Shown here: piece after piece, positions 1-64,000 of the stretch
Layout of the letters: every line of letters begins with the position of its first letter
Numbering within the stretch: position 1 is the stretch's first letter
Source: Sedimentisphaerales bacterium
GTDB lineage: Bacteria; Planctomycetota; Phycisphaerae; Sedimentisphaerales; SM23-30
Direction: 5' to 3'
Length of the DNA stretch: 64,000 nucleotides
NCBI GenBank assembly: GCA_963663965.2
Contig: CAXXFK010000032.1
Coordinates: 32,001-96,000 of the forward strand
Notes under the pieces: generated by a model
Database searches by the model: none
The model's input: the letters and a program-made list of their open reading frames with translations, nothing else
Told to the model about the DNA's origin: nothing
Program-made: the position numbers and the translations under genes

Positions 1-1
1 G

Positions 2-3000
2 AATCCCAGTGGGTTTATTCTCAAAGGGATTGCCAACCTGAAAATCACTCAGGATCTCGATATCAACACCGCCACCCCGGAAATCGATATTCAGATCCGA
101 ATCGGCTGCGATGATGGCCATTATCTGGTCGTCGGCAATCAATTCCTGGGCAACTCTCCCGACCATGCTTTTACCTGGTATGCTTATCCTCTGACCTTTG
201 AAGGCCCCGGCCTGTATCCTCTCTATTTTTTATTCTCTGCCAACAATGCCGGCGTGTCCGGCCTGGAACTGCAATGGCAGATCCCCAGCGGCTGGCAAGT
301 GATCCCTCAGAGCGCCCTGTATCAATCGACAGCCGGGTGCGAACAACAGATCTTATTCGAAGAGTATGCCGCCGGCACTCCCCTGACCGATCAATACAGC
401 AGTCAGGGCGCCCTGTTTACCACTCTCAGCGGCAATATTCAGATTACCGATGCCTTTCCTTTAAAATTTGTCCCGGTCAGCGGTGACCGGGTTCTGGCCG
501 ATCCAACCGAATCGCCCACGGAGGAAGGCCTGGTAGCCATTCACTTTGTCGATCCAGTGACCGGCCATGCCGCGATCACCAATTATTTCTCCTGCTATGT
601 GATCGATGCCGAATCCACCGGCGCCACCATCACCGCCTATGGCCCGGATGGTTCGGTGCTTGACAGTGTATCGGTCATCGATGCCGGCGGCGGCGCGGCG
701 CAAGTACCGGTGGAAATCAACACCCCGGGTATCTTTGAAATTGTCGCATCCCTGGGCATAGGCAGTGACACCTCAGCCCTTGACAACCTGTGCTGGTCCA
801 TTCCCGCCTCCATTAATCTGCCGGACCTGCAAGTCGTTTTCGACAGCGCTCCTTCATCGGCTTACGCATCACTCAGTATCCCCATCACCTGTACCGTCAC
901 CAATCATGGCGACCTGACCGGAGTTTCAACCTGGTCTGACAATATTTACCTGTCTTCAGATCAGACGCTGGATGGATCGGATATTCTGCTGGCCACCCGG
1001 ATCAACAATACACCACTGGATCTGAACGAATCCTATGTCATCAATGAATCGATTCCACTGCCGGATAATGTCGACGGCGAGTTTTATCTGATCGTTTATA
1101 CCGACGCCGATGATGCCGTCGAAGAATACACCCTTGAAGACAATAATCAGCAGAATTCAAATGTCATGACGATTGTCATCGATAATGTCGGGCCATCGAT
1201 AACGAACCATACCCCGAAAGGACTGATCAAGGCCGCGGTTGACTTTATCGATCTTACCTTTAGCGAACCCATCCAGTCTTTATCGTTCGACACGGATGAT
1301 ATCCTGCTGACCAATCCCGGCGGCAATCCAGTGACAATTGACTCGATTACCGATCAAGGGGGCAATACCTGGCGGATGAGTTTCAGCCCGCAATCTGCGA
1401 CCGGCCAGTATGATTTATCAGTTGGTCCGGATATCCTGGATATTGCGACCAACCCGATGGCAGAGGCCTATACCGGCAGTTTCTGGGTCAACGCTTCGGA
1501 TGAAGATGATGTTGTCTTTATATCTGTCAGTGGCGGTTATAACGCCGATGGGGTTCATTTCCACCAAACCGTTGCCGATGCCGGCGCCAATACCACCTAC
1601 TTCCTGCTCAACAGCAGCAGTCAGTCAACCATTGCCGATTACATCATTGCCAACGTTGCAACAATCGACCAGATCTGGATTTATGATCTCTCTTCCGGCA
1701 GCGATGGGTATAACACGGCTTATCAAGCCATTGCCAACTGGTTCGACGCGTCCCGCCATCAGATTATTTGTGACGGCCGAATCATCTCATCGTATTGGAG
1801 TAACCGTTATCAGAATGAAGGAAAGCGACTTTCACAAAATTACTATGAAAACCTCAAATTGAATGGCGGCGGTATCTTCCTGGGTACCGACCACAACGCG
1901 TATCACAGTGGTATTAACACCATCAATAGCAATATCGGTATCAATCCCTTTGTCGGCAACTTCAGCCTGACTAAAATTCCGGTGGATACCCAGAGCCCGC
2001 TGATGACCTATCCCAATTATATGGGCACCGAACTCTTTGATGACTCGTCTCCGGGCCAGACCCCTTACGGACTCCAGCCTAATGGTATGATTCTCTATTC
2101 GCTTGCCTGGCACAGCGGGAATGTCAATACCCCCGGTATCTCCACCACGATTGAAGGCCTGGTCGGATTCCATGTCGACATCAACCAGCCCGCCAATAAC
2201 GCCACCTTCCTGGTCACCGATACCATCCATTTTGCCGCATCCAGCGTCAATGCCGGCGGCACGGTGACTTACACCTGGACCAGCAGCCTTGATGGCGAAC
2301 TGGGCCAGGGCCAGACCCTCGATACCACCCTCAGCCCCGGCGCCCACACGATCACCTTACTGGGCGAAGATTCCGGCACCGCCGGTGCGGATACCGAAAT
2401 CATTTCCATTACGGTGAATGATTTACCTGATCTGCAAATCAGTAATCTGACAACCGACACTCAAACCTATGCCGGTAAATCCCTTAACATCGGCTGGATG
2501 GTTACCAATACCCGCAGCAAGGCGGCCGCTGCTGCCTGGCGCGATTCGGTTTATCTTTCGGCCGACAACCAGGCGGGCGATGATATCCTGCTGGCCAATG
2601 TTGACCGACCCTCCCCGCTCGGCCAGGATCAATCCTATAACCAGAATCAGGCTGTGACGATTCCTTCGGATACCCCGTCCGGTCAGTACTGGATTGTGGT
2701 GAAAGCCGATAGTGCCAACGCCATTCAGGAAACCAATGAAAACAACAATACTATTATTGACGGTCCTGTCGACATCAAACTGCTGCCGGAAATTGGCCCG
2801 ATGGCCGATCTGGATAGGATCGCCGGTAACGCTTATATCAGCGTCACGCCAACCCTGACCCAGGGCACTCCGCCAATCACCTGGTCACTGGTAGCCGGGC
2901 CCGACGGCGCACAAATCGATTCCGGAACCGGTGTAGTGACCTGGACAAATCCCGTAGTGCGTAAAGCGCCTTATACTTTTACCATTCAGGCCGGTAATGA

Positions 3001-6000
3001 CGGCGGTTCTGACCAGACCAGCTGGAAGCTGACAGTGGTCGATACGCCGGTTATTAACGCTATCCCTGATCATACGGTCTCCAGTGATCGTGTCTACAAC
3101 GGCCCGGTACCCACGCTGGAAACAGATATGGCAGTCACCTGGTCGCTGGTATCAGGACCTGATGGGATGACCATTAATCCGGAATTTGGCGTTGTCACCT
3201 GGTCCACACCGGTGACTTCAACGACACCTTATACGATTACAATCAAAGCGTCTAATATCGCCGGTAGCGATGAAGAAAGCTGGCAGATTCAGGTACTCGA
3301 CCAGCTTCAGATTGATCCGATTAACGACAGTCAGATTGCCGAAGGCGTCCCGTTCCAGGTTGACGCCAACCTGACTCAAGGCAGTGAACCGGTGACCTGG
3401 TCGCTGATTAACGCCCCGGCCGGTATGACCATTGACAATAATACCGGACTGATCAGCTGGCCGTCACCCGTCGCACGCATAGCGCCCTATGCCATAACGG
3501 TCCGCGCCGCCAATCCGGTGGGTTCTGTTGATGAAGCCTTTAATCTGACCGTGGTTCTGGCGCCATCCATCTATCCCATCGGTAACCAGACCGTTAATAT
3601 CGGCTCCTCTTACAAGAGCGCTCAACCGGAACTGCTGAAGCCCACGGCAGTCACCTGGGCGCTGGTGTCCGGTCCGGCCGGCATGACCATCAACACGGTA
3701 ACCGGTGTTCTCACCTGGTCGACTCCCGATCCCACCGGCAATCCTTATATTATAACCATCAGCGCGGCAAACGTGGCCGGCAGCGATGAAGAAAGCTGGC
3801 AGCTTTCCGTCCTGACGCCGCCGATTGTCGCGGATATTATCAACACACAGATTGTGGAGCATACTCCTTATTCTGTCATACCTTCCCTCTTACAAGGCAC
3901 GAATGTCGCCTGGTCACTGGTTCAGGCGCCGGACGAATCGGTTACGATCGATCCGGCTACCGGTGAACTGACCTGGCCGGATCCGGCTCCCAGACCCGAT
4001 CCTTACAAGATCATTATCCGGGCTTCCAATAACGAAGGTTTCGATCTGGAAGAATGGGATGTTACCGTGCTGACGATCCCGGTTATTCAGGATATTTCGG
4101 ACGCCAAAACGGCGACCGGCAAGCTGTATACTGGTCCCAAACCGCAGCTTCTGCCTCCCACCAATGTAGTCTGGTCGTTGGTGACCGGTCCGGCCGGCAT
4201 GACCATCAACCAGAACGATGGTAAAGTTTCGTGGCCCAGCCCGGTCAAAGAAGGACAGCCCTTCACCGTGACCATCGCGGCGACTAATGATGCTGGCAGC
4301 GATCAGGAAACCTGGCTGCTGGAAGTACTCGATACGCCTGAAATTGCCTCGATCGCTAATACGACAGTGGTTCAATTTACCCAGTATGCCTCGATCGTTC
4401 CCAGCCTGACCAAAGGACAGGATACAACGGTAACCTGGTCATTGGTTGATCGCCCGGCCGGGATGTCCATCGATCCGGCCACCGGTCAGGTCAGCTGGTC
4501 CAGCGCCATTCCGGGTACGGCTCCATATAAGATTACTATTCGGGCATCAAACGACGTTGGCTACGGTCAGCAAAGCTGGATGCTGGAGGTGCTCTCCTCA
4601 CCGGATATCAATGAAATCCCCAACAGCTCCGTTGCCACCAACTCGATCTATGCCGTTACGGCCACCCTGATCCGGGGCACCAAACCCGTAACCTGGTCCG
4701 TTGTCAGCGGCCCGGCCGGATTAACTATCGACAGCGCGACCGGGCATGTTGTCTGGTCCAATCCTTCCATGGCCGGTTCTCCATACGAAATCACCGTCCG
4801 GGCGACGAATAGTTACGGTCAGGATGATGAAACCTGGACATTAACCGTGATGGATATTCCTGATGTGGAACCCATGGCAGACGATGCCACTCCGGAAGGT
4901 TCCTCCTGGCAGCGTCAACCCAATCTGCTGGCCGGATCGTCACCCATTACCTGGACTCTGGCATCCGCGCCGGTGGGCATGACAATCAACACCACTACCG
5001 GAGCTCTCAACTGGGATAAGGCCGTGGCGACCCAAACGCCTTATACCATTTCCGTTCGAGCCAGTAACGCGGTTGGCAGTGATGTCGAATCCTTCAAGCT
5101 GGCAGTTCCGGTCACCTATACCGCAACGGTCCAGGCCGATATTGAACGGGAACCCAGCGGCACACCGGTGGTCTTTACCGGTTCGGCCACCTGGCTGCCT
5201 GACGGCCAGTCACCGGGTGAACCGGCGGCCAACGTCGATGTCAATATCCGTATTACGGTTCAGGGAACTACTCGTATCGTTAAAGTTAAATCCGATCTGA
5301 ACGGGCAGTTCACCCAGCAATGGCAACCGCTGGGTTCGGAAGCGGGTTATTATACGGTTACCGCCGATCATCCGGCCATCGTCAGTGAACCGACGGAAGA
5401 TGAGTTTATTCTGGTCGGCATGAAAGCCGAACCGATCGGCATGCGGCACCAGGTGAAAGTGGGCACACTCACAACGGGCAGCGTGATAATCCAGAACCTG
5501 GGGAATGTTCCACTAACCAGTATCACTCCCCAAATCAATAATGCCCCGGCGAATCTGGATATCCAGATTACCAACTGGCCGCAAAACCTCGACGGTCTGG
5601 GCACCGGCAGCATGGATTACACCATCGACGCAGCCGATGCTTCGGTTCGAGAAGCCATGCCGGAAATTCAACTGACCAGCTCCGAAGGCGGGACGGTCAT
5701 CTTACCGCTGGCAGTTCGGGTTACCTCTCCATTACCCAGCCTGGTGGCCAATCCCACCTCACTCAGCTCCGGTATGGTTCGCGGCAAACAGACCCTGATC
5801 CAGTTCCAGGTCACCAACCAGGGCAACTCCCCCACGGCTCAGCTGGATGTATTACTGCCATCGTCCTCCTGGCTTAAACTGGCTTCGCCGGCCGCCATCC
5901 CGCCGTTGCAGCCCGATGCGTCCGCCACGGTGATCCTGGCGCTGACACCCAGTGACGACCCGATCAATCCATTGCCATTGGGCATCTATGAAGGCACGAT

Positions 6001-9000
6001 CGCGGTGAACGGCCTGCAAACGGGCGTGTCCGTACCGTTTACCTTTAACAATGTCTCCGAAGGCCGTGGCGATCTGAAGATCATCTGTCGCGATGAATTC
6101 AGCTATCTCGCCGCGGACAAACCCATGCTGGCAGACGCGGTGGTCACGCTGACTGATCCGATCACCCGGCAGACCATCGATATTCAGGCCAGCGATGCGT
6201 CCGGTATTGTGGTCTTCAATAATCTCCAGGAAGCCTACTACGATGTCGAAGTCACTGCTGATGGCCATGGCGGATTTGGAACTACGGTGCTGGCCACCGC
6301 CGGTAAAGTGACCGAAGTCGAGGCCTTCCTGGCTCGTCAGACGGTGACTTATAACTGGACGGTCAAACCCACGGTAATCGAGGACCGCTATATCTTTACC
6401 ATTGAGGCGGTCTTCGAAACCAATGTGCCGGTACCGGTCGTCACCGTCGAACCGGCCCTGCTCGATCTGGAAGCCATGGAAGTCGACCAGATGCAGGTTG
6501 ATTATACCATTACCAACCACGGTCTGATTACCGCCGAGGATGTCGATATTGTCTTTGGCGATACCAACCTGTTTAGCTTTACCCCGCTGGTCGATGTGAT
6601 TGGCGATATCCCGGCCCAGAGTTCGGTGACGGTTCCGGTGATTGTCACCAAGCTCAGTGGCAACCAGGACACGGTCCGCTCCTTTGGTGAGAATGCCTCA
6701 ACCAGCCCGGCTGTGGATTGCGTCACCAAAATGGTCTCGTTCGTTGGCTATACCTATGAATGCGGCCCGGACCATCGCTGGCACCGGGTACCGTTCTACT
6801 TCCGTTTCCCCGTTACCATCTGTACCGGTACCGGTGGTCCCGGTGGTGGCGGCGGATATCCCATCGGGGGTGGCGGCGGTATCTGGGGCGGCGCCTGGGG
6901 GCCTGGCGGCGGTTGGTCGCCGGATGTCCCGGTCCTGACCCATGATGACTTCGAAATCGAAGAATCCTGTAATCCGTGCGCCAACGAGATCCTCAAACAG
7001 GTGCTGAACTGTGCGTTGAGCTTCCTGCCCCTGGATTGCGGCACGACGATTATCAAGAGTGTTTACGAATGCGCTTCGGCATGCAGCACCAGCTTTGATT
7101 TCAATTGCGCGAAAAGCTGCGTGGGTGGCGCTTTGAGTACCATCATCAGTTGCGGCGGCGACGCGGCCAAGAAACTCGGCCCGTGGGGTATCGCCTGGAA
7201 TGTCTTCTGGTGTTCGTACGATATTACCTCCGCCATTATTGGTGATAAATGTATCGACCTGTACGGCTCCGGCTCCGGTGGCAGTTCACCGGCCCCTGCC
7301 AATCGTCTGGACACCCTCTCCGATCAATTGCTATTGGCCGACGATAATCCTCTTACTGATAGCGGGGTTGGACCCTCGGTCTTTTATCTGCAGGAACAGG
7401 CCCTCCGGCTCCAGCGGATGATCGCGCCCATGATGGAAATCTTTGGCGAAGTCTGGTTCCAGGGCGTCGAAAGTGATGAAGAAAGCGTGAAATTCGCCAA
7501 CTTCATGATCGCCTTCGAAAGCGCCACCAAAGATGAAAGTGACGAAGCCGGAATCATCTCGCTCGATGAGGCCCACACCCTCCGTAATATGCCCCTGCCG
7601 ATCCAGACGACCGCCGAGGATGTCGATATCCTCGTCGAACGTTGGAACCGGACCATGATGTATTGGGAACAGGGTATTACCACAGTCGATCAGGTACCGG
7701 AAGGCCTGAGCACCGATTTCATCGATTATTCGGTCTATACCGAATTGCTCGATGACGCTCAGGTCGCCATCGATGAACATATGGCCGAAGGCTATACCGA
7801 TCTGCTCGAAGGGGTTAATTACGCCCGCAATGTCCTCCAGCAGAAACTGGAAGAACCGGATGAAGGCGTTTGTGCCCGTGTCAAGATCCGCATCGAACAG
7901 GAAGCGGTCATCAGTCGCAACGCCTTTGAAGCGGTTCTCGAACTGGGCAACGAAGGGCCTGAGTCGCTGACCGATATCCATGTGACGATCGATATCCGCG
8001 ATGAAGATGGCAACCCCAGCAATGACTATTTCGGCATTCATCCGCCGGATACCACTGGTTTAACCGGTGAGTTCGGTAGTTGGGCGCTGGCCGGCAATAG
8101 CCAGGGAACCGCATCCTGGATCATTGTCCCCAACCAACTGGCGGCGCCGACCGAACCCAAGCAATACTATGTCCGCGGTATTTTGAATTATACCCTCAGC
8201 GGCTCGCAGGTCTCGATACCGCTCTATCCGGCGCCTATCACTGTATTGCCGAATCCCAACCTGGTGGTGAAATACTTCCTCGAGCGCGATGTCTATAGCG
8301 ATGACCCGTTCACACCGGATGTGGTCGAACCGGCGATTCCGTTCTCGCTGGGTCTGATGATGACCAACACCGGCGCCGGTATTGCCAACAATGTCCGGAT
8401 TACCTCATCGCAACCGGAGATTATCGAAAACGAAAAAGGTCTTCTGATCGATTTCGAAATCATCAGCTCGCGAGTGGGAACCGAAGAAGTCTCCCCCTCC
8501 CTGACTGTTAACCTGGGTGACATCGATCCGGGCGCTTCCAAAGTGGCCCAGTGGCTCATGATCTCCTCGTTGCAAGGCAAGTTTGTGGAATACTCCGCCA
8601 GCTTCGAACACGTCGACGGTCTGGGCGACCCGCGCCTGAGTCTGGTCGAATCGGTGGAAATCCACGAAACCGAACATGTCGTGCGTGTGGATAATCCGAT
8701 TGAGGATGACGCACTGCCTGACTTCCTGACCAACGATAAACCGGACATTGATGACCTGCCCGACAAGCTCCACCTGAGCGACGGCACCGTTGAACCGGTA
8801 AGTGCGGTCACCGAATCGCTGTTAGCCGGTCCGGCTATCGATGGCGGCATTTACACCTATCAGCTCCAGGTGGATATGCCTGCCGGCTGGACTTATGTCA
8901 GAGTTCCCGATCCGGCCAATAACCAGTATCAACTGGTATCGGTCACGCGTGTCTCCGACGGCCAACCCATCCGGGTGACCGACAACGCCTGGACTACCCA

Positions 9001-9979
9001 CAAAGTCGTTCGCAAACAAGGCCAGAGTCCCTACGATGAGAACCTGTTCCATCTGTTCGATTACGGCCTGGGTGTTACCGAAACCTACACCGTCACCTAT
9101 ACCCTGTTCGATACCGAAGTCCCGCAGGCTCAGGCGCTGGTCATCGATGATATCGTTAATGTCAGCACCAACGCGCTGGACTTTGCCATCGTTTATTCCG
9201 ATGATGTCGCCATCGACGGCGCCAGCTTCAATTCCAGGGATATCCGGGTCACCGGACCGCATGGCTTCAATCAGCTGGCCAAATTCATTGGTGTCGATGT
9301 GCTGGGTAACGGCTCGCCGCGAACGGCCACCTATCGGATCACCCCGCCGGATGGCTCCTGGAATTTCGCGGATAACGGCGAGTATACCCTCTCGATGGAA
9401 CCCGGCCAGGTCTTTGATACCAGCGCCAATACCATTCCGGCAGGCACTCTGACCACGTTCAATGTCAATATCGTGCCGGACTGTGATGTCCAGCTGGTCT
9501 CCTGGAACCTGATCAAATCGATCCGGGTCAGCCGCAATGTTTATCAGTATGAATACAGCATTACCTTGCGTAACAACTGCGTCTATGACATCTATGATGT
9601 GCTGTTCGACATCACCGACGGCCCGTCCAATGTCTGGGTACTGATCAACCGCAACAAGGCTTCGTTCGATGTCCTGCCGGCCAACAGTACGTTGACCAGT
9701 TCCGGCACGTTGATCCTGCAAGTCGATCACAGTTCGCCGTTTGACTTGGCCGATCTCGACTGGCAGTTGCTCTCGATTTGTCGTCAGCCCGACTTCAACA
9801 AAGATCTGGTTATCGATCTGACCGACCTGCAATACCTGATCGACGTCTGGCTGACCGATGACGCAACCGGCGATATCGCCCCGCTGACCGAAGGCGACGG
9901 CGTTGTCAATACCATTGACTTCGCGCTCCTGTCACGCTGCTGGCTCAACAACCTGATGAATCCTTACTTCATGAAGTAA
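2..9979 (+). CDS. Giant secreted/surface protein (>3300 aa, 5'-truncated): PA14-like, CARDB x2, Ig-like, 9 He_PIG/cadherin-like repeats, carboxypeptidase-regulatory-like, Gly/Cys-rich region, C-terminal dockerin-like pair
   Basis: The frame is open from base 2, so the ORF-track GTG at 254 is internal. The upstream part reads IRIGCDDG...GLYPLYFLF...GLELQW (PA14-like). CARDB motifs LPDLQ...D.IYLS.D...E..E.NN occur twice. The C-terminus reads DFNKDLVIDLTDL..WL / GDGVVNTIDFALLSRCWL. Confidence 0.85.
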   Translation, partial: NPSGFILKGIANLKITQDLDINTATPEIDIQIRIGCDDGHYLVVGNQFLGNSPDHAFTWYAYPLTFEGPGLYPLYFLFSANNAGVSGLELQWQIPSGWQVIPQSALYQSTAGCEQQILFEEYAAGTPLTDQYSSQGALFTTLSGNIQITDAFPLKFVPVSGDRVLADPTESPTEEGLVAIHFVDPVTGHAAITNYFSCYVIDAESTGATITAYGPDGSVLDSVSVIDAGGGAAQVPVEINTPGIFEIVASLGIGSDTSALDNLCWSIPASINLPDLQVVFDSAPSSAYASLSIPITCTVTNHGDLTGVSTWSDNIYLSSDQTLDGSDILLATRINNTPLDLNESYVINESIPLPDNVDGEFYLIVYTDADDAVEEYTLEDNNQQNSNVMTIVIDNVGPSITNHTPKGLIKAAVDFIDLTFSEPIQSLSFDTDDILLTNPGGNPVTIDSITDQGGNTWRMSFSPQSATGQYDLSVGPDILDIATNPMAEAYTGSFWVNASDEDDVVFISVSGGYNADGVHFHQTVADAGANTTYFLLNSSSQSTIADYIIANVATIDQIWIYDLSSGSDGYNTAYQAIANWFDASRHQIICDGRIISSYWSNRYQNEGKRLSQNYYENLKLNGGGIFLGTDHNAYHSGINTINSNIGINPFVGNFSLTKIPVDTQSPLMTYPNYMGTELFDDSSPGQTPYGLQPNGMILYSLAWHSGNVNTPGISTTIEGLVGFHVDINQPANNATFLVTDTIHFAASSVNAGGTVTYTWTSSLDGELGQGQTLDTTLSPGAHTITLLGEDSGTAGADTEIISITVNDLPDLQISNLTTDTQTYAGKSLNIGWMVTNTRSKAAAAAWRDSVYLSADNQAGDDILLANVDRPSPLGQDQSYNQNQAVTIPSDTPSGQYWIVVKADSANAIQETNENNNTIIDGPVDIKLLPEIGPMADLDRIAGNAYISVTPTLTQGTPPITWSLVAGPDGAQIDSGTGVVTWTNPVVRKAPYTFTIQAGNDGGSDQTSWKLTVVDTPVINAIPDHTVSSDRVYNGPVPTLETDMAVTWSLVSGPDGMTINPEFGVVTWSTPVTSTTPYTITIKASNIAGSDEESWQIQVLDQLQIDPINDSQIAEGVPFQVDANLTQGSEPVTWSLINAPAGMTIDNNTGLISWPSPVARIAPYAITVRAANPVGSVDEAFNLTVVLAPSIYPIGNQTVNIGSSYKSAQPELLKPTAVTWALVSGPAGMTINTVTGVLTWSTPDPTGNPYIITISAANVAGSDEESWQLSVLTPPIVADIINTQIVEHTPYSVIPSLLQGTNVAWSLVQAPDESVTIDPATGELTWPDPAPRPDPYKIIIRASNNEGFDLEEWDVTVLTIPVIQDISDAKTATGKLYTGPKPQLLPPTNVVWSLVTGPAGMTINQNDGKVSWPSPVKEGQPFTVTIAATNDAGSDQETWLLEVLDTPEIASIANTTVVQFTQYASIVPSLTKGQDTTVTWSLVDRPAGMSIDPATGQVSWSSAIPGTAPYKITIRASNDVGYGQQSWMLEVLSSPDINEIPNSSVATNSIYAVTATLIRGTKPVTWSVVSGPAGLTIDSATGHVVWSNPSMAGSPYEITVRATNSYGQDDETWTLTVMDIPDVEPMADDATPEGSSWQRQPNLLAGSSPITWTLASAPVGMTINTTTGALNWDKAVATQTPYTISVRASNAVGSDVESFKLAVPVTYTATVQADIEREPSGTPVVFTGSATWLPDGQSPGEPAANVDVNIRITVQGTTRIVKVKSDLNGQFTQQWQPLGSEAGYYTVTADHPAIVSEPTEDEFILVGMKAEPIGMRHQVKVGTLTTGSVIIQNLGNVPLTSITPQINNAPANLDIQITNWPQNLDGLGTGSMDYTIDAADASVREAMPEIQLTSSEGGTVILPLAVRVTSPLPSLVANPTSLSSGMVRGKQTLIQFQVTNQGNSPTAQLDVLLPSSSWLKLASPAAIPPLQPDASATVILALTPSDDPINPLPLGIYEGTIAVNGLQTGVSVPFTFNNVSEGRGDLKIICRDEFSYLAADKPMLADAVVTLTDPITRQTIDIQASDASGIVVFNNLQEAYYDVEVTADGHGGFGTTVLATAGKVTEVEAFLARQTVTYNWTVKPTVIEDRYIFTIEAVFETNVPVPVVTVEPALLDLEAMEVDQMQVDYTITNHGLITAEDVDIVFGDTNLFSFTPLVDVIGDIPAQSSVTVPVIVTKLSGNQDTVRSFGENASTSPAVDCVTKMVSFVGYTYECGPDHRWHRVPFYFRFPVTICTGTGGPGGGGGYPIGGGGGIWGGAWGPGGGWSPDVPVLTHDDFEIEESCNPCANEILKQVLNCALSFLPLDCGTTIIKSVYECASACSTSFDFNCAKSCVGGALSTIISCGGDAAKKLGPWGIAWNVFWCSYDITSAIIGDKCIDLYGSGSGGSSPAPANRLDTLSDQLLLADDNPLTDSGVGPSVFYLQEQALRLQRMIAPMMEIFGEVWFQGVESDEESVKFANFMIAFESATKDESDEAGIISLDEAHTLRNMPLPIQTTAEDVDILVERWNRTMMYWEQGITTVDQVPEGLSTDFIDYSVYTELLDDAQVAIDEHMAEGYTDLLEGVNYARNVLQQKLEEPDEGVCARVKIRIEQEAVISRNAFEAVLELGNEGPESLTDIHVTIDIRDEDGNPSNDYFGIHPPDTTGLTGEFGSWALAGNSQGTASWIIVPNQLAAPTEPKQYYVRGILNYTLSGSQVSIPLYPAPITVLPNPNLVVKYFLERDVYSDDPFTPDVVEPAIPFSLGLMMTNTGAGIANNVRITSSQPEIIENEKGLLIDFEIISSRVGTEEVSPSLTVNLGDIDPGASKVAQWLMISSLQGKFVEYSASFEHVDGLGDPRLSLVESVEIHETEHVVRVDNPIEDDALPDFLTNDKPDIDDLPDKLHLSDGTVEPVSAVTESLLAGPAIDGGIYTYQLQVDMPAGWTYVRVPDPANNQYQLVSVTRVSDGQPIRVTDNAWTTHKVVRKQGQSPYDENLFHLFDYGLGVTETYTVTYTLFDTEVPQAQALVIDDIVNVSTNALDFAIVYSDDVAIDGASFNSRDIRVTGPHGFNQLAKFIGVDVLGNGSPRTATYRITPPDGSWNFADNGEYTLSMEPGQVFDTSANTIPAGTLTTFNVNIVPDCDVQLVSWNLIKSIRVSRNVYQYEYSITLRNNCVYDIYDVLFDITDGPSNVWVLINRNKASFDVLPANSTLTSSGTLILQVDHSSPFDLADLDWQLLSICRQPDFNKDLVIDLTDLQYLIDVWLTDDATGDIAPLTEGDGVVNTIDFALLSRCWLNNLMNPYFMK
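2785..5112 (+). repeat. Nine tandem ~86-aa Ig/cadherin-like (He_PIG-type) protein repeats
   Basis: The pattern TWSLV.GP.GMTI...TG.V.W..P...PY.ITI.A.N..GSD.E.W.L.V can be counted 9 times in the translation. Confidence 0.85.
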
Positions 9980-10006
9980 GGCGCGTTCACCCTGAACAAC
10001 CAATAG

Positions 10007-10049
10007 AAAAGCCCGTTTCGGTTCTGTCCGGAACGGGCTTCTTTTTTTT
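10007..10049. terminator. Rho-independent terminator, probably bidirectional
   Basis: AAGCCCGTT(TCGG)...(CCGG)AACGGGCTT stem, with a T8 tract after and an A-tract before, between convergent genes. Confidence 0.8.
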
Positions 10050-10078
10050 ATTGAGAATGGCAGGGTTTCATTCACCCA

Positions 10079-11311
10079 TTATTTGGATACATCCACGCAG
10101 GCCACTTCGCCCACTTCATTGCGAATAAAAATCTTGCCGTTGGCCAGTACCGGCACCGTCCAGCAGTTTTTTCGGGACAAAATACTGGCTTTTGCCAGTT
10201 CCTGATACCCGGTTGTCACGGCCTGGGCAATCACCAGTTCGCTTTTGTCGCTGCTCAGGATCAGTCGACCATCGCTGCACATCATGACCGCGCCCTTGCC
10301 CAGTGATTTTTCGGACCAGCTTTCGGCGCTATCCAGCGCCTTGATGCATTTGAGCTGGTTTTCATCGAAACCGTAAAGGTAACCCTGGTAGAGTACGGAT
10401 GAGTTCATATGATTCCGCATACTCCGGTTATCCCAGATGTTCTGCGGCTGACCGCCGGCGACTTTAAAGAGCCCGCAACCCCGGTTATAACCCGACGACA
10501 CAAACACATAATCATCGAATGGAATCGGATCCGCCGCATTCACACTATGCTGGGTCTTCCATTCGAATTTCCAGAGTATCGCGCCGTCCGCTTGTGCGAC
10601 ACAATAAAAATTCTGTTCGCCGCTTATCAACAATGCGGCCTTGCCTTGATATTCGTAAGGGACCGGTGTAGTATATCCGCATACTCCCTTACCATTCGAC
10701 CAGACGTAATCGCCGGTTTTCTTATCCAGCGCCACACCCGCCGTTCCCATATTTAAATAAACCCGGTCCCCCAGCACGACCGGCGATCCGGAAATATGCC
10801 AGGTGGGTATCCCATAACCATCTTTGCCCAGATGCTTGCTCCAGACCGGCTTGCCATCCGCCAGGTTCAGGCAGAACAATTCGCCTTCCTTGCTGAGTGA
10901 ATACACCCGGTTGCCGTCAATGGTCGGGGTGCTCAACGTGCCACCAATATAATACTTGGCATGCAGCGGACAGGAATATTTATGGGTCCACAGGATATCC
11001 CCTGAATTGACATCAAAACAGAATACCGTATCGGTATCGCTGGGATTGCCATGCTTGGTCTTGCCATCATTGCCCATCGTGATCGCTTTATTCCCGGCAG
11101 CAGCAAACGCCGAAAAGCCCGTCCCGACATCATTCTTCCACAACACTTTCGGCCCATCCCCACGCCACACTTTCCAGTTGGTCTCCTGGCTGATCCCGTT
11201 ATGGTCCGGCCCGCGATATACCGGCCAGTCATTGGCCTGAGCATGGTTTAAGCACACCAATAATATGGTAAAAATTATTGCAATTTGAACAGTCTTATGT
11301 GTGTTTTTCAT
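10079..11311 (-). CDS. PQQ-binding-like beta-propeller repeat protein (BamB-like, planctomycete type), signal peptide
   Basis: DWPVYRGP N-terminal motif, repeated G..LW/C.D...G motifs, and C-terminal PVLANGKIFIRN...CVD. A GGAG SD favours the ATG at 11311. Confidence 0.85.
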   Translation of the reverse strand: MKNTHKTVQIAIIFTILLVCLNHAQANDWPVYRGPDHNGISQETNWKVWRGDGPKVLWKNDVGTGFSAFAAAGNKAITMGNDGKTKHGNPSDTDTVFCFDVNSGDILWTHKYSCPLHAKYYIGGTLSTPTIDGNRVYSLSKEGELFCLNLADGKPVWSKHLGKDGYGIPTWHISGSPVVLGDRVYLNMGTAGVALDKKTGDYVWSNGKGVCGYTTPVPYEYQGKAALLISGEQNFYCVAQADGAILWKFEWKTQHSVNAADPIPFDDYVFVSSGYNRGCGLFKVAGGQPQNIWDNRSMRNHMNSSVLYQGYLYGFDENQLKCIKALDSAESWSEKSLGKGAVMMCSDGRLILSSDKSELVIAQAVTTGYQELAKASILSRKNCWTVPVLANGKIFIRNEVGEVACVDVSK

Positions 11312-11362
11312 AGCCATCTCCATTAAATATGTTTTACATTAATCATCCTGATACGTTACAAG

Positions 11363-11390
11363 GTTATACTTGAAATTCACAAAATGTCAA
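11363..11390 (-). promoter_or_regulatory. Putative sigma70 promoter
   Basis: TTGACA-N16-TATAAC on the minus strand, upstream of the propeller gene. Confidence 0.5.
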
Positions 11391-11528
11391 TCCACCCCCA
11401 CAAACCTTTATATAGACTACAGTTACAATACTTTCCCTGTCACTCACTCAGTCTCCATCACCGCAGTGCAACAATCCATAAAGCAACGAATATAATTCAG
11501 ACAATATTGCTTCCACCCACACAACCAT

Positions 11529-11555
11529 AAAAAAAGGCGCCCCTATTGGCGCCCC
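11529..11555 (-). terminator. Rho-independent terminator after phosphomannomutase
   Basis: Minus strand reads GGGGCGCC-AATAGG-GGCGCC followed by T7. Confidence 0.7.
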
Positions 11556-11587
11556 TGTGATTCATTTCAACGAACGATCGCTCTGGA

Positions 11588-12967
11588 TCAATGATCCACC
11601 GGCTCACCCAGCACAGCCTTGATCTCTGCCATTTTTACCTTCAATAACTCAGGATCCCTGGCTTCCAGGTTCAAACGCAGTAACGGCTCGGTATTGCTCG
11701 CCCGCAGGTTGAACCACCAGTCTTTCAACTGCACCGTCACGCCATCGAGCCGGTCGACTTCGGCGCCCGGATACTTGCCGGCCATGGTCTCCATCATGCC
11801 CTTCTTATCTTCCACTTCAAAATTCATTTCGCCGCTGACGCTGTACCGTTTCAACGGGTCGATAATCGTGCTCAATGGCTTCTTGACTTCTGACAGGATA
11901 TTGAGCATGTGAACCAGCGTAATCATGCCGCTGTCGGCGAAAAAGTTGTCACGATAGTAAAAATGCCCGCTCAACTCACCCCCAAAAACACCCTTGCTGT
12001 CCTTCAGCGTCTTTTTCATAAACGAATGTCCCACCCGTTCACGACGGGGCACACCGCCATGCTTCAGGATCTCTTCCTTAACCACCCAGCTGGACCGCAG
12101 ATCATAAACCACCGCCGAGCCCGGACTCTTCTTCAGAAAGTATCCCGCCAGCAGCGCTGTCAGAATATCGCAGCCCACAGTCTGGCCTTTCTCATCCACC
12201 ATCACCAGCCGGTCCGCGTCCCCATCGAAGCACACACCAAAATCCGCGCCCTTATCCAGAATCGTCTGCTTCAATTCCGCCAGGTTCATCTCCACCAGCG
12301 GATTGGGCTCATGTTTAAAAGTACCATCGGTCTCCATATTCAACAAGGTCATATCGACATCCCAATCGCCAAACAGCAAAGGCACCCATTTGCCGGCCAT
12401 CCCGTTGGATGCGTCCACCACCATCTTAAGCCGTTTGCCGTTGGGATTCAAAAAACTGCGCACATGCCGGCGATACGCCTCGGTCAGGTCCATTTCCGTC
12501 ACCGTTCCCTGTCCCGCCGATTCGGTATGACGCAATGACATCGCAATGTGCTTGATATCCTTCAGTCCCGTATCGCTGCCGATCGGCCGGGCGTGCTGGC
12601 CGCAAATCTTGAAGCCATTGTATTTCGCCGGATTATGGCTCGCGGTCACCTGGACACCGCCACAGGCGCCCAGGTGATTCACGGCGAAATAAATCTGCGG
12701 GGTATCGATCATGCCCACCTTAATGACATTGGCGCCCGAGCCGGTGATTCCTTCGATCAGCGCCTGGGTCAGGGACGGGCTGTGCGTCCGCATATCATGC
12801 CCCACCACCACACACTGGCTGTTGGCCTGGCCCCGGTCATAACCCTGTAACAGCGACCGCAGAAACTGTGCCGTGCCATGGCCGATCTTCCAGGCCGCCT
12901 CTTCATCAAACTGCTCGCCATAAATCCCACGGATATCGTATGCTTTAAAGATTTTTTCATCCATCAT
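11588..12967 (-). CDS. manB: Phosphomannomutase/phosphoglucomutase (ManB/AlgC family)
   Basis: IFKAYDIRG, catalytic TASHNP, metal-binding FDGDADR, sugar-binding GELSGH, RASNTEP. Confidence 0.9.
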   Translation of the reverse strand: MMDEKIFKAYDIRGIYGEQFDEEAAWKIGHGTAQFLRSLLQGYDRGQANSQCVVVGHDMRTHSPSLTQALIEGITGSGANVIKVGMIDTPQIYFAVNHLGACGGVQVTASHNPAKYNGFKICGQHARPIGSDTGLKDIKHIAMSLRHTESAGQGTVTEMDLTEAYRRHVRSFLNPNGKRLKMVVDASNGMAGKWVPLLFGDWDVDMTLLNMETDGTFKHEPNPLVEMNLAELKQTILDKGADFGVCFDGDADRLVMVDEKGQTVGCDILTALLAGYFLKKSPGSAVVYDLRSSWVVKEEILKHGGVPRRERVGHSFMKKTLKDSKGVFGGELSGHFYYRDNFFADSGMITLVHMLNILSEVKKPLSTIIDPLKRYSVSGEMNFEVEDKKGMMETMAGKYPGAEVDRLDGVTVQLKDWWFNLRASNTEPLLRLNLEARDPELLKVKMAEIKAVLGEPVDH

Positions 12968-13031
12968 AACAGAAAACCTTTCGCAATATTTTTAAAACGG
13001 ATTCGATACACGCCGGTATCGGTTATTGTTA

Positions 13032-13340
13032 TTAATAGGGAAACGGATTCGAATCATTCTCCGGATCATCCTCATCGTCATCCACCTTCCATTTCTCACT
13101 TTCGTTGATATCATCCATCTCCCGTTCCATATATTTAATCATCTTATCCTGAACCGGGGCCAGCCGCTCATTAAACTGAATCATGCGTTGATAAAGCTGC
13201 AGCAAGGCATCCAGACGCAACAACTGCATCTTCTCCAGGCAAGCCTCTTCTTTTATCGTACTGAATGGCTCACAGGATAATGTAATGCGGCCGGTTTTTT
13301 CATCCCGGTGGAAATATTCACAATCTTTACAATGTATCAC
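13032..13340 (-). CDS. Small hypothetical protein with N-terminal CxxC and acidic tail
   Basis: GTG start with GGAG SD, CKDCEYF...C...C motif; co-oriented with and just upstream of manB. Confidence 0.7.
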   Translation of the reverse strand: MIHCKDCEYFHRDEKTGRITLSCEPFSTIKEEACLEKMQLLRLDALLQLYQRMIQFNERLAPVQDKMIKYMEREMDDINESEKWKVDDDEDDPENDSNPFPY

Positions 13341-13360
13341 GGTTCGTCTCCAAAAGCCGC

Positions 13361-13389
13361 ATTCTAGACGAAATCAACTCCCATATCAA
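13361..13389 (-). promoter_or_regulatory. Putative sigma70 promoter for hypothetical-manB
   Basis: TTGATA-N17-TAGAAT on the minus strand. Confidence 0.6.
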
Positions 13390-13520
13390 GCAATGCTTTT
13401 CACTTATATCGCTTATCCAAACAGCCGACTATTTAAAAGATACTTTCCGTAATTCATCAACCAACCCCAGTAAAGTACAAAAACCCAAAATATCAAGACG
13501 AACAACATCGATCATACACC

Positions 13521-16500
13521 ATGAGAATTTTGAAAATGTCTATGCAACGCTTAACTTTCACGCTGATAATCTTACTCATCCTATCTCCTTTAACCGGTGC
13601 AGCTTATATCAATGTACCTGATGTTCTGCTCCAGTTGGCCAATCCGGATGAACCGCAGGAAGAATCCGTCGAATATTACGACTCCCGTTATGACCGGCTT
13701 AACCAGAAGATCATTAACCTGAGTTGCCATACCAGTTTATATCAATCAGCCGGTTCAGCCTGGTTTCAGATTGGTTTTCAATGGATCGATTCGGGCCGTC
13801 CGGGCCTGGCCTTTGCCGTCCAGATCAACCCCGATGGTCAGACCACGCTCTTACGGAATAATGAAGCGGTTTTCACCGAAAACCTGACCCTGACGAACAA
13901 AGATCTGCTGCAAATCGAGCTCGACCGGATCAATCGCACGGCCACAGCCAGCCTCAATGGACAGCCCATCGGCCCGACCGTAACCGCCATTGATATTGAC
14001 CATCAGTCCGATAAACCCAGACTTGTGCTGGCTGCCTGGAAAAGCGACGATTGCATTATTGCCAGTTTCAGTATTTCCTCGATCACCATCGACTACAAGG
14101 ATTACACCAGCGAAACCCTCTCACCCTATTCTCTCGATGTAATTCCTGCCACCCCCATGCGTAGCCGCCTCATTGAAAGTATCGGCGATGCCGCCGGCCA
14201 GGTGGCCATCATCGCCTCCGATGAATACCTCGACCTGCATAATGCCCTGAAACTGGCCGAACTCAACAACCCACCTCGTCAGGTATCCTTCGGACCCATC
14301 ATCGTCGCCGGCCAGGGCGCCCATCCCGACAACCACACCCTGGTACGGATCCTCGACCGGTACCAGGTCATCCACAACCAGTTTCTGGCCTATCCGCCCG
14401 AAGTGCGTGGCGGTGTTGATGTGGCGGTCGGTGAACTGGAAGGCAGCGGCTGGCAGATCGCTACGGTTCCCCTGCGCCCGGAAACAACCCACGAAATCCG
14501 ACTCTTCAACGAACTGGGCGGATTGATCCGCACCTTCAACCACAACAGTACCGACGCCCTCGCCCTCAAACTCGAAACCGGCCGTTTCCTCAATCAATCC
14601 AATTACGCCTGTATCGCGCTCCCGGCCGCCAATCCCACCCGCATCATCTTCTACGACAGCCTGGGCAACCAGCTCCGCGAAACTCCCCTGTCCGACTGGA
14701 CCGAAACCACACTGGCGCTTGCCCGCGTCGATGGCCCGGCCCGTGACCGACTGCTCGTATACAACATAACCCAGCAGCAGGTCGCCCTGCTCAATCCGGA
14801 TGGCACAGCCCAATTTTACCCATTCCCCGATACGGCCGCGATCACCCAACTCTCACCCGACGCGTTCAATCCCAACGCCATTCTCGCGTCCTTGCCCGAT
14901 GATACCTTTTCCCGCATCGACCGCTACACCCTCTCCGCAACCGACCTGGTCTATTCCGATCAGCTAAACATCGGTGAACGCGAAAACACCTTCTGGTTCC
15001 TGCAGGGCTGCTGCCCCCTGAATAATGGCGATGGCAACTACGTCAAACAGGGCCTCTATCGCCACCTGCGCGTCGATCACGCCGACTATCTCGATCAGGT
15101 CAGCGCCTACGACACCGACCCGGCCGCACTCTGGGAACCGACTTACTCGCACCGCGAATTCCCTGACATCGGTGTCAGTCCCGGCAATTTCAAAGACATC
15201 GCCGGCGACATCACCGGCCAGACCGGGCGCCCCGTGGTCAATTACCTCGATACTGGCCTGCCCCGTTATTACATGCTCGGCCGCTACAACCACACCGAGA
15301 CCATTACCGATGTTGACAGCCAGTTCCTGTCCAAAACCTACGCCCTGAACGATCCCAATCTCGACACCAACCTGAACCACAACCTCACCATTAACCTCAG
15401 CGAACTGGCCGCCCGTCACCGCGCCAATCCCGAACATTTTGTCGGGGTCGAACCCAACCACGAATTCAAAATCCCCAATGGTCTGGCCGACAACAATTAC
15501 GGCGACTACAACCCGCTCATGATCATCGGGTTCCACACCTGGCTCATTGGCCTCTATGGCGATATGACCGCCATCAACGCCCGTTTCGATACCCCCTTTA
15601 CCACCCGGTTCGATGCCCCGCGCAACCTCAACCGCGGCCCCTGGGACAGCTACGACGTCGATAATCCTTTCTTTATGGCCTGGCTCGCTTACAATCGCTA
15701 CGTCATCAATCGCCGCATCGCCGACACCTGCGCCACCGCCCTGGCCCTGGGCTTCGCCCCCGAAACCATCACCACCCACCAGATCCCCGATAATTTCACC
15801 TTCCGCAACCACGATATCGACCCGGTCAATCCCCTGCCCGATCAGTATCGCATCACGCCGGTCGATTTCGCCGCCGCCAGTGAAACCAATTTCGGTATCA
15901 CCCGCTACGGCAATGTCTTCAACCGCGTCACCAATATCTTCCAGGCCGCCTATACCAGCGGCTACCACCAATGGGGCCTGGGTGAATATTCCCTGTTCGA
16001 CGGATCCGCCACCGATCATTATCAACAGCTCCAATACCTGCTCGATCACGGCCTGTTCTTCGCCCACATGATGGCCTTCGATACCGAGGACCAGATCTCC
16101 GCCATGCAGATGCTCCGCGCTGAAAATGCCCCGCGCCGCGGGTCCGCCGGCGGCGTCGGCCAGCTGCGACCCTGCGCCCTCGGAGATCAAACCTGCAACA
16201 TCGCCCGGATCGGCGCCGATTCCTCATTTGTCGGACTGCTCAAAAGCCTCGACGCCAATGGCGACTGGGATGGTGTCGTCTATTGCGTGCCGTTCCGCAG
16301 CCAGATCGATATCCAGACCATCGATAGTCCCGCCGCCTTAACGCTCACCGATCCTGTCACCTTCGAAGCCGGCCGCCTCGAAGCCGGCTCGCAATACGAA
16401 CTGTCCTTCACCGCCTCTGCCGCCGCCGCCACCCTGCTCACCATCGCCGTCGAACACGATGGCGTCATGCCCGCCGATATGCAGGCCCCCTTCACCGTCA

Positions 16501-16922
16501 ACGCTCAACCGCGCCATTACCGTTTCATCCTGCGCGGCCAGCTTGCCCTCGATCATATCAAACTCCACCTGACCGCCGATTCACCCACCGAGTTGAGCGA
16601 CCTCCTGCTCACCCGCCAGCAAAGCCTCACTTTCAGCCTGGCCGAAGAACGCCTCAGCGGCCAGCCCCATCCCGGCGGCTTCGAATACGATATCGTCATC
16701 CCACACCCCACCTGCCAGAACCTGCTCGACTCCGGCCAGACCCTCCCCATGGACCTCTCCGGCCCCGCCGGCCACCCCGACTGCCGCGTCGATCTCTACG
16801 ACCTGGCCCTCCTCTCCGCCCAATGGCAGCAATCCACCCCAACCGCCACCATGGACATCCCCGCCCTCATCCAGATGACCACCACCTGGCTCACCACCAA
16901 CGACCCGGCTTATCCCTATTAA
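13521..16922 (+). CDS. Secreted multidomain protein with putative clan GH-A (GH42-like) glycoside hydrolase domain and C-terminal dockerin-like domain
   Basis: Signal peptide; FG-GAP-like RGGVDVAVG; VEPNHE (acid/base-like); FHTWLIGLYGDMTAINARFDTPF resembling GH42 F..WL..KYG.I..LN..WGT.F; WGLGEY (nucleophile-like); DLSG...DCRVDLYDLALLSAQW. Confidence 0.6.
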   Translation: MRILKMSMQRLTFTLIILLILSPLTGAAYINVPDVLLQLANPDEPQEESVEYYDSRYDRLNQKIINLSCHTSLYQSAGSAWFQIGFQWIDSGRPGLAFAVQINPDGQTTLLRNNEAVFTENLTLTNKDLLQIELDRINRTATASLNGQPIGPTVTAIDIDHQSDKPRLVLAAWKSDDCIIASFSISSITIDYKDYTSETLSPYSLDVIPATPMRSRLIESIGDAAGQVAIIASDEYLDLHNALKLAELNNPPRQVSFGPIIVAGQGAHPDNHTLVRILDRYQVIHNQFLAYPPEVRGGVDVAVGELEGSGWQIATVPLRPETTHEIRLFNELGGLIRTFNHNSTDALALKLETGRFLNQSNYACIALPAANPTRIIFYDSLGNQLRETPLSDWTETTLALARVDGPARDRLLVYNITQQQVALLNPDGTAQFYPFPDTAAITQLSPDAFNPNAILASLPDDTFSRIDRYTLSATDLVYSDQLNIGERENTFWFLQGCCPLNNGDGNYVKQGLYRHLRVDHADYLDQVSAYDTDPAALWEPTYSHREFPDIGVSPGNFKDIAGDITGQTGRPVVNYLDTGLPRYYMLGRYNHTETITDVDSQFLSKTYALNDPNLDTNLNHNLTINLSELAARHRANPEHFVGVEPNHEFKIPNGLADNNYGDYNPLMIIGFHTWLIGLYGDMTAINARFDTPFTTRFDAPRNLNRGPWDSYDVDNPFFMAWLAYNRYVINRRIADTCATALALGFAPETITTHQIPDNFTFRNHDIDPVNPLPDQYRITPVDFAAASETNFGITRYGNVFNRVTNIFQAAYTSGYHQWGLGEYSLFDGSATDHYQQLQYLLDHGLFFAHMMAFDTEDQISAMQMLRAENAPRRGSAGGVGQLRPCALGDQTCNIARIGADSSFVGLLKSLDANGDWDGVVYCVPFRSQIDIQTIDSPAALTLTDPVTFEAGRLEAGSQYELSFTASAAAATLLTIAVEHDGVMPADMQAPFTVNAQPRHYRFILRGQLALDHIKLHLTADSPTELSDLLLTRQQSLTFSLAEERLSGQPHPGGFEYDIVIPHPTCQNLLDSGQTLPMDLSGPAGHPDCRVDLYDLALLSAQWQQSTPTATMDIPALIQMTTTWLTTNDPAYPY

Positions 16923-16971
16923 CCCGGTATCCGCCGGCCATCCTTACCTCAGTCAATTTTCATAAGCGAAG

Positions 16972-19900
16972 TCAATCCCCCATCTGCGCCAATCCTATTA
17001 TTTCCGCCTCAGTCAATACCCGCCGATAAATCCGCAAATCATCGATCGCTCCGCCAAACGCCTTGCCACCCCCATCTCGATCCCCGATCGTCACCGGAAT
17101 CGTCGTATCCATCACCCGATCCCCACTCAAAGCCGACTGCTGCACCGTCTCCACCTCCACTCCATCCACATAGACATGAACCTTCCGGTCCCCAAAATCA
17201 TCATACATCATCGCCACATGAGTCCATCGCCCAACCTCCGGTGTAAATTCCGTCTCCGTCAACGCATAGACATCACTTCCACCGACAAACCCCGTCAAAT
17301 GCCCACCATGCGCTCCCCACAACTGAAAACTCCACACATGACTCGACAAATCACGCTGGCCAATCATATGCATGGTATTGGTGAACGAGACTTCATCCGC
17401 TTTGACCCACATCGCGACTGCCATATGCGGAATTGATACAACCGCGGAATCAGTTCCGCAATCAACATAATCATCCAGACCATCTAAAACCAAAGCGCCG
17501 GCGCCAATATGTGCTTGATCCCCATCAATGGTGGCCCCATTGATAAGGCTGCCATGATATCCTTCCTGCTGATCATCGCCATTGCTATCAAAAGGATAAT
17601 ATCCTACCAACGGGTCGATATCCAACCATTCACCTCCCTCAAGCCAGTTGTTCGCCAGATGAATCAAAGAATCCATCTCCACTATTCCGTTACCAGGATC
17701 CAGACTATGATAAGAGCGCCACGGATACTCACACAGCCAGTTCTCGGATATGGCCGCAAAATCAATAAAATCCACCCCATAACTGCCCGCAAAATCACCG
17801 GGAATATCCTTCTGCCACCATAACATCGGATAGCCCTCATCCTGATAAGGCATATGCCAGATATCTTGAATGCCATTCCCACTTTCATTAACAAAATCCC
17901 AATTATAACTTAAATAAAGATACTGATCGTAAAGACTTCCCGTTGGCCATCCCTTTATTCCTGATGGAACCTCACCACTTCCAACTGAAGTGCACCCTTG
18001 GCATTTGTCTTTATCCCAGAAACAACCATAAATGAAAGCCCCTTTGTTAATCCCGCAAAATCCTCCCGACTCGGAGGCAGTCTCACTGATAGACACCATC
18101 GATAGGTTGTTTAAGAGTTCTCCTCCATTGCTGTTTTCTCCAATGAAACCACCGAGGGTTGAACTGCCAGTGACCTGACCTTCCGCCTTACAATTATGAA
18201 CCATATAACTGTTAATCCCGATAAAACCTCCGGCATTAGAATGGCTTTCCACTAGCGCATTGGTATAGCAGCCGTATACTCGACTGTCATTTTGCCCCAT
18301 CAGCCCCCCCGTCGAGAACCCTCCCACAACATGCCCCTCGAATGAACAAGAATCAATTCTTGAACCGAATTCAGCATTGCCAATCAAACCGCCCACACTA
18401 GACTGCCCTTTTACATAACCGTCAACATGACAATTATAAACTTCACAATCATATTTCAATGACCCGACCAATCCCCCAACTTGATAAGCATAAATAGCAT
18501 CGATGTAAATATTCTCAACACGTAAATTGCTGATCACACCGGCTCCGGATTCTCCAAAAATTCCAGTGTTCAGGGTATAATCTGTTACAAGGGTATAATT
18601 GAAAATCGTATAATTCCGGCCATCAAAATTCCCTTTAAATAAGACCTCACTGTTTCCAATCGGTATTGCCGCCTTACCTGACCAGGTATTCATATCAATA
18701 TCGTTCGTCAGGACAAAATATCTCATCCAATCCTCCGGATGATATCCAATTTCAATCATTTGCTCCGCGGTGCTTATCAAATACGGACTGCGGTAACTTC
18801 CCATCCCACCGCCATAAACGCAATATTGGGGACCAACTCCTCTTAATCGTGCATAGTCCCGGCCCTCCTGGATCACCCAAATAGTATTAAAGTCAAACTC
18901 GCAGTCCAGATAGGTTGACTGGGTCTGCATTTCCGCCGTTGAACATTCTTCGGGCCAGGACAGGGTGTTACCGGTTCCATCCTCACTCCCAACATCCAAA
19001 GCCTGATTCGCCGTATCGATGTCCCATAAGATATGTTGGCCTCGAGATCCATCGCCTTGAAATCCGCCCGTAAAGACTCCGCTGCCGCTGACCGCTCCGC
19101 AGCAATAACACTGCGTCAATACATCTGACATATTATAAGACCGGTATCCCGTAAATCCTCCAACATAAGTATCTCCGCAAACGGCGCCCGAAGCATAACA
19201 ATTGGTTATCCGGCCAGATTGGATTGAACCAATCAATCCACCAACATAATGGATACCATTAACCTCCCCTGTCGCACAACATTTATCCACAATGGAACCA
19301 TTAATGCTACCAACCAAACCCCCGATATAATCACCGGTACCCTCAACCTGGCAAAGTGAATAACACTCCAGTAGATTTTGATTCCCGGTGCATGCACCGG
19401 CCACTCCCCCGACTAAACGTTCCCCCGTAATAATACCCGATGAACCACATCGCTCTAACTGACCGGTACTTTGCCCGGCTATACCACCACAATATTGAAT
19501 TCCAGTCAAATGCCCAAGGTAGCTGCTATCGGTAATGGCGCTGCTTAGACCGGCAATCCCTCCCACATAGGTATTCCCGACAATATCAGCGTCAACATGA
19601 TTATTGACAATCTGTTTTTTATTTTCACCGGCCACACCGCCGACATAATGAAAACCATCCAGTCTCCCACTAAATGAACTATCCAGTATTCTTCCCCATG
19701 AAAATCCGGCAAGGCCTCCAAGAAAACTTCTGGCCTTCAACATCCCATCCACCCGGCAGTTTTGAATCTTTCCAAGGTTATAGCCGGCTATCGCCCCCAC
19801 ATAGCGATTCGATTCCAGATCAATATCGACTTGCTTCATTATTAAATCGTATATATTACTCTGATCACCCAGATAAGCAAAAAGACCGACATATTCTTTA

Positions 19901-22900
19901 CCATTACCCTTCCAGGTAAAATTTTGAACGACATGATGATTACCATACAATGTTCCCTGAAATGGAACATAGGGTTCTTTGCCATTGCTGAAACCGATTT
20001 GGTTATATTGCCCATCAGACAAATTGGCCAGATCGATGTCTTGCATTAATTTAAAACAACTCTCCCAATGATCCCGAATCAAGCCAATCGTATTAAACTG
20101 ATCAACCGTATAGATCAGAAACGGATCGTCATAGGTACCAATGCCACCGCCATAATTATACCCCGCGGCCAGACTGATCGGCTGACTCCAATTATTGTCA
20201 CGATTAACCTCATCCTCCCAGTTTTCAACTACGGTTGAAACTCTATAGAAATAAATCCCCGGATCCATGGGCGCCTGAATAGTCAGTTCAACTTCCTGAT
20301 ACTCTCCTGCTTTTAATTGGTCCAGATAATGTTCAGCCACGACAGCCTCTTCCCCCAGCTCCTCCCAATCCACATCGGCTGAACTGGTCAGGTATATCCG
20401 GGTAGTAATATGGCTTGCCGTTCCATTAGCGAATGTATTGCTGACATTCTTAACAATGAAACGAATAACCGTTTCTTCACCGGCTATGACTGCCTTCCCG
20501 ATCGGTCCCACATCTTCAAGTCTGATATCCACAATATCACGATAGTCTGGCAAACCGCTATCCGGATCGATTCGCCAGATAGATTCAAAGTCCCAGCCCA
20601 GCTGCTCGTAAAATTCTTTTTGCCCCATCTGTGCTGTAGTCAAACCCAATACCCCTACTGGCTGGCTGGCTGAATCACCCAATCCTTCAGTCAGGCCCGA
20701 TGCCTCAATATCCCAGACCGAGAAAGTAACTCCTTCACCACCTCCCACCAAACCACCAACCATATCAGTCCCGATCACTTTACCGCTGGCATAACAATGC
20801 CGGACGAATCCAATACCCAAATTATTTATGTAACCAATCAAACCACCGACCTGTACCCCTCCAGCCACATCACATCTGGCGTAACTTTCTTCAATTATAC
20901 TGTCTCTTCCTAAACTTGAAACGAGTCCGCCAATATAATATTTCCCACTGACAGAACCTTCGGCGTAACAGTAACCGATCTCTCCAACGTTATATCCCAC
21001 CAGCCCGCCGGCCTGTGTATCCGTTTCGATATCCACTTCCGCATAACAATGAAACAATTTGCCATCATTTTGGCCGACCAATCCCCCGCATGAGTAATAA
21101 TGACTGGTCTCATCATATGCAATGACCAGATTGCTGTGACTGAAACAGATCATACCGAACTTGTAGTTTATACCAACCAATCCACCCACAACTGATCCAT
21201 ACAAAATCACCGGTTCGGCGCTGCAATCCATAATATATCCCTGGTTCCCACCCACCAGTCCACCAACCTGACAATCCGAATCTAAGGTAGATCTATTTTC
21301 TATTAACGCCTGTGAATGACTCCGATAAATTTCCCCGTGATTCCGGCCTACCAGACCTCCGATACAGGAATCCCACTCGTAATAAGTCGTCTTAATTCGA
21401 CTGTCGCACTGGCAACTATCTAAAATGCCATAATTTTCCCCGGCTATCCCTCCTACCTCACCAACCTTGCCTTTCGACAAATAGCCGGTACTAATGCAGT
21501 TTTGAATAATGCCATAATTGATGGCAGCGATTCCCCCAACCGTATTATTATAATCATCGCAGAAGTTATCACTATCATAAAAATGATTATTTATGGAACA
21601 TTCCCTGATTTCTCCATAGTTGACTAGCGTCATTCCCCCATAGCTATAACAAGAACGCCCGCTATAATTAAAGTGGCCGTTAACTTTTAAATTCAGGTTC
21701 TTGACAATCCCATTTTCTCCAATAAATCCAAATAAAGATTTAGCATCCAAATTATAATTGATCAGATGCCCCAATCCATTCAATATTCCTTCAAACTTGA
21801 TCCAGTCAGGATTATACGGCGATTCTGGATCTCCAATTTCATAAACATCATTACTGTCTACTAATGCTTCCAAGATATCCAAATCACTCAATAACACGAT
21901 ATACTCATGCCATAATTCCGGCTTATGCGTCAATGCCACAAAATCACCGATCGTATTGATGCAATGAGCCCTGCAGGAGATCCCCTGACCCCCTTGAAAT
22001 TCTTCACCAACGGCGAGGACGATGATTTCACTCCAATTATCATCCGCCAGATACTCCGGTTCCCCGGAACCGGCCTTCGCTTTCATACGGATATAATATA
22101 CTCCCTCCTCTGATGGTGTCGTCATGACAATTTCGCCTGAATATTGGGTGCACGACTCTAACGCTTCAACATACACGGTATCAACAATGTTGAAGTCTCC
22201 CTCTGGCGCTTCCCAATCGACTCCGGCATTGGTTGACATCAATACATCAATGGATACCGGCATGCTGGAAGCCGCTTCGCCATTTAACAGGCCGTTGTTC
22301 GAAACGCAATATTCGAGCACGAGTGACTCATTCGGCCCTTTTTCGAAATAATTCTCCTGACCATATTCCGCACTCAGATTGGCAACTTCCGGACCGACCC
22401 CCAACAATACCGGATAACTCATGCCATCACAGATCGTCCATATTGAAAAATCCCAACCGGCATCAAGATACATTTGGGAATTTTTTAGTTCATCGGAACT
22501 CATCCCATATAAGCCATCTGCTACATCGTAGTCACCAATACCAGGCATATAATGATTAATATCATTATTCCAGAAACAGGCGCTTAATTGTCCTCGAAAT
22601 GTTGAACCGGAAAAACTACCCGACGCTCCTCCACCCGATACTTTGGCCTGCGTATAACAATTAGTAATGTCGCCTCCATTAATACCCGTAATACCTCCAA
22701 GATAATAATATGCCTTTACGTCTCCACTTATCTGACCGTTACTGTAACAATTGAAAATAGTCTGCCCATTACGTCCCGTTAATCCTCCAGCATAACCAGA
22801 ACCTTCAACTGAAATAATACATTGGCTGCAACTTTCTTCTATATGTCCAATATTATGACCAGCCATGCCCCCGATATAATAATAAAAGGAAGACGTTCCA

Positions 22901-23439
22901 GATGAAATATAGAACTTACCCTGGATGTCTCCTTCTACATAACATTGACTCAAAATCCCTTCATTTCTACCAACTAACCCCCCAGCCCAGGTAAAATGTC
23001 GAGTACCAGCATATTCAACATACATTTTCAAATTAGTAACATTCAGATGCTTGATATGACCACTGATGCCCAGGTTTCCAAATATTCCAAAATATTTATA
23101 ACTCATATCATTTAAATCTGCGATATTGAGTAGTGTGAAATTGTCTATTGTATGACCACCACCATCAAATACTCCAGAAAATGCCTTATATTGTTCTGGT
23201 GCTATCACCGCCTTATCAAACTCATACCCCGCCAGATCAATATCCGCCGTCATGATGAAATACTTATCATAATCCCCCGTATTCTGCCCGAGCGAAGTCA
23301 AATCCCCCGCCGTCGCAATCTGAAAAGGATCCACCTCCGTCCCCGCTCCCCCTGAATACTGCCCTAAAGACATCCCGGCCAGCAACGCAACCATCATCCC
23401 AACCAATCCCACCCGGACATTTACTCTTTTACCAGCCAT
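16972..23439 (-). CDS. Large secreted GLUG-motif protein with two CARDB-like inserts, dockerin-like pair and C-terminal LamG-like domain
   Basis: Many GGLVG.N.G.I..CY repeats; four GG.G....P..I.T modules; GDFAGSYGVDFIDFAAISENWL; LVGYYPFD...WTHVA...FGGAIDDLRIY. An AGGAG SD favours the ATG at 23439. Confidence 0.85.
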   Translation of the reverse strand: MAGKRVNVRVGLVGMMVALLAGMSLGQYSGGAGTEVDPFQIATAGDLTSLGQNTGDYDKYFIMTADIDLAGYEFDKAVIAPEQYKAFSGVFDGGGHTIDNFTLLNIADLNDMSYKYFGIFGNLGISGHIKHLNVTNLKMYVEYAGTRHFTWAGGLVGRNEGILSQCYVEGDIQGKFYISSGTSSFYYYIGGMAGHNIGHIEESCSQCIISVEGSGYAGGLTGRNGQTIFNCYSNGQISGDVKAYYYLGGITGINGGDITNCYTQAKVSGGGASGSFSGSTFRGQLSACFWNNDINHYMPGIGDYDVADGLYGMSSDELKNSQMYLDAGWDFSIWTICDGMSYPVLLGVGPEVANLSAEYGQENYFEKGPNESLVLEYCVSNNGLLNGEAASSMPVSIDVLMSTNAGVDWEAPEGDFNIVDTVYVEALESCTQYSGEIVMTTPSEEGVYYIRMKAKAGSGEPEYLADDNWSEIIVLAVGEEFQGGQGISCRAHCINTIGDFVALTHKPELWHEYIVLLSDLDILEALVDSNDVYEIGDPESPYNPDWIKFEGILNGLGHLINYNLDAKSLFGFIGENGIVKNLNLKVNGHFNYSGRSCYSYGGMTLVNYGEIRECSINNHFYDSDNFCDDYNNTVGGIAAINYGIIQNCISTGYLSKGKVGEVGGIAGENYGILDSCQCDSRIKTTYYEWDSCIGGLVGRNHGEIYRSHSQALIENRSTLDSDCQVGGLVGGNQGYIMDCSAEPVILYGSVVGGLVGINYKFGMICFSHSNLVIAYDETSHYYSCGGLVGQNDGKLFHCYAEVDIETDTQAGGLVGYNVGEIGYCYAEGSVSGKYYIGGLVSSLGRDSIIEESYARCDVAGGVQVGGLIGYINNLGIGFVRHCYASGKVIGTDMVGGLVGGGEGVTFSVWDIEASGLTEGLGDSASQPVGVLGLTTAQMGQKEFYEQLGWDFESIWRIDPDSGLPDYRDIVDIRLEDVGPIGKAVIAGEETVIRFIVKNVSNTFANGTASHITTRIYLTSSADVDWEELGEEAVVAEHYLDQLKAGEYQEVELTIQAPMDPGIYFYRVSTVVENWEDEVNRDNNWSQPISLAAGYNYGGGIGTYDDPFLIYTVDQFNTIGLIRDHWESCFKLMQDIDLANLSDGQYNQIGFSNGKEPYVPFQGTLYGNHHVVQNFTWKGNGKEYVGLFAYLGDQSNIYDLIMKQVDIDLESNRYVGAIAGYNLGKIQNCRVDGMLKARSFLGGLAGFSWGRILDSSFSGRLDGFHYVGGVAGENKKQIVNNHVDADIVGNTYVGGIAGLSSAITDSSYLGHLTGIQYCGGIAGQSTGQLERCGSSGIITGERLVGGVAGACTGNQNLLECYSLCQVEGTGDYIGGLVGSINGSIVDKCCATGEVNGIHYVGGLIGSIQSGRITNCYASGAVCGDTYVGGFTGYRSYNMSDVLTQCYCCGAVSGSGVFTGGFQGDGSRGQHILWDIDTANQALDVGSEDGTGNTLSWPEECSTAEMQTQSTYLDCEFDFNTIWVIQEGRDYARLRGVGPQYCVYGGGMGSYRSPYLISTAEQMIEIGYHPEDWMRYFVLTNDIDMNTWSGKAAIPIGNSEVLFKGNFDGRNYTIFNYTLVTDYTLNTGIFGESGAGVISNLRVENIYIDAIYAYQVGGLVGSLKYDCEVYNCHVDGYVKGQSSVGGLIGNAEFGSRIDSCSFEGHVVGGFSTGGLMGQNDSRVYGCYTNALVESHSNAGGFIGINSYMVHNCKAEGQVTGSSTLGGFIGENSNGGELLNNLSMVSISETASESGGFCGINKGAFIYGCFWDKDKCQGCTSVGSGEVPSGIKGWPTGSLYDQYLYLSYNWDFVNESGNGIQDIWHMPYQDEGYPMLWWQKDIPGDFAGSYGVDFIDFAAISENWLCEYPWRSYHSLDPGNGIVEMDSLIHLANNWLEGGEWLDIDPLVGYYPFDSNGDDQQEGYHGSLINGATIDGDQAHIGAGALVLDGLDDYVDCGTDSAVVSIPHMAVAMWVKADEVSFTNTMHMIGQRDLSSHVWSFQLWGAHGGHLTGFVGGSDVYALTETEFTPEVGRWTHVAMMYDDFGDRKVHVYVDGVEVETVQQSALSGDRVMDTTIPVTIGDRDGGGKAFGGAIDDLRIYRRVLTEAEIIGLAQMGD

Positions 23440-23769
23440 CTTCAAACTCCTGTAATGTTTTCCTTTTCTATCTTAGATAATCGAAACGCTTAAATCTTCT
23501 TCGAAAACCTTGGCAACAAAAACCAGCCATCCAGGCCGTTAACCTTCATGTCTCTTCATGTTCTTCATGGTATAAATTCTTATATTCTATCATTTTGTAT
23601 CTATCTCCTGATACAAAACCTGATTCTGACAGATCAACTCAGCATTAATCTTTCCTTGCTTTATCCTGTAAATCCTGTGATCCCAAAGCTAAAATCCCGG
23701 CCAACATAACTCAACCGGGCATAAAATATATTTTACCAACCCACCCCCCATTCTCCAACAAAAAAACAA

Positions 23770-23792
23770 GTGGCACGGGCATCCTGCCCGTG
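23770..23792. repeat. REP-like palindrome GTGG-CACGGGCA-TCC-TGCCCGTG, copy 1
   Basis: Identical 23-bp copy at 48791-48813; 8-bp arms. Confidence 0.85.
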
Positions 23793-24072
23793 ATTTTTTC
23801 TCATTCCTACATCCCCCGGCCTGCCACGACCATCCCACCCGTAATTCCCCCTTTCCGTCCTTTTCGTCTTTTTCCCCTTTTTGCCTTTTTTCCCCACCGT
23901 ATGGAGTTCACGTTTCAACGTGTTTTTAAAAAAATCGCTCTTTGAAAACCAAATACCATCAACCCAAAGCATGGCCCCTCTCTTTTTTGCTGCATTTTTC
24001 CCCTTATATGTCTATAACATATTATATTACAAACACTTACACCTGATCCCTTCCGTACTACAATCCTTTATT

Positions 24073-24267
24073 TCTTTGTTTTCTTAGCAAGCTTTTTGTT
24101 CTTATGTTTTATAAGCGAAGTAATAACTTCATCTTACAAGATATTTTCATGGTCCCGAACTTTTTATCCTGTTGATCCTGTGATCCTGTCTAAATGGCTG
24201 TTTATCTTTGCGGCTTTGCGGCTTTGTGTGAACTATTTCTTATTTGGTTGCGGCTTGACCGCCCTGT
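24073..24267. repeat. Two-block dispersed repeat, copy A
   Basis: 24073-24102 is identical to 54445-54474 (30 bp). 24157-24267 matches 54631-54741 (111 bp, 10 mismatches by hand alignment). Confidence 0.9.
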
Positions 24268-24709
24268 GTGTTCCGTGTGTTCCGTGGCTATAAACTATTA
24301 TATTATAATGACTTATGCATATTCACCCTTCCCCGGCCCAATATAACGTCTCTCCAACACGAAACAAACCCAATCCCATCCAAAATCATTATAACTTATT
24401 ATTAAACATCAATATACAGCACCTATTTTCCAAACACTTAACATATTTTTGCATCAATCAATGTCAATTCGAGATCATTCGCGGTCAACCTTCCTGGCTG
24501 TTTTCCAGGCGGCCATGCGACTGCGTGGGCGCTCTATATTTCTTTCCTTGTTTCTGGTCCCCGATACCCACCCGATCGCCAAACGAACCCAATCATACCC
24601 ATCTTAACACAATCCGGTTCATCTACACCTATGGTCAACATAGACAAGCTGGTGATAGAAGTTACAAATCATCCGCCCCCATCCAACCCGCATCCCCATT
24701 CCAAATACC

Positions 24710-24738
24710 TTGACTTAAATCACCAGCCCTATTATATT
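24710..24738 (+). promoter_or_regulatory. Putative sigma70 promoter for M3 peptidase
   Basis: TTGACT-N17-TATATT. Confidence 0.55.
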
Positions 24739-24790
24739 CCAGTCTGCTTTTCAACTTATGTCTGTAACTCATTTTAAAACGGAGAATAAC

Positions 24791-26488
24791 ATGAACACAC
24801 GTCGGCTCCCGATCAATCCCGTTTATTCCCTACTATTGATCTCTTTCACCTTCATCAGCCTGACTGGTTGCATGAATACCCAGGAAAAACAAACCCAACT
24901 TCTCATTAACCACCATGTTGCCAAATTCGACCCCCTCTATGCCGATATGGGCCGGGCCTATTATACCGCTCAGGTTACCGGCGCCGAGTCCGATTACGAC
25001 AAAGTCGAAAAACTGGAACTGGAAATCAACAACTTATACCTCGACCGCGACAACTTCGAACTTATCAAAGAATTAAAAGACTCCGGCCAGGTAACCGAAT
25101 TGCGACTCGCCCGCCAGCTGCAACGGTTATACCTGGCATTCCTGACCAGCCAGATGGATCCCGACCTGCTCAAGGAAAGCATCAAACTGCAAAACAGCAT
25201 CACCGAAAAATACAACAACTATCGCGGCAGTATTGACGGCGAAAAAGTCACTATGACCGAAATTTACCGTATCATGACCACCGAAAAAGATGTCGCCTTA
25301 CGCGAAAAAGCCTGGCGTGCCTCCAAAGAGGTCGGCCCCGCGATCGTCGATGATTACCTGCGTCTGGTCCAGATGCGCAACCAACTGGCCCAACAGGCCG
25401 GCTTCCCCAACTACCACACCTACCTGCTGACGGTGGGCGAACAATCCGTCGAAGATCTCGACAAGCTCTTCGCCGAACTCGACAATCTCACCGTTGGTCC
25501 ATTCAAAGCGTTAAAAGCCGAACTGGATGAAATCCTCGCCAAGGACTATGGCATCGGCGTCGCCGAACTCAGACCGTGGCACTATCACGATCCTTTCTTC
25601 CAGAGAACCCCCCTGGTTTACGAACTCAACCTGGATCAATATTACGCCAAATCCAATGTCGGACAATTATGCATCGATTATTACGCCGGTATCGGCACTC
25701 CGGTTGATGACATCATGGCCCGCAGCGATCTCTACGACAAACCCGGCAAAAACCCCCACGCCTTTGCCCAGGATATCGATCGCCACGGCGATGTCCGTAT
25801 TCTTGCCAATATCGCCAACGATGAACGCTGGATGGAAACCATGCTCCACGAACTGGGCCATGCCGTTTATTCCAAATATCATGATCCGGCCGAACCCTAT
25901 CTCCTCCGTGAGCAGGCCCATCCCTTCACCACCGAAGCCGTTGCCATGTTCTTCGGCCGCCTGTCCCGTAACGCCGCCTGGATGCAAACCATGCTCAAGC
26001 TGACAGACGACCAGCGAAACGAACTGGAAGCTGTGGCTTCAAAATACCTCCGCTTCCAGCAAATCCTGTTCGCACGCTGGGCGCTGGTCATGTACAATTT
26101 CGAAAAAGCCGTTTACGCCGACCCCCAACAGGACCTGAACACCCTCTGGTGGGATTTAGTGGAAAAATATCAGCTCGTTACCCGCCCCGCAGGCAAACCA
26201 GACGCCGGCTGGGCCTCTAAACTCCACTTCACCTTCGCCCCCTGCTACTATCACAATTACATGCTGGGCGAACTCCTGGCCTCCCAATGGCACCATTATA
26301 TTATCAACAATGTCTTAAAACTCGATTCCGATAAAGATTTCGATTATTGCAACAATCCTCGCATCGGAAAATACTTTATCAAAAACGTTTACGGCCCGGG
26401 CGCCCTGTACCACTGGAACGAAATGATCCGCCGCAGCACCGGCGAAGAACTGACTGCCAAATACTTCGTCGATCAATTCGTAAACTGA
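24791..26488 (+). CDS. M3/M2-type zinc oligopeptidase, probable lipoprotein
   Basis: HELGH zinc motif, downstream TEA, HFTFAPCYYHNY, lipobox LTGC. GGAG SD before the ATG at 24791. Confidence 0.85.
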   Translation: MNTRRLPINPVYSLLLISFTFISLTGCMNTQEKQTQLLINHHVAKFDPLYADMGRAYYTAQVTGAESDYDKVEKLELEINNLYLDRDNFELIKELKDSGQVTELRLARQLQRLYLAFLTSQMDPDLLKESIKLQNSITEKYNNYRGSIDGEKVTMTEIYRIMTTEKDVALREKAWRASKEVGPAIVDDYLRLVQMRNQLAQQAGFPNYHTYLLTVGEQSVEDLDKLFAELDNLTVGPFKALKAELDEILAKDYGIGVAELRPWHYHDPFFQRTPLVYELNLDQYYAKSNVGQLCIDYYAGIGTPVDDIMARSDLYDKPGKNPHAFAQDIDRHGDVRILANIANDERWMETMLHELGHAVYSKYHDPAEPYLLREQAHPFTTEAVAMFFGRLSRNAAWMQTMLKLTDDQRNELEAVASKYLRFQQILFARWALVMYNFEKAVYADPQQDLNTLWWDLVEKYQLVTRPAGKPDAGWASKLHFTFAPCYYHNYMLGELLASQWHHYIINNVLKLDSDKDFDYCNNPRIGKYFIKNVYGPGALYHWNEMIRRSTGEELTAKYFVDQFVN

Positions 26489-26511
26489 TTCCCGATTCAT
26501 CGGATATCAAT

Positions 26512-26542
26512 AAAAAAGGCCGCCGGTTTTAATCGGCGGCCT
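26512..26542 (-). terminator. Rho-independent terminator after araA, between convergent genes
   Basis: AGGCCGCCG...CGGCGGCCT 9-bp stem with a T tract on the minus strand. Confidence 0.8.
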
Positions 26543-26560
26543 ACAGGCAAAACAAATCCT

Positions 26561-28066
26561 TTAAAGGCCTTTAGCCATCATATAATACATCTCATTATAC
26601 CGTATTTCCTTCTTAAAGCAGGAAATACAGGTATTCTCATCAATCAGCAGATATTCCAGATCGGCCATTTCCGCGTAATCTTCCATATATTCAGCCGTCA
26701 ATGCCTGACTGAATCCGGTATGATGCGCCCCGCCGGCCAGAATCCATGCTCCCGCCGCCACTTTCAGATTGGGCTTGGGCACCCACACCGCCCGGGCAAC
26801 CGGCAACTTCGGCAGATCGGCGTCCGGCGCCACACATTCTACCGTATTGACCAGTAAACGGAAACGGTTCCCCATATCCATTATAGATGCGTTCAGCGCC
26901 GGTCCACTGGAAACATTAAACACCAGCCGGGCAGGATCGGCCTTGCCGCCAATACCCAATTGGTGTATTTCCAGCTTCGATTTACCCTGTCCAATCGTCG
27001 GACAGACTTCCAGCATATGAGCGCCTAACACCTTCGGCCCCTTGGGATCGAGATGATAGGTATAATCTTCCATAAACGAAGTCCCGCCCGGCAATCCCGC
27101 CGCCATCACTTTCATCGCCCGCACCAGCGCGGCCGTTTTCCAGTCGCCTTCAGCGCCAAAACCATAGCCATCGGCCATTAAACGCTGAACCGCCAGGCCC
27201 GGCAACTGTTCCAGTCCATGCAAATCTTCAAAAGTGGTGGTAAATGCCTTAAAACCACCCTTTTCCAGAAACGCACGCATTCCCACTTCAATCTTGGCTG
27301 CGGCTCGCAGATTGTCGTGACAGGCTCCGCCTTGGGCGGCATTGGCGGCAATTTCATATTCACCTAGATAAGTTGCCACCATCTGATCGATTTCAGCGTC
27401 TGACACCTGATTGACACATTTTACCAGATCGCCAACGCCATAGCCATTTACCGAATAACCAAATTTTTTCTGTGCTTCGACTTTGTCGCCTTCCGTTACG
27501 GCCACTTCTCGCATATTGTCGCCCCAGCGGGCAATTTTGGCGCCCTGACTATCGTACCACGCGCAGGCGGCACGAGCCCAGACACCCAGTTTCTGCTGTA
27601 CCTCTTCTTCCTGCCAGAAACCCACTACTACTTTGCGGTTCTTACGCAATCGGCTGCAGATAAATCCAAACTCCCGGCATCCATGCGCCGACTGGTTCAG
27701 GTTCATAAAATCCATATCGATCTTATCCCAGGGAATATCCCGGTTATACTGAGTATGCAGATGGGCGAATGGCTTTTTCAAATTACTCAAACCGGCTATC
27801 CACATCTTCGCCGGTGAAAAGGTATGCATCCAGGTAATCAAACCCACACAATTGGGAGTAGTATTAGCCTCTACACAAAGATTATAAATCTCTTCCGGCC
27901 GGGTCAGCACCGGTTTAAAAACTACTTTCACTGGAATCTGAACTGATTTATCCAGAAAGGCCGCAATTTCCTTGGAATGCGTGGCGACCTGTTTAAGGGT
28001 TTCATCACCATATAAATGCTGGCTACCCGTTACAAACCATACCTCATACTGCTTAAGATCAATCAT
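26561..28066 (-). CDS. araA: L-arabinose isomerase
   Basis: [67 protein letters not shown]. Confidence 0.97.
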
Positions 28067-28108
28067 AACTATCTCCTTGACAGGTTTTTATAAATTATCG
28101 CAAGCCTT

Positions 28109-28137
28109 AAAGTATCTAAACTTTGCAAAACCGTCAA
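28109..28137 (-). promoter_or_regulatory. Putative sigma70 promoter for araA
   Basis: TTGACG-N17-TACTTT on the minus strand. Confidence 0.5.
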
Positions 28138-28411
28138 TAATCTTGTTAAATTAGTAAACTTAGATTATTGATTATAATTTGTAAGACCACCTCGCAAAAC
28201 GCCATATTTAGCTTTTTATTAACCATATTGCCGAATTTATGATTTTATTTGCCTGAACAATGATCTGTGGATAATGCCCGGTAAAAATAAGGCGCTTTTT
28301 ATAGTAAAAATCATAAACCAGGATGTCATATTGGCAGACCAATTATTTATTTCAACTATTCTTAAAATATATCATTCTATCTTTCAAACACTTATAATAC
28401 TATTGATTTTA

Positions 28412-28428
28412 TTGGCACAAGGTTTGCT
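28412..28428 (+). promoter_or_regulatory. Sigma54 (-24/-12) promoter upstream of clpB
   Basis: TTGGCAC-AAGGT-TTGCT fits TGGCAC-N5-TTGCW, ending 41 bp before the ATG. Confidence 0.75.
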
Positions 28429-28469
28429 CTCTATATTCTTTAATTTAAATCCAAGCTAAAGGAGAGCCT

Positions 28470-31061
28470 ATGAACTTCGATAAATTCACCAGTAACGCGC
28501 GTCAGGCGCTGGGTGCCTGCCAGGAACTGGCCCAGACAAACGGTCATTCGACCATTACACCGTTACATTTACTGGCAGCATTGCTGGAAGAACGGGAAAA
28601 TGGCATTGTCCTGCCATTATTAAATAAGGCCGGTGGCTCGGCTGAACAGATCAAAAGCCTGGTTGATAACGAATTAAAACGCCTCCCACGGGTAAGTGGC
28701 AATACTCAGCTTACCGGCGACGCCGCCTTAAATAAAGTGCTGATAGGCGCAAAAAAGGAAGCCGAAACTCTCAAGGATGAGTACGTCAGCGTGGAACATC
28801 TGTTGCTGGCGCTGTTGGAAGTCGCCAGTCCCGCGCAGGATATTTTGATGGTCAGCGCGGTTAAGCGTCAGGCGTTAATGAAAGCCATTACAGAGATTCG
28901 CGGCAATCAACGGGTGACGGATGAGAATCCGGAAGAGCGTTATCAAGCCCTGGAACGTTATGGTATCGATTTAATCGAACTGGCGCGCAAAGGCAAACTG
29001 GATCCGGTAATCGGCCGGGATGACGAAATCCGCCGGTGCATGGAAGTTTTGAACCGGCGAACCAAAAATAATCCTGTTTTAATCGGAGAGCCGGGTGTGG
29101 GCAAAACCGCTATCGTAGAAGGTCTGGCCCAGCGGATTGTCAACGGAGATGTCCCGTCCGGTTTAAAAAACAAAAAGGTTATTGGGTTGGATATGGGCGC
29201 GCTGATTGCGGGCGCTAAATTCCGGGGTGAATTTGAAAATCGCCTGAAAGCGGTATTGAAAGAGGTCACAGAATCGAATGGCGGGATTATCCTGTTTATT
29301 GATGAATTACATCTGGTCGTGGGCGCGGGCAAAGCTGAAGGCGCGGTAGATGCGGGCAATCTGTTGAAACCGGCCCTGGCGCGCGGACAGGTCCATTGCA
29401 TTGGTGCGACAACGCTGGATGAATATCGGCAGTATATCGAAAAAGACGCGGCCCTGGAACGGCGATTTCAACCTATTTTGATCAATGAACCCTCGGTGGA
29501 AGACACCATCGCGATTCTGAGAGGATTGAAATCACGCTACGACACCCATCATGGCGTGCGTATCACCGACAGCGCGCTGGTCGCGGCGGCGACTCTTAGC
29601 CACCGGTATATCGCGGACCGGTTTTTGCCGGACAAAGCCATTGACCTGATCGACGAGGCAGCTTCACGTCTGCGCATTGAAAACGATTCCATGCCCAGCG
29701 AACTGGATGAATTGAACCGGCGGGTCATGCAATTACAGATCGAACGAGAGGCGCTCAAAAAGGAGTCTGACGATGGCTCCAGACAGCGGCTGGATAAACT
29801 CAACAAACAACTGGCTGATCTGCAGGAAGAACAGCGGGCGATGCAGGCACGCTGGGAATCGGAAGTGGGCGTATTGAATGATATCAAGGCGCTTCGCGAA
29901 GAAATCGATCAAAAACGGAATGAGTTTCAAGAAGCTCAACGCTGCGGGGATCTGGAAACAGCCGCACGCTTGATGTATGGCACCATTGTCGATCTGGAAA
30001 AGCATCTGGATGAAAAAGAAAAACAAGCCGAAGAGAAGCAAAATGGCAATACCATGGTGCGTGAGGAGGTAACCCCTGAAGAGATCGCGCAAGTGGTCGC
30101 GCGCTGGACGGGAATTCCAGTGTCCGCATTGATGAGTGGAGAGCGTGAGCGATTAATGCAAATGGAAACCCTGCTCAAAACGCGAGTCGTGGGCCAGGAT
30201 GAAGCTGTGGCCGCGGTCAGCAACGCCGTGCGGCGCGCCCGGGCTGGCCTGGGTGATCCCAATCGGCCTGTCGGCAGTTTTATCTTCCTGGGCCCAACGG
30301 GAGTGGGCAAAACCGAATTATGCAAGGCCCTGGCTGAATTTTTATTCAATGACGAGCGGGCCGTGGTGCGAATCGATATGAGTGAGTTTATGGAACAGCA
30401 TAGTGTCTCGCGGATGATTGGCGCGCCGCCCGGCTATGTCGGCTATGAAGAAGGCGGCGTTCTGACCGAAGCGATTCGCCGGCGACCCTATAGCGTCATT
30501 CTGCTGGATGAAATCGAAAAAGCCCATCGCGATGTCTTTAATGTGCTTTTACAGGTGCTCGACGACGGCCGGCTCACGGATGGCCAGGGCCGCACGGTAG
30601 ACTTTAAAAACACGGTCATTATCATGACCAGCAATCTGGCCGGCGCCCAGATCCAGCAACTCAGTCTGGAGGATGGCAGCGACTGGGAGATCGACGCGCA
30701 TGTTCATGAGGCGTTAAAACAGCATTTCCGGCCGGAGTTTTTAAACCGGATCGATGAAATTATTATATTCCATTCTTTGAAAAAAGAGCACTTGTACCAG
30801 ATCGTCGATATTCAACTGGGCTATTTACGCCGGCGATTGCTGCAACAACAGATGGGGCTGGAGTTTACGGATAACGCCCGCGATCTGATATTGGAAGAAG
30901 GTTACGATCTGGCTTACGGCGCCCGTCCGCTCAAACGCGCTATTCAGCAGAAACTGGAGAATCCGCTGGCTCAACGGATCCTGACGGGTGAATTTGTTGA
31001 AGGCGATACGATTCATGTGAATGCGCACAGCCACCAGTTTACCTTTGAAAAACAGGTTTAA
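28470..31061 (+). CDS. clpB: ATP-dependent chaperone ClpB
   Basis: Clp N-domain, Walker A motifs GEPGVGKT and GPTGVGKT, long coiled-coil middle domain, [13 protein letters not shown]. Confidence 0.97.
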
Positions 31062-31073
31062 CCGGTATGCTCT

Positions 31074-34000
31074 TTAAGGCTGCGGACGCTCCAACTGGAA
31101 AAGCGCCTCGCTGAGGGACGGAAAAGCCGCAGGCGTAACCTGTGGTTTGGTCAGGGTGCCGGTTACCCGGAACTGGACCAGTTGAGGCCGGATCGCCTCA
31201 TAAAGGCTTGAAACGATCGGAACACTGGGAAGATAACGCGGCGTATCGACCACAAATACCAGGTCGAGCCCGCTTTTTTTCTGATCTGGCGGTGCCGGGT
31301 CAGGGATTAATCCACCCCAGGCGTAACCGGCTCCAGTCAGTGAAAGGGCGCTGCCCTGCAGAACCACTGTCTCGAGCCGGAGTTTTTCTGGCATGATATC
31401 CCCTTTTATCCGGGCCATATTAAAGGCCCCCGGCTTGGGCAGTGTCAGATTAATGACATGCATAAACTGGGCGAACAATGGCAATTCCCCTAAACGGGTA
31501 TTATCCATGGCAAGGTAAAAACCGCCCCGGCGCGGTTCATCAGCTTTGGGAACCAGAAGATTGATCCAGCCGCCTATCGTACCAGGTAGAGACTGTGTCG
31601 TATTATCAGAAGGTACCAGATCGGCCACGGGCACATCGATAACTGGATTTCCGCGTTATATCCACCCTGCGTATTAAACACCAGGCCTCCGGTGCCCGCG
31701 ATACGCCCCTGACCAAGTTTCCCGGATAGATTCGCGATATTTATTTTCTGATGATCGCTATCATAATCAAAGTTACCGGTTAGATCACTTAATCCGATAT
31801 GACGATAGTCAAAAGCCAATCCGTTAAAATGACCCGATAGCGACATGCCTGAACCTTCTGCTGCCGGCATGTTTAATTTGCCATTGATTTTTCCGGCAAT
31901 GTTGCCGATAGCAAGCGGCCCTTCAATTTTACCATGCTGTAGCTGGGTATCCACTGTCATTTGCCATCCGCCCGAGGCTTCGGATTGCCGCTGCCAGCCA
32001 AACTTGAGGTCCATATCCACCTGGCCTTCGGCATCCCAGGGGATATGCTGACAATCAGGGGCTTCACAGATTAATGCCCTGAGAATATCATCGAGCTGGA
32101 GTTTTTCTAATTCCAGATGAATTTCGCTGCCGGAAATACGACCCGAAAGGTCTATTCGCCCCTGTCCCCGCAGAGAACTAAGGCCACTGAAAGCCTGCAA
32201 ATCTTGCACCTCGATCAGATCAGGATGTATGCTTATCCTGCCAACGGTATGATCGAAACGAAACGGTTTGTTTTTTATGCCGATATCACATTGTTTTAAA
32301 TCGAGCCGGATATCATGATTGGTTTGATCGCCATCTTTATCGAATAAAAGTTCCGCCCCCATTTTCCCGGATACATCCAGATAATTGAGAATGCCGCTAT
32401 ATGGCGATACCAGCTTTTTTATCTCATCATCGAATTCGATTTCATCGATCCGGACGGCTAAATTGAAATGATTGTTATCAACCAGATCCAGCGCGCCGGT
32501 CAGAGGCTGATCTTTATAGTTCGCCGACAAATCAGATACCTCCAATCGGACTCCATCATAGATCGCCCTCCCGGACGCCTGGGCAAGGCGTATCGGAAAA
32601 TTATTCGGATCGATGACCGCATTCTGAAACCGGGTATCGAAAGTCACCTGATAACCGGGATTCTTTATATCCGCAGAATCTGAGGGGGTATGGATATGGG
32701 CGCTGCCATTTAACTGCGCTTGTAATCCAAACTGATTCCAGAGCCGGCCGGTATCCCCTCCCAATAACGCACCAAAATTAGGATCGGCCCGGATATCCCT
32801 GAAGGTCAGATCCAGATCGGCCTCAATGGCGTCAAGATCCAGACCATTAACAGTGCCCTGGACGAACAGTTCCCCATCCAGCGCCCTGCCCTGTTGAATA
32901 TTAACTGTTATCGACTGACTGTCCCAATTGATCTGACCGGCCAGATCACTCAATTCAACCGGCAGTATTTCTGGTTGGGCCTGACACCCTGAAATCATCA
33001 GCTTGAGTGATTGTTCAGACTCCTCATCAGGATGATGAACGATATGATAATCACCACTCACCCGGCCTTGCGGATGAAGTTGGTCCCAGATTTTTCGATA
33101 CTGGGTTGGCACAGCCTGATACAACCGGTCATTAAATTCCATCTCAGCGATTTTTACGGTCAGATCAAAATCGAGCCCTTCCGGCAGGCGATGGAAATCG
33201 CCATCGATAAAGACCGGTTGATAGCCGGGTTTGTTGTGAATCGGACCAATTTTAACCAGTTTATTGTCGAACTCAATGGATCCGGTCAGACCATCCACGG
33301 GATAGGGAAAATAGTGCGAGACGCCGGCCATATGAACCATATCGACGCGTCCCTTGATTACAGACGGTTTCTCAGGATCTTCAACAGCGACGGAGACACG
33401 CAGATCCATTTGACCCGTTGGCCGTTGATCATAGAGCGCTTTCTGGGCCTGAGGATGCAAAAAATTCAAAAGAGTCTTAAGCCCCTGGCGATTCAGCGGA
33501 ACATTGACAACATGATTGAAAACAAGGATATCGAGCGTACTTTTGGGTCTGACCTCGTTTACCGCAAAATCATCCCAGTAATCCGGCGGCAGGGAAAAAC
33601 CCTGAGTCTGGAATTCCAGCCAATATGGCACATTGCTGCGATAGCCATCGATATGCCCTTTGGCGCTGACCTGACAATTGTCATCCAGCGCGAGTTTCAA
33701 ATCGACTATTTCGATCCGCTCATTCAGGCAACGCACTGTAGCGTCTATATTCTCAACCAGAATATTCATTCCTGACTCAACCAGTGGCAGGATCATATTG
33801 CCCTGATGGATGGCGATGTCAAATGTAAATCCTTTGTCCAGGGTATATTGGCCACTGACCGCCACCTCGCCCTGCGGAATCATTTTTTCATAGAAGAGTT
33901 GCAACCGGCTCAGACTTTCCGGCACGGATTCCAGGTCGATCTGATTGAGTTGAAAATCCGTTTTCAGTTCAATTTGACGGCTTTCAACATTCAACGAAGC

Positions 34001-34645
34001 GATCAGGTGGGTATTCTTGAAAACGCCGATATCACGGCTATCCAGCACAATGGTATAAACAGACGGATCATTGAAACTGGGAACGATCCGGCCGGACACC
34101 TCCTGAACAAACCGCCCCATCGCCTTGGGACCTTCGTATTCGGCATATTCGAACCGGGCATTACGCAGAATAAATTCGGTTTGGGGCGCTTTGGAACCGC
34201 TGGATTTAAATGCCAGCCGATCGATATTACGGATTTTATTTTTTCGATCATACCAGATGTTTAAGCGGGCGCTGCCGGCAACGACTCGACCAAGGGTTAC
34301 TTTCCGGGCCAGTAACGATTCGGCCCGATATTCTAAAACCACATTGTCCGCCGAGAAAAATTTATTCTTATCGCTGCGCGGGCAATCAGGCAGGTAGATA
34401 TTCAGACCATGAATATGAATCTCACGAGGAAACTCCACTCTGGCCCATTCCAACTCCACCTCACCTCCAGTGGCGGCCTCCAGTGCCTTGATCGCCTGTT
34501 TTTTGATATGGTCATCATTGAGAAAATAGAAACCGAGAGCTATCAGGCCAAAAATGAATAAAAGAACTATGGCGGCCCACGAACGGCGTCGCCGGCATTG
34601 ATCCGGAGAACTGCTGCGCGGATGTTTGGACCGCAAAAGGTTCAA
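31074..34645 (-). CDS. AsmA/TamB-like membrane-anchored periplasmic protein, split by one frameshift at ~31640
   Basis: N-terminal TM followed by a long beta-rich body. Adding one base at TTA^TC joins EIQL-IDVPVADLV into ORF 31074..31634, which ends in AsmA_2-like FRVTGTLTKPQV. Confidence 0.7.
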
Positions 34646-34802
34646 ACGGTCTTCAACCAGGTAGTTCTCAATCGTCGGGTGTTCGTCATAGCTTGACTGA
34701 ATTAAAAAACTGGGATTATCCCGGTAAGGGATTTTCTAGGAGAATTATTTTTGGGGGTACGAAACAATCAACATCCTGCCTCATGACGGGCGAAAACAAC
34801 AA

Positions 34803-35882
34803 TTATTTCATTTTCTCGATTTCTGCCAGCAGGGCCGCTACTGCCTGATCGGCTGGCACCGTGGCGATTCGTTCGCTTTTACGATAAATAACCGCCTTGT
34901 CGCGCCCGCCGCAAAGCGCCAGATCGGCTTCCTGGGCTTCACCCGGCCCGTTAACGACGCACCCCATGACCGCAACGGTTATTTTCTTCCGTACGGTTTT
35001 AAGCGCCGCTTCAACTTGTTCAACCATGGTCAGCAGATCGATTTCGGTCCGGCCACAGGTTGGACACGCGATCAGTTCCGGCCGTGCTCGTTGACGTAAA
35101 CCAAGACTGGTCAGGATTTCCCAGGCCACCTCCACCTCACAGCAGGGATCGCCGGCCAGCGACACGCGAATCGTATCGCCAATCCCTTCTGACAGCAGAG
35201 CCCCTAAAGCGGTGGCCGATCGCACCGAACCGGTCTGAACCGTTCCGGCATGGGTTACTCCCAGGTGTATCGGATAATTAAATTGCGCGCGAATGGCTCG
35301 ATTAACCAATATCGTATGGAGAGCATCATGGCATTTGGCCGATAGCACCAGCCGATCGAACTCCCGCCGCTCAAAGATCTCCACATAATCACGCAATTTA
35401 GCAACCATCAAATCCACCAGGGGGCGTTTCTGATCGGTGGATGACTTCTGATCGCGAATACTGCCTTCATTAACCCCGATCCGGATGGCTGTGCCATGGG
35501 CCTTGCAGGCGTCGATAACCTGATGAACCTGATCCCGGTCATTGATATTACCCGGATTAAGTCGAATCTTATGCACCCCCGCCTCGATAGCCTCCAACGC
35601 GCGGGCATAATGAAAATGCACATCCGCAACTATCGGGATACCGGCATGAGCGATAATCTCGGGAAGCGCCTGGGTATCTTCCGGTCTGGGAACAGCGACC
35701 CGAACGATCTCACAACCCGCATCCCGCAACCGGGCAATTTGCTCCAGACAGGCCTGGACGTTACGAGTCATGACATTGGTCATACTCTGGATACGGATCG
35801 GCTGACTATCTCCCAGGATTATTGTGCCAACCGGCGCAGGTCGGGTCGGAATTCGATTGATGTTATTTCTTGTATTTTCCAT
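34803..35882 (-). CDS. ispG: 4-hydroxy-3-methylbut-2-en-1-yl diphosphate synthase
   Basis: IQSMTN, ADVHF, RLNPGNI, IRIGVN.GS, GIGDTIRVSL, ACPTCGRT, MGCVVNGPGEA. Confidence 0.95.
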   Translation of the reverse strand: MENTRNNINRIPTRPAPVGTIILGDSQPIRIQSMTNVMTRNVQACLEQIARLRDAGCEIVRVAVPRPEDTQALPEIIAHAGIPIVADVHFHYARALEAIEAGVHKIRLNPGNINDRDQVHQVIDACKAHGTAIRIGVNEGSIRDQKSSTDQKRPLVDLMVAKLRDYVEIFERREFDRLVLSAKCHDALHTILVNRAIRAQFNYPIHLGVTHAGTVQTGSVRSATALGALLSEGIGDTIRVSLAGDPCCEVEVAWEILTSLGLRQRARPELIACPTCGRTEIDLLTMVEQVEAALKTVRKKITVAVMGCVVNGPGEAQEADLALCGGRDKAVIYRKSERIATVPADQAVAALLAEIEKMK

Positions 35883-36285
35883 GTTTAGATACAGTAATCG
35901 CATTGAGATATAGCGTCAAGCGCCTTTAGATTTTCTTTATGACTCCTCTCAGAATCATTGCTGATAACCAATTCTTTTTATCGACATCTCCCGTTCTGGA
36001 AGCGATGAGAAAATCACAAAAACATGCTATGTCATCAATCCCTGTTATGCAAGATGTTCAAGGATATCTTGTGACCGGTCGCATGAGAACTGATCGGAGC
36101 TGAATAACTCATAAAGCTTTATAGATCAACATGTTAGACACACACGGCCTACTACCCTTCTAATGATAAACTTTTGCAGTCTTCATGAGTTATGAATTTT
36201 CTTGCTCGTTGATGACCCCAGGCCTATGCTGGTAGGTTAAATGAAGTTTCCTCTAAACACGAAGCATTAAAAAGGAGACCCAGGC

Positions 36286-37041
36286 TTGAGTACATCGATA
36301 TCCCTCTTTTTAATCGTCTTTCTGGCCGGTTTGACAGGATGCCTGCAGAAGCCTGTGACCATAACCGTAAAACCAGCAATAAGTTATGAAACCAACCGCT
36401 CTTTCCCCGATCATCGTCTGGAAGTTGGCACCTTCAACGCGGGCACCGAAAATGCCCGGACATGGCTTCCATTCATTTCTCAATATCTTCAGCAGCAGCT
36501 GAATCAGAAACAGACCTCACAAAACCTGGCGGGACTTCCTCCAATCAGTATTGGAGGTAAACTCAGTATCTATTATGGCAGTTTTAATTATCGCAACAGT
36601 ACCAGCCAGTTAAAAATGGATTTGGAATTTCAATTCATTGATCCCCGGGAAAAAAGAATTTTGCGATCAGTTCAATCGACTCTGTTTACGCGGGATGAAA
36701 CCGGAATTGAAACTCAACTTCAAAGAGCGATCGATAATATGCTGGAGTCGCTATTCCCAAGCGGAATGCCCATTCCTGTTACCCTGGCAAAAGGATTTAC
36801 CCGCTATGACGCGGATGGCCGTAAACTGGCGTCTCTGGGCGACTATCGGCGGGCGGCTACCGCATTTCAGATGGCAATTGATGCCCGGCCTGATGATCAT
36901 AATGCTTTATTTAACTGTGGGGTCATGTTTGAAATTTTGAACCAGCCCAATCTGGCCCTGGATTATTATCGTCGTGCTAATCAGATCTCACCCCAGGCTG
37001 CCTATATCGACGGAATACGGAGAGTACAAAGTATTCAATAG
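36286..37041 (+). CDS. TPR-containing lipoprotein
   Basis: TTG start with AAGGAG SD, lipobox LTGC, two C-terminal TPR-like motifs. Confidence 0.7.
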   Translation: MSTSISLFLIVFLAGLTGCLQKPVTITVKPAISYETNRSFPDHRLEVGTFNAGTENARTWLPFISQYLQQQLNQKQTSQNLAGLPPISIGGKLSIYYGSFNYRNSTSQLKMDLEFQFIDPREKRILRSVQSTLFTRDETGIETQLQRAIDNMLESLFPSGMPIPVTLAKGFTRYDADGRKLASLGDYRRAATAFQMAIDARPDDHNALFNCGVMFEILNQPNLALDYYRRANQISPQAAYIDGIRRVQSIQ

Positions 37042-37191
37042 GGGCTGGCTGATCCGCATTTTTACTTATCTGAATCGCTAACACCATTAACCGAAGTGGA
37101 TATTTTTATATTTTTTTTACAATGACCCAAACCATAAACTCGTTAATCAACCAGTGAAACGGTGGAACATCCGTCCTGTAGTAATAACGGC

Positions 37192-38196
37192 ATGAAAATC
37201 TATCGCAATATAGCAGATTATATCGCCCCGGCCAACGGAACTGTGGTCACGATTGGTAATTTCGATGGTGTTCACCTTGGCCACCAGGCTATTATCCATC
37301 AGGCGCGTGGTCTGGCCGACCAATTGGACCTGGAACTGGTCGTCTTTACTTTCGACCCTCCCCCAGCTCATCTGTTGCGGCCCGATAAGGCGCCCCGCCG
37401 CTTGAGTACGGCAGATCTCAAAGCCAGCTGGTTTGCCGATCTGCAAGTCGATTCCCTGGTGATCCAGGAGCCGACACCTGAATTTTTGCATATCGAACCA
37501 GAGGTTTTTGTTAGACGGATTCTGGCTGAAAAATTGAAGGTACGCCATATCATTGAAGGCCAGACTTTTAATTTTGGACACCGGGGCCGCGGTACCTTTG
37601 AAACATTAAAGGCAATGCAATCCGATTATGTTTACGAAACACACCTGGCGCCCTCCGTTCAGATATCGATGGACCGATCGATCCCTCATATCCCTATCTG
37701 TAGTTCGCTGATTCGCAATCTGGTGAGCGAAAATAAATTTCGTGAGGCCGGAAAATGCCTGGGAAGATGTTTTATGTTGCCCGGCCGTGTTGTCAAGGGG
37801 CGGGGCGAAGGCTCACGCCTGGGCTTCCCGACGATCAATATTGAACCGCTGCAACCGGATCTTCTGATCCCATCGGACGGGGTTTTTGCCGGCTGGGTAC
37901 GCTGGGGAGATTCCCCTGAAAAGGTCTATCGGGACGACCGGCAATACCCCGCCGCCATCAGCATCGGCAGCTGCGAAACTTATGAGGATGGCCGATGGCA
38001 GATCGAGGCTCACGTTCTTGATTACACCACAGACCGCCATCAACTGGTTGGCAACCATATTCTGCTGGCTTTTTGCGATAAATTGCGTGATCAGAGGAAA
38101 TTTGACTCAACAGATGACCTGAAAGATGCCATTGCGGAAGATTGCCTGATCGTCAAAACACTAGTCAATGAATGCGTCCTGAAGCGTCTGCAATAA
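37192..38196 (+). CDS. ribF: Bifunctional riboflavin kinase/FAD synthetase
   Basis: IGNFDGVHLGHQ, F.FG, G...G..LGFPTIN, IEAHVLD, LRDQRKF. Confidence 0.93.
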   Translation: MKIYRNIADYIAPANGTVVTIGNFDGVHLGHQAIIHQARGLADQLDLELVVFTFDPPPAHLLRPDKAPRRLSTADLKASWFADLQVDSLVIQEPTPEFLHIEPEVFVRRILAEKLKVRHIIEGQTFNFGHRGRGTFETLKAMQSDYVYETHLAPSVQISMDRSIPHIPICSSLIRNLVSENKFREAGKCLGRCFMLPGRVVKGRGEGSRLGFPTINIEPLQPDLLIPSDGVFAGWVRWGDSPEKVYRDDRQYPAAISIGSCETYEDGRWQIEAHVLDYTTDRHQLVGNHILLAFCDKLRDQRKFDSTDDLKDAIAEDCLIVKTLVNECVLKRLQ

Positions 38197-38327
38197 ATGG
38201 TACGTTTAAAAATTGCTTTACAGATGCCCGGAAATTGCAAACGACCATTGTTTCCAGGGTTCACCGCTCGCGATAGAAATGACCAATTAATCCCCTTATT
38301 ATCTTAATCTGCCGATAGAATAAATAT

Positions 38328-39382
38328 ATGATTGACAAAATTCAGTTCAAGAAAGCGATCGACCTGATTGAACGATCCCGGCGAATCCTGATCAGTACCC
38401 ATGCCCGTCCGGATGGGGATGCCATGGGTAGTATTTGTGCCTTGCAACACTGTATCGAAGCGGCCGCTGCCTCTGCGGGACGCACCTGTCATGTCCAGAT
38501 GCTCATTCTGCGGGAAATCGGGGAAACTTATCAGTATCTGTTAACGAAAAACGCCTGGATTACCCAAGACAATTTTGCTGAAGAAGACATCGCCGCCGGA
38601 AAACTCGATGACTTCGATCTGATTATCATTGCGGACACCCGCGCGGTTCGGCAATTGCCCGTTCTTGGGGATTATCTGTTGAAACGCATGCAAAACGCCG
38701 CGGTATCGGGCCTTCAAACCCTGGTCATTGACCATCATCTGACCGGCGACAATATTGCCACTTGCGCAATCGTCGATAGTCACGCCGGGGCAGCCGGCGA
38801 AATCGTGTTTGACCTGATTCAGACGGCCGGTTGGCCATTGCCTTCCCGTCGCGGCAGAAGCATTGTTTGTCGCAATCAGTACCGACACTGGGTGGTTCCG
38901 TTTCGAAAATACCTCAGCTAAAACCCTGGAACAATCTGCCCATCTGGCCCGGTGCGGAGTCAGACCCAGCGAGGTCTATCAGAAATTATTCTTAAGCCAC
39001 CCGCACGGCAAACTCAAATTACTCGGTAAGTCTCTGGATACACTGGAGTTGCATGATGATGGCCGGCTGGCTGTCATGCAGATCACCCAGGCCATGCTGG
39101 ATGATTGTCAGGCTACCCGGCCCATGATCGAAAATATTGTCAATGAACCCATGCAGATCGAAAGCGTGATCGCTTCGCTGTTACTGGTCGAATTGCCAGA
39201 GGGCATGACCCAGATGCAGCCTGCGCAGCAAACATTCTCTGGATTGCGCCGATATTACCGGTAAATACGGTGGCGGCGGCCACGCCCGCGCGGCTGGCTT
39301 AACCTTGCATAAACCGCTTCAAGAAACAAGAGAAATTCTTATCAATGAAATTGCTAAATTCTTCTGTGAGGATAACCTGTAG
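38328..39382 (+). CDS. nrnA: DHH/DHHA1 phosphoesterase (NrnA-like), two apparent frameshifts
   Basis: H.RPDGDAMGS, IDHH, TDTG.FRF, then SLRS and GGGGHARAAG in a third frame. Extra C at 38845-38847 and at 39209-39211. Confidence 0.8.
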
Positions 39383-39555
39383 TAATCGAATTTTTTAATG
39401 ATTCTAATTAATCGTAAAGCACTGTGTATTATATAGTTACAAAACCTCAGGCGATTTATTCCATTTCTTGAAGAATTTTTATCGAAAATATTATGTGAAA
39501 TCGCTGTATATTTGTATAGTGATGGATAGATTTTTTTATTTTGGGAGACGTTCTG

Positions 39556-40464
39556 ATGAATAAAAAAAAGCGGATTTACTTTAATTGAATTACTGGTGGT
39601 TATTTCAATTATTGCTCTTCTAGTCGCCATTCTCATGCCGGCATTGAATAATGCCCGACAACAAGCGACCAGTTCGGTATGCCTTTGGAAATCAGAAAGC
39701 CTTAAGTACCGGATACATCATGTATGCTGACGATAATGAAGGCAGGCTGGCTGGCGGCTATGTTCCCAACGCGTCACAAACAGATCGATGGCGGATGCAC
39801 CAGTGGGTTTATCCTCCTTTTGATTCAACCATGTATCAAAACGGCTTGGGAACCCGATCTTATAATAGTTCAGGTTGGCATGAAACGACCAGCAAACAGG
39901 TTCCAACGCTACAGGATCGTATCACCGGTTTAAAGCTTGGCGTGTTATGGAAATATACACAAACCCATGAAGTTTACCATTGCCCTGGCGATAAACGTAT
40001 GGTCAAGGGCACCAAGTCAGGGATTGGGGATTATGGCTATCTCTACCGCAGTTATTCACTGCCCGATGGTCTGGCTGGAAGAAATGTCGCTCCTTATCAT
40101 CCGGAAGCTCTGGATAAAATGACCGAAGTCAAACGAGGCGCGGAAAGCTTTATGTTCGTCGAAGTCGAATTTCATGGCGCCGCCAGTTTTGTCTACAACC
40201 ATGGCGGTTGGTCATTCAAACCCTGGGATTTCCGGTTATGTCCGTTGGTGGGATCCCATGGCAACTTATCACAACAAGGCTGCCACCTTCAGTTTCTTCG
40301 ACGGTCATGCCGAGCTGCATAAATGGGAGCATAAAGGCACTTGGGAATATTGTCAAAATAATTCGAATAATGCGTTTAATCCCGCACTAGCTTTAAATCG
40401 CGACGTTCGCTGGCTTTGGTTCAATTACCCGGTCAAACACCCATTGACCTTTACCCCCCAGTAA
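39556..40464 (+). CDS. Prepilin-type N-terminal cleavage/methylation protein with H-X9-DG C-terminus (DUF1559-like), three apparent frameshifts
   Basis: Reconstructed as [33 protein letters not shown]....C.GN.K and [14 protein letters not shown]. Extra bases in A8 (39562-39569), T3 (39684-39686) and T3 (40229-40231). Confidence 0.85.
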
Positions 40465-40491
40465 GCTTTACCCTTTTGATCCAATAGAATC

Positions 40492-40531
40492 AAGCCTTCC
40501 CAGCTTGTTGTAACGACGGGAAGGCTTTTTT
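40492..40531 (+). terminator. Rho-independent terminator
   Basis: AAGCCTTCCC...GGGAAGGCTT followed by a T tract, between convergent genes. Confidence 0.75.
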
Positions 40532-41057
40532 ATTTTTCTTGCGTCCGTTCTTCCTCATAGACAGCGTCAATCTTGAGCAGACCATTGCGCGCCAGATTAC
40601 ACAGTTCATCACACCGTTCATTCTCCCGGATTCCAACGTGAGCCTTCACCCATTTAAAGGTCACTTCATGCCGGTCACACAAATCCAGTAACTGCTGCCA
40701 TAAATTCGCTGTTAAGCGCTTTGTACTGGGCCGATCGCTTGGTTTTATGACGATACCAGCCGCATTCTCGCCATTTGCGGGCCCAGCCCAATTCAATGGC
40801 GTCACAAACATATTTCGAATCGGCGTGCAAGACCACCTGGCAGTGTTCTTTCAATGCGCTCAATCCCACAATCGCGGCCATAATTTTCCATACGGTTATT
40901 CGTGGACAGCCGATACCCGCCCGACAACTCCTTTGCGGTGCTTGCCGTATAGCAAAACCACCCCATAGCCGCCCGGACCGGGATTCGGTGAACACCCGCC
41001 GTCTGTATATATCGTTACCTGTTTCAGTCCCGACTCACTCTTGCTCTTGGTCGCCAA
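40530..41057 (-). CDS. rnhA: Ribonuclease HI, three apparent frameshifts
   Basis: Reconstructed [39 protein letters not shown]...NERCDEL. Extra bases near 40931, 40885 and 40705. TTG start at 41057. Confidence 0.88.
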
Positions 41058-41689
41058 GGGCCGCCCTCTCTCAACTGAATAATCCGGTTATAGGATTGCA
41101 ATATTGCCTGCAGACTCTCGACGCACTCATCCTTGTCACCGTTGACCATGACGGCGTGCCGGTCTAGATTTTCGATATAAGTTAACTCAAGCCCCTGATC
41201 ACCGCACAACGCCGGTATCAGGTTCATCACGTGTTTAAGCATGTCCGCAATCAACACTTGACCCGGATCCATCGAAACGTCAACATCTGCGATAGAATGA
41301 TCGCATTCCTGATCCTCATCTGATTCCCATCCCGCTTGTTCCGTCAGCAATTGCTGCAGTTGATCCGGTCGAATCGGATGAATGCTCCCATCCGGCATAA
41401 GCCGGCACAGTTCGTTATGATCGCAATCGGGCAGCCGTTTGATATAAACGCAATCCGGCTGCATGTCAAAATATTGAAAGGCCGCCTGTTGCCCCGCGTC
41501 AGTCCGAACCTCCACGGGTTCCAGCAACTCAATTTTAAGATATTCCTGGCCCTGATCATCCAGTTCGGTACCGGTAATCCGGCCGACCTGAAGCCATTCA
41601 ACCGGAGGCCTGGAAGTCAGGGCAAAATGATCAGACGTTTCAAAACGTCTGCCTATTTCCACACGGATCGCAGGGAGATTCAAAATCAT
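41024..41689 (-). CDS. Hypothetical protein
   Basis: 221-aa ORF with AGGTGAG SD, co-oriented between the aminotransferase and rnhA; no recognisable motif. Confidence 0.6.
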
Positions 41690-41701
41690 GCATAACTCAC
41701 C

Positions 41702-43007
41702 TTAAGCAGAAGCGACATATTGACGAATGGCGTCGCCGATCGTGTTCCAGGTCCAGCGCCGTTTTTCATCGTCGCATTCCAGCAATGTCACCCGGAACCC
41801 GTGCCGTGTTTGCAGCAAAAACCCGTCAGGGGGACGACACAGGATCCCGGTCGCGCCCAATAAATAATAAACAAACCGCTTGTCCGGGGCCACCCCCTTC
41901 ACTTTTTCTTCGATATACTGACGAATCGCCGTATTTTCAATCGGAAGCGTCTGATGATCGTTTCAACAATCCGTTATCGAACAGGATGGACATATAAAAC
42001 GCGCCTTGGGGACGAACCACCATGATCTCATCCACACTGGCAAAAATATCGAAGGCTTCATTCGCCCGCTTTTCAAACATTTTTGCTCGATAATTCAAAT
42101 GGTCCCGGTATCGCGCATCCCCCATCACCAATGGAATTGAGAACTGCGGCAGGCTGGTAGAACACACCTCAAGCATTTTGGCATTGATCAAGCTTTTAAC
42201 ATATGAACGAAAAGAGGGGTATTGTTCCTGGTTAAAGACTTCGATCCATCCGCAACGCGACCCGGGCCAGGGATATTCTTTCGAAATACCTCGCAAAGCG
42301 ATCCCGGGCACATCCCCGATCACCTCACTTAAATGACAGGTCTTGGCGCCGTTATAAACAATATGAGTGTAGATCTCGTCGCACAAAATAAAGACCCGGT
42401 AACGGCGCGCGATATCGACTATCTGCTCAAGCAGGAGTTTGGGATAAACGGCCCCGGTTGGATTATCCGGGTTAATCAACAGGATTCCGGCGACCGAATC
42501 ATTATACCTGATTTTGTTTTCCAGATCCTGCAAATCCGGCATCCAGTTTTTCGCCGGATCCAGTTCATAAGTCAGATGATCATAACCGCTGTGAGCCGCC
42601 TCCGCGGATGAGTGGGTTGAATAAGCCGGCGAAGGTCCAATGACCCGCGCTTCACGTTTCATATATCCAAATACCCTGGCAACAGCATCGCCTAATCCGT
42701 TGAAAAAGACGATATCATCCGGACGGATCTGGCATCCACCCCGAATATTCACCTGCTCTGCCAGAAAATCCCGGACATGATACACGCCCTGGGTCGGTAC
42801 ATAGCCATAGACTTCATCCTGACCCGCCAGATCGATGACAATGTCCTTGATCCACTGGGGTAATTTCTCACCCTTCTGGATCGGATCGCCAATATTTTCC
42901 CACGTTATATCCTGCCCCAGTTTATTGAGGTCTTTGGCAACACTGACAATTTCACGAATTTCGTATGTCAGCTGCGAGGCTCCCTCATGCACTATATCGC
43001 GTCGCAT
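41702..43007 (-). CDS. PLP-dependent aminotransferase class I/II (AlaA/AspC-like), frameshifted near the 3' end
   Basis: NIGDP, INPDNPTG, DEIY, GISKEYPWPG.R.GW, GAFY. Removing one base at 41961-41963 continues into ORF 41702..41902 (DKRFVYYLLGATGICVVPL..F...GFRVTLL). Confidence 0.88.
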
Positions 43008-43268
43008 ATTAATTTCCTTTTTTGCAAATACTTATATCGGTCATTATCAAATCTACTAGTTACGGCCACAAATTGGGTCGTGTGTCTACAGTATTGTCTA
43101 TCGTCCAGTCCGGCAATAAAACAAAACATAAAATATACCCATCCCCGAAATAAATAGCAATGGTTCTTTTGTATCGTTTTTTGTCAAAGCTTATCCCAAA
43201 ACCTTCAATCTTAGTAACTTACGCAACATACCAGTCAATCCGGATTATCCTGCAGCCATACTGGAAAC

Positions 43269-43293
43269 CGCTTGGCATGTAACATGCCAAGCG
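43269..43293. repeat. Perfect 12-1-12 inverted repeat
   Basis: CGCTTGGCATGT-A-ACATGCCAAGCG between the rarA 3' end and the aminotransferase 5' end. Confidence 0.8.
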
Positions 43294-43314
43294 AATACCC
43301 GAAGGATTCCCCGT

Positions 43315-44680
43315 TCAATCCACTTTGGCTGTTGTATCACCCATCCGGATTTTTTTAAAAAATTCCAGATACCGGGACAGCTGCTTTTCCATACCCCGAT
43401 CGGTCGGGACGATAATAATTCTTCGTAACCTCCGCTGGGATATATTCCTGTCGAACCACACCATTGGAATAACTATGCGGATATTTATAGTCCACCCCCC
43501 GGCCCAGCTTTTTCGCTCCGCTGTAATGCGCATCCTTCAGATGATCCGGAACCGGTACCGTCCGCCCCTTGCGAACATCGCCGCAGGCCTGCCAGATCGC
43601 CTCGGCGCTTCGATTGCTTTTTGGCGCGCAGGCAATATAAATCGCCGCCTGGGCCAACGGCAGCTGCGCCTCCGGCAATCCAATAAACTCGCTGATCTGA
43701 ACGGCAGCCGCCGCCAGCACCGTGGCCATTGGATCGGCATTACCCACATCCTCCGCCGCGCATACCGCGATGCGCCTCGCGATAAAACGGGGATCCTCCC
43801 CTCCTTCAATCAACCGCGCCAGCCAATAGACCGTCGCGTCCGGATCACTGCCCCGCATCGATTTCTGCAATGCGCTGGCCAGATCATAATGATTATCACC
43901 CGACTTGTCCGAAACCAGCGATTTCTGCTGGATCGATTCCACTGCCAAAGCCTTATCGAATCGGATGGTCACCTCTTCGCCCCCATTCGCTCGCATCATG
44001 GCCAGTTGCGAAAATACCCCAATCTCCAAAGCCGTCAACGCCTTGCGGGCATCGCCATCGCTCATGATCGCCAGATAATCCACCGCCTCATCCGTGATCT
44101 CGACCGCCATCTGCCCCAATCCCAACTCACGGTTATTCAAAGCCCGCCGAATAATCAGCTTGATATCCTCCAGAGCCAGCGATTTAAACTCAAAAATCGT
44201 ACTCCGTGACACCAGCGCCGAATTAACCGAAAAAAAGGGATTTTCCGTGGTAGCCCCTATCAATATCACAACGCCATGTTCCACATCATCCAGCAGCACA
44301 TCCTGCTGCGCCTTGTTAAATCGATGGATTTCATCCAGAAACAGAACCGTTCGCTTCTCATCATTCACCAGGCGATAACGGGCATCTTCAATCATCTTAC
44401 GGATCTGGGCCACCCCAACCGTCGCCGCATTCGCCGAAACGAATACTGCCGAACAGTGATTCGCGATCACATGGGCCAGCGTCGTCTTACCCGTACCGGG
44501 CGGACCATAAAATATCAGGCTGCTGAGCCGATCCGCCTTGAGCATACGCCATAACAACATGCCTTCAGCCAGAAAGTGGCCCTGACCCACAAACTCCTCC
44601 AGACTGCGCGGCCGCATTCGTGCCGCCAGCGGTGAGGCATCATTTAATCGCTTCTTTTCAATTTCACGAAATAAATCCAT
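43315..44680 (-). CDS. rarA: Replication-associated recombination protein A (RarA/MgsA), one frameshift near the 3' end
   Basis: PLAARMRP, GPPGTGKTT, LDEIHRFNKAQQD, GATTENP, KSMRGSDPDA, EDVGNADP. Removing one base at 43406-43408 gives YYRPTDRGMEK...KVD*. Confidence 0.92.
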
Positions 44681-45039
44681 GCCTGACATTGTAACCGCAA
44701 GCCCCATCCATTGACAAGAGACACCTCCACAGAAAGCCCTATAACTTACAGCCACTCTTGCCGGAGTGAGTATGATAATCATTAAGAATCCCGAACCTGA
44801 CAACTGCTTATCTTCTTGCAATACAAGGCCTTACAAAGGCAAGCGACTACTCCTCTTTTGTAAAACCAGTTCCTCAGGGTTTAAACCTGAATAGTCATAC
44901 AGTTTATACCGACTATAACGACAGAAACGATTATTTAAAGAACAGACGTTATCTTCAACTCGGATTGCACTGAATCTGAACCAGTCATTCCAGTAAATAT
45001 AATTGATTGTGATCCTTTTCGCCGACCAGGAATCTCATT

Positions 45040-46137
45040 ATGCAGCTACAGGAATACATTGAAAATCTCGCCCGGGATTGCATCCACTACAGCGACAATC
45101 ATCCCTGCCGAAAACATCTCAAAACCGGCGAGACCTGCAAATGCCAGTCGTATGAAAAACGCACCGGCAAAGCGCTGTTCATTCAATTGTCATCGCCCGA
45201 GACCGTCATACGCAGCAATGCCCTGCTCCAGCGCATCAGACAGGAAAACCCCGGCCTGCATATCGTCTATCTGACCAACTGGCCCGACCTGCTGGGCAAC
45301 TCGGTCACCGAAACGATTCGGCCCGATGGCGCCGGATTTGCCCGCGTACAATGCGAATTATACGATCAGGCCTGGAATCTGGATACTCATCGGGAAGCCT
45401 GCACGGTCATGCAGATGATCCAAAGCGAAACCAAAGGCGGAGTCGGCCTGTCAAAATGCCAGACCCAACCGATGGATTCCGCGGCCGGATTTTTCGCCAA
45501 TTCATTAATTCCTGCCCGTGAGCATCATAGCATGCGTACGATTCCCCTGCGTCGTCATATCCAGGATCTCTTTGCCATCTGCCAACTCGAATATAACCGC
45601 GAAATGCCTCGACTCAAACTATCGGCTTCACATATACCCAATCTGATTGATATTGCCAGCCCCATCTGCCTGATACACCTGAATGATCGTTGGCAGTTTA
45701 CAACCAACCAGTGGCAGGCCATACTGAATCGGCTGGAAGGAACCGTCATTCTAACCGGCGATGAAACCAGTGACCTTTACGCGCGTCATATCGCTCACCG
45801 CTGCGATGCCATTTATTCCGGCCCCATCTCCATGAGAAGCTGGATACATTACGCTGCCGTGTCGGACCTGGTGATAGCGCCCGCCGGCTGGCAGGCAGAA
45901 ACCGCCTGGGCCCTCGGTAAACAGGTATTCACCGTCCAGATGTCACCACAGGACCAGCTCTATCAACCGGATGACTTTCCCGGCCGCATGCTGCAAATCG
46001 GCCATCACCAACTGACCATCGAATCGCTCGCGTATGCGATTATCGAAAATCTCATTACCTACTCCTTCGATCCGGACGGCCTGTTGGCGCGCATGAAATA
46101 TCCTGAAAGATCATACAGTACACACACAACTCCCTGA
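45040..46137 (+). CDS. Divergent glycosyltransferase family 9 (heptosyltransferase-like) protein
   Basis: N-terminal DC.HY....PC..H......C.C..Y typical of a GT9 subgroup; ALFIQLS..E.VIRS.ALL..IR...P...I; SDLVI........AWALGK. Confidence 0.55.
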   Translation: MQLQEYIENLARDCIHYSDNHPCRKHLKTGETCKCQSYEKRTGKALFIQLSSPETVIRSNALLQRIRQENPGLHIVYLTNWPDLLGNSVTETIRPDGAGFARVQCELYDQAWNLDTHREACTVMQMIQSETKGGVGLSKCQTQPMDSAAGFFANSLIPAREHHSMRTIPLRRHIQDLFAICQLEYNREMPRLKLSASHIPNLIDIASPICLIHLNDRWQFTTNQWQAILNRLEGTVILTGDETSDLYARHIAHRCDAIYSGPISMRSWIHYAAVSDLVIAPAGWQAETAWALGKQVFTVQMSPQDQLYQPDDFPGRMLQIGHHQLTIESLAYAIIENLITYSFDPDGLLARMKYPERSYSTHTTP

Positions 46138-46266
46138 TTTTCAAAGCTGCCTCTCGGGGTCGCAAGAATTAAATTTCTTTGCGACCCTTTTTTTTACCCC
46201 TCAATATCCCGAATTATCCGATTTGCCATTGATTGCCGGGTCACATCATCTATAATGCCATAGACT

Positions 46267-47043
46267 ATGGCTAATAAATTACTGTTTTTAGGCACCGGAA
46301 CCAGTATGGGCATCCCAATGATCGGATGCGATTGCGCGGTATGCCGCAGCGATGACCCCAGAGACAAGCGGAACCGCTGCTGTGCCTTACTTAAGTTAAA
46401 TGGTAAACAGATCTTAATCGACACCCCCCCGGAACTCAGACTGGCCTGTATCGCCAACCATGTACGCTGGATCGATACCTGCTTGATTACTCACACCCAT
46501 GCCGACCATCTGTTCGGCCTGGACGACCTGAGACGCTTCAATCAAATCCAGCGCTCGACCATCGATCTGTGGGCCTCGCCCTTCCACATGGAAAAAATCG
46601 ATCGGACCTTCCGCTACGCCCGCCATACCGAACGTCCCGAATCGGTCGACTTGCCTCAACTCATTTTCCGTGAAATCCAACCGGACACACAGGAAGCCGA
46701 CTTATACGGCAACTCCCTCCGGGCATTTTCCCTGCCGCACGGTCATCATATATCCATGGGCTTTCGCATCAACGATTTCGCTTACTGCACCGATATGCAC
46801 GAAATGCCTCCATCGGTAATCGACGCCTTAGCCGGCGTAAAAACCATCGTGCTGGGCGCTTTACGGGATGAACCCCATCCCGCCCATCTCACCATCAACC
46901 AGGCGCTGGAAATCGTCGGACAGTTGGGAGTCGAACAAACCTGGCTGGTCCACATGAGCCACCATATCAGTCATGCCCGTGACAGCAAACGACTGCCGCC
47001 CGGCGTACAGTTCGCCTGGGACGGCCTCGAAATAGACATATAA
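46267..47043 (+). CDS. MBL-fold metallo-hydrolase (PhnP/YycJ-like)
   Basis: FLGTGTS.GIP.IGC.C.VC.S.D, THTHADH, AYCTD, HMSH. Confidence 0.88.
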   Translation: MANKLLFLGTGTSMGIPMIGCDCAVCRSDDPRDKRNRCCALLKLNGKQILIDTPPELRLACIANHVRWIDTCLITHTHADHLFGLDDLRRFNQIQRSTIDLWASPFHMEKIDRTFRYARHTERPESVDLPQLIFREIQPDTQEADLYGNSLRAFSLPHGHHISMGFRINDFAYCTDMHEMPPSVIDALAGVKTIVLGALRDEPHPAHLTINQALEIVGQLGVEQTWLVHMSHHISHARDSKRLPPGVQFAWDGLEIDI

Positions 47044-47063
47044 CTATTGGAAAGGGTAAAAGG

Positions 47064-47639
47064 ATGCGTTCATTAACAGTGCTGGTTCTATTCATGGTTA
47101 CTGTACCCGCCTGGGGCGGCCTGCTCATCGTCGGCCAGGATTACCAACTCCCCATTCCCGCACAACTTCACGACCCCGGCCAGATGCCCCCCGCCCGATT
47201 ATGGGTGGACTCTCATGTATCCATAATAGATCTGGATATCAAATTGAACATTGAACATACCGAAGTGGGCGATCTGGTCATCCGCTTAACCAGCCCATCG
47301 GGCACAACCGCCACCCTGAAACAAAGCTGGCTGCCGCTCTGGCGCCAGAACCGACCCAACATGATCGACACCATACTTGATGATGAAGCACCCCTCCCCC
47401 TCAAATCAGGCCAGGCCCCCTATACCGGTCGATTCCGGCCGGAAGTAAATCCCCTCTCACTCTTCGATGGCGAAGATGCCGGCGGCTGGTGGACACTGAA
47501 TATCGATGACCCCATTTACTACGACTATGGCCAACTCAACCGCTGGGAACTGCATATCACCCATGCCCCCGAGCCCTCCATGCTGACACTGGCAATCACC
47601 GGCCTCCTGTACTGCCAGAAAAGGCGGACCCATCCATGA
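47064..47639 (+). CDS. Proprotein-convertase P-domain protein with PEP-CTERM sorting signal
   Basis: Signal peptide; I.H..VGDL.I.L.SPSGT, LS.FDGE...G.WTL.I.D.....G.L..W.L; APEPS-hydrophobic-KRR tail. Confidence 0.85.
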   Translation: MRSLTVLVLFMVTVPAWGGLLIVGQDYQLPIPAQLHDPGQMPPARLWVDSHVSIIDLDIKLNIEHTEVGDLVIRLTSPSGTTATLKQSWLPLWRQNRPNMIDTILDDEAPLPLKSGQAPYTGRFRPEVNPLSLFDGEDAGGWWTLNIDDPIYYDYGQLNRWELHITHAPEPSMLTLAITGLLYCQKRRTHP

Positions 47640-48778
47640 CTACGCCTCCCAACCGGCCGGACCATAAACCCCGGATCATGCAGTTGATCACCGACCTGGA
47701 ACTGGGCGGCGCGCCCATGATGGTTCAGAATTTATCCCTGGGCCTGCACCAGAGAGGCTACGAAGTAGCAGTAACATGCCTGGCCAAGGCCGGTCCCGTT
47801 GCCGACACCCTGCGCCACCACGGCATCATCGCCGCCGGATTTGATGCCTGGAGTGCGATAGACATATCGGTGTTATGGCGTCTGGCGCAATTTATCCGAA
47901 AATACCGCCCGGATATCCTCCACTGCCATCTGATGCACGCCAACGTAGTCGGCCGCCTTGTCGGCCGGCTATGCTACGTCCCCCGCATCATAGCAACCAT
48001 CCACACGGCCGAACGCAAAAAACACTGGCACCTCTGGCTCGAATCCCTGACCCAGCGTCTTTCCAACCGGATCATCTGCGTCTCCCCCTCCGTGCAACGC
48101 CACATGTCAACCTATATCGCTCAAAATCGGCTTAAAACCATCTGTAACGGAATTGACGTGGATAAATACCACGATGCCCAGCCATATAACCCCTGGGAAC
48201 TGGAATTGAACCCGGACCTCCCCATCCTGATCTTCACCGGCCGCCTCGATCCGGTCAAAAATATCGGTAAAATCATTCAGGCAATCAAACTCCTATCCGA
48301 ATCCGGCCACCAGGTCCAGCTGCTGATCGTCGGCGACGGCCCCATGAAATCCGAATTACTGGCCTCCACCCGGCTCCTCCAGCTCACCCGTCATATCCAC
48401 TTCCTGGGCGCCCGCCGCGATATCCCCCGACTCTTGAAGTCTGCCGACATCTTCATCATGGCCAGCCGCTGGGAAGGCATGAGCATATCCGCCCTGGAGG
48501 CCATGGCCGCCGAAACCCCCATCATCGCCTCCAACGTCCCCGGCCTGAATGACATGATCCGCGATCAGCAGAACGGCTTACTGTTCGACCCCGCCTCCCC
48601 CCAGCAGATCGCAACCAAAATCAAAACCCTGCTGGATAATAAACCCCAGGCCCGACAACTGGCCCAAAACGCCTCCCAGACCGTACGGCAACAATACTCC
48701 CTGACCGCCATGATCGACCACTACTGCACCCTCTACCACCAATTATCCCCCCACCCCCCACAACCATCCAGCCCATAA
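47636..48778 (+). CDS. Glycosyltransferase family 4
   Basis: GGA, PDILHCH, NGID, GRL..VKN, S.WEG......EAMAA. ATGA overlap with the upstream gene. Confidence 0.9.
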   Translation: MTTPPNRPDHKPRIMQLITDLELGGAPMMVQNLSLGLHQRGYEVAVTCLAKAGPVADTLRHHGIIAAGFDAWSAIDISVLWRLAQFIRKYRPDILHCHLMHANVVGRLVGRLCYVPRIIATIHTAERKKHWHLWLESLTQRLSNRIICVSPSVQRHMSTYIAQNRLKTICNGIDVDKYHDAQPYNPWELELNPDLPILIFTGRLDPVKNIGKIIQAIKLLSESGHQVQLLIVGDGPMKSELLASTRLLQLTRHIHFLGARRDIPRLLKSADIFIMASRWEGMSISALEAMAAETPIIASNVPGLNDMIRDQQNGLLFDPASPQQIATKIKTLLDNKPQARQLAQNASQTVRQQYSLTAMIDHYCTLYHQLSPHPPQPSSP

Positions 48779-48790
48779 TCCCCCCCTCTC

Positions 48791-48813
48791 GTGGCACGGG
48801 CATCCTGCCCGTG
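48791..48813. repeat. REP-like palindrome, copy 2
   Basis: Identical to 23770-23792. Confidence 0.85.
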
Positions 48814-48892
48814 TATTCCCCCCTTCTCAAGTACCACACACATCCTGCCCATGTATTCCCCCCTTCTCAAGTACCACACACATCCTGCCCGT
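48801..48892 (+). repeat. 40-bp tandem repeat x2.3
   Basis: CATCCTGCCC(G/A)TGTATTCCCCCCTTCTCAAGTACCACACA at 48801 and 48841, partial at 48881. Confidence 0.92.
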
Positions 48893-48931
48893 CTTCTCCC
48901 GCATTGCCCGTAAATCCTCCACTTGCCCCCC

Positions 48932-48957
48932 GTAGAGACGCAACGCTTGCGTCTCTA
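48932..48957. repeat. GTAG-type REP-like palindrome
   Basis: G-TAGAGACGCAA-CGC-TTGCGTCTCTA, 11-bp arms. Confidence 0.8.
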
Positions 48958-49330
48958 TACTTTTTCTCAAATCTCAGATCTGCCCTCTCTTGTATACCTT
49001 CCGCAAATAATCCCATCATCACACAACACCAATCAGGCCCGCATGATCATTACTGAAACCCGAAGGGTTGCCAGTTTCTAGCCGGGGGTGTCAACCCGCC
49101 GGAATAAGTGCCCCCCATCCAATCAAAGGCCTGAAAGGCCGACAGAGGGGGAGTAAGGGAACATTCTGAATTTCAGCATTATTCCGTAGTCGGCCCCTTA
49201 GCCTTTCATAGTTATCTGCCTGTTTCATCTGCGTCCCTCAGTCCCGATGTACATTGGGATCTGCGGTTAGAACGGCTGTTATATTTTTTATCATACCTCA
49301 AATTCCAAAACCGACCCCATTAAAATAATA

Positions 49331-49720
49331 ACTCTAACATCAGTAACGAAACGAGCTTAACGAAAAATAAAAACTCATCCGCCTCAAGGCGGATACAAAT
49401 AATATCTCGGAGAGATCAAAAGCGCATAGCCCCCCAATTCATTGGGGGGAATAGCCAAACCAGCGTTTAAAATTTTTAACCCACGCCTCGCAGAGGCATA
49501 CCGACAGGATTTCGCACCAGAGGCGAAAGATAACGTAGCATGGGCAACCCCCGGTTGCCCATGCCGCAGGTCCGCCGTGGCGGGCTGGTTAAATAAACCA
49601 TGAGCACAGCGAATACCAATACAAAACCAAACAAACCCAATATGAAAAAATATCACCCTAACCTCAACAACGAACTGAACTTAACCAAAATAAAACGAAC
49701 ATCCGCCTTAGGGCGGATAC
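49331..49720. repeat. Pair of 66-bp imperfect direct repeats ending in ATCCGCC-N4-GGCGGAT, enclosing further palindromes
   Basis: 49331-49396 vs 49655-49720. Internal CCCCCCAAT-TC-ATTGGGGGG (49430-49449) and GCATGGGCAACC-CCC-GGTTGCCCATGC (49538-49564, preceded by GTA). Confidence 0.75.
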
Positions 49721-49776
49721 CACAATTTTGCATTTTAAATTCTAAATTTTAAATTTCTAATCAGGAGGTACCAACC

Positions 49777-49995
49777 ATGTCATCTTCCCTACGAAGACTC
49801 AGAGCCAACCGTCGTAACGCCCAAAAATCCACCGGCCTGAAAAAACTCAACTGGCAATGGCATCCCGATATCTGCCAGGCCTCCCGAAAGGACCAGATCG
49901 GCAAACCCGAGACCCGGCCCTACCCGCCCCAACGTCGTGAAACCATCAATGGCGTCACGGTCAGTATTCAGGACACACCTGAAAGAGCCCACTAA
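49777..49995 (+). CDS. Short, probably truncated member of the planctomycete ANRRNAQKSTG(P) hypothetical family
   Basis: AGGAGG SD; MSS...ANRRNAQKSTG followed by sequence lacking the usual PRT.EGK continuation. Confidence 0.5.
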   Translation: MSSSLRRLRANRRNAQKSTGLKKLNWQWHPDICQASRKDQIGKPETRPYPPQRRETINGVTVSIQDTPERAH

Positions 49996-50000
49996 CCTTT

Positions 50001-51068
50001 TTATTCTGGCGCTTTAAAAGTAACCACCGTCAACTCGGCGGTTGTCCAGCTTTTATTGTCCAGTATCTCATGCAGCTCACCCGGCTTCAGCTCCGGAGCA
50101 TTGTTCTTTCGCTCCACAACCACTAACGCCTTGGCTCCCTTGTTGATGGACTTGAAATTGCCGGTGTAATTTCCCGAATTCACCCCGGTCAGCAGCAAAG
50201 GCCGTCGTGTCGCGATCGCGCGCACCAGGAACTCACCGTGCGGGGGCTTGATTGCAATTTGAAAATCATCCAGCGGATCGGGGATCATCATCTTCCCACC
50301 CGCCTTAAGCAGCGACTGGCCTTGATGCAGGCGATTAGGATATAGCTGTGTCATATCCCCCTCGGGATCGAGCGCGATCAGCGTAATATAACAATCGGCT
50401 GTCGCCGTCAGGTTAAATTCGATAAACTCGCCTTCGGCATACACCCGCTTGAATTCAGGCGTCTCCAGCGTCACCTTAAATGGCTGGGTTGGATTAACCG
50501 AATCCATCAGATCGCTGTTCTCCAGGATAACCGGACCGTCAGGCCGCTCGCCCGGTTGGCCCGGCCCCGGCCGCGCCAGTTTCATATTCTCGATCAATTC
50601 CCGCGTCTTCACCGGCCACTGCTCCAGCTGATCCACCGGCGTCCAGCCCCGCCGAACCACCTTGGCCCCCGCGCAATCCAGCAGCCGCATACTCAAATGA
50701 TGCTTCTCACCCACCTTGGCCAGACTGCCCTGCAGCAGATAACGCACCTCGATCGAACGGCCGAACCGGGCCGCCTGCTCCGCGTTCGAATTCAACGCAC
50801 CCGGCTTCAACTGCTGCTTATCCAGCGCCTGCGCCAACTCACGCTCCTGATACAGCGGATACCGGCTGGCATCCACCTGACTCTGTATATACCGGCACAA
50901 CTGCTCACTCATCGGGTTGATCGGCGGATCGATCGCCTTGGACCGCACCGTAAACACCTCAAACGGTATCACCGCCAGCTTCCCTCCCGCCGGCGTATTC
51001 GGATCGGCCAAACCCGCGGCCGCCAGACAGGCAACCAGAACGATAACTATATTATATTTCCGTTTCAT
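50001..51068 (-). CDS. Exported protein: CsgG/TolB_N-like domain plus DUF4384-like domain
   Basis: Signal peptide; LAVIPF...A.RFGR.IEVRYLLQGS....G....LSMRLLD; Y.EGE.I.F...A..DCYITLI.LD.EG....LYPN...IP......I.PP.G...V.AIAT..PL. Confidence 0.75.
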   Translation of the reverse strand: MKRKYNIVIVLVACLAAAGLADPNTPAGGKLAVIPFEVFTVRSKAIDPPINPMSEQLCRYIQSQVDASRYPLYQERELAQALDKQQLKPGALNSNAEQAARFGRSIEVRYLLQGSLAKVGEKHHLSMRLLDCAGAKVVRRGWTPVDQLEQWPVKTRELIENMKLARPGPGQPGERPDGPVILENSDLMDSVNPTQPFKVTLETPEFKRVYAEGEFIEFNLTATADCYITLIALDPEGDMTQLYPNRLHQGQSLLKAGGKMMIPDPLDDFQIAIKPPHGEFLVRAIATRRPLLLTGVNSGNYTGNFKSINKGAKALVVVERKNNAPELKPGELHEILDNKSWTTAELTVVTFKAPE

Positions 51069-51271
51069 TATCAGAACCTTCTATTGAAATTGTAATTGTT
51101 AAACACAACGTTCTCACGTCAAGAAATCACCAGCGTTTCTCTTCTTTGATATCACGCTTCCCCAAAGTACTATCCAATTTCCTTCAATCCCCCATCGCAT
51201 CAATAAACCCTAAAGGACGATAAACCACCTTAAGTGAGTCTGCCAAGCTCTAGCCAGCACAAGAGCCTGTA

Positions 51272-54200
51272 TCATAAAAAATGCATCAGAAGAACGCGAA
51301 ATCCGATAATCTCAGTACGAATAAAACGAGTATCACTTATACGTGCGGCTGAACGGCAATCAAATGGTGCACTAGTCCAGGATCCCCCACGCAGAATTCC
51401 CTTTGTTCCTCTGGATAATTTGGAACCGCTGCCAGAAGAATTATCGTACCAATTCCAACTCCATTCATATACATTTCCATGCATATCATATAAGTTCCAA
51501 CGATTGGGTTGAAAAGAGCCTTGCTTGCTGGTATAAATAAAGCCGTCCCGGCTTGAACTGGTTGGCGATTTGGGAAATTTATTTTTAAAACTAATATCCG
51601 CCATATTACCATAATACCCATGGTTATCCGGGTTATCACCCCAGAAATACAATGTATCCGTCCCCGACCGACAGGCATATTCCCATTGCGCTTCCGTTGG
51701 CAGGGTATAGAGACGGCCTTCTTTATTGCTTAACCATTCACAAAATGCTATGGCATCCTCCCAGGCAATGCAAACCACTGGGTGATCTGTACCCTGTTGA
51801 TAACCTGGCTGTTTCCAGTTAATGTTACCCCCCTTTTTTTCTTGAATAGTCACGTAGTGACTTGCAATAACAAATTGTTGAAATTGCTCAATATTCACTT
51901 CATATTGGCCAAGCCAGTATCCTGCATCAATCCTTTCAGTATGCTGCGGACGATCGTCGGTTATAATATAATCTTCTTCAACATTAAATTTTCTAGCTAT
52001 TTCACTATGCGATAATCTGCTGCCTAATTTAAATTCACCCGATGGTATCCATACAAGTTTCATTCCAATACTATTAGTCATTATATCGCCTGGTTCTGGT
52101 TCAAGATAACGTTCCAGCTTTGCTTTGAGTTGATTGGCTTCAGGATAAGCAGCATTGATCTCTAAAAGTTTATTGAGCATTTCTAAGCCTTTAGAGGCCG
52201 ATGTAATATCATCACAAGCCTGTGCCAAACGAAATAATTCCGATGCGTATACTTCGCGTGCGTGAGCAATCCGGTCAACTTCGTCCAGACTGCCTAGAAT
52301 CTCCTTCATCAGGGATAAAACACTCTTATAATCCGCCTTTTCGAAAGCCGCCGCCGCCTCTGCCATCAACCGCTCCAGCGCTTTCCAGTTTTCCCCGCCA
52401 TACCGCTGCATCAGGTCGGTATCATAACCGCTCATCCGGCGCTTCATCTGCTCAGCCGCCGCCTCTGCCAGTTCTTTCAACTGCACCTGCTCACGACCGG
52501 CTGCCTGTGCGCTCAACTGACCGGCCGCTTCGCTGATGTCATTAAACTGCTGACAAACTGAAGGCAGGTCCGCATCCGCCCGAACAATCTCTTTATAGTC
52601 CTGACGGAGTCTATCTAACTCCTCCGAACAAAACTCCTGGACCTTCGCATCATTTTGAGCCGCCGCCAGAACCGCCTGAGCATTCTCCTGCGCCTCGGTC
52701 AGCCGCTGCCGCCAGGCCGCCTGGCTCTCCTGCACGGCCAGTTCATATAAATCCGTAACGTCATTCATCACCCCCGCCGCTTCCAGTCGCCGGTCGGCGG
52801 ATAAGGCCCCCAGTGAGGCTTCTTTCTCGGCCGCGGTTTGACTGCGGTGCTGCGAATCGGCGATCTCAGCCGTTTGCCAGTGTTGCGCCCGGACTTTGGC
52901 CTGAGTCATTTTCTCACGGGCCGCATCATAGATGACCAATTCTTCCAATACCCGCCCGGTCTCCGCCTGTGCCCCGGAATAACCCTGGGCCGCCTGCTGA
53001 TAACTCCAGACTGCCCGGGCGTAATCACCTGACCGGTCATATTCCAATCCCCCATTATAACAGCTGTCAGCCTGGGCCATGGTCGCTTTGGCATGCAGCC
53101 GGGCCTCCTGGGCCTCTGCAACTTTTCGTGCATCCTGGGCACCCAGCTTGGACTGACCGGCATCCAACGCGCCAAAAGGATTTTCTATCTCTTTACCCAA
53201 CTCATACGCAGACAAATACGCCGGCCAATCCAGACAATCAGCCTGTTGCAGATAAACCTGCTTAAGAAAATCCACCTCCTCTAAATCCGCCAGATTCGGA
53301 TATGCTTCCCGCAGCTGTTCCATGGGTTGTTTCACGGATACGACTGGAGTGACGGGATCCGTATTGTGCGTGATCTCATTCTGCCCTCGATCAGGCATTG
53401 ATCTCGTATCCTCCCGATTCTGCCACCAGTAAATCCCTCCCACCAGCAGCAGAACCGCTACCAGCCCACCCGCCAGCATCTTGACAAGCCCACCACGTCC
53501 CGGCTTGGCCCCTGGCCTTTCCTCTCGTTTCAAAACTTGCGTTTTTTGCCCATCCAGGGTCTCATACCCACCCCCGCCGGCGGTCAGTTCTTCCACCAGT
53601 TCTCCCGCCGTACCCTGCCGCAACTCCGGCAATTTGGCCAGCGCCATGAGTATGGCATTATTGGCGGCCTTCGAGACGGCATCGATCGGATCGGCCTTTC
53701 GGCTCTTGATCTGCTCGCGGATATCCCCGGTATAAAAGGGAGGATGACCGGCCAGGCATTCGTACAACACGCACCCCAGCGAATAGATATCCATCCGCGC
53801 GTCCGGCTTATCCCCCATCAGCTGCTGCGGACTCATATACGGCAGCGTCCCCGAGGTCTCATTGCCCGTCAACCGGGTATAACTGTCCTTCATCTCCCGC
53901 GCGATCCCGAAATCCAGCACCTTCACCCGCCCATTCGGCCCCACCATGATATTGGTCGGCTTGATATCCCGGTGAAAGATCCCCTGACCATGCGCGTAAT
54001 CCAGCGCCGCCGCCACCTGCCTGGCCATCGGCAGCGCCTCCTCCAGCGTCATCACCTGCCCCTGTTCCAGCCGGTCGGCGATCAGATGATCCAGCGTCCG
54101 CCCCGCCACGTATTCCATCGTAATGAATTTCTCATGCCCCTCGCCATGCAGATCGTATATCCGCACAATATTATCATGGGCCAGCTTATGCGCCAGCGCC

Positions 54201-54397
54201 ACCTCCCGCCGCAGGTTATGCAGCGTTGTGCGATTCCCCGCCAGCGACGGCGGAATCATCTTAACCGCCACCCGCTCCCCAATCTCTACATCCTCCGCCA
54301 GATACACCAGCCCCATGCCGCCCTGACCCAGCTTTTCAATAACCCGGTAGCGACCGGCTAACAACTCACTCGGATAATCATCACTGGGCCTGGACAT
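51272..54397 (-). CDS. Transmembrane Ser/Thr protein kinase with helical stalk and C-terminal FGE-sulfatase (SUMF1/CLec-fold) domain (Pkn1-like architecture)
   Basis: GQGGMGLVY, AVK, HRDIKPTN, DFG, GTLPYMSP; TM LAGGLVAVLLLVGGIYWW; NSIGMKLVWIP.G.F.LGS, LPTEAQWEYACR, LYDMHGNVYEW, RGGSW...GFRV. Confidence 0.92.
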   Translation of the reverse strand: MSRPSDDYPSELLAGRYRVIEKLGQGGMGLVYLAEDVEIGERVAVKMIPPSLAGNRTTLHNLRREVALAHKLAHDNIVRIYDLHGEGHEKFITMEYVAGRTLDHLIADRLEQGQVMTLEEALPMARQVAAALDYAHGQGIFHRDIKPTNIMVGPNGRVKVLDFGIAREMKDSYTRLTGNETSGTLPYMSPQQLMGDKPDARMDIYSLGCVLYECLAGHPPFYTGDIREQIKSRKADPIDAVSKAANNAILMALAKLPELRQGTAGELVEELTAGGGGYETLDGQKTQVLKREERPGAKPGRGGLVKMLAGGLVAVLLLVGGIYWWQNREDTRSMPDRGQNEITHNTDPVTPVVSVKQPMEQLREAYPNLADLEEVDFLKQVYLQQADCLDWPAYLSAYELGKEIENPFGALDAGQSKLGAQDARKVAEAQEARLHAKATMAQADSCYNGGLEYDRSGDYARAVWSYQQAAQGYSGAQAETGRVLEELVIYDAAREKMTQAKVRAQHWQTAEIADSQHRSQTAAEKEASLGALSADRRLEAAGVMNDVTDLYELAVQESQAAWRQRLTEAQENAQAVLAAAQNDAKVQEFCSEELDRLRQDYKEIVRADADLPSVCQQFNDISEAAGQLSAQAAGREQVQLKELAEAAAEQMKRRMSGYDTDLMQRYGGENWKALERLMAEAAAAFEKADYKSVLSLMKEILGSLDEVDRIAHAREVYASELFRLAQACDDITSASKGLEMLNKLLEINAAYPEANQLKAKLERYLEPEPGDIMTNSIGMKLVWIPSGEFKLGSRLSHSEIARKFNVEEDYIITDDRPQHTERIDAGYWLGQYEVNIEQFQQFVIASHYVTIQEKKGGNINWKQPGYQQGTDHPVVCIAWEDAIAFCEWLSNKEGRLYTLPTEAQWEYACRSGTDTLYFWGDNPDNHGYYGNMADISFKNKFPKSPTSSSRDGFIYTSKQGSFQPNRWNLYDMHGNVYEWSWNWYDNSSGSGSKLSRGTKGILRGGSWTSAPFDCRSAARISDTRFIRTEIIGFRVLLMHFL

Positions 54398-54444
54398 ACA
54401 ACCTCTTCTATTGACTGGCGTAATCTATACTATAATCTTTCAAC

Positions 54445-54741
54445 TCTTTGTTTTCTTAGCAAGCTTTTTGTTCTGACATTTTATAAGTATATTAATTTGA
54501 ATTCCTTATAGACTGCTTACAATTGAAAGTGCCCGCTGGGCCGTGATATAAGTTCTACATGAGTAAAAATTATCTTGCGAGCGATCGAGAATTATCATAC
54601 CCATTGGGTATACATCAAAATCGTTACCTTGAACTTTTTATCCTGTTGATCCTGTAATCCTGTCAAAATGGCTGTTAATCTTCGTGGCTTCGTGACTTTG
54701 TGTGAACTATTTCTTCTTTGGTTGCGGCTTGACTGCCCTGT
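54445..54741. repeat. Two-block dispersed repeat, copy B
   Basis: Matches 24073-24267, with about 100 bp more sequence between the two blocks. Confidence 0.9.
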
Positions 54742-54745
54742 ATCA

Positions 54746-56590
54746 TCAATACTGCTTCGTCTGGCATTCCGGACAGAACCGGCTATCCGCCGGAATCGAT
54801 TTCTTACACTTGACACAGGTCTTTTCCGCACTGGGTTGCTGCGGATTGATCACTACCGGCGCGCCGATCCCGCCGGCCCCGGCCACCACGGTCTGCCCTG
54901 CCGGCATCGGCGCCTGCGCCCGGGTGGCCGCTGTCCAGCCCATCTGACCCATCGCCGTATTCATCATCCGCTCCAGCCGGTCGGCATGTTCGCGGCTGGT
55001 CTGCTGCTGCTGAGCCATGAACTGCTGCATCTGCTGGGTCTGCTGACTGTTGATCAATGCCTCCGCCTTGTATTTTTCCACCAGCACCTGCGCCACATGC
55101 GGGCTGTCTGCCGCCGTCAACGCGATTAACTGGTCCGGACTTAGTTTTTCTTTGATCCGCAGTTCTTCCAGCCGGGCAATCCGGTCGGCCGCCGGACCAT
55201 CCAATATCGCCATCAGCGCCTGGGCCGACGCCTCCGAGAACTGCTTCAGCTTCAATCCCTCATTTTCCACCCGCGCCTTTTCCTCCGCGATGGTCATCTG
55301 CTCATCTTTATGATCCAGATCGATCAACCGCTCCACCACACCCAGGTGATCATGCCTCTCCTTCATATCCTGCTGATGATCATCCACCCGGATGGTTCGG
55401 TCTGCGTTGGCATCTTCAACCTTCTGGGTACGGTCAAATTCCTTCTGTTTCCCTTTTAACCCCAACTGCGAATCCAGTTCTTTATGGGCCTCCTCCCGGC
55501 GCGCGTCATTGGCAATCCCTTCGATCTCGATCCGGTTCAGTAGAATTGCCATCTCCCGGTTTTGCTCAAATTGCCGTTTGAGCCGGTCCATCTCATCATC
55601 CCGGATCAGGTCTTTCAGCCCCAGTTCATGTTCCGTCTGACGCAGAAAATCTTCCAGATCGCTGGCTGTCTTGATCTGGCTCATCTTCTCGGCGCTTTCC
55701 TCTTTCCGCAACCGCTGGGTCAGCTTCAACCGGTCAATATCGATATCCGCGTTGCGGGTCTCCACGTAAAGTTCCGACTCCCGTTCACGGATCGGATCAT
55801 AGGTCGGACAGAAAAAGTCCACAAATCGTAACTGGACCATTTCCAGTCCGATCCGCTCCAGGATCGGTTCAACCGCCAGTTGCATCTGCCGTTCCACCTC
55901 CGGCCGCAAGGCCGTATTGCCATACAGATCTTCCACCGAATGCCCGCCGACGTAAGTCTGCAACGCGCCGCGGATCTCATCCGCCAGCGATCCGGCCAGG
56001 TACCCCACCGATAAAATATTCCGCCCTTTAAATGCGTTGGTATAAAACCGCTCCGGTTCGCGCAAACACACCACCGCCTTGAATGAAGCGTCCACATCCA
56101 CCTGCTCTCGGCTGTGCAGTTTCAACGCGTCCAGATGCAGCGTCACATCCCCCGCGTCAATCAACACCACCGAAGTGGGCGTTGTCTGGTTAAAATGGTT
56201 CACCCGTTTCAAAAATCCATTCACATCGTATCGTCCCGGATCGACCGTCCCGCAAAAGCGCCCCTGCTGAAAAATCAGCGCGCTGGTGCCATGCTCGACA
56301 ATCAGCCCCTTGTTCAGAAAGCCCTTGACATCGCATTCCTGAATCCGGATGGCATAATCCTCTTCTTCACGCACCCACCGGTTATTGAACAACCGTTCTT
56401 TCCCCAACTCGCTCTGGTCAGCCCCGCATTTCCAGCAGAACTTCGCGGTCGACCCGATGGTCGACCCGCACCGCCCGCAATTGGTATCAGCATGTGTGGC
56501 CGGAGTTCCGCAATGGCGGCAAAAACTAGCCGTCCGTAAAATCGGCCGTCGGCATTCCGGATTCGTACATCGATTGGAAAAAAGTCCCAT
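54746..56590 (-). CDS. SPFH/Band-7 domain protein with N-terminal double zinc ribbon, coiled coil and C-terminal zinc ribbon
   Basis: MGLFS; C..C/FC..CG x2; LIVEHG..ALIFQQGR..G.V.PGRY; L..IGLEMV.L; long E/K/Q/R helical region; CVKC...FCPEC. Confidence 0.82.
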   Translation of the reverse strand: MGLFSNRCTNPECRRPILRTASFCRHCGTPATHADTNCGRCGSTIGSTAKFCWKCGADQSELGKERLFNNRWVREEEDYAIRIQECDVKGFLNKGLIVEHGTSALIFQQGRFCGTVDPGRYDVNGFLKRVNHFNQTTPTSVVLIDAGDVTLHLDALKLHSREQVDVDASFKAVVCLREPERFYTNAFKGRNILSVGYLAGSLADEIRGALQTYVGGHSVEDLYGNTALRPEVERQMQLAVEPILERIGLEMVQLRFVDFFCPTYDPIRERESELYVETRNADIDIDRLKLTQRLRKEESAEKMSQIKTASDLEDFLRQTEHELGLKDLIRDDEMDRLKRQFEQNREMAILLNRIEIEGIANDARREEAHKELDSQLGLKGKQKEFDRTQKVEDANADRTIRVDDHQQDMKERHDHLGVVERLIDLDHKDEQMTIAEEKARVENEGLKLKQFSEASAQALMAILDGPAADRIARLEELRIKEKLSPDQLIALTAADSPHVAQVLVEKYKAEALINSQQTQQMQQFMAQQQQTSREHADRLERMMNTAMGQMGWTAATRAQAPMPAGQTVVAGAGGIGAPVVINPQQPSAEKTCVKCKKSIPADSRFCPECQTKQY

Positions 56591-56661
56591 GATTAACTCC
56601 TGAGTTCAGTTTTATTTTTCGAATGGTTCATAGCGGCACAATCACGTCGCCACAGCCAACA

Positions 56662-57810
56662 TTAACGCGGCGTCATAACCGATTTCATCATGCCCTTCAA
56701 TATCAACAACACAACGATACCGCCGATGACACCGCCAATAATCCAGACCCGTTTATCGTTCTGGGCGTTATCAACAATATCAAATGTGTCCAGCGGCCCC
56801 GATACCGTCAACAGATCAGGCGCCGGACTCCACAGGATCTCGCCGCTGTTCGCGTCCATCAGATAGAATGACAGCCGGACAAAAACCTGGTATTTATTCT
56901 TATCCACTCGTGCTTCATGAACCGTCCCATACAAAATCGCGTCACAACCCTTGTCTTTAGCAAAGGCGCACATCTTGGTACTGTCCATTGTATCCGCATT
57001 CAACTGAGTCCATTTAATCTCATTCAAGAACGTTTGCCACTCGCCACTGGAAGTTGGAATCGGCTTATAAGCGCTGCCGGCCAGTTGCCCTTGAACCGTA
57101 TCAGTGATCGCCCGGCCGGGATCGTTACCCCAGAATGGCAGCACGGCGAAATTTTTGATACTTAACGACTTGCTTTCCAGATCAGCCAACGCCTGTTGCG
57201 CGGCTTTCTGAATCGCTTTCACTAACGCCGGATTCAACACCACCGGTTGATCCGGGGTAATATCACCCGTCAAAGGTTTCGTTTTGACTATCTCCTGACT
57301 GCTCCACATCACCTCACCGGTCTCGACATCACCCAGGAACAGAATCAAACGGGTAATCGCCATTTGCTTATTGCTATCGGCCCCGCTTTCACGAACGGTA
57401 CCATAAATCACACCCTGGCACCCTTCAATCCGGCCAAACGATTTGATGGTATCAGGATTCATAATATCGGCCCGCTTGTCGCGCCATTCGATTTCACTCA
57501 GCAGACTGTTCCAGTCCTCTGTATTACGCTCCATCACTCGAAAAGGCCCACCGGCCAGCGCCGCCTTCACTGATTGGGCAATATAATCCTTATTGCCTTC
57601 TCCCCATAACGGCAGTATGGCGATATTCATCGTCCCGTCAACCGTTAACCCCTTCAACTGGCTGGCTGCTTCATTCGCCGCCTCTTTGATAGTCAAATCC
57701 AGCGCCCGGTCCAGATCGGCCTGATCATAATTCTGGGCGCCAACCGGCAGACAATAGAACGCAGCTAACATTAAAACAACCGCTCGAAATATGGCAGATG
57801 ACTTTGTCAT
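56662..57810 (-). CDS. Exported protein with two tandem CsgG/LpoB/TolB_N-like domains and a C-terminal TM anchor
   Basis: Internal duplication IAILPLWG...GVIYGTV...DVETGEVMWS vs FAVLPFWG...AILYGTV...DANSGEILWS; signal peptide; C-terminal VWIIGGVIGGIVVLLILK. Confidence 0.72.
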   Translation of the reverse strand: MTKSSAIFRAVVLMLAAFYCLPVGAQNYDQADLDRALDLTIKEAANEAASQLKGLTVDGTMNIAILPLWGEGNKDYIAQSVKAALAGGPFRVMERNTEDWNSLLSEIEWRDKRADIMNPDTIKSFGRIEGCQGVIYGTVRESGADSNKQMAITRLILFLGDVETGEVMWSSQEIVKTKPLTGDITPDQPVVLNPALVKAIQKAAQQALADLESKSLSIKNFAVLPFWGNDPGRAITDTVQGQLAGSAYKPIPTSSGEWQTFLNEIKWTQLNADTMDSTKMCAFAKDKGCDAILYGTVHEARVDKNKYQVFVRLSFYLMDANSGEILWSPAPDLLTVSGPLDTFDIVDNAQNDKRVWIIGGVIGGIVVLLILKGMMKSVMTPR

Positions 57811-57823
57811 GATTAACTCCTTC

Positions 57824-58777
57824 TTATTGAGGTATCGCCGTCTTATCGGTTTCCAGACCGGTCTTGTCCAAACGGGTCACTTTTAAATGAATGGTATCCA
57901 ATTGTTCCAGGTAAGCCGCAAGGTTATCTTTGATACCGGCGTCCATTCTTACCCAGAACAACGCCCGGCCGGTTTGCGAATCCCAACTGATCCTCGAAAC
58001 CGATTTGACTCCCGGCAACTTCTGTAATTCCGTCTCGATATAATCAACATACTTAACTCGTTTCAGGCCATCCACCTGAATCCTGCGCACCAATACCCCA
58101 CTTCCACTTTTTCGTAGAATCTCATAACTGAGTTCACCCGCCAATTCCTCCCCACACTTCTGGACCGTATTTTTCACAGCCTGGGACTGGTTGGTCGTAC
58201 GCTTACCGTATACATAAACATCTTTGGAAGCCAATACCTCGTTTCCGACAATCTGCAACACTTTGCCATCCGCTTCCGCTTCATAAAGATAATAATTGCC
58301 AAACTTATCCTTCTGGTCAACTCTCGTTAATCGGGCCAGAACCATTAAGTCAGCGTCATATTCATCCGCCAGACGTTCTACCGTTTCCGGCCGGGGGTTG
58401 TATCCCGGACATTTGTAAAAATCGAGAACCCGGTAATTCAAATTGACAAAATGACGCTTGATCTCATCCTTGAGATCATCCGCACCCGACTCGCCATCAC
58501 AACAGATCAACAGACGCAATAAGTCCAGCTTGGCCTGGTATACCAGATTACTTTCCTGATCACTAGATATAATATCGCCTGAATTATTATCTGGCCGCAA
58601 GATCGGATCGTCATTCTTTTTCGTTTCAACCGGTGTCGGTAAAATCGGAGGTTCCGTTTCCGGTTGGGTGACGACTCGAGGGTCCTGATAATCCGGTGTC
58701 CGTGGCTTACTACTGCCGCACCCACCGATAAATAATACCGTCAGTACAATACCCAAAGACAACACACACTTTTTCAT
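57824..58777 (-). CDS. Lipoprotein of unknown function (alpha/beta, possibly FlgT/CsgG-like)
   Basis: AAGGAG SD, lipobox IGGC, Pro-rich tether, LA..YDADLMVLA...A.GKVLQ..G.EVLA. Confidence 0.7.
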   Translation of the reverse strand: MKKCVLSLGIVLTVLFIGGCGSSKPRTPDYQDPRVVTQPETEPPILPTPVETKKNDDPILRPDNNSGDIISSDQESNLVYQAKLDLLRLLICCDGESGADDLKDEIKRHFVNLNYRVLDFYKCPGYNPRPETVERLADEYDADLMVLARLTRVDQKDKFGNYYLYEAEADGKVLQIVGNEVLASKDVYVYGKRTTNQSQAVKNTVQKCGEELAGELSYEILRKSGSGVLVRRIQVDGLKRVKYVDYIETELQKLPGVKSVSRISWDSQTGRALFWVRMDAGIKDNLAAYLEQLDTIHLKVTRLDKTGLETDKTAIPQ

Positions 58778-58802
58778 CACAGGCTCCTTCTATTTAATAT
58801 AA

Positions 58803-59192
58803 TTATTTGCGTTTACTACCCTTACCGCCAGCCTCTTCAGTCTTATCTTGATGACTCTGGCAACGTTTGATCTTATTTACCCCAAAACATTCAGCACACA
58901 ATGCCGCCTGACACACCTCGCACCGCCCCTTGATTCCCAGTTCACTGACGATTTTCTCGCCACACCCCCCACATCGAATATCCATCATAGCGATATGATC
59001 CTGTCCCCTTACCTCACGATAAACATGCTGCTTTTGCTGTTCAATATAGGCCGCCAGATCGTCCGACGATACTCGATAGACGCGTCCTATCCGCGCGGCA
59101 GGGATCTCTCCACTCCGTACCAGCTTGTAAGCTGATTTATATTCAAGATTTAAGTACTCGGCAACCTCTTCGATTGTCATCAATTTGTCCAT
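58803..59192 (-). CDS. Excisionase-like (HTH_17) DNA-binding protein fused to a Cys7-His zinc finger
   Basis: LMTIEEVAEYL......YKLVRSGEIPAARIGRVYRV...DL; CGGC-x12-CEVC-x4-CAEC-x8-C..H. Confidence 0.85.
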   Translation of the reverse strand: MDKLMTIEEVAEYLNLEYKSAYKLVRSGEIPAARIGRVYRVSSDDLAAYIEQQKQHVYREVRGQDHIAMMDIRCGGCGEKIVSELGIKGRCEVCQAALCAECFGVNKIKRCQSHQDKTEEAGGKGSKRK

Positions 59193-59289
59193 GTAGTCTT
59201 CCTTATATACCGGTTAACTCCGGACTCCCCTGGTCCGATATCCATAAGTGACCAGGCTATTACATTTCTCTTCATTTACTGACATTGGA

Positions 59290-59318
59290 ATTATAACCTA
59301 CAATCGGCTATTTGGCAA
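59290..59318 (-). promoter_or_regulatory. Sigma70 promoter for the HTH-lipoprotein-CsgG-like-SPFH operon
   Basis: TTGCCA-N17-TATAAT on the minus strand. Confidence 0.72.
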
Positions 59319-59485
59319 CCTTTTATTTCATTTATTTTGATTTTACTTACTTTTATTTCCCTAAAATTACACATAACCAAGCCTGTATCGTTTTCCTCAT
59401 CATCATTTCTACTGGATAAAATTAAATTAAATACATCTTATTTGGATTACATCTTCATAACCGGCATTGATTCTTTCCTGAGTTT

Positions 59486-62035
59486 TTATTGATTTTGATC
59501 GTCGATCAAAATGACCCTGAATCCGGTCTCATCATTTTTCTCACCCGGTTTCTCCCGGCTGCGCTCTGCCGCTCGGCAATTCAGCGCTTTAGTTTTCCAG
59601 GAACCGCCCCGCACCACTCGATAATCCCCCTGCGATACGGCCGGAGGATCGACCACCAGTTCCTGTGTATCATATTTGTCCCGATACCCATCCAGACACC
59701 ACTCCCAGACACTGCCATGCATATCACAGACGCCCCACGCGTTAGGCTTCTTTCGCCCGCCTTTATCCAGGTACGGCCTGCTGTAATCCGCGAACTGACT
59801 CAACTGAACATCGTCATCCCCGCAGCTATACCGGGTCGAACTGCCGGCCCGGCACACATATTCCCATTGCGCTTCTGTCGGCAAACTATAAGATTTTCCT
59901 TCCATTTCGCTCAATTTCTGACAAAACTGCACCGCCTCCTTCCAACTGACATTATTGGCCGGATTTTTATCGCCCCGAAAATTGCTGTCGTTATACCCCA
60001 TCACCCGGCGAAACTGCTCCTGCGTCACTTCACATACCCCAATATAAAACCCCTTGCTCAGCCTGACTTTATGTTGAGGCCCCTCATCGGCATCTCGCCC
60101 CGGCTCATTATTCGGCGAACCCATCAGATAGTCTCCTCTGGGTATCCAGATCAATTCCATTCCAATCGAATTAACCGCCGTTTCTCCCGCCTGAGGCGAA
60201 GCGCTGTCAACAATCAACGCCTTTAAAGCCAACCCCTGGGCATGAGTGCCATCCAGCGCCAGCAATGTATCCAATGTGCTCAGCGCTTCGGAAACCTGAC
60301 CCGAATTAAAACTCCCCTGCGCCTGTTTCCACAGCGCCTCCTTATATTGCTCCTGCGAATACCGTTCTACCTCCGGAATAAGCGTCATCGCCTTGCCGTA
60401 ATTCTCCAACGCCTTCTGATAATCCTGACCTGAGTTACTGGCGTTATTTAAAAACCCTTGCAACGCCTTCCATTTATCCCCGCCATAAGTCTCCCATAGT
60501 TTCAAATCATATCCCTTCAACGCCTCTTCACAACTGTGCCTGGCATCCACCACCATTTCTTTTAATTGAGCCTGTTTTACGGCTATTCGCTCTTTAGCCA
60601 GACCCGGCAACTTCAAATATAACTTTTCAGCCTTGCTATATAGCTCTGCGGCTTTGACATAATCGCCTCCCATATTTTTAGCCTGCGCCATCAATTGGCC
60701 CGCCTCGGTCAATTCCCCAGCACATTCCGCCTTCACCTGATCCGACAGCGCCAGTAACATTGCCCTCTCAGCCTTACCCCGATTCAATTCCATAACATTC
60801 TGCAAGCGCACCATCTCAGGATCAGGCCCCGGCACGGGCTCCGGGAGTATTGGTTGAGTATCAGGAATATTATTTTCAGAACGATCCGGGCTCGCACTCG
60901 TAATGGGTTCTGTTGACTCTTGTTGACCGTCGTTTGCTCCCGGCTTCACATAATTCTCCGATGGAGAAATAACCAAGTTCTCCGATGAGGGTGTATGAAC
61001 TTCCTGATGAACGACTTCCTGATTACCTTGCTCTCCGGCAATAATACCATTCTGTTTTAATACCCAGAACGCCCCGGCAATCCCAACCAGCGCCAGAACA
61101 ATCAAAACAGCAGCCAACCGCCCCCCTTTACCTGCGTTAATACCACGTAATGCCTGCACTAACTCTTCTGAGTCATATCGCTCCTCCGGTTTATCGCGCA
61201 AACACTTCGCCACAATCTCATCCCAGCGCGGATTCAATCCGGCCACTTCCTTAGTCGGTGGATTCGCGATTCCGACCGGCCGGCGCCCCGTCAGCAACCG
61301 ATAGGCCATCACCCCAAATGAATAAATATCGCTGCGTTCATCCGCCGGCAAGCCATCATGCTGCTCCGGCGACATATAGTCATAAGTTCCCAGGATCCCC
61401 GACGATCCCGCGCTGGCTCCTCGTCCGCTGTCGATTGTCGGCTGCCCGTTCAAGGTATTCACCATCGTTGGCCGGCCATTCAGTGTTCGCTCCGGCCTCA
61501 ATGAATTGTGTATCTGAGACATAATAAAATCCGAGCCCACTGCCCGCGCCAGGCCAAAATCGGTCAGCTTCACCATCCCATCCCGCGTCAGCAGAATATT
61601 CGCCGGCTTGATATCCCGGTGTACCACGCCCCGTTTATGCGCATACGCCAGCGCTCCCGCGATCTGCACTAGCCACCGGTATGCCTGGTCCGGATCCAGC
61701 CGGCTGTGGCTCTTTTCTTTGATCATATCATGCAACGAACAGGACTCACCGGCCGGCCCCTCCACATAATCCATCACCAGGTAATAGATCCCTTCATGTT
61801 CGCCAATATGATGCACCCGGACAATATTCGGATGATCCAGTTCACTCATCACCCGTGCCTCATCGAAAAACCGATGCCGGAAATCCGGCCGCTTCGCCAG
61901 TTCGTCCGGCATGACTTTCAAGGCGTAGATCTTCTTATGATGGACATTCTCAGCCAGATAGACCTGCCCCATTCCTCCGGCGCCGATGGATTTCAATACC
62001 CGGTAATCACCAATACATTGTCCAATAAGTTCCAT
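59486..62035 (-). CDS. Second transmembrane Ser/Thr kinase with helical stalk and C-terminal FGE-sulfatase (SUMF1/CLec-fold) domain
   Basis: GAGGMGQVY, ALK, HRDIKPAN, DFG, GTYDYMSPE; TM LAAVLIVLALVGIAGAFWVL; NSIGMELIWIP, EGPQH.V, LPTEAQWEY.CRAG, DMHG.VWEW, RGGSW...GFRV. Confidence 0.92.
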   Translation of the reverse strand: MELIGQCIGDYRVLKSIGAGGMGQVYLAENVHHKKIYALKVMPDELAKRPDFRHRFFDEARVMSELDHPNIVRVHHIGEHEGIYYLVMDYVEGPAGESCSLHDMIKEKSHSRLDPDQAYRWLVQIAGALAYAHKRGVVHRDIKPANILLTRDGMVKLTDFGLARAVGSDFIMSQIHNSLRPERTLNGRPTMVNTLNGQPTIDSGRGASAGSSGILGTYDYMSPEQHDGLPADERSDIYSFGVMAYRLLTGRRPVGIANPPTKEVAGLNPRWDEIVAKCLRDKPEERYDSEELVQALRGINAGKGGRLAAVLIVLALVGIAGAFWVLKQNGIIAGEQGNQEVVHQEVHTPSSENLVISPSENYVKPGANDGQQESTEPITSASPDRSENNIPDTQPILPEPVPGPDPEMVRLQNVMELNRGKAERAMLLALSDQVKAECAGELTEAGQLMAQAKNMGGDYVKAAELYSKAEKLYLKLPGLAKERIAVKQAQLKEMVVDARHSCEEALKGYDLKLWETYGGDKWKALQGFLNNASNSGQDYQKALENYGKAMTLIPEVERYSQEQYKEALWKQAQGSFNSGQVSEALSTLDTLLALDGTHAQGLALKALIVDSASPQAGETAVNSIGMELIWIPRGDYLMGSPNNEPGRDADEGPQHKVRLSKGFYIGVCEVTQEQFRRVMGYNDSNFRGDKNPANNVSWKEAVQFCQKLSEMEGKSYSLPTEAQWEYVCRAGSSTRYSCGDDDVQLSQFADYSRPYLDKGGRKKPNAWGVCDMHGSVWEWCLDGYRDKYDTQELVVDPPAVSQGDYRVVRGGSWKTKALNCRAAERSREKPGEKNDETGFRVILIDDQNQ

Positions 62036-62145
62036 TATATACCTTTACTATTGAATTTTCCCGTTTGGCCGGGATATAAATACTTGACGAGTATATGTCA
62101 ACTTTCGAGCGATCAAGATGTTTCATACCCATCGGGTACCACCTG

Positions 62146-62982
62146 CTATTGGGTTTGATTAGCTTTCTGGTCTTTCTTGGGCTCCATATACATCTGATAG
62201 GCCAGGTTATAAACCATCTCCCTGTCCCCCACCCGTATCCGGTCTCCCGCCGCCAGCGGCATCAATTCAGCCGGATTCAACTTATATCCGTTCACCTCTA
62301 CACTCCCTTCACGACTCAGGGCTTCAAGATAGAAACAGCCGCGCGCGGTTACCAGCGCGGCATGAACCGGTAGAATACCATCCTGCTCAATCCGTAAAGC
62401 ACACCCGGCCTCACTGCCAATCAAGATCCGCCGATAGACGATCAGATACGATTCAGTCCCTGCCGGATCGTCTTCACCCAGAGTCGTCTTTCGTTCCAGG
62501 GCCAGACTCGAAACACCCGCCCGTCCGGCCGCCTGCCAGAGAAGATCACCGCCTGCTTCCAGTGCCTGCTCATAATCCTGCCATAAGACCGCATCACTAC
62601 AACTTGGATATAATCGCAGTGACATCTCAAATAAATTCGCCAAAATCATCTGGTTGCTTTCACTTCTTAAGATATTTCCTTCTCGTCCTGTCAGTCTGCC
62701 ATTAATTTCCAGACCGTTTTTGGCCTCGCCCGATTCGATCACCCGGGGTCCCTTATCCGTCAATTCAATCAGGCAATGCTGGCGTCCAATCTTCCCGGAT
62801 CGCCGATCGTTTTCTCCGCCTTGATCTGAGGGAAGACAGCGTATGATCATGTCACAGTCCCGATTTCGCCCCAGCGTCACGGTTTCAGCATTATATAGAA
62901 ATATCCGATTCAAGCCACAGGTGCCCGACATGGTCAGAGTCGCCTTCTTCTCATCCTTCTGCCATTGTAACTGATGTAACAC
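62146..62982 (-). CDS. Tandem FHA-like domain protein, possibly the C-terminal part of the 63003..63854 gene
   Basis: VTLGR...CD......IGRQH..I.......KNG..ING and ILIGS...C..........HA.L......YL.......VNG.......L..GDRIRVG. Confidence 0.72.
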   Translation of the reverse strand: MLHQLQWQKDEKKATLTMSGTCGLNRIFLYNAETVTLGRNRDCDMIIRCLPSDQGGENDRRSGKIGRQHCLIELTDKGPRVIESGEAKNGLEINGRLTGREGNILRSESNQMILANLFEMSLRLYPSCSDAVLWQDYEQALEAGGDLLWQAAGRAGVSSLALERKTTLGEDDPAGTESYLIVYRRILIGSEAGCALRIEQDGILPVHAALVTARGCFYLEALSREGSVEVNGYKLNPAELMPLAAGDRIRVGDREMVYNLAYQMYMEPKKDQKANQTQ

Positions 62983-63002
62983 CAGCCCGCGCCCCTTCTG
63001 AA

Positions 63003-63854
63003 CTACCGCCGCCGCGCCGGTCCATCCACCCAGACCGGATCAAATTGCAGCTTCAATAACTCAAAACTGGGACCCAGTCGCCTGTATTCACGTAAAAGCT
63101 CATCAAAATTCCGTACCTGGCCACGATCAACCAGCACCTGGATATTATTCTTGATCAGATTACTGTGGATATCCCCGCCACTGGCATTGCCGATATGCAC
63201 CATCTTGTCGATATCCATATTGATCGTATCGAGTTGCTGGTCTTTCTCGAATACCATGATCTGACCATCCGCCCAGAATGCCCTGGTCTGACCGTCTTTC
63301 ATCGCGATCACCCGGAACTCCACCAGCAGAAAACCCGAATCATCCGGCCGGACATGCAAAAGACCGGTTCCCGCTTCACAAGGCCGCAGACTGAAATTCT
63401 TGCACGCCACTCTCTCAAACAGCGGTCCCCCGACTTCCACTCGCACCCGTTCAAAAGGATCATTGGATAGATTCTCCACTTTGAATTCGATTACCCCCGC
63501 CTTCCCTTCCACGTACAACTGATTATAATTGATATACAGCGCCAACCCATCCGAATGAGACATGCCCATTCGAGCCAGGCATCCATCTCCGGCAGAATGA
63601 ACCTCAACAGACTTGCCATCGGCTATGGCCGGGTTTGTTGCCCTTGCCAGGCCATTTTCTTTATCATCATGATATTCAACCACCGGCGGTTGCCCTGACT
63701 CGGACAACGCCTCGCACCTCATCGCTTCGCAATCCGCCGGCGCAGACGTCGATCCTTTCGCTTCGACATTCCGCATCTTGAATCCGCAGAATTGACAAAA
63801 GTTATCTTCGGGATCAACCGGTTTTCCACATTGGGTACACTGATTCATAATCAT
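63003..63854 (-). CDS. Zinc-ribbon protein with Ig-like domain
   Basis: CTQCG......NFCQFCG at the N-terminus; beta-rich IEFKVEN......RVRVEV segment; AGGA SD. Confidence 0.72.
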   Translation of the reverse strand: MIMNQCTQCGKPVDPEDNFCQFCGFKMRNVEAKGSTSAPADCEAMRCEALSESGQPPVVEYHDDKENGLARATNPAIADGKSVEVHSAGDGCLARMGMSHSDGLALYINYNQLYVEGKAGVIEFKVENLSNDPFERVRVEVGGPLFERVACKNFSLRPCEAGTGLLHVRPDDSGFLLVEFRVIAMKDGQTRAFWADGQIMVFEKDQQLDTINMDIDKMVHIGNASGGDIHSNLIKNNIQVLVDRGQVRNFDELLREYRRLGPSFELLKLQFDPVWVDGPARRR

Positions 63855-64000
63855 TTTCCTTATATATCCTGTTTGGCCTCACTCACGATTCCATCAATCC
63901 AGAAAGATACTTCTGGATTTAGGTAATCTATAAAAGAACAGCTATCCTAAATCTCGCCATCACAATCGCTCAGCGCTTTAAGGCTTTGTTTCAGATGATC

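Follow-up and report, generated by a model that had tools for sequence, protein, structure and literature searches.

Passages of a 2024 survey record ESCRT homologues in archaea and not in bacteria (PMC10936438), and according to part of a 2025 review a Vps4-like ATPase appears to be absent from bacteria (PMC7619361). Archaeal ESCRT loci are described as carrying membrane kinases, FHA proteins, SPFH-coiled coil-zinc ribbon proteins and zinc ribbon-Ig proteins (section 5 of PMC11188069; supplement 9 of PMC10936438), and a passage of the 2024 survey suggests that phosphorylation picks the cargo in kinase-linked archaeal ESCRTs (PMC10936438). In Bacillus subtilis, SamI recruits PspA, as a section of PMC13713150 states.

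We analysed a window of 64,000 nucleotides from a Sedimentisphaerales bacterium (contig CAXXFK010000032.1, positions 32,001 to 96,000), together with the contig to its right. A preliminary description reported nine minus-strand ORFs at 50001..63854 and suspected that they continue beyond the right edge. All nine are present at these positions, but they probably represent eight genes (see below). Same-strand genes do run on for 11.8 kb beyond the window, to contig position 107801, and this extension comprises seven more genes and a Y1 transposase, identified as ORFs and with Pfam. The resulting 26-kb planctomycete cluster (contig 107801 to 82001) lies entirely on one strand with mostly short gaps. 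Its near half holds ESCRT-III/Vps4 relatives and the window genes are its far (distal) half. From the near end, the features are:

Contig 107040-107801 (-): arCOG09748-like winged-helix protein (ORF; match to HMUK_RS15885)
Contig 106352-107029 (-): second helical protein, candidate ESCRT-III-like, 225 aa (ORF)
Contig 104096-106321 (-): caspase-FGE protein (ORF, Pfam)
Contig 102604-103050 (-): Y1 transposase (ORF, Pfam)
Contig 101243-102406 (-): Vps4-type ATPase (ORF, Pfam; in a clade with a published archaeal Vps4)
Contig 100591-101190 (-): Snf7/CHMP-type ESCRT-III protein (ORF, Pfam; profile matches CHMP2A)
Contig 97644-100631 (-): kinase 3, kinase - TM - FGE (ORF, Pfam)
Contig 95947-97626 (-): helical lipoprotein, 559 aa, the first gene continuing past the window (3' end at window 63947..64000)
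Window 62146..63854 (-): zinc ribbon - beta domain - FHA - degenerate FHA adaptor, probably one 569-aa gene
Window 59486..62035 (-): receptor Ser/Thr kinase 1, kinase - TM (307-325) - TPR-like stalk - FGE-sulfatase (Pfam)
Window 59290..59345 (-): predicted internal sigma-70-like promoter, the best site of the region (11/12)
Window 58803..59192 (-): excisionase-like HTH_17 with a six-Cys zinc-binding tail (Pfam HTH_17, TIGR01764)
Window 57824..58780 (-): lipoprotein outside any Pfam family (lipobox Cys21)
Window 56662..57810 (-): periplasmic tandem LpoB-like protein with a predicted C-terminal membrane anchor (Pfam LpoB)
Window 54746..56590 (-): soluble SPFH scaffold, double zinc ribbon - Band_7 - coiled coil - zinc ribbon (Pfam)
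Window 51272..54397 (-): receptor Ser/Thr kinase 2, kinase - TM (304-322) - helical stalk - FGE-sulfatase (Pfam)
Window 50001..51068 (-): exported protein, alpha/beta N-domain and DUF4384, the last gene of the cluster

Judged from the protein sequences and models, the core is identified by three independent homologies (Snf7, the Vps4-type ATPase and the winged-helix protein). The Snf7 protein is of the Snf7/CHMP rather than the PspA/Vipp1 type. A family profile built from 100 homologues matched CHMP2A (E 1e-7), CHMP3 (1e-6) and CHMP1B (7e-4), and PspA/Vipp1 was absent from its 28 PDB matches. Pfam Snf7 was found in 34 of the 100 homologues, and PspA_IM30 was not among the 25 families listed. 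With Foldseek, ESCRT-III occupied ranks 1-10 and Vipp1 first appeared at rank 11, none of these reaching E 0.001. In a quick tree of 52 rows the ATPase falls in a clade with the published archaeal Vps4 HMUK_RS15775 (SH-aLRT 100), against which its profile scored 335 bits, compared with 166 for the other locus-associated ATPase type. It has the short second-region-of-homology spacing of the Vps4 references. Both the CdvC model and the published Vps4 can be aligned to it starting at its N-terminus, a region that looks three-helical; Pfam MIT was not among the 25 matches listed. The winged-helix protein matches the published HMUK_RS15885 (E 5e-19) and not the second, short listed arCOG09748 member. 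Its model has a C-terminal winged helix and can be superposed on many other winged-helix structures, among them ESCRT-II 3cuq_A (Z 7.8, rmsd 3.1, 66 aligned). The 225-aa protein, with a basic N-half and an acidic C-half, aligns to the Snf7 family (hhalign 33.5%, E 4e-4) and has no ESCRT-III among its PDB matches. The presence of Snf7, Vps4 and a winged-helix partner together in one bacterial cluster contrasts with the two statements on bacteria quoted above.

Building on gene content, linkage and homologies that are plain from the data, we read the window as the kinase, adaptor, scaffold and exported half of an ESCRT-III/Vps4 cluster. On an evenly balanced judgement, this half would sense an envelope signal and recruit ESCRT-III to the inner membrane at that place. 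The lipoprotein and the membrane-anchored LpoB-like protein would mark or span a periplasmic site, and receptor kinases with interchangeable ectodomains would bind a ligand or damaged envelope and then autophosphorylate, possibly on their recurrent Thr motif. The zinc ribbon-beta-FHA adaptor and a soluble SPFH oligomer might gather there, by analogy with SamI/YdjI recruitment in Bacillus subtilis. The winged-helix protein and Snf7-type subunits would assemble into polymers, sealing the membrane or budding it, and would be recycled by Vps4. The Xis-like HTH protein may control a lipoprotein-LpoB-SPFH sub-operon through the repeats found at the promoter of its own gene. Rather than cell division, the purpose would most likely be an inducible repair of the envelope or the budding of vesicles. 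The preliminary description had proposed a complete outside-in pathway. Such a pathway does suit the kinases, the FHA adaptor, the SPFH scaffold and the exported proteins. By itself, though, the module is not complete here; it makes up the distal half of an ESCRT-III/Vps4 locus.

A bolder version, which we put forward only tentatively, is a phosphorylation-gated, complete ESCRT pathway in a two-membrane bacterium, in which interchangeable lectin-like receptors and periplasmic anchors would pick a site or cargo, the FHA adaptor and an SPFH cage would replace ubiquitin and ESCRT-0/I, and the winged-helix protein, Snf7 and Vps4 would bud inner-membrane vesicles into the periplasm. If this is true, the receptor-kinase module would act as a front end that is portable, plugging into ESCRT or working without it.

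The DNA itself bears on whether this copy functions at all. A Y1 transposase and repeats break up the ESCRT core, there is an apparent one-base shift at the 5' end of the Vps4 gene, and the zinc ribbon-FHA gene is split; a decaying island without current function would account for these features. We consider this very unlikely. Across most of the window, contigs of run X1 give a nearly identical sequence with long open frames; the catalytic motifs are preserved; and the Snf7, ATPase, 225-aa, HTH and SPFH genes retain 55-74% identity to their relatives. The split is also contradicted: an independent contig of run X1 (depth 2.9, 2 gaps, no other letters) carries an additional base at 63005, the stop codon, which by frame arithmetic gives one 569-aa gene. 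In all four relatives whose DNA reaches far enough, the two parts are fused. The zinc ribbon-Ig and FHA ORFs are therefore probably a single gene split at 63005 in the assembly.

Pfam supports most of the domain order first proposed (zinc ribbon, FHA, Pkinase with FGE, HTH_17, Band_7 and DUF4384) but neither CsgG nor Ig. In the adaptor, the zinc ribbon lies at 63003-63854, while the supposed Ig domain has no Pfam match at E 0.05. The 'tandem FHA' does consist of two FHA stretches (62146-62982, E 1e-14), but the second is degenerate. FHA domains that read phosphothreonine have Gly-Arg, Ser-x-x-His and Asn-Gly motifs. Compared with this consensus, the first FHA keeps Gly-Arg (Gly-Lys in 3 of 4 relatives), His and Asn-Gly with the Ser replaced, and the second lacks the Arg and the Ser.

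The SPFH protein was described correctly: Pfam finds a double zinc ribbon, Band_7 (E 7.7e-12; DZR also matched) and a zinc ribbon, and no TM segment was detected. For the '2x CsgG-like' protein, Pfam gives LpoB in two stretches (E 5e-12) instead of CsgG PF03783; TIGR02722 (NCBIfam) matches at E 7e-13, under its cut-off, and hydrophobic segments lie at the N- and C-termini. LpoB, CsgG and TolB_N share a common fold, and a homologue in another planctomycete genome (G726) matches CsgG (E 1e-4). The neighbouring lipoprotein has unnamed look-alikes in the Atlas, with DUF6175 at 0.91 as a lead only. In the last gene DUF4384 is clear (E 1.4e-19). Its N-terminus, thought to be CsgG-like, has no Pfam match at E 0.05, neither to LpoB nor to CsgG nor to any other family, and 11 of 100 shuffles score as high against the LpoB-repeat profile; the five related loci contain no orthologue.

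The Xis-like HTH-zinc finger protein stands as first described (HTH_17 E 1e-17; TIGR01764; the Cys pattern of its tail is retained in 4 of 4 relatives compared) and is a candidate autoregulator. Upstream of its gene, the predicted promoter divides the cluster. A-rich direct repeats precede the -35 box, and both elements can be aligned across 6 of 6 loci.

The genes had been proposed to form a linked, conserved module, and the neighbourhood is indeed kept in related loci, which are kin and may reflect one insertion event. The HTH-zinc finger and SPFH genes adjoin the ESCRT core in 5 of 5. In four of these the genes for the lipoprotein and the LpoB-like protein are there as well, in the order HTH-lipoprotein-LpoB-SPFH; the fifth (L006) lacks the lipoprotein and LpoB. 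Among the 250 other genomes of the order, the window SPFH protein is matched in four, always on the Snf7 contig, and the LpoB-like protein in three, all near Snf7 (within about 9 kb on the same contig for both). This linkage argues against an independent receptor-kinase/FHA/SPFH signalling module that shares the island with ESCRT genes and exerts no control over them, a reading we consider rather unlikely. So do the kinases that flank or interleave with core genes in L006, L008 and L141, and the recurrence of SPFH and kinase neighbours in distant bacterial and archaeal ESCRT loci: a kinase is present in 18 of 20 Phycisphaerae loci fetched, and among 17 more distant planctomycete loci a different SPFH neighbour occurs in 11 and a kinase neighbour in 8. 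Independence would, on the other hand, suit the predicted promoter and candidate regulator. It would also suit G726, which has a row of lipoprotein, kinase-FGE, CsgG/LpoB-like, SPFH, two more kinases and zinc ribbon-FHA, and in which (82% complete) Snf7, the Vps4-type ATPase and the winged-helix protein have no match; the same is true of G477 (98%) and G535 (84%), which carry parts of the module, but all three genomes are drafts. Finally, the FHA, beta domain, HTH-zinc finger, lipoprotein, LpoB and FGE profiles match in 0 of the 17 distant loci, so these parts are not required by every bacterial ESCRT.

Snf7 itself is matched in 6 of the 250 other genomes of the order. Planctomycetes are known to lack FtsZ, which would favour a cell-division machine of an FtsZ-independent planctomycete. 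ESCRT divides some archaea, as reported in part of PMC11188069; here such a role is extremely improbable, given that no match was found in 244 of the 250 genomes, many of them 99% complete.

Both receptor kinases of the window carry Pkinase and FGE-sulfatase matches, the latter domain having the C-type lectin fold, with a single TM helix after the kinase domain. All three kinases have an intact Gly-rich loop, catalytic Lys, HRD-x-KPxN and DFG, as expected of Hanks-type enzymes. Kinase 1 has a long Thr-rich activation loop, and a Thr motif recurs among kinases of these loci. Kinases 2 and 3 fall within a nine-kinase clade drawn entirely from these loci (SH-aLRT 99), and kinase 1 clusters with a pair of kinases from the related locus L007 (SH-aLRT 99). 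The paired lectin-fold receptors of the preliminary description are not the conserved feature: the ectodomain with the lectin fold can be exchanged (3 of 11 related kinases), and related loci carry WD40, LamG, Sel1, SurA/PPIase or TPR instead.

Such rapid swapping is also expected of a conflict system (anti-phage, anti-predator or cell-contact), whose ectodomains would detect an invader, whose kinases and caspase-like peptidases would fire, and whose ESCRT-III would cut off or seal the attacked membrane. The patchy presence of the island (7 of 251 genomes in the order, 0 of 24 others in the family) and the caspase-FGE and caspase genes in several loci point the same way, FGS domains and caspases being typical parts of such systems according to passages of PMC7159879. 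We nevertheless regard it as unlikely. The defence role once suggested gained nothing from PADLOC, which gave only generic kinase (PD-T4-6, mad6), AAA (IetA) and HTH (mad1) domain matches; 11 of the 16 locus proteins had none, and no full system-specific set was found. Neither a nuclease nor an NADase effector was seen. A simple scan gave no signs of a diversity-generating retroelement: near-identical copies of the 3' ends of the FGE regions were not found elsewhere in the genome, nor was any match to a simple reverse transcriptase motif pattern. In addition, Snf7, matched in 60 of 301 Planctomycetota genomes, is near-universal in some families (10/10, 28/35), unlike most defence genes.

Returning to the envelope-sensing ESCRT reading, recent reviews list no bacterial pairing of an ESCRT core with a sensing arm such as the one these genes likely form. 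What the window contributes is probably the input to that core, in the form of receptor kinases, an FHA adaptor, an SPFH scaffold and periplasmic proteins. The locus makes the phosphorylation-for-cargo idea testable with proteins from a bacterium and is relevant to the way in which planctomycetes form their unusual membranes.

In the literature we found no named system with this gene set, as previously claimed, but section 5 of PMC11188069 already describes archaeal ESCRT loci with kinases, FHA, SPFH-zinc ribbon and zinc ribbon-Ig proteins. NTP-dependent conflict systems, in passages of Kaur et al. (PMC7159879), have an always C-terminal FGS (FGE-sulfatase) domain, varied N-terminal domains and caspase-like peptidases; the present locus lacks their MoxR, vWA, STAND or DO-GTPase core and, as far as the scan detects, a retroelement. 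Vps4-like ATPases have moved into bacteria, including Planctomycetes, in membrane-linked operons comparable to this one (Ravi et al. 2024, parts of PMC11237479). In those operons a TPR + 6TM gene displaces snf7, whereas here Snf7 is the next gene to the ATPase. The Bacillus subtilis pspA-samGHI (ydjGHI) operon, as a section of PMC13713150 presents it, likewise ties a soluble SPFH protein, recruited by membrane partners, to an ESCRT-III superfamily protein. Here, however, the filament protein is Snf7/CHMP-type, Vps4 is present, and the partners are kinases and periplasmic proteins, not SamG/SamH. PspA has no match among the locus proteins, nor PF04012 in the genome at E 0.001 (9 of 14 controls were positive).

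Meth_adaptin archaeal loci (Makarova et al. 2024, in part) place SPFH + coiled coil + zinc ribbon and zinc ribbon + Ig-like proteins beside Vps4/ESCRT-III, but neither their ProX nor their GOLD domain was seen here. With the euryarchaeal Main and Halo_FHA clades (Makarova et al. 2024; portions of PMC10936438 and PMC11188069) the locus shares Vps4, arCOG09748 and a Snf7-type protein, as well as several membrane Ser/Thr kinases and an FHA protein. Among its ORFs, no gene of the Pfam family of arCOG08177 (Cas2-like/DUF3568), which is expected in the Main clade, and no phosphatase was seen; its FHA protein does not match that of Halo_FHA, and none of the three haloarchaeal ESCRT-III proteins tested is matched by the Snf7 profile. 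The host is, moreover, a bacterium with two membranes, and to the euryarchaeal set the locus adds lipoproteins, an LpoB-like anchor, FGE ectodomains, a caspase-FGE protein and an Xis-like regulator.

The preliminary description listed nine consecutive ORFs at window positions 50001-63854 on the minus strand, and these are present as described. It also supposed that the cluster might extend past the right edge of the window, which spans G000:C32:32001-96000: the same strand does run on, for 12 kb beyond it, to contig position 107801. Past the edge it encodes a lipoprotein, a third kinase-TM-FGE protein, a helical protein of 199 aa and an AAA ATPase, followed by a Y1 transposase, a fusion of caspase and FGE, another helical protein (225 aa) and, as the first gene, a protein of 253 aa. 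The features discussed most often are:

50001-51068 (-), DUF4384 protein
51272-54397 (-), kinase 2
54746-56590 (-), SPFH protein
56662-57810 (-), LpoB-like protein
58803-59192 (-), HTH-zinc finger (Xis-like) protein
59486-62035 (-), kinase 1
contig 97644-100631 (-), kinase 3

Most of the proposed domains were borne out by Pfam (zinc ribbon, two FHA stretches, two kinases with FGE-sulfatase, HTH_17, zinc ribbon-Band_7-zinc ribbon and DUF4384). The protein read as twice CsgG-like matches LpoB twice (E 5e-12), and no family match was obtained for the 'CsgG-like' N-domain of the DUF4384 protein or the 'Ig' domain of the zinc ribbon ORF. With a small profile of our own, CsgG/TolB_N homology of the lipoproteins and of this N-domain was not demonstrable. 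Single-sequence PDB searches with the Snf7-type (199-aa), SPFH and DUF4384 proteins gave only chance-level or unrelated matches (the DUF4384 protein matched UBA7 at E 6e-5). A hydropathy scan places one TM helix C-terminal to each kinase domain, predicts that the LpoB-like protein is anchored by its C-terminus and finds a lipobox in the 318-aa protein but no TM segment in the SPFH protein.

The zinc ribbon-beta and FHA ORFs form a single gene in four relatives, and a contig from an independent public sequencing run carries one additional base in the stop codon at 63005 (depth 2.9, weak alone). Taken together, these make eight genes likelier than nine. The same contig has an extra base at 62092 too. 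The GC content of the cluster (0.50-0.52) is the same as that of its flanks, the genome carries a bacterial 16S gene, and the named homologues and loci are from Planctomycetota, several of them Sedimentisphaerales; from these the host is taken to be one of the Phycisphaerae. Fragments of dispersed repeats occupy parts of the gaps at 54398-54745 and 62036-62145, with 174 and 59 matches in the genome. To the left, at 45040-48778 (+), lies an unrelated converging operon. Its genes encode a 365-aa protein that Pfam does not convincingly place, a hydrolase of metallo-beta-lactamase fold, an exported P-domain protein and a glycosyltransferase of family 4.

Judged from its sequence, the 199-aa protein belongs to the Snf7/CHMP type of ESCRT-III. 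A profile of 100 homologues (the query, 95 chosen by length among the 150 listed, and four others), 34 of which match Pfam Snf7, matches CHMP2A (E 1e-7) as well as CHMP3, CHMP1B, Snf7 and CdvB; the top match is a designed repeat protein, and neither PspA nor Vipp1 is among the 28 matches. The ten best Foldseek matches of the model are all ESCRT-III, none at E 0.001. Three ESCRT-III proteins of the Halomicrobium locus were unmatched by the profile and the closest archaeal kin of the gene are therefore elsewhere; no Snf7 relative was found on plasmids. Structure comparison gives the 253-aa protein a C-terminal winged helix (with many tied matches), and its profile matches a published arCOG09748 member, HMUK_RS15885 (E 5e-19). 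The 225-aa protein looks like a putative second ESCRT-III.

Against the CdvC model the ATPase aligns from residue 11 onward, with a score far under the cut-off and near those of CDC48 and PAN. A PDB search with the full-length protein was uninformative, its matches being taken up by p97/Cdc48 entries with two domains. A quick tree of 52 AAA domains places the ATPase in a clade (SH-aLRT 100) with the Halomicrobium mukohataei Vps4 listed by Makarova et al. and the ATPase of L060, a metagenome locus that carries an archaeal flagellin gene. The remaining 16 members, bacterial in every case where a name or handle identifies them, group together (95) next to the two archaeal sequences, a topology that does not fix donor or direction. 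This tree was made from an earlier one of 67 rows, which lacked the published Vps4 and gave the identical clade, by removing 20 long or redundant rows and adding 5; reference labels (katanin, spastin, PAN, CDC48) were assigned from motifs and checked with Pfam for the ATPases of L065 and L129 only. References were reused from a metagenome scan with the ATPase, which returned mostly generic AAA proteins (80 loci kept, one Vps4-type, two with Snf7 neighbours). When the ATPase N-terminus (residues 1-76) was modelled together with the Snf7 tail (155-199), the predicted complex scored 0.04 against a mark of 0.32 and was given no weight for or against. Cell division as the role of the locus seems to us barely credible.

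The archaeal locus (L060:8458-13088) encodes a 225-aa-type helical protein, the Vps4-type ATPase, a winged-helix-type protein and a diadenylate cyclase whose helical N-terminus is similar to that of the ATPase. Three methanogen genera considered for this locus are missing from the table of Makarova et al. A second MIT-like ATPase type, which keeps CDC48-like spacing, is often found beside Snf7 (L007:875-2029, L008:183-935, L141:15907-17031, L040-L057). In many Phycisphaerae it is there by itself, in other cases the Vps4 type accompanies it; the window's locus lacks it. In the tree it and the ATPase of a metagenome contig (L083:9851-19661) make up a separate clade. That contig further encodes a winged-helix-type protein of 658 aa, Snf7 (Pfam E 3e-7), another helical protein and a GAP1-N2-like gene.

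In the window's genome the core is split by the transposase, and the conserved Vps4 start appears to be out of frame, just upstream of the ATPase ORF. The catalytic motifs are intact in all kinases, and decay of the locus appears very improbable. The Y1 (IS200-like) transposase (contig 102466-104095; L001:8605-9051 plus flanks) lies between the caspase-FGE and Vps4 genes and is flanked by repeated GC-rich palindromic elements, the spacer having 115 BLAST matches in the genome; the arrangement resembles that of a REP-associated transposase. Further on (G000:C32:108321-117546; L001:14322 onward) a divergent operon encodes a TPR lipoprotein, two coiled-coil proteins, ExbB and ExbD, followed by a converging helical lipoprotein, a relative of which sits within the ESCRT block of L141, and a second caspase-FGE protein.

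Linkage of the core to the window's genes was compared in five related loci (L006-L009 and L140/L141). The four core genes, the HTH-zinc finger gene and the SPFH gene occur in all five, the lipoprotein and LpoB-like genes in four, and the zinc ribbon-beta-FHA gene in all four whose contig extends far enough. At least one kinase is present in four of the five; L009 begins close to a contig end. No orthologue of the DUF4384 gene or the 559-aa lipoprotein was found in the five. In one relative (L142:3473-11019) the DNA downstream of the module encodes two further caspase-domain proteins and another zinc ribbon-beta protein that is joined to TPR and DUF4384 domains, a loose tie between DUF4384 and the system. 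A conflict system is, in our view, an unlikely reading of the locus. Among 250 other genomes of the order there were six Snf7, four SPFH and three LpoB-like matches, every SPFH or LpoB-like match being on a Snf7 contig; these genomes are kin, so this is no independent test.

The receptor kinases vary in their ectodomains. FGE was found in two of ten related kinases scanned (the others carry WD40, LamG, Sel1, SurA/PPIase, DUF4234 or nothing recognised) and, by BLAST, in an eleventh. A 26-row tree puts kinases 2 and 3 in a clade of nine whose members all come from these loci, and kinase 1 in a group with two L007 kinases. Kinase domains thus move with the system while sensors are swapped. A crude DGR scan was negative. 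Kinase 1 carries the motif T-L-x-G-x-P/K-T, which may be a phosphorylation or docking site, twice within its long activation loop; kinase 2 has one copy ahead of its TM helix, and several related kinases have it close to their N-terminus. The count of the motif (three of seven genome-wide matches, five of 11 related full kinases, none of 18 Phycisphaerae kinases) is a lead only, since it was defined from these same kinases.

Upstream of the HTH gene, at 59290-59345, is a strong sigma-70-like site, whose -35 box and A-rich direct repeats align in six of six loci. The Xis-like protein may bind these repeats; an A-rich UP element would look similar.

The module can probably exist without ESCRT. 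The window's SPFH protein matched five of 300 other genomes of the phylum, four of them outside the Snf7 list. One (G726) has, in a single run, a lipoprotein, a kinase-TPR-FGE protein, a CsgG/LpoB-like protein, SPFH, two more kinases and a zinc ribbon-FHA protein; another (G535) has SPFH, a FlgO-like exported protein and an FHA protein. Snf7, Vps4-type and winged-helix proteins were unmatched in G726, G477, G535 and G680 (82, 98, 84 and 88% complete) in small searches that had no positive control; elsewhere the Snf7 profile was effective, matching 60 phylum genomes. The FHA residues are only partly canonical. An independent signalling module, which the genomes with no such match favour and the linkage in the related loci does not, is in our view unlikely.

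Snf7 itself was found in 57 of 251 class and 60 of 301 phylum genomes, with some families almost completely filled. The usual class layout, drawn from 20 of 56 loci, is a small membrane protein, a kinase, a zinc ribbon protein, a winged-helix/225-aa-type fusion, a further helical paralogue and Snf7, followed in 13 of the 20 by the second ATPase kind and then an SPFH-like gene (one checked, Band_7 E 0.0012). The 225-aa and 202-aa groups split in alignment as two distinct families. In 17 phylum loci, chosen for long contigs among 59 matches and covering about 10 kb per side, we counted the winged-helix type in 16, the Vps4-type ATPase in 13, SPFH in 11 and a kinase in eight; FHA, beta domain, HTH-zinc finger, lipoprotein, LpoB and FGE were found in none.

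We give even chances to the reading that module and ESCRT core are one coupled system, of which we infer every step beyond gene content and linkage. Periplasmic anchors and receptor kinases would mark an envelope site, where phosphorylation would recruit the FHA adaptor and SPFH oligomer; these may nucleate Snf7 filaments that would seal or bud the inner membrane and be recycled by Vps4. The gene set first described is real and conserved, but was partly misread. A literature search, with subscription papers mostly outside its scope, found no publication on a bacterial Snf7 plus Vps4 locus or on this kinase module. In the parts of the sources consulted, archaeal ESCRT loci are described with kinases, FHA, SPFH and zinc ribbon-Ig proteins (PMC11188069; PMC10936438), and Planctomycetes with a Vps4-like ATPase and a displaced snf7 (PMC11237479). 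The literature covered also included PMC7619361, PMC8281802, PMC13713150 and PMC7159879. We read the locus as a variant archaeal-type ESCRT system whose receptor-kinase front end is semi-portable and suits a cell with two membranes.
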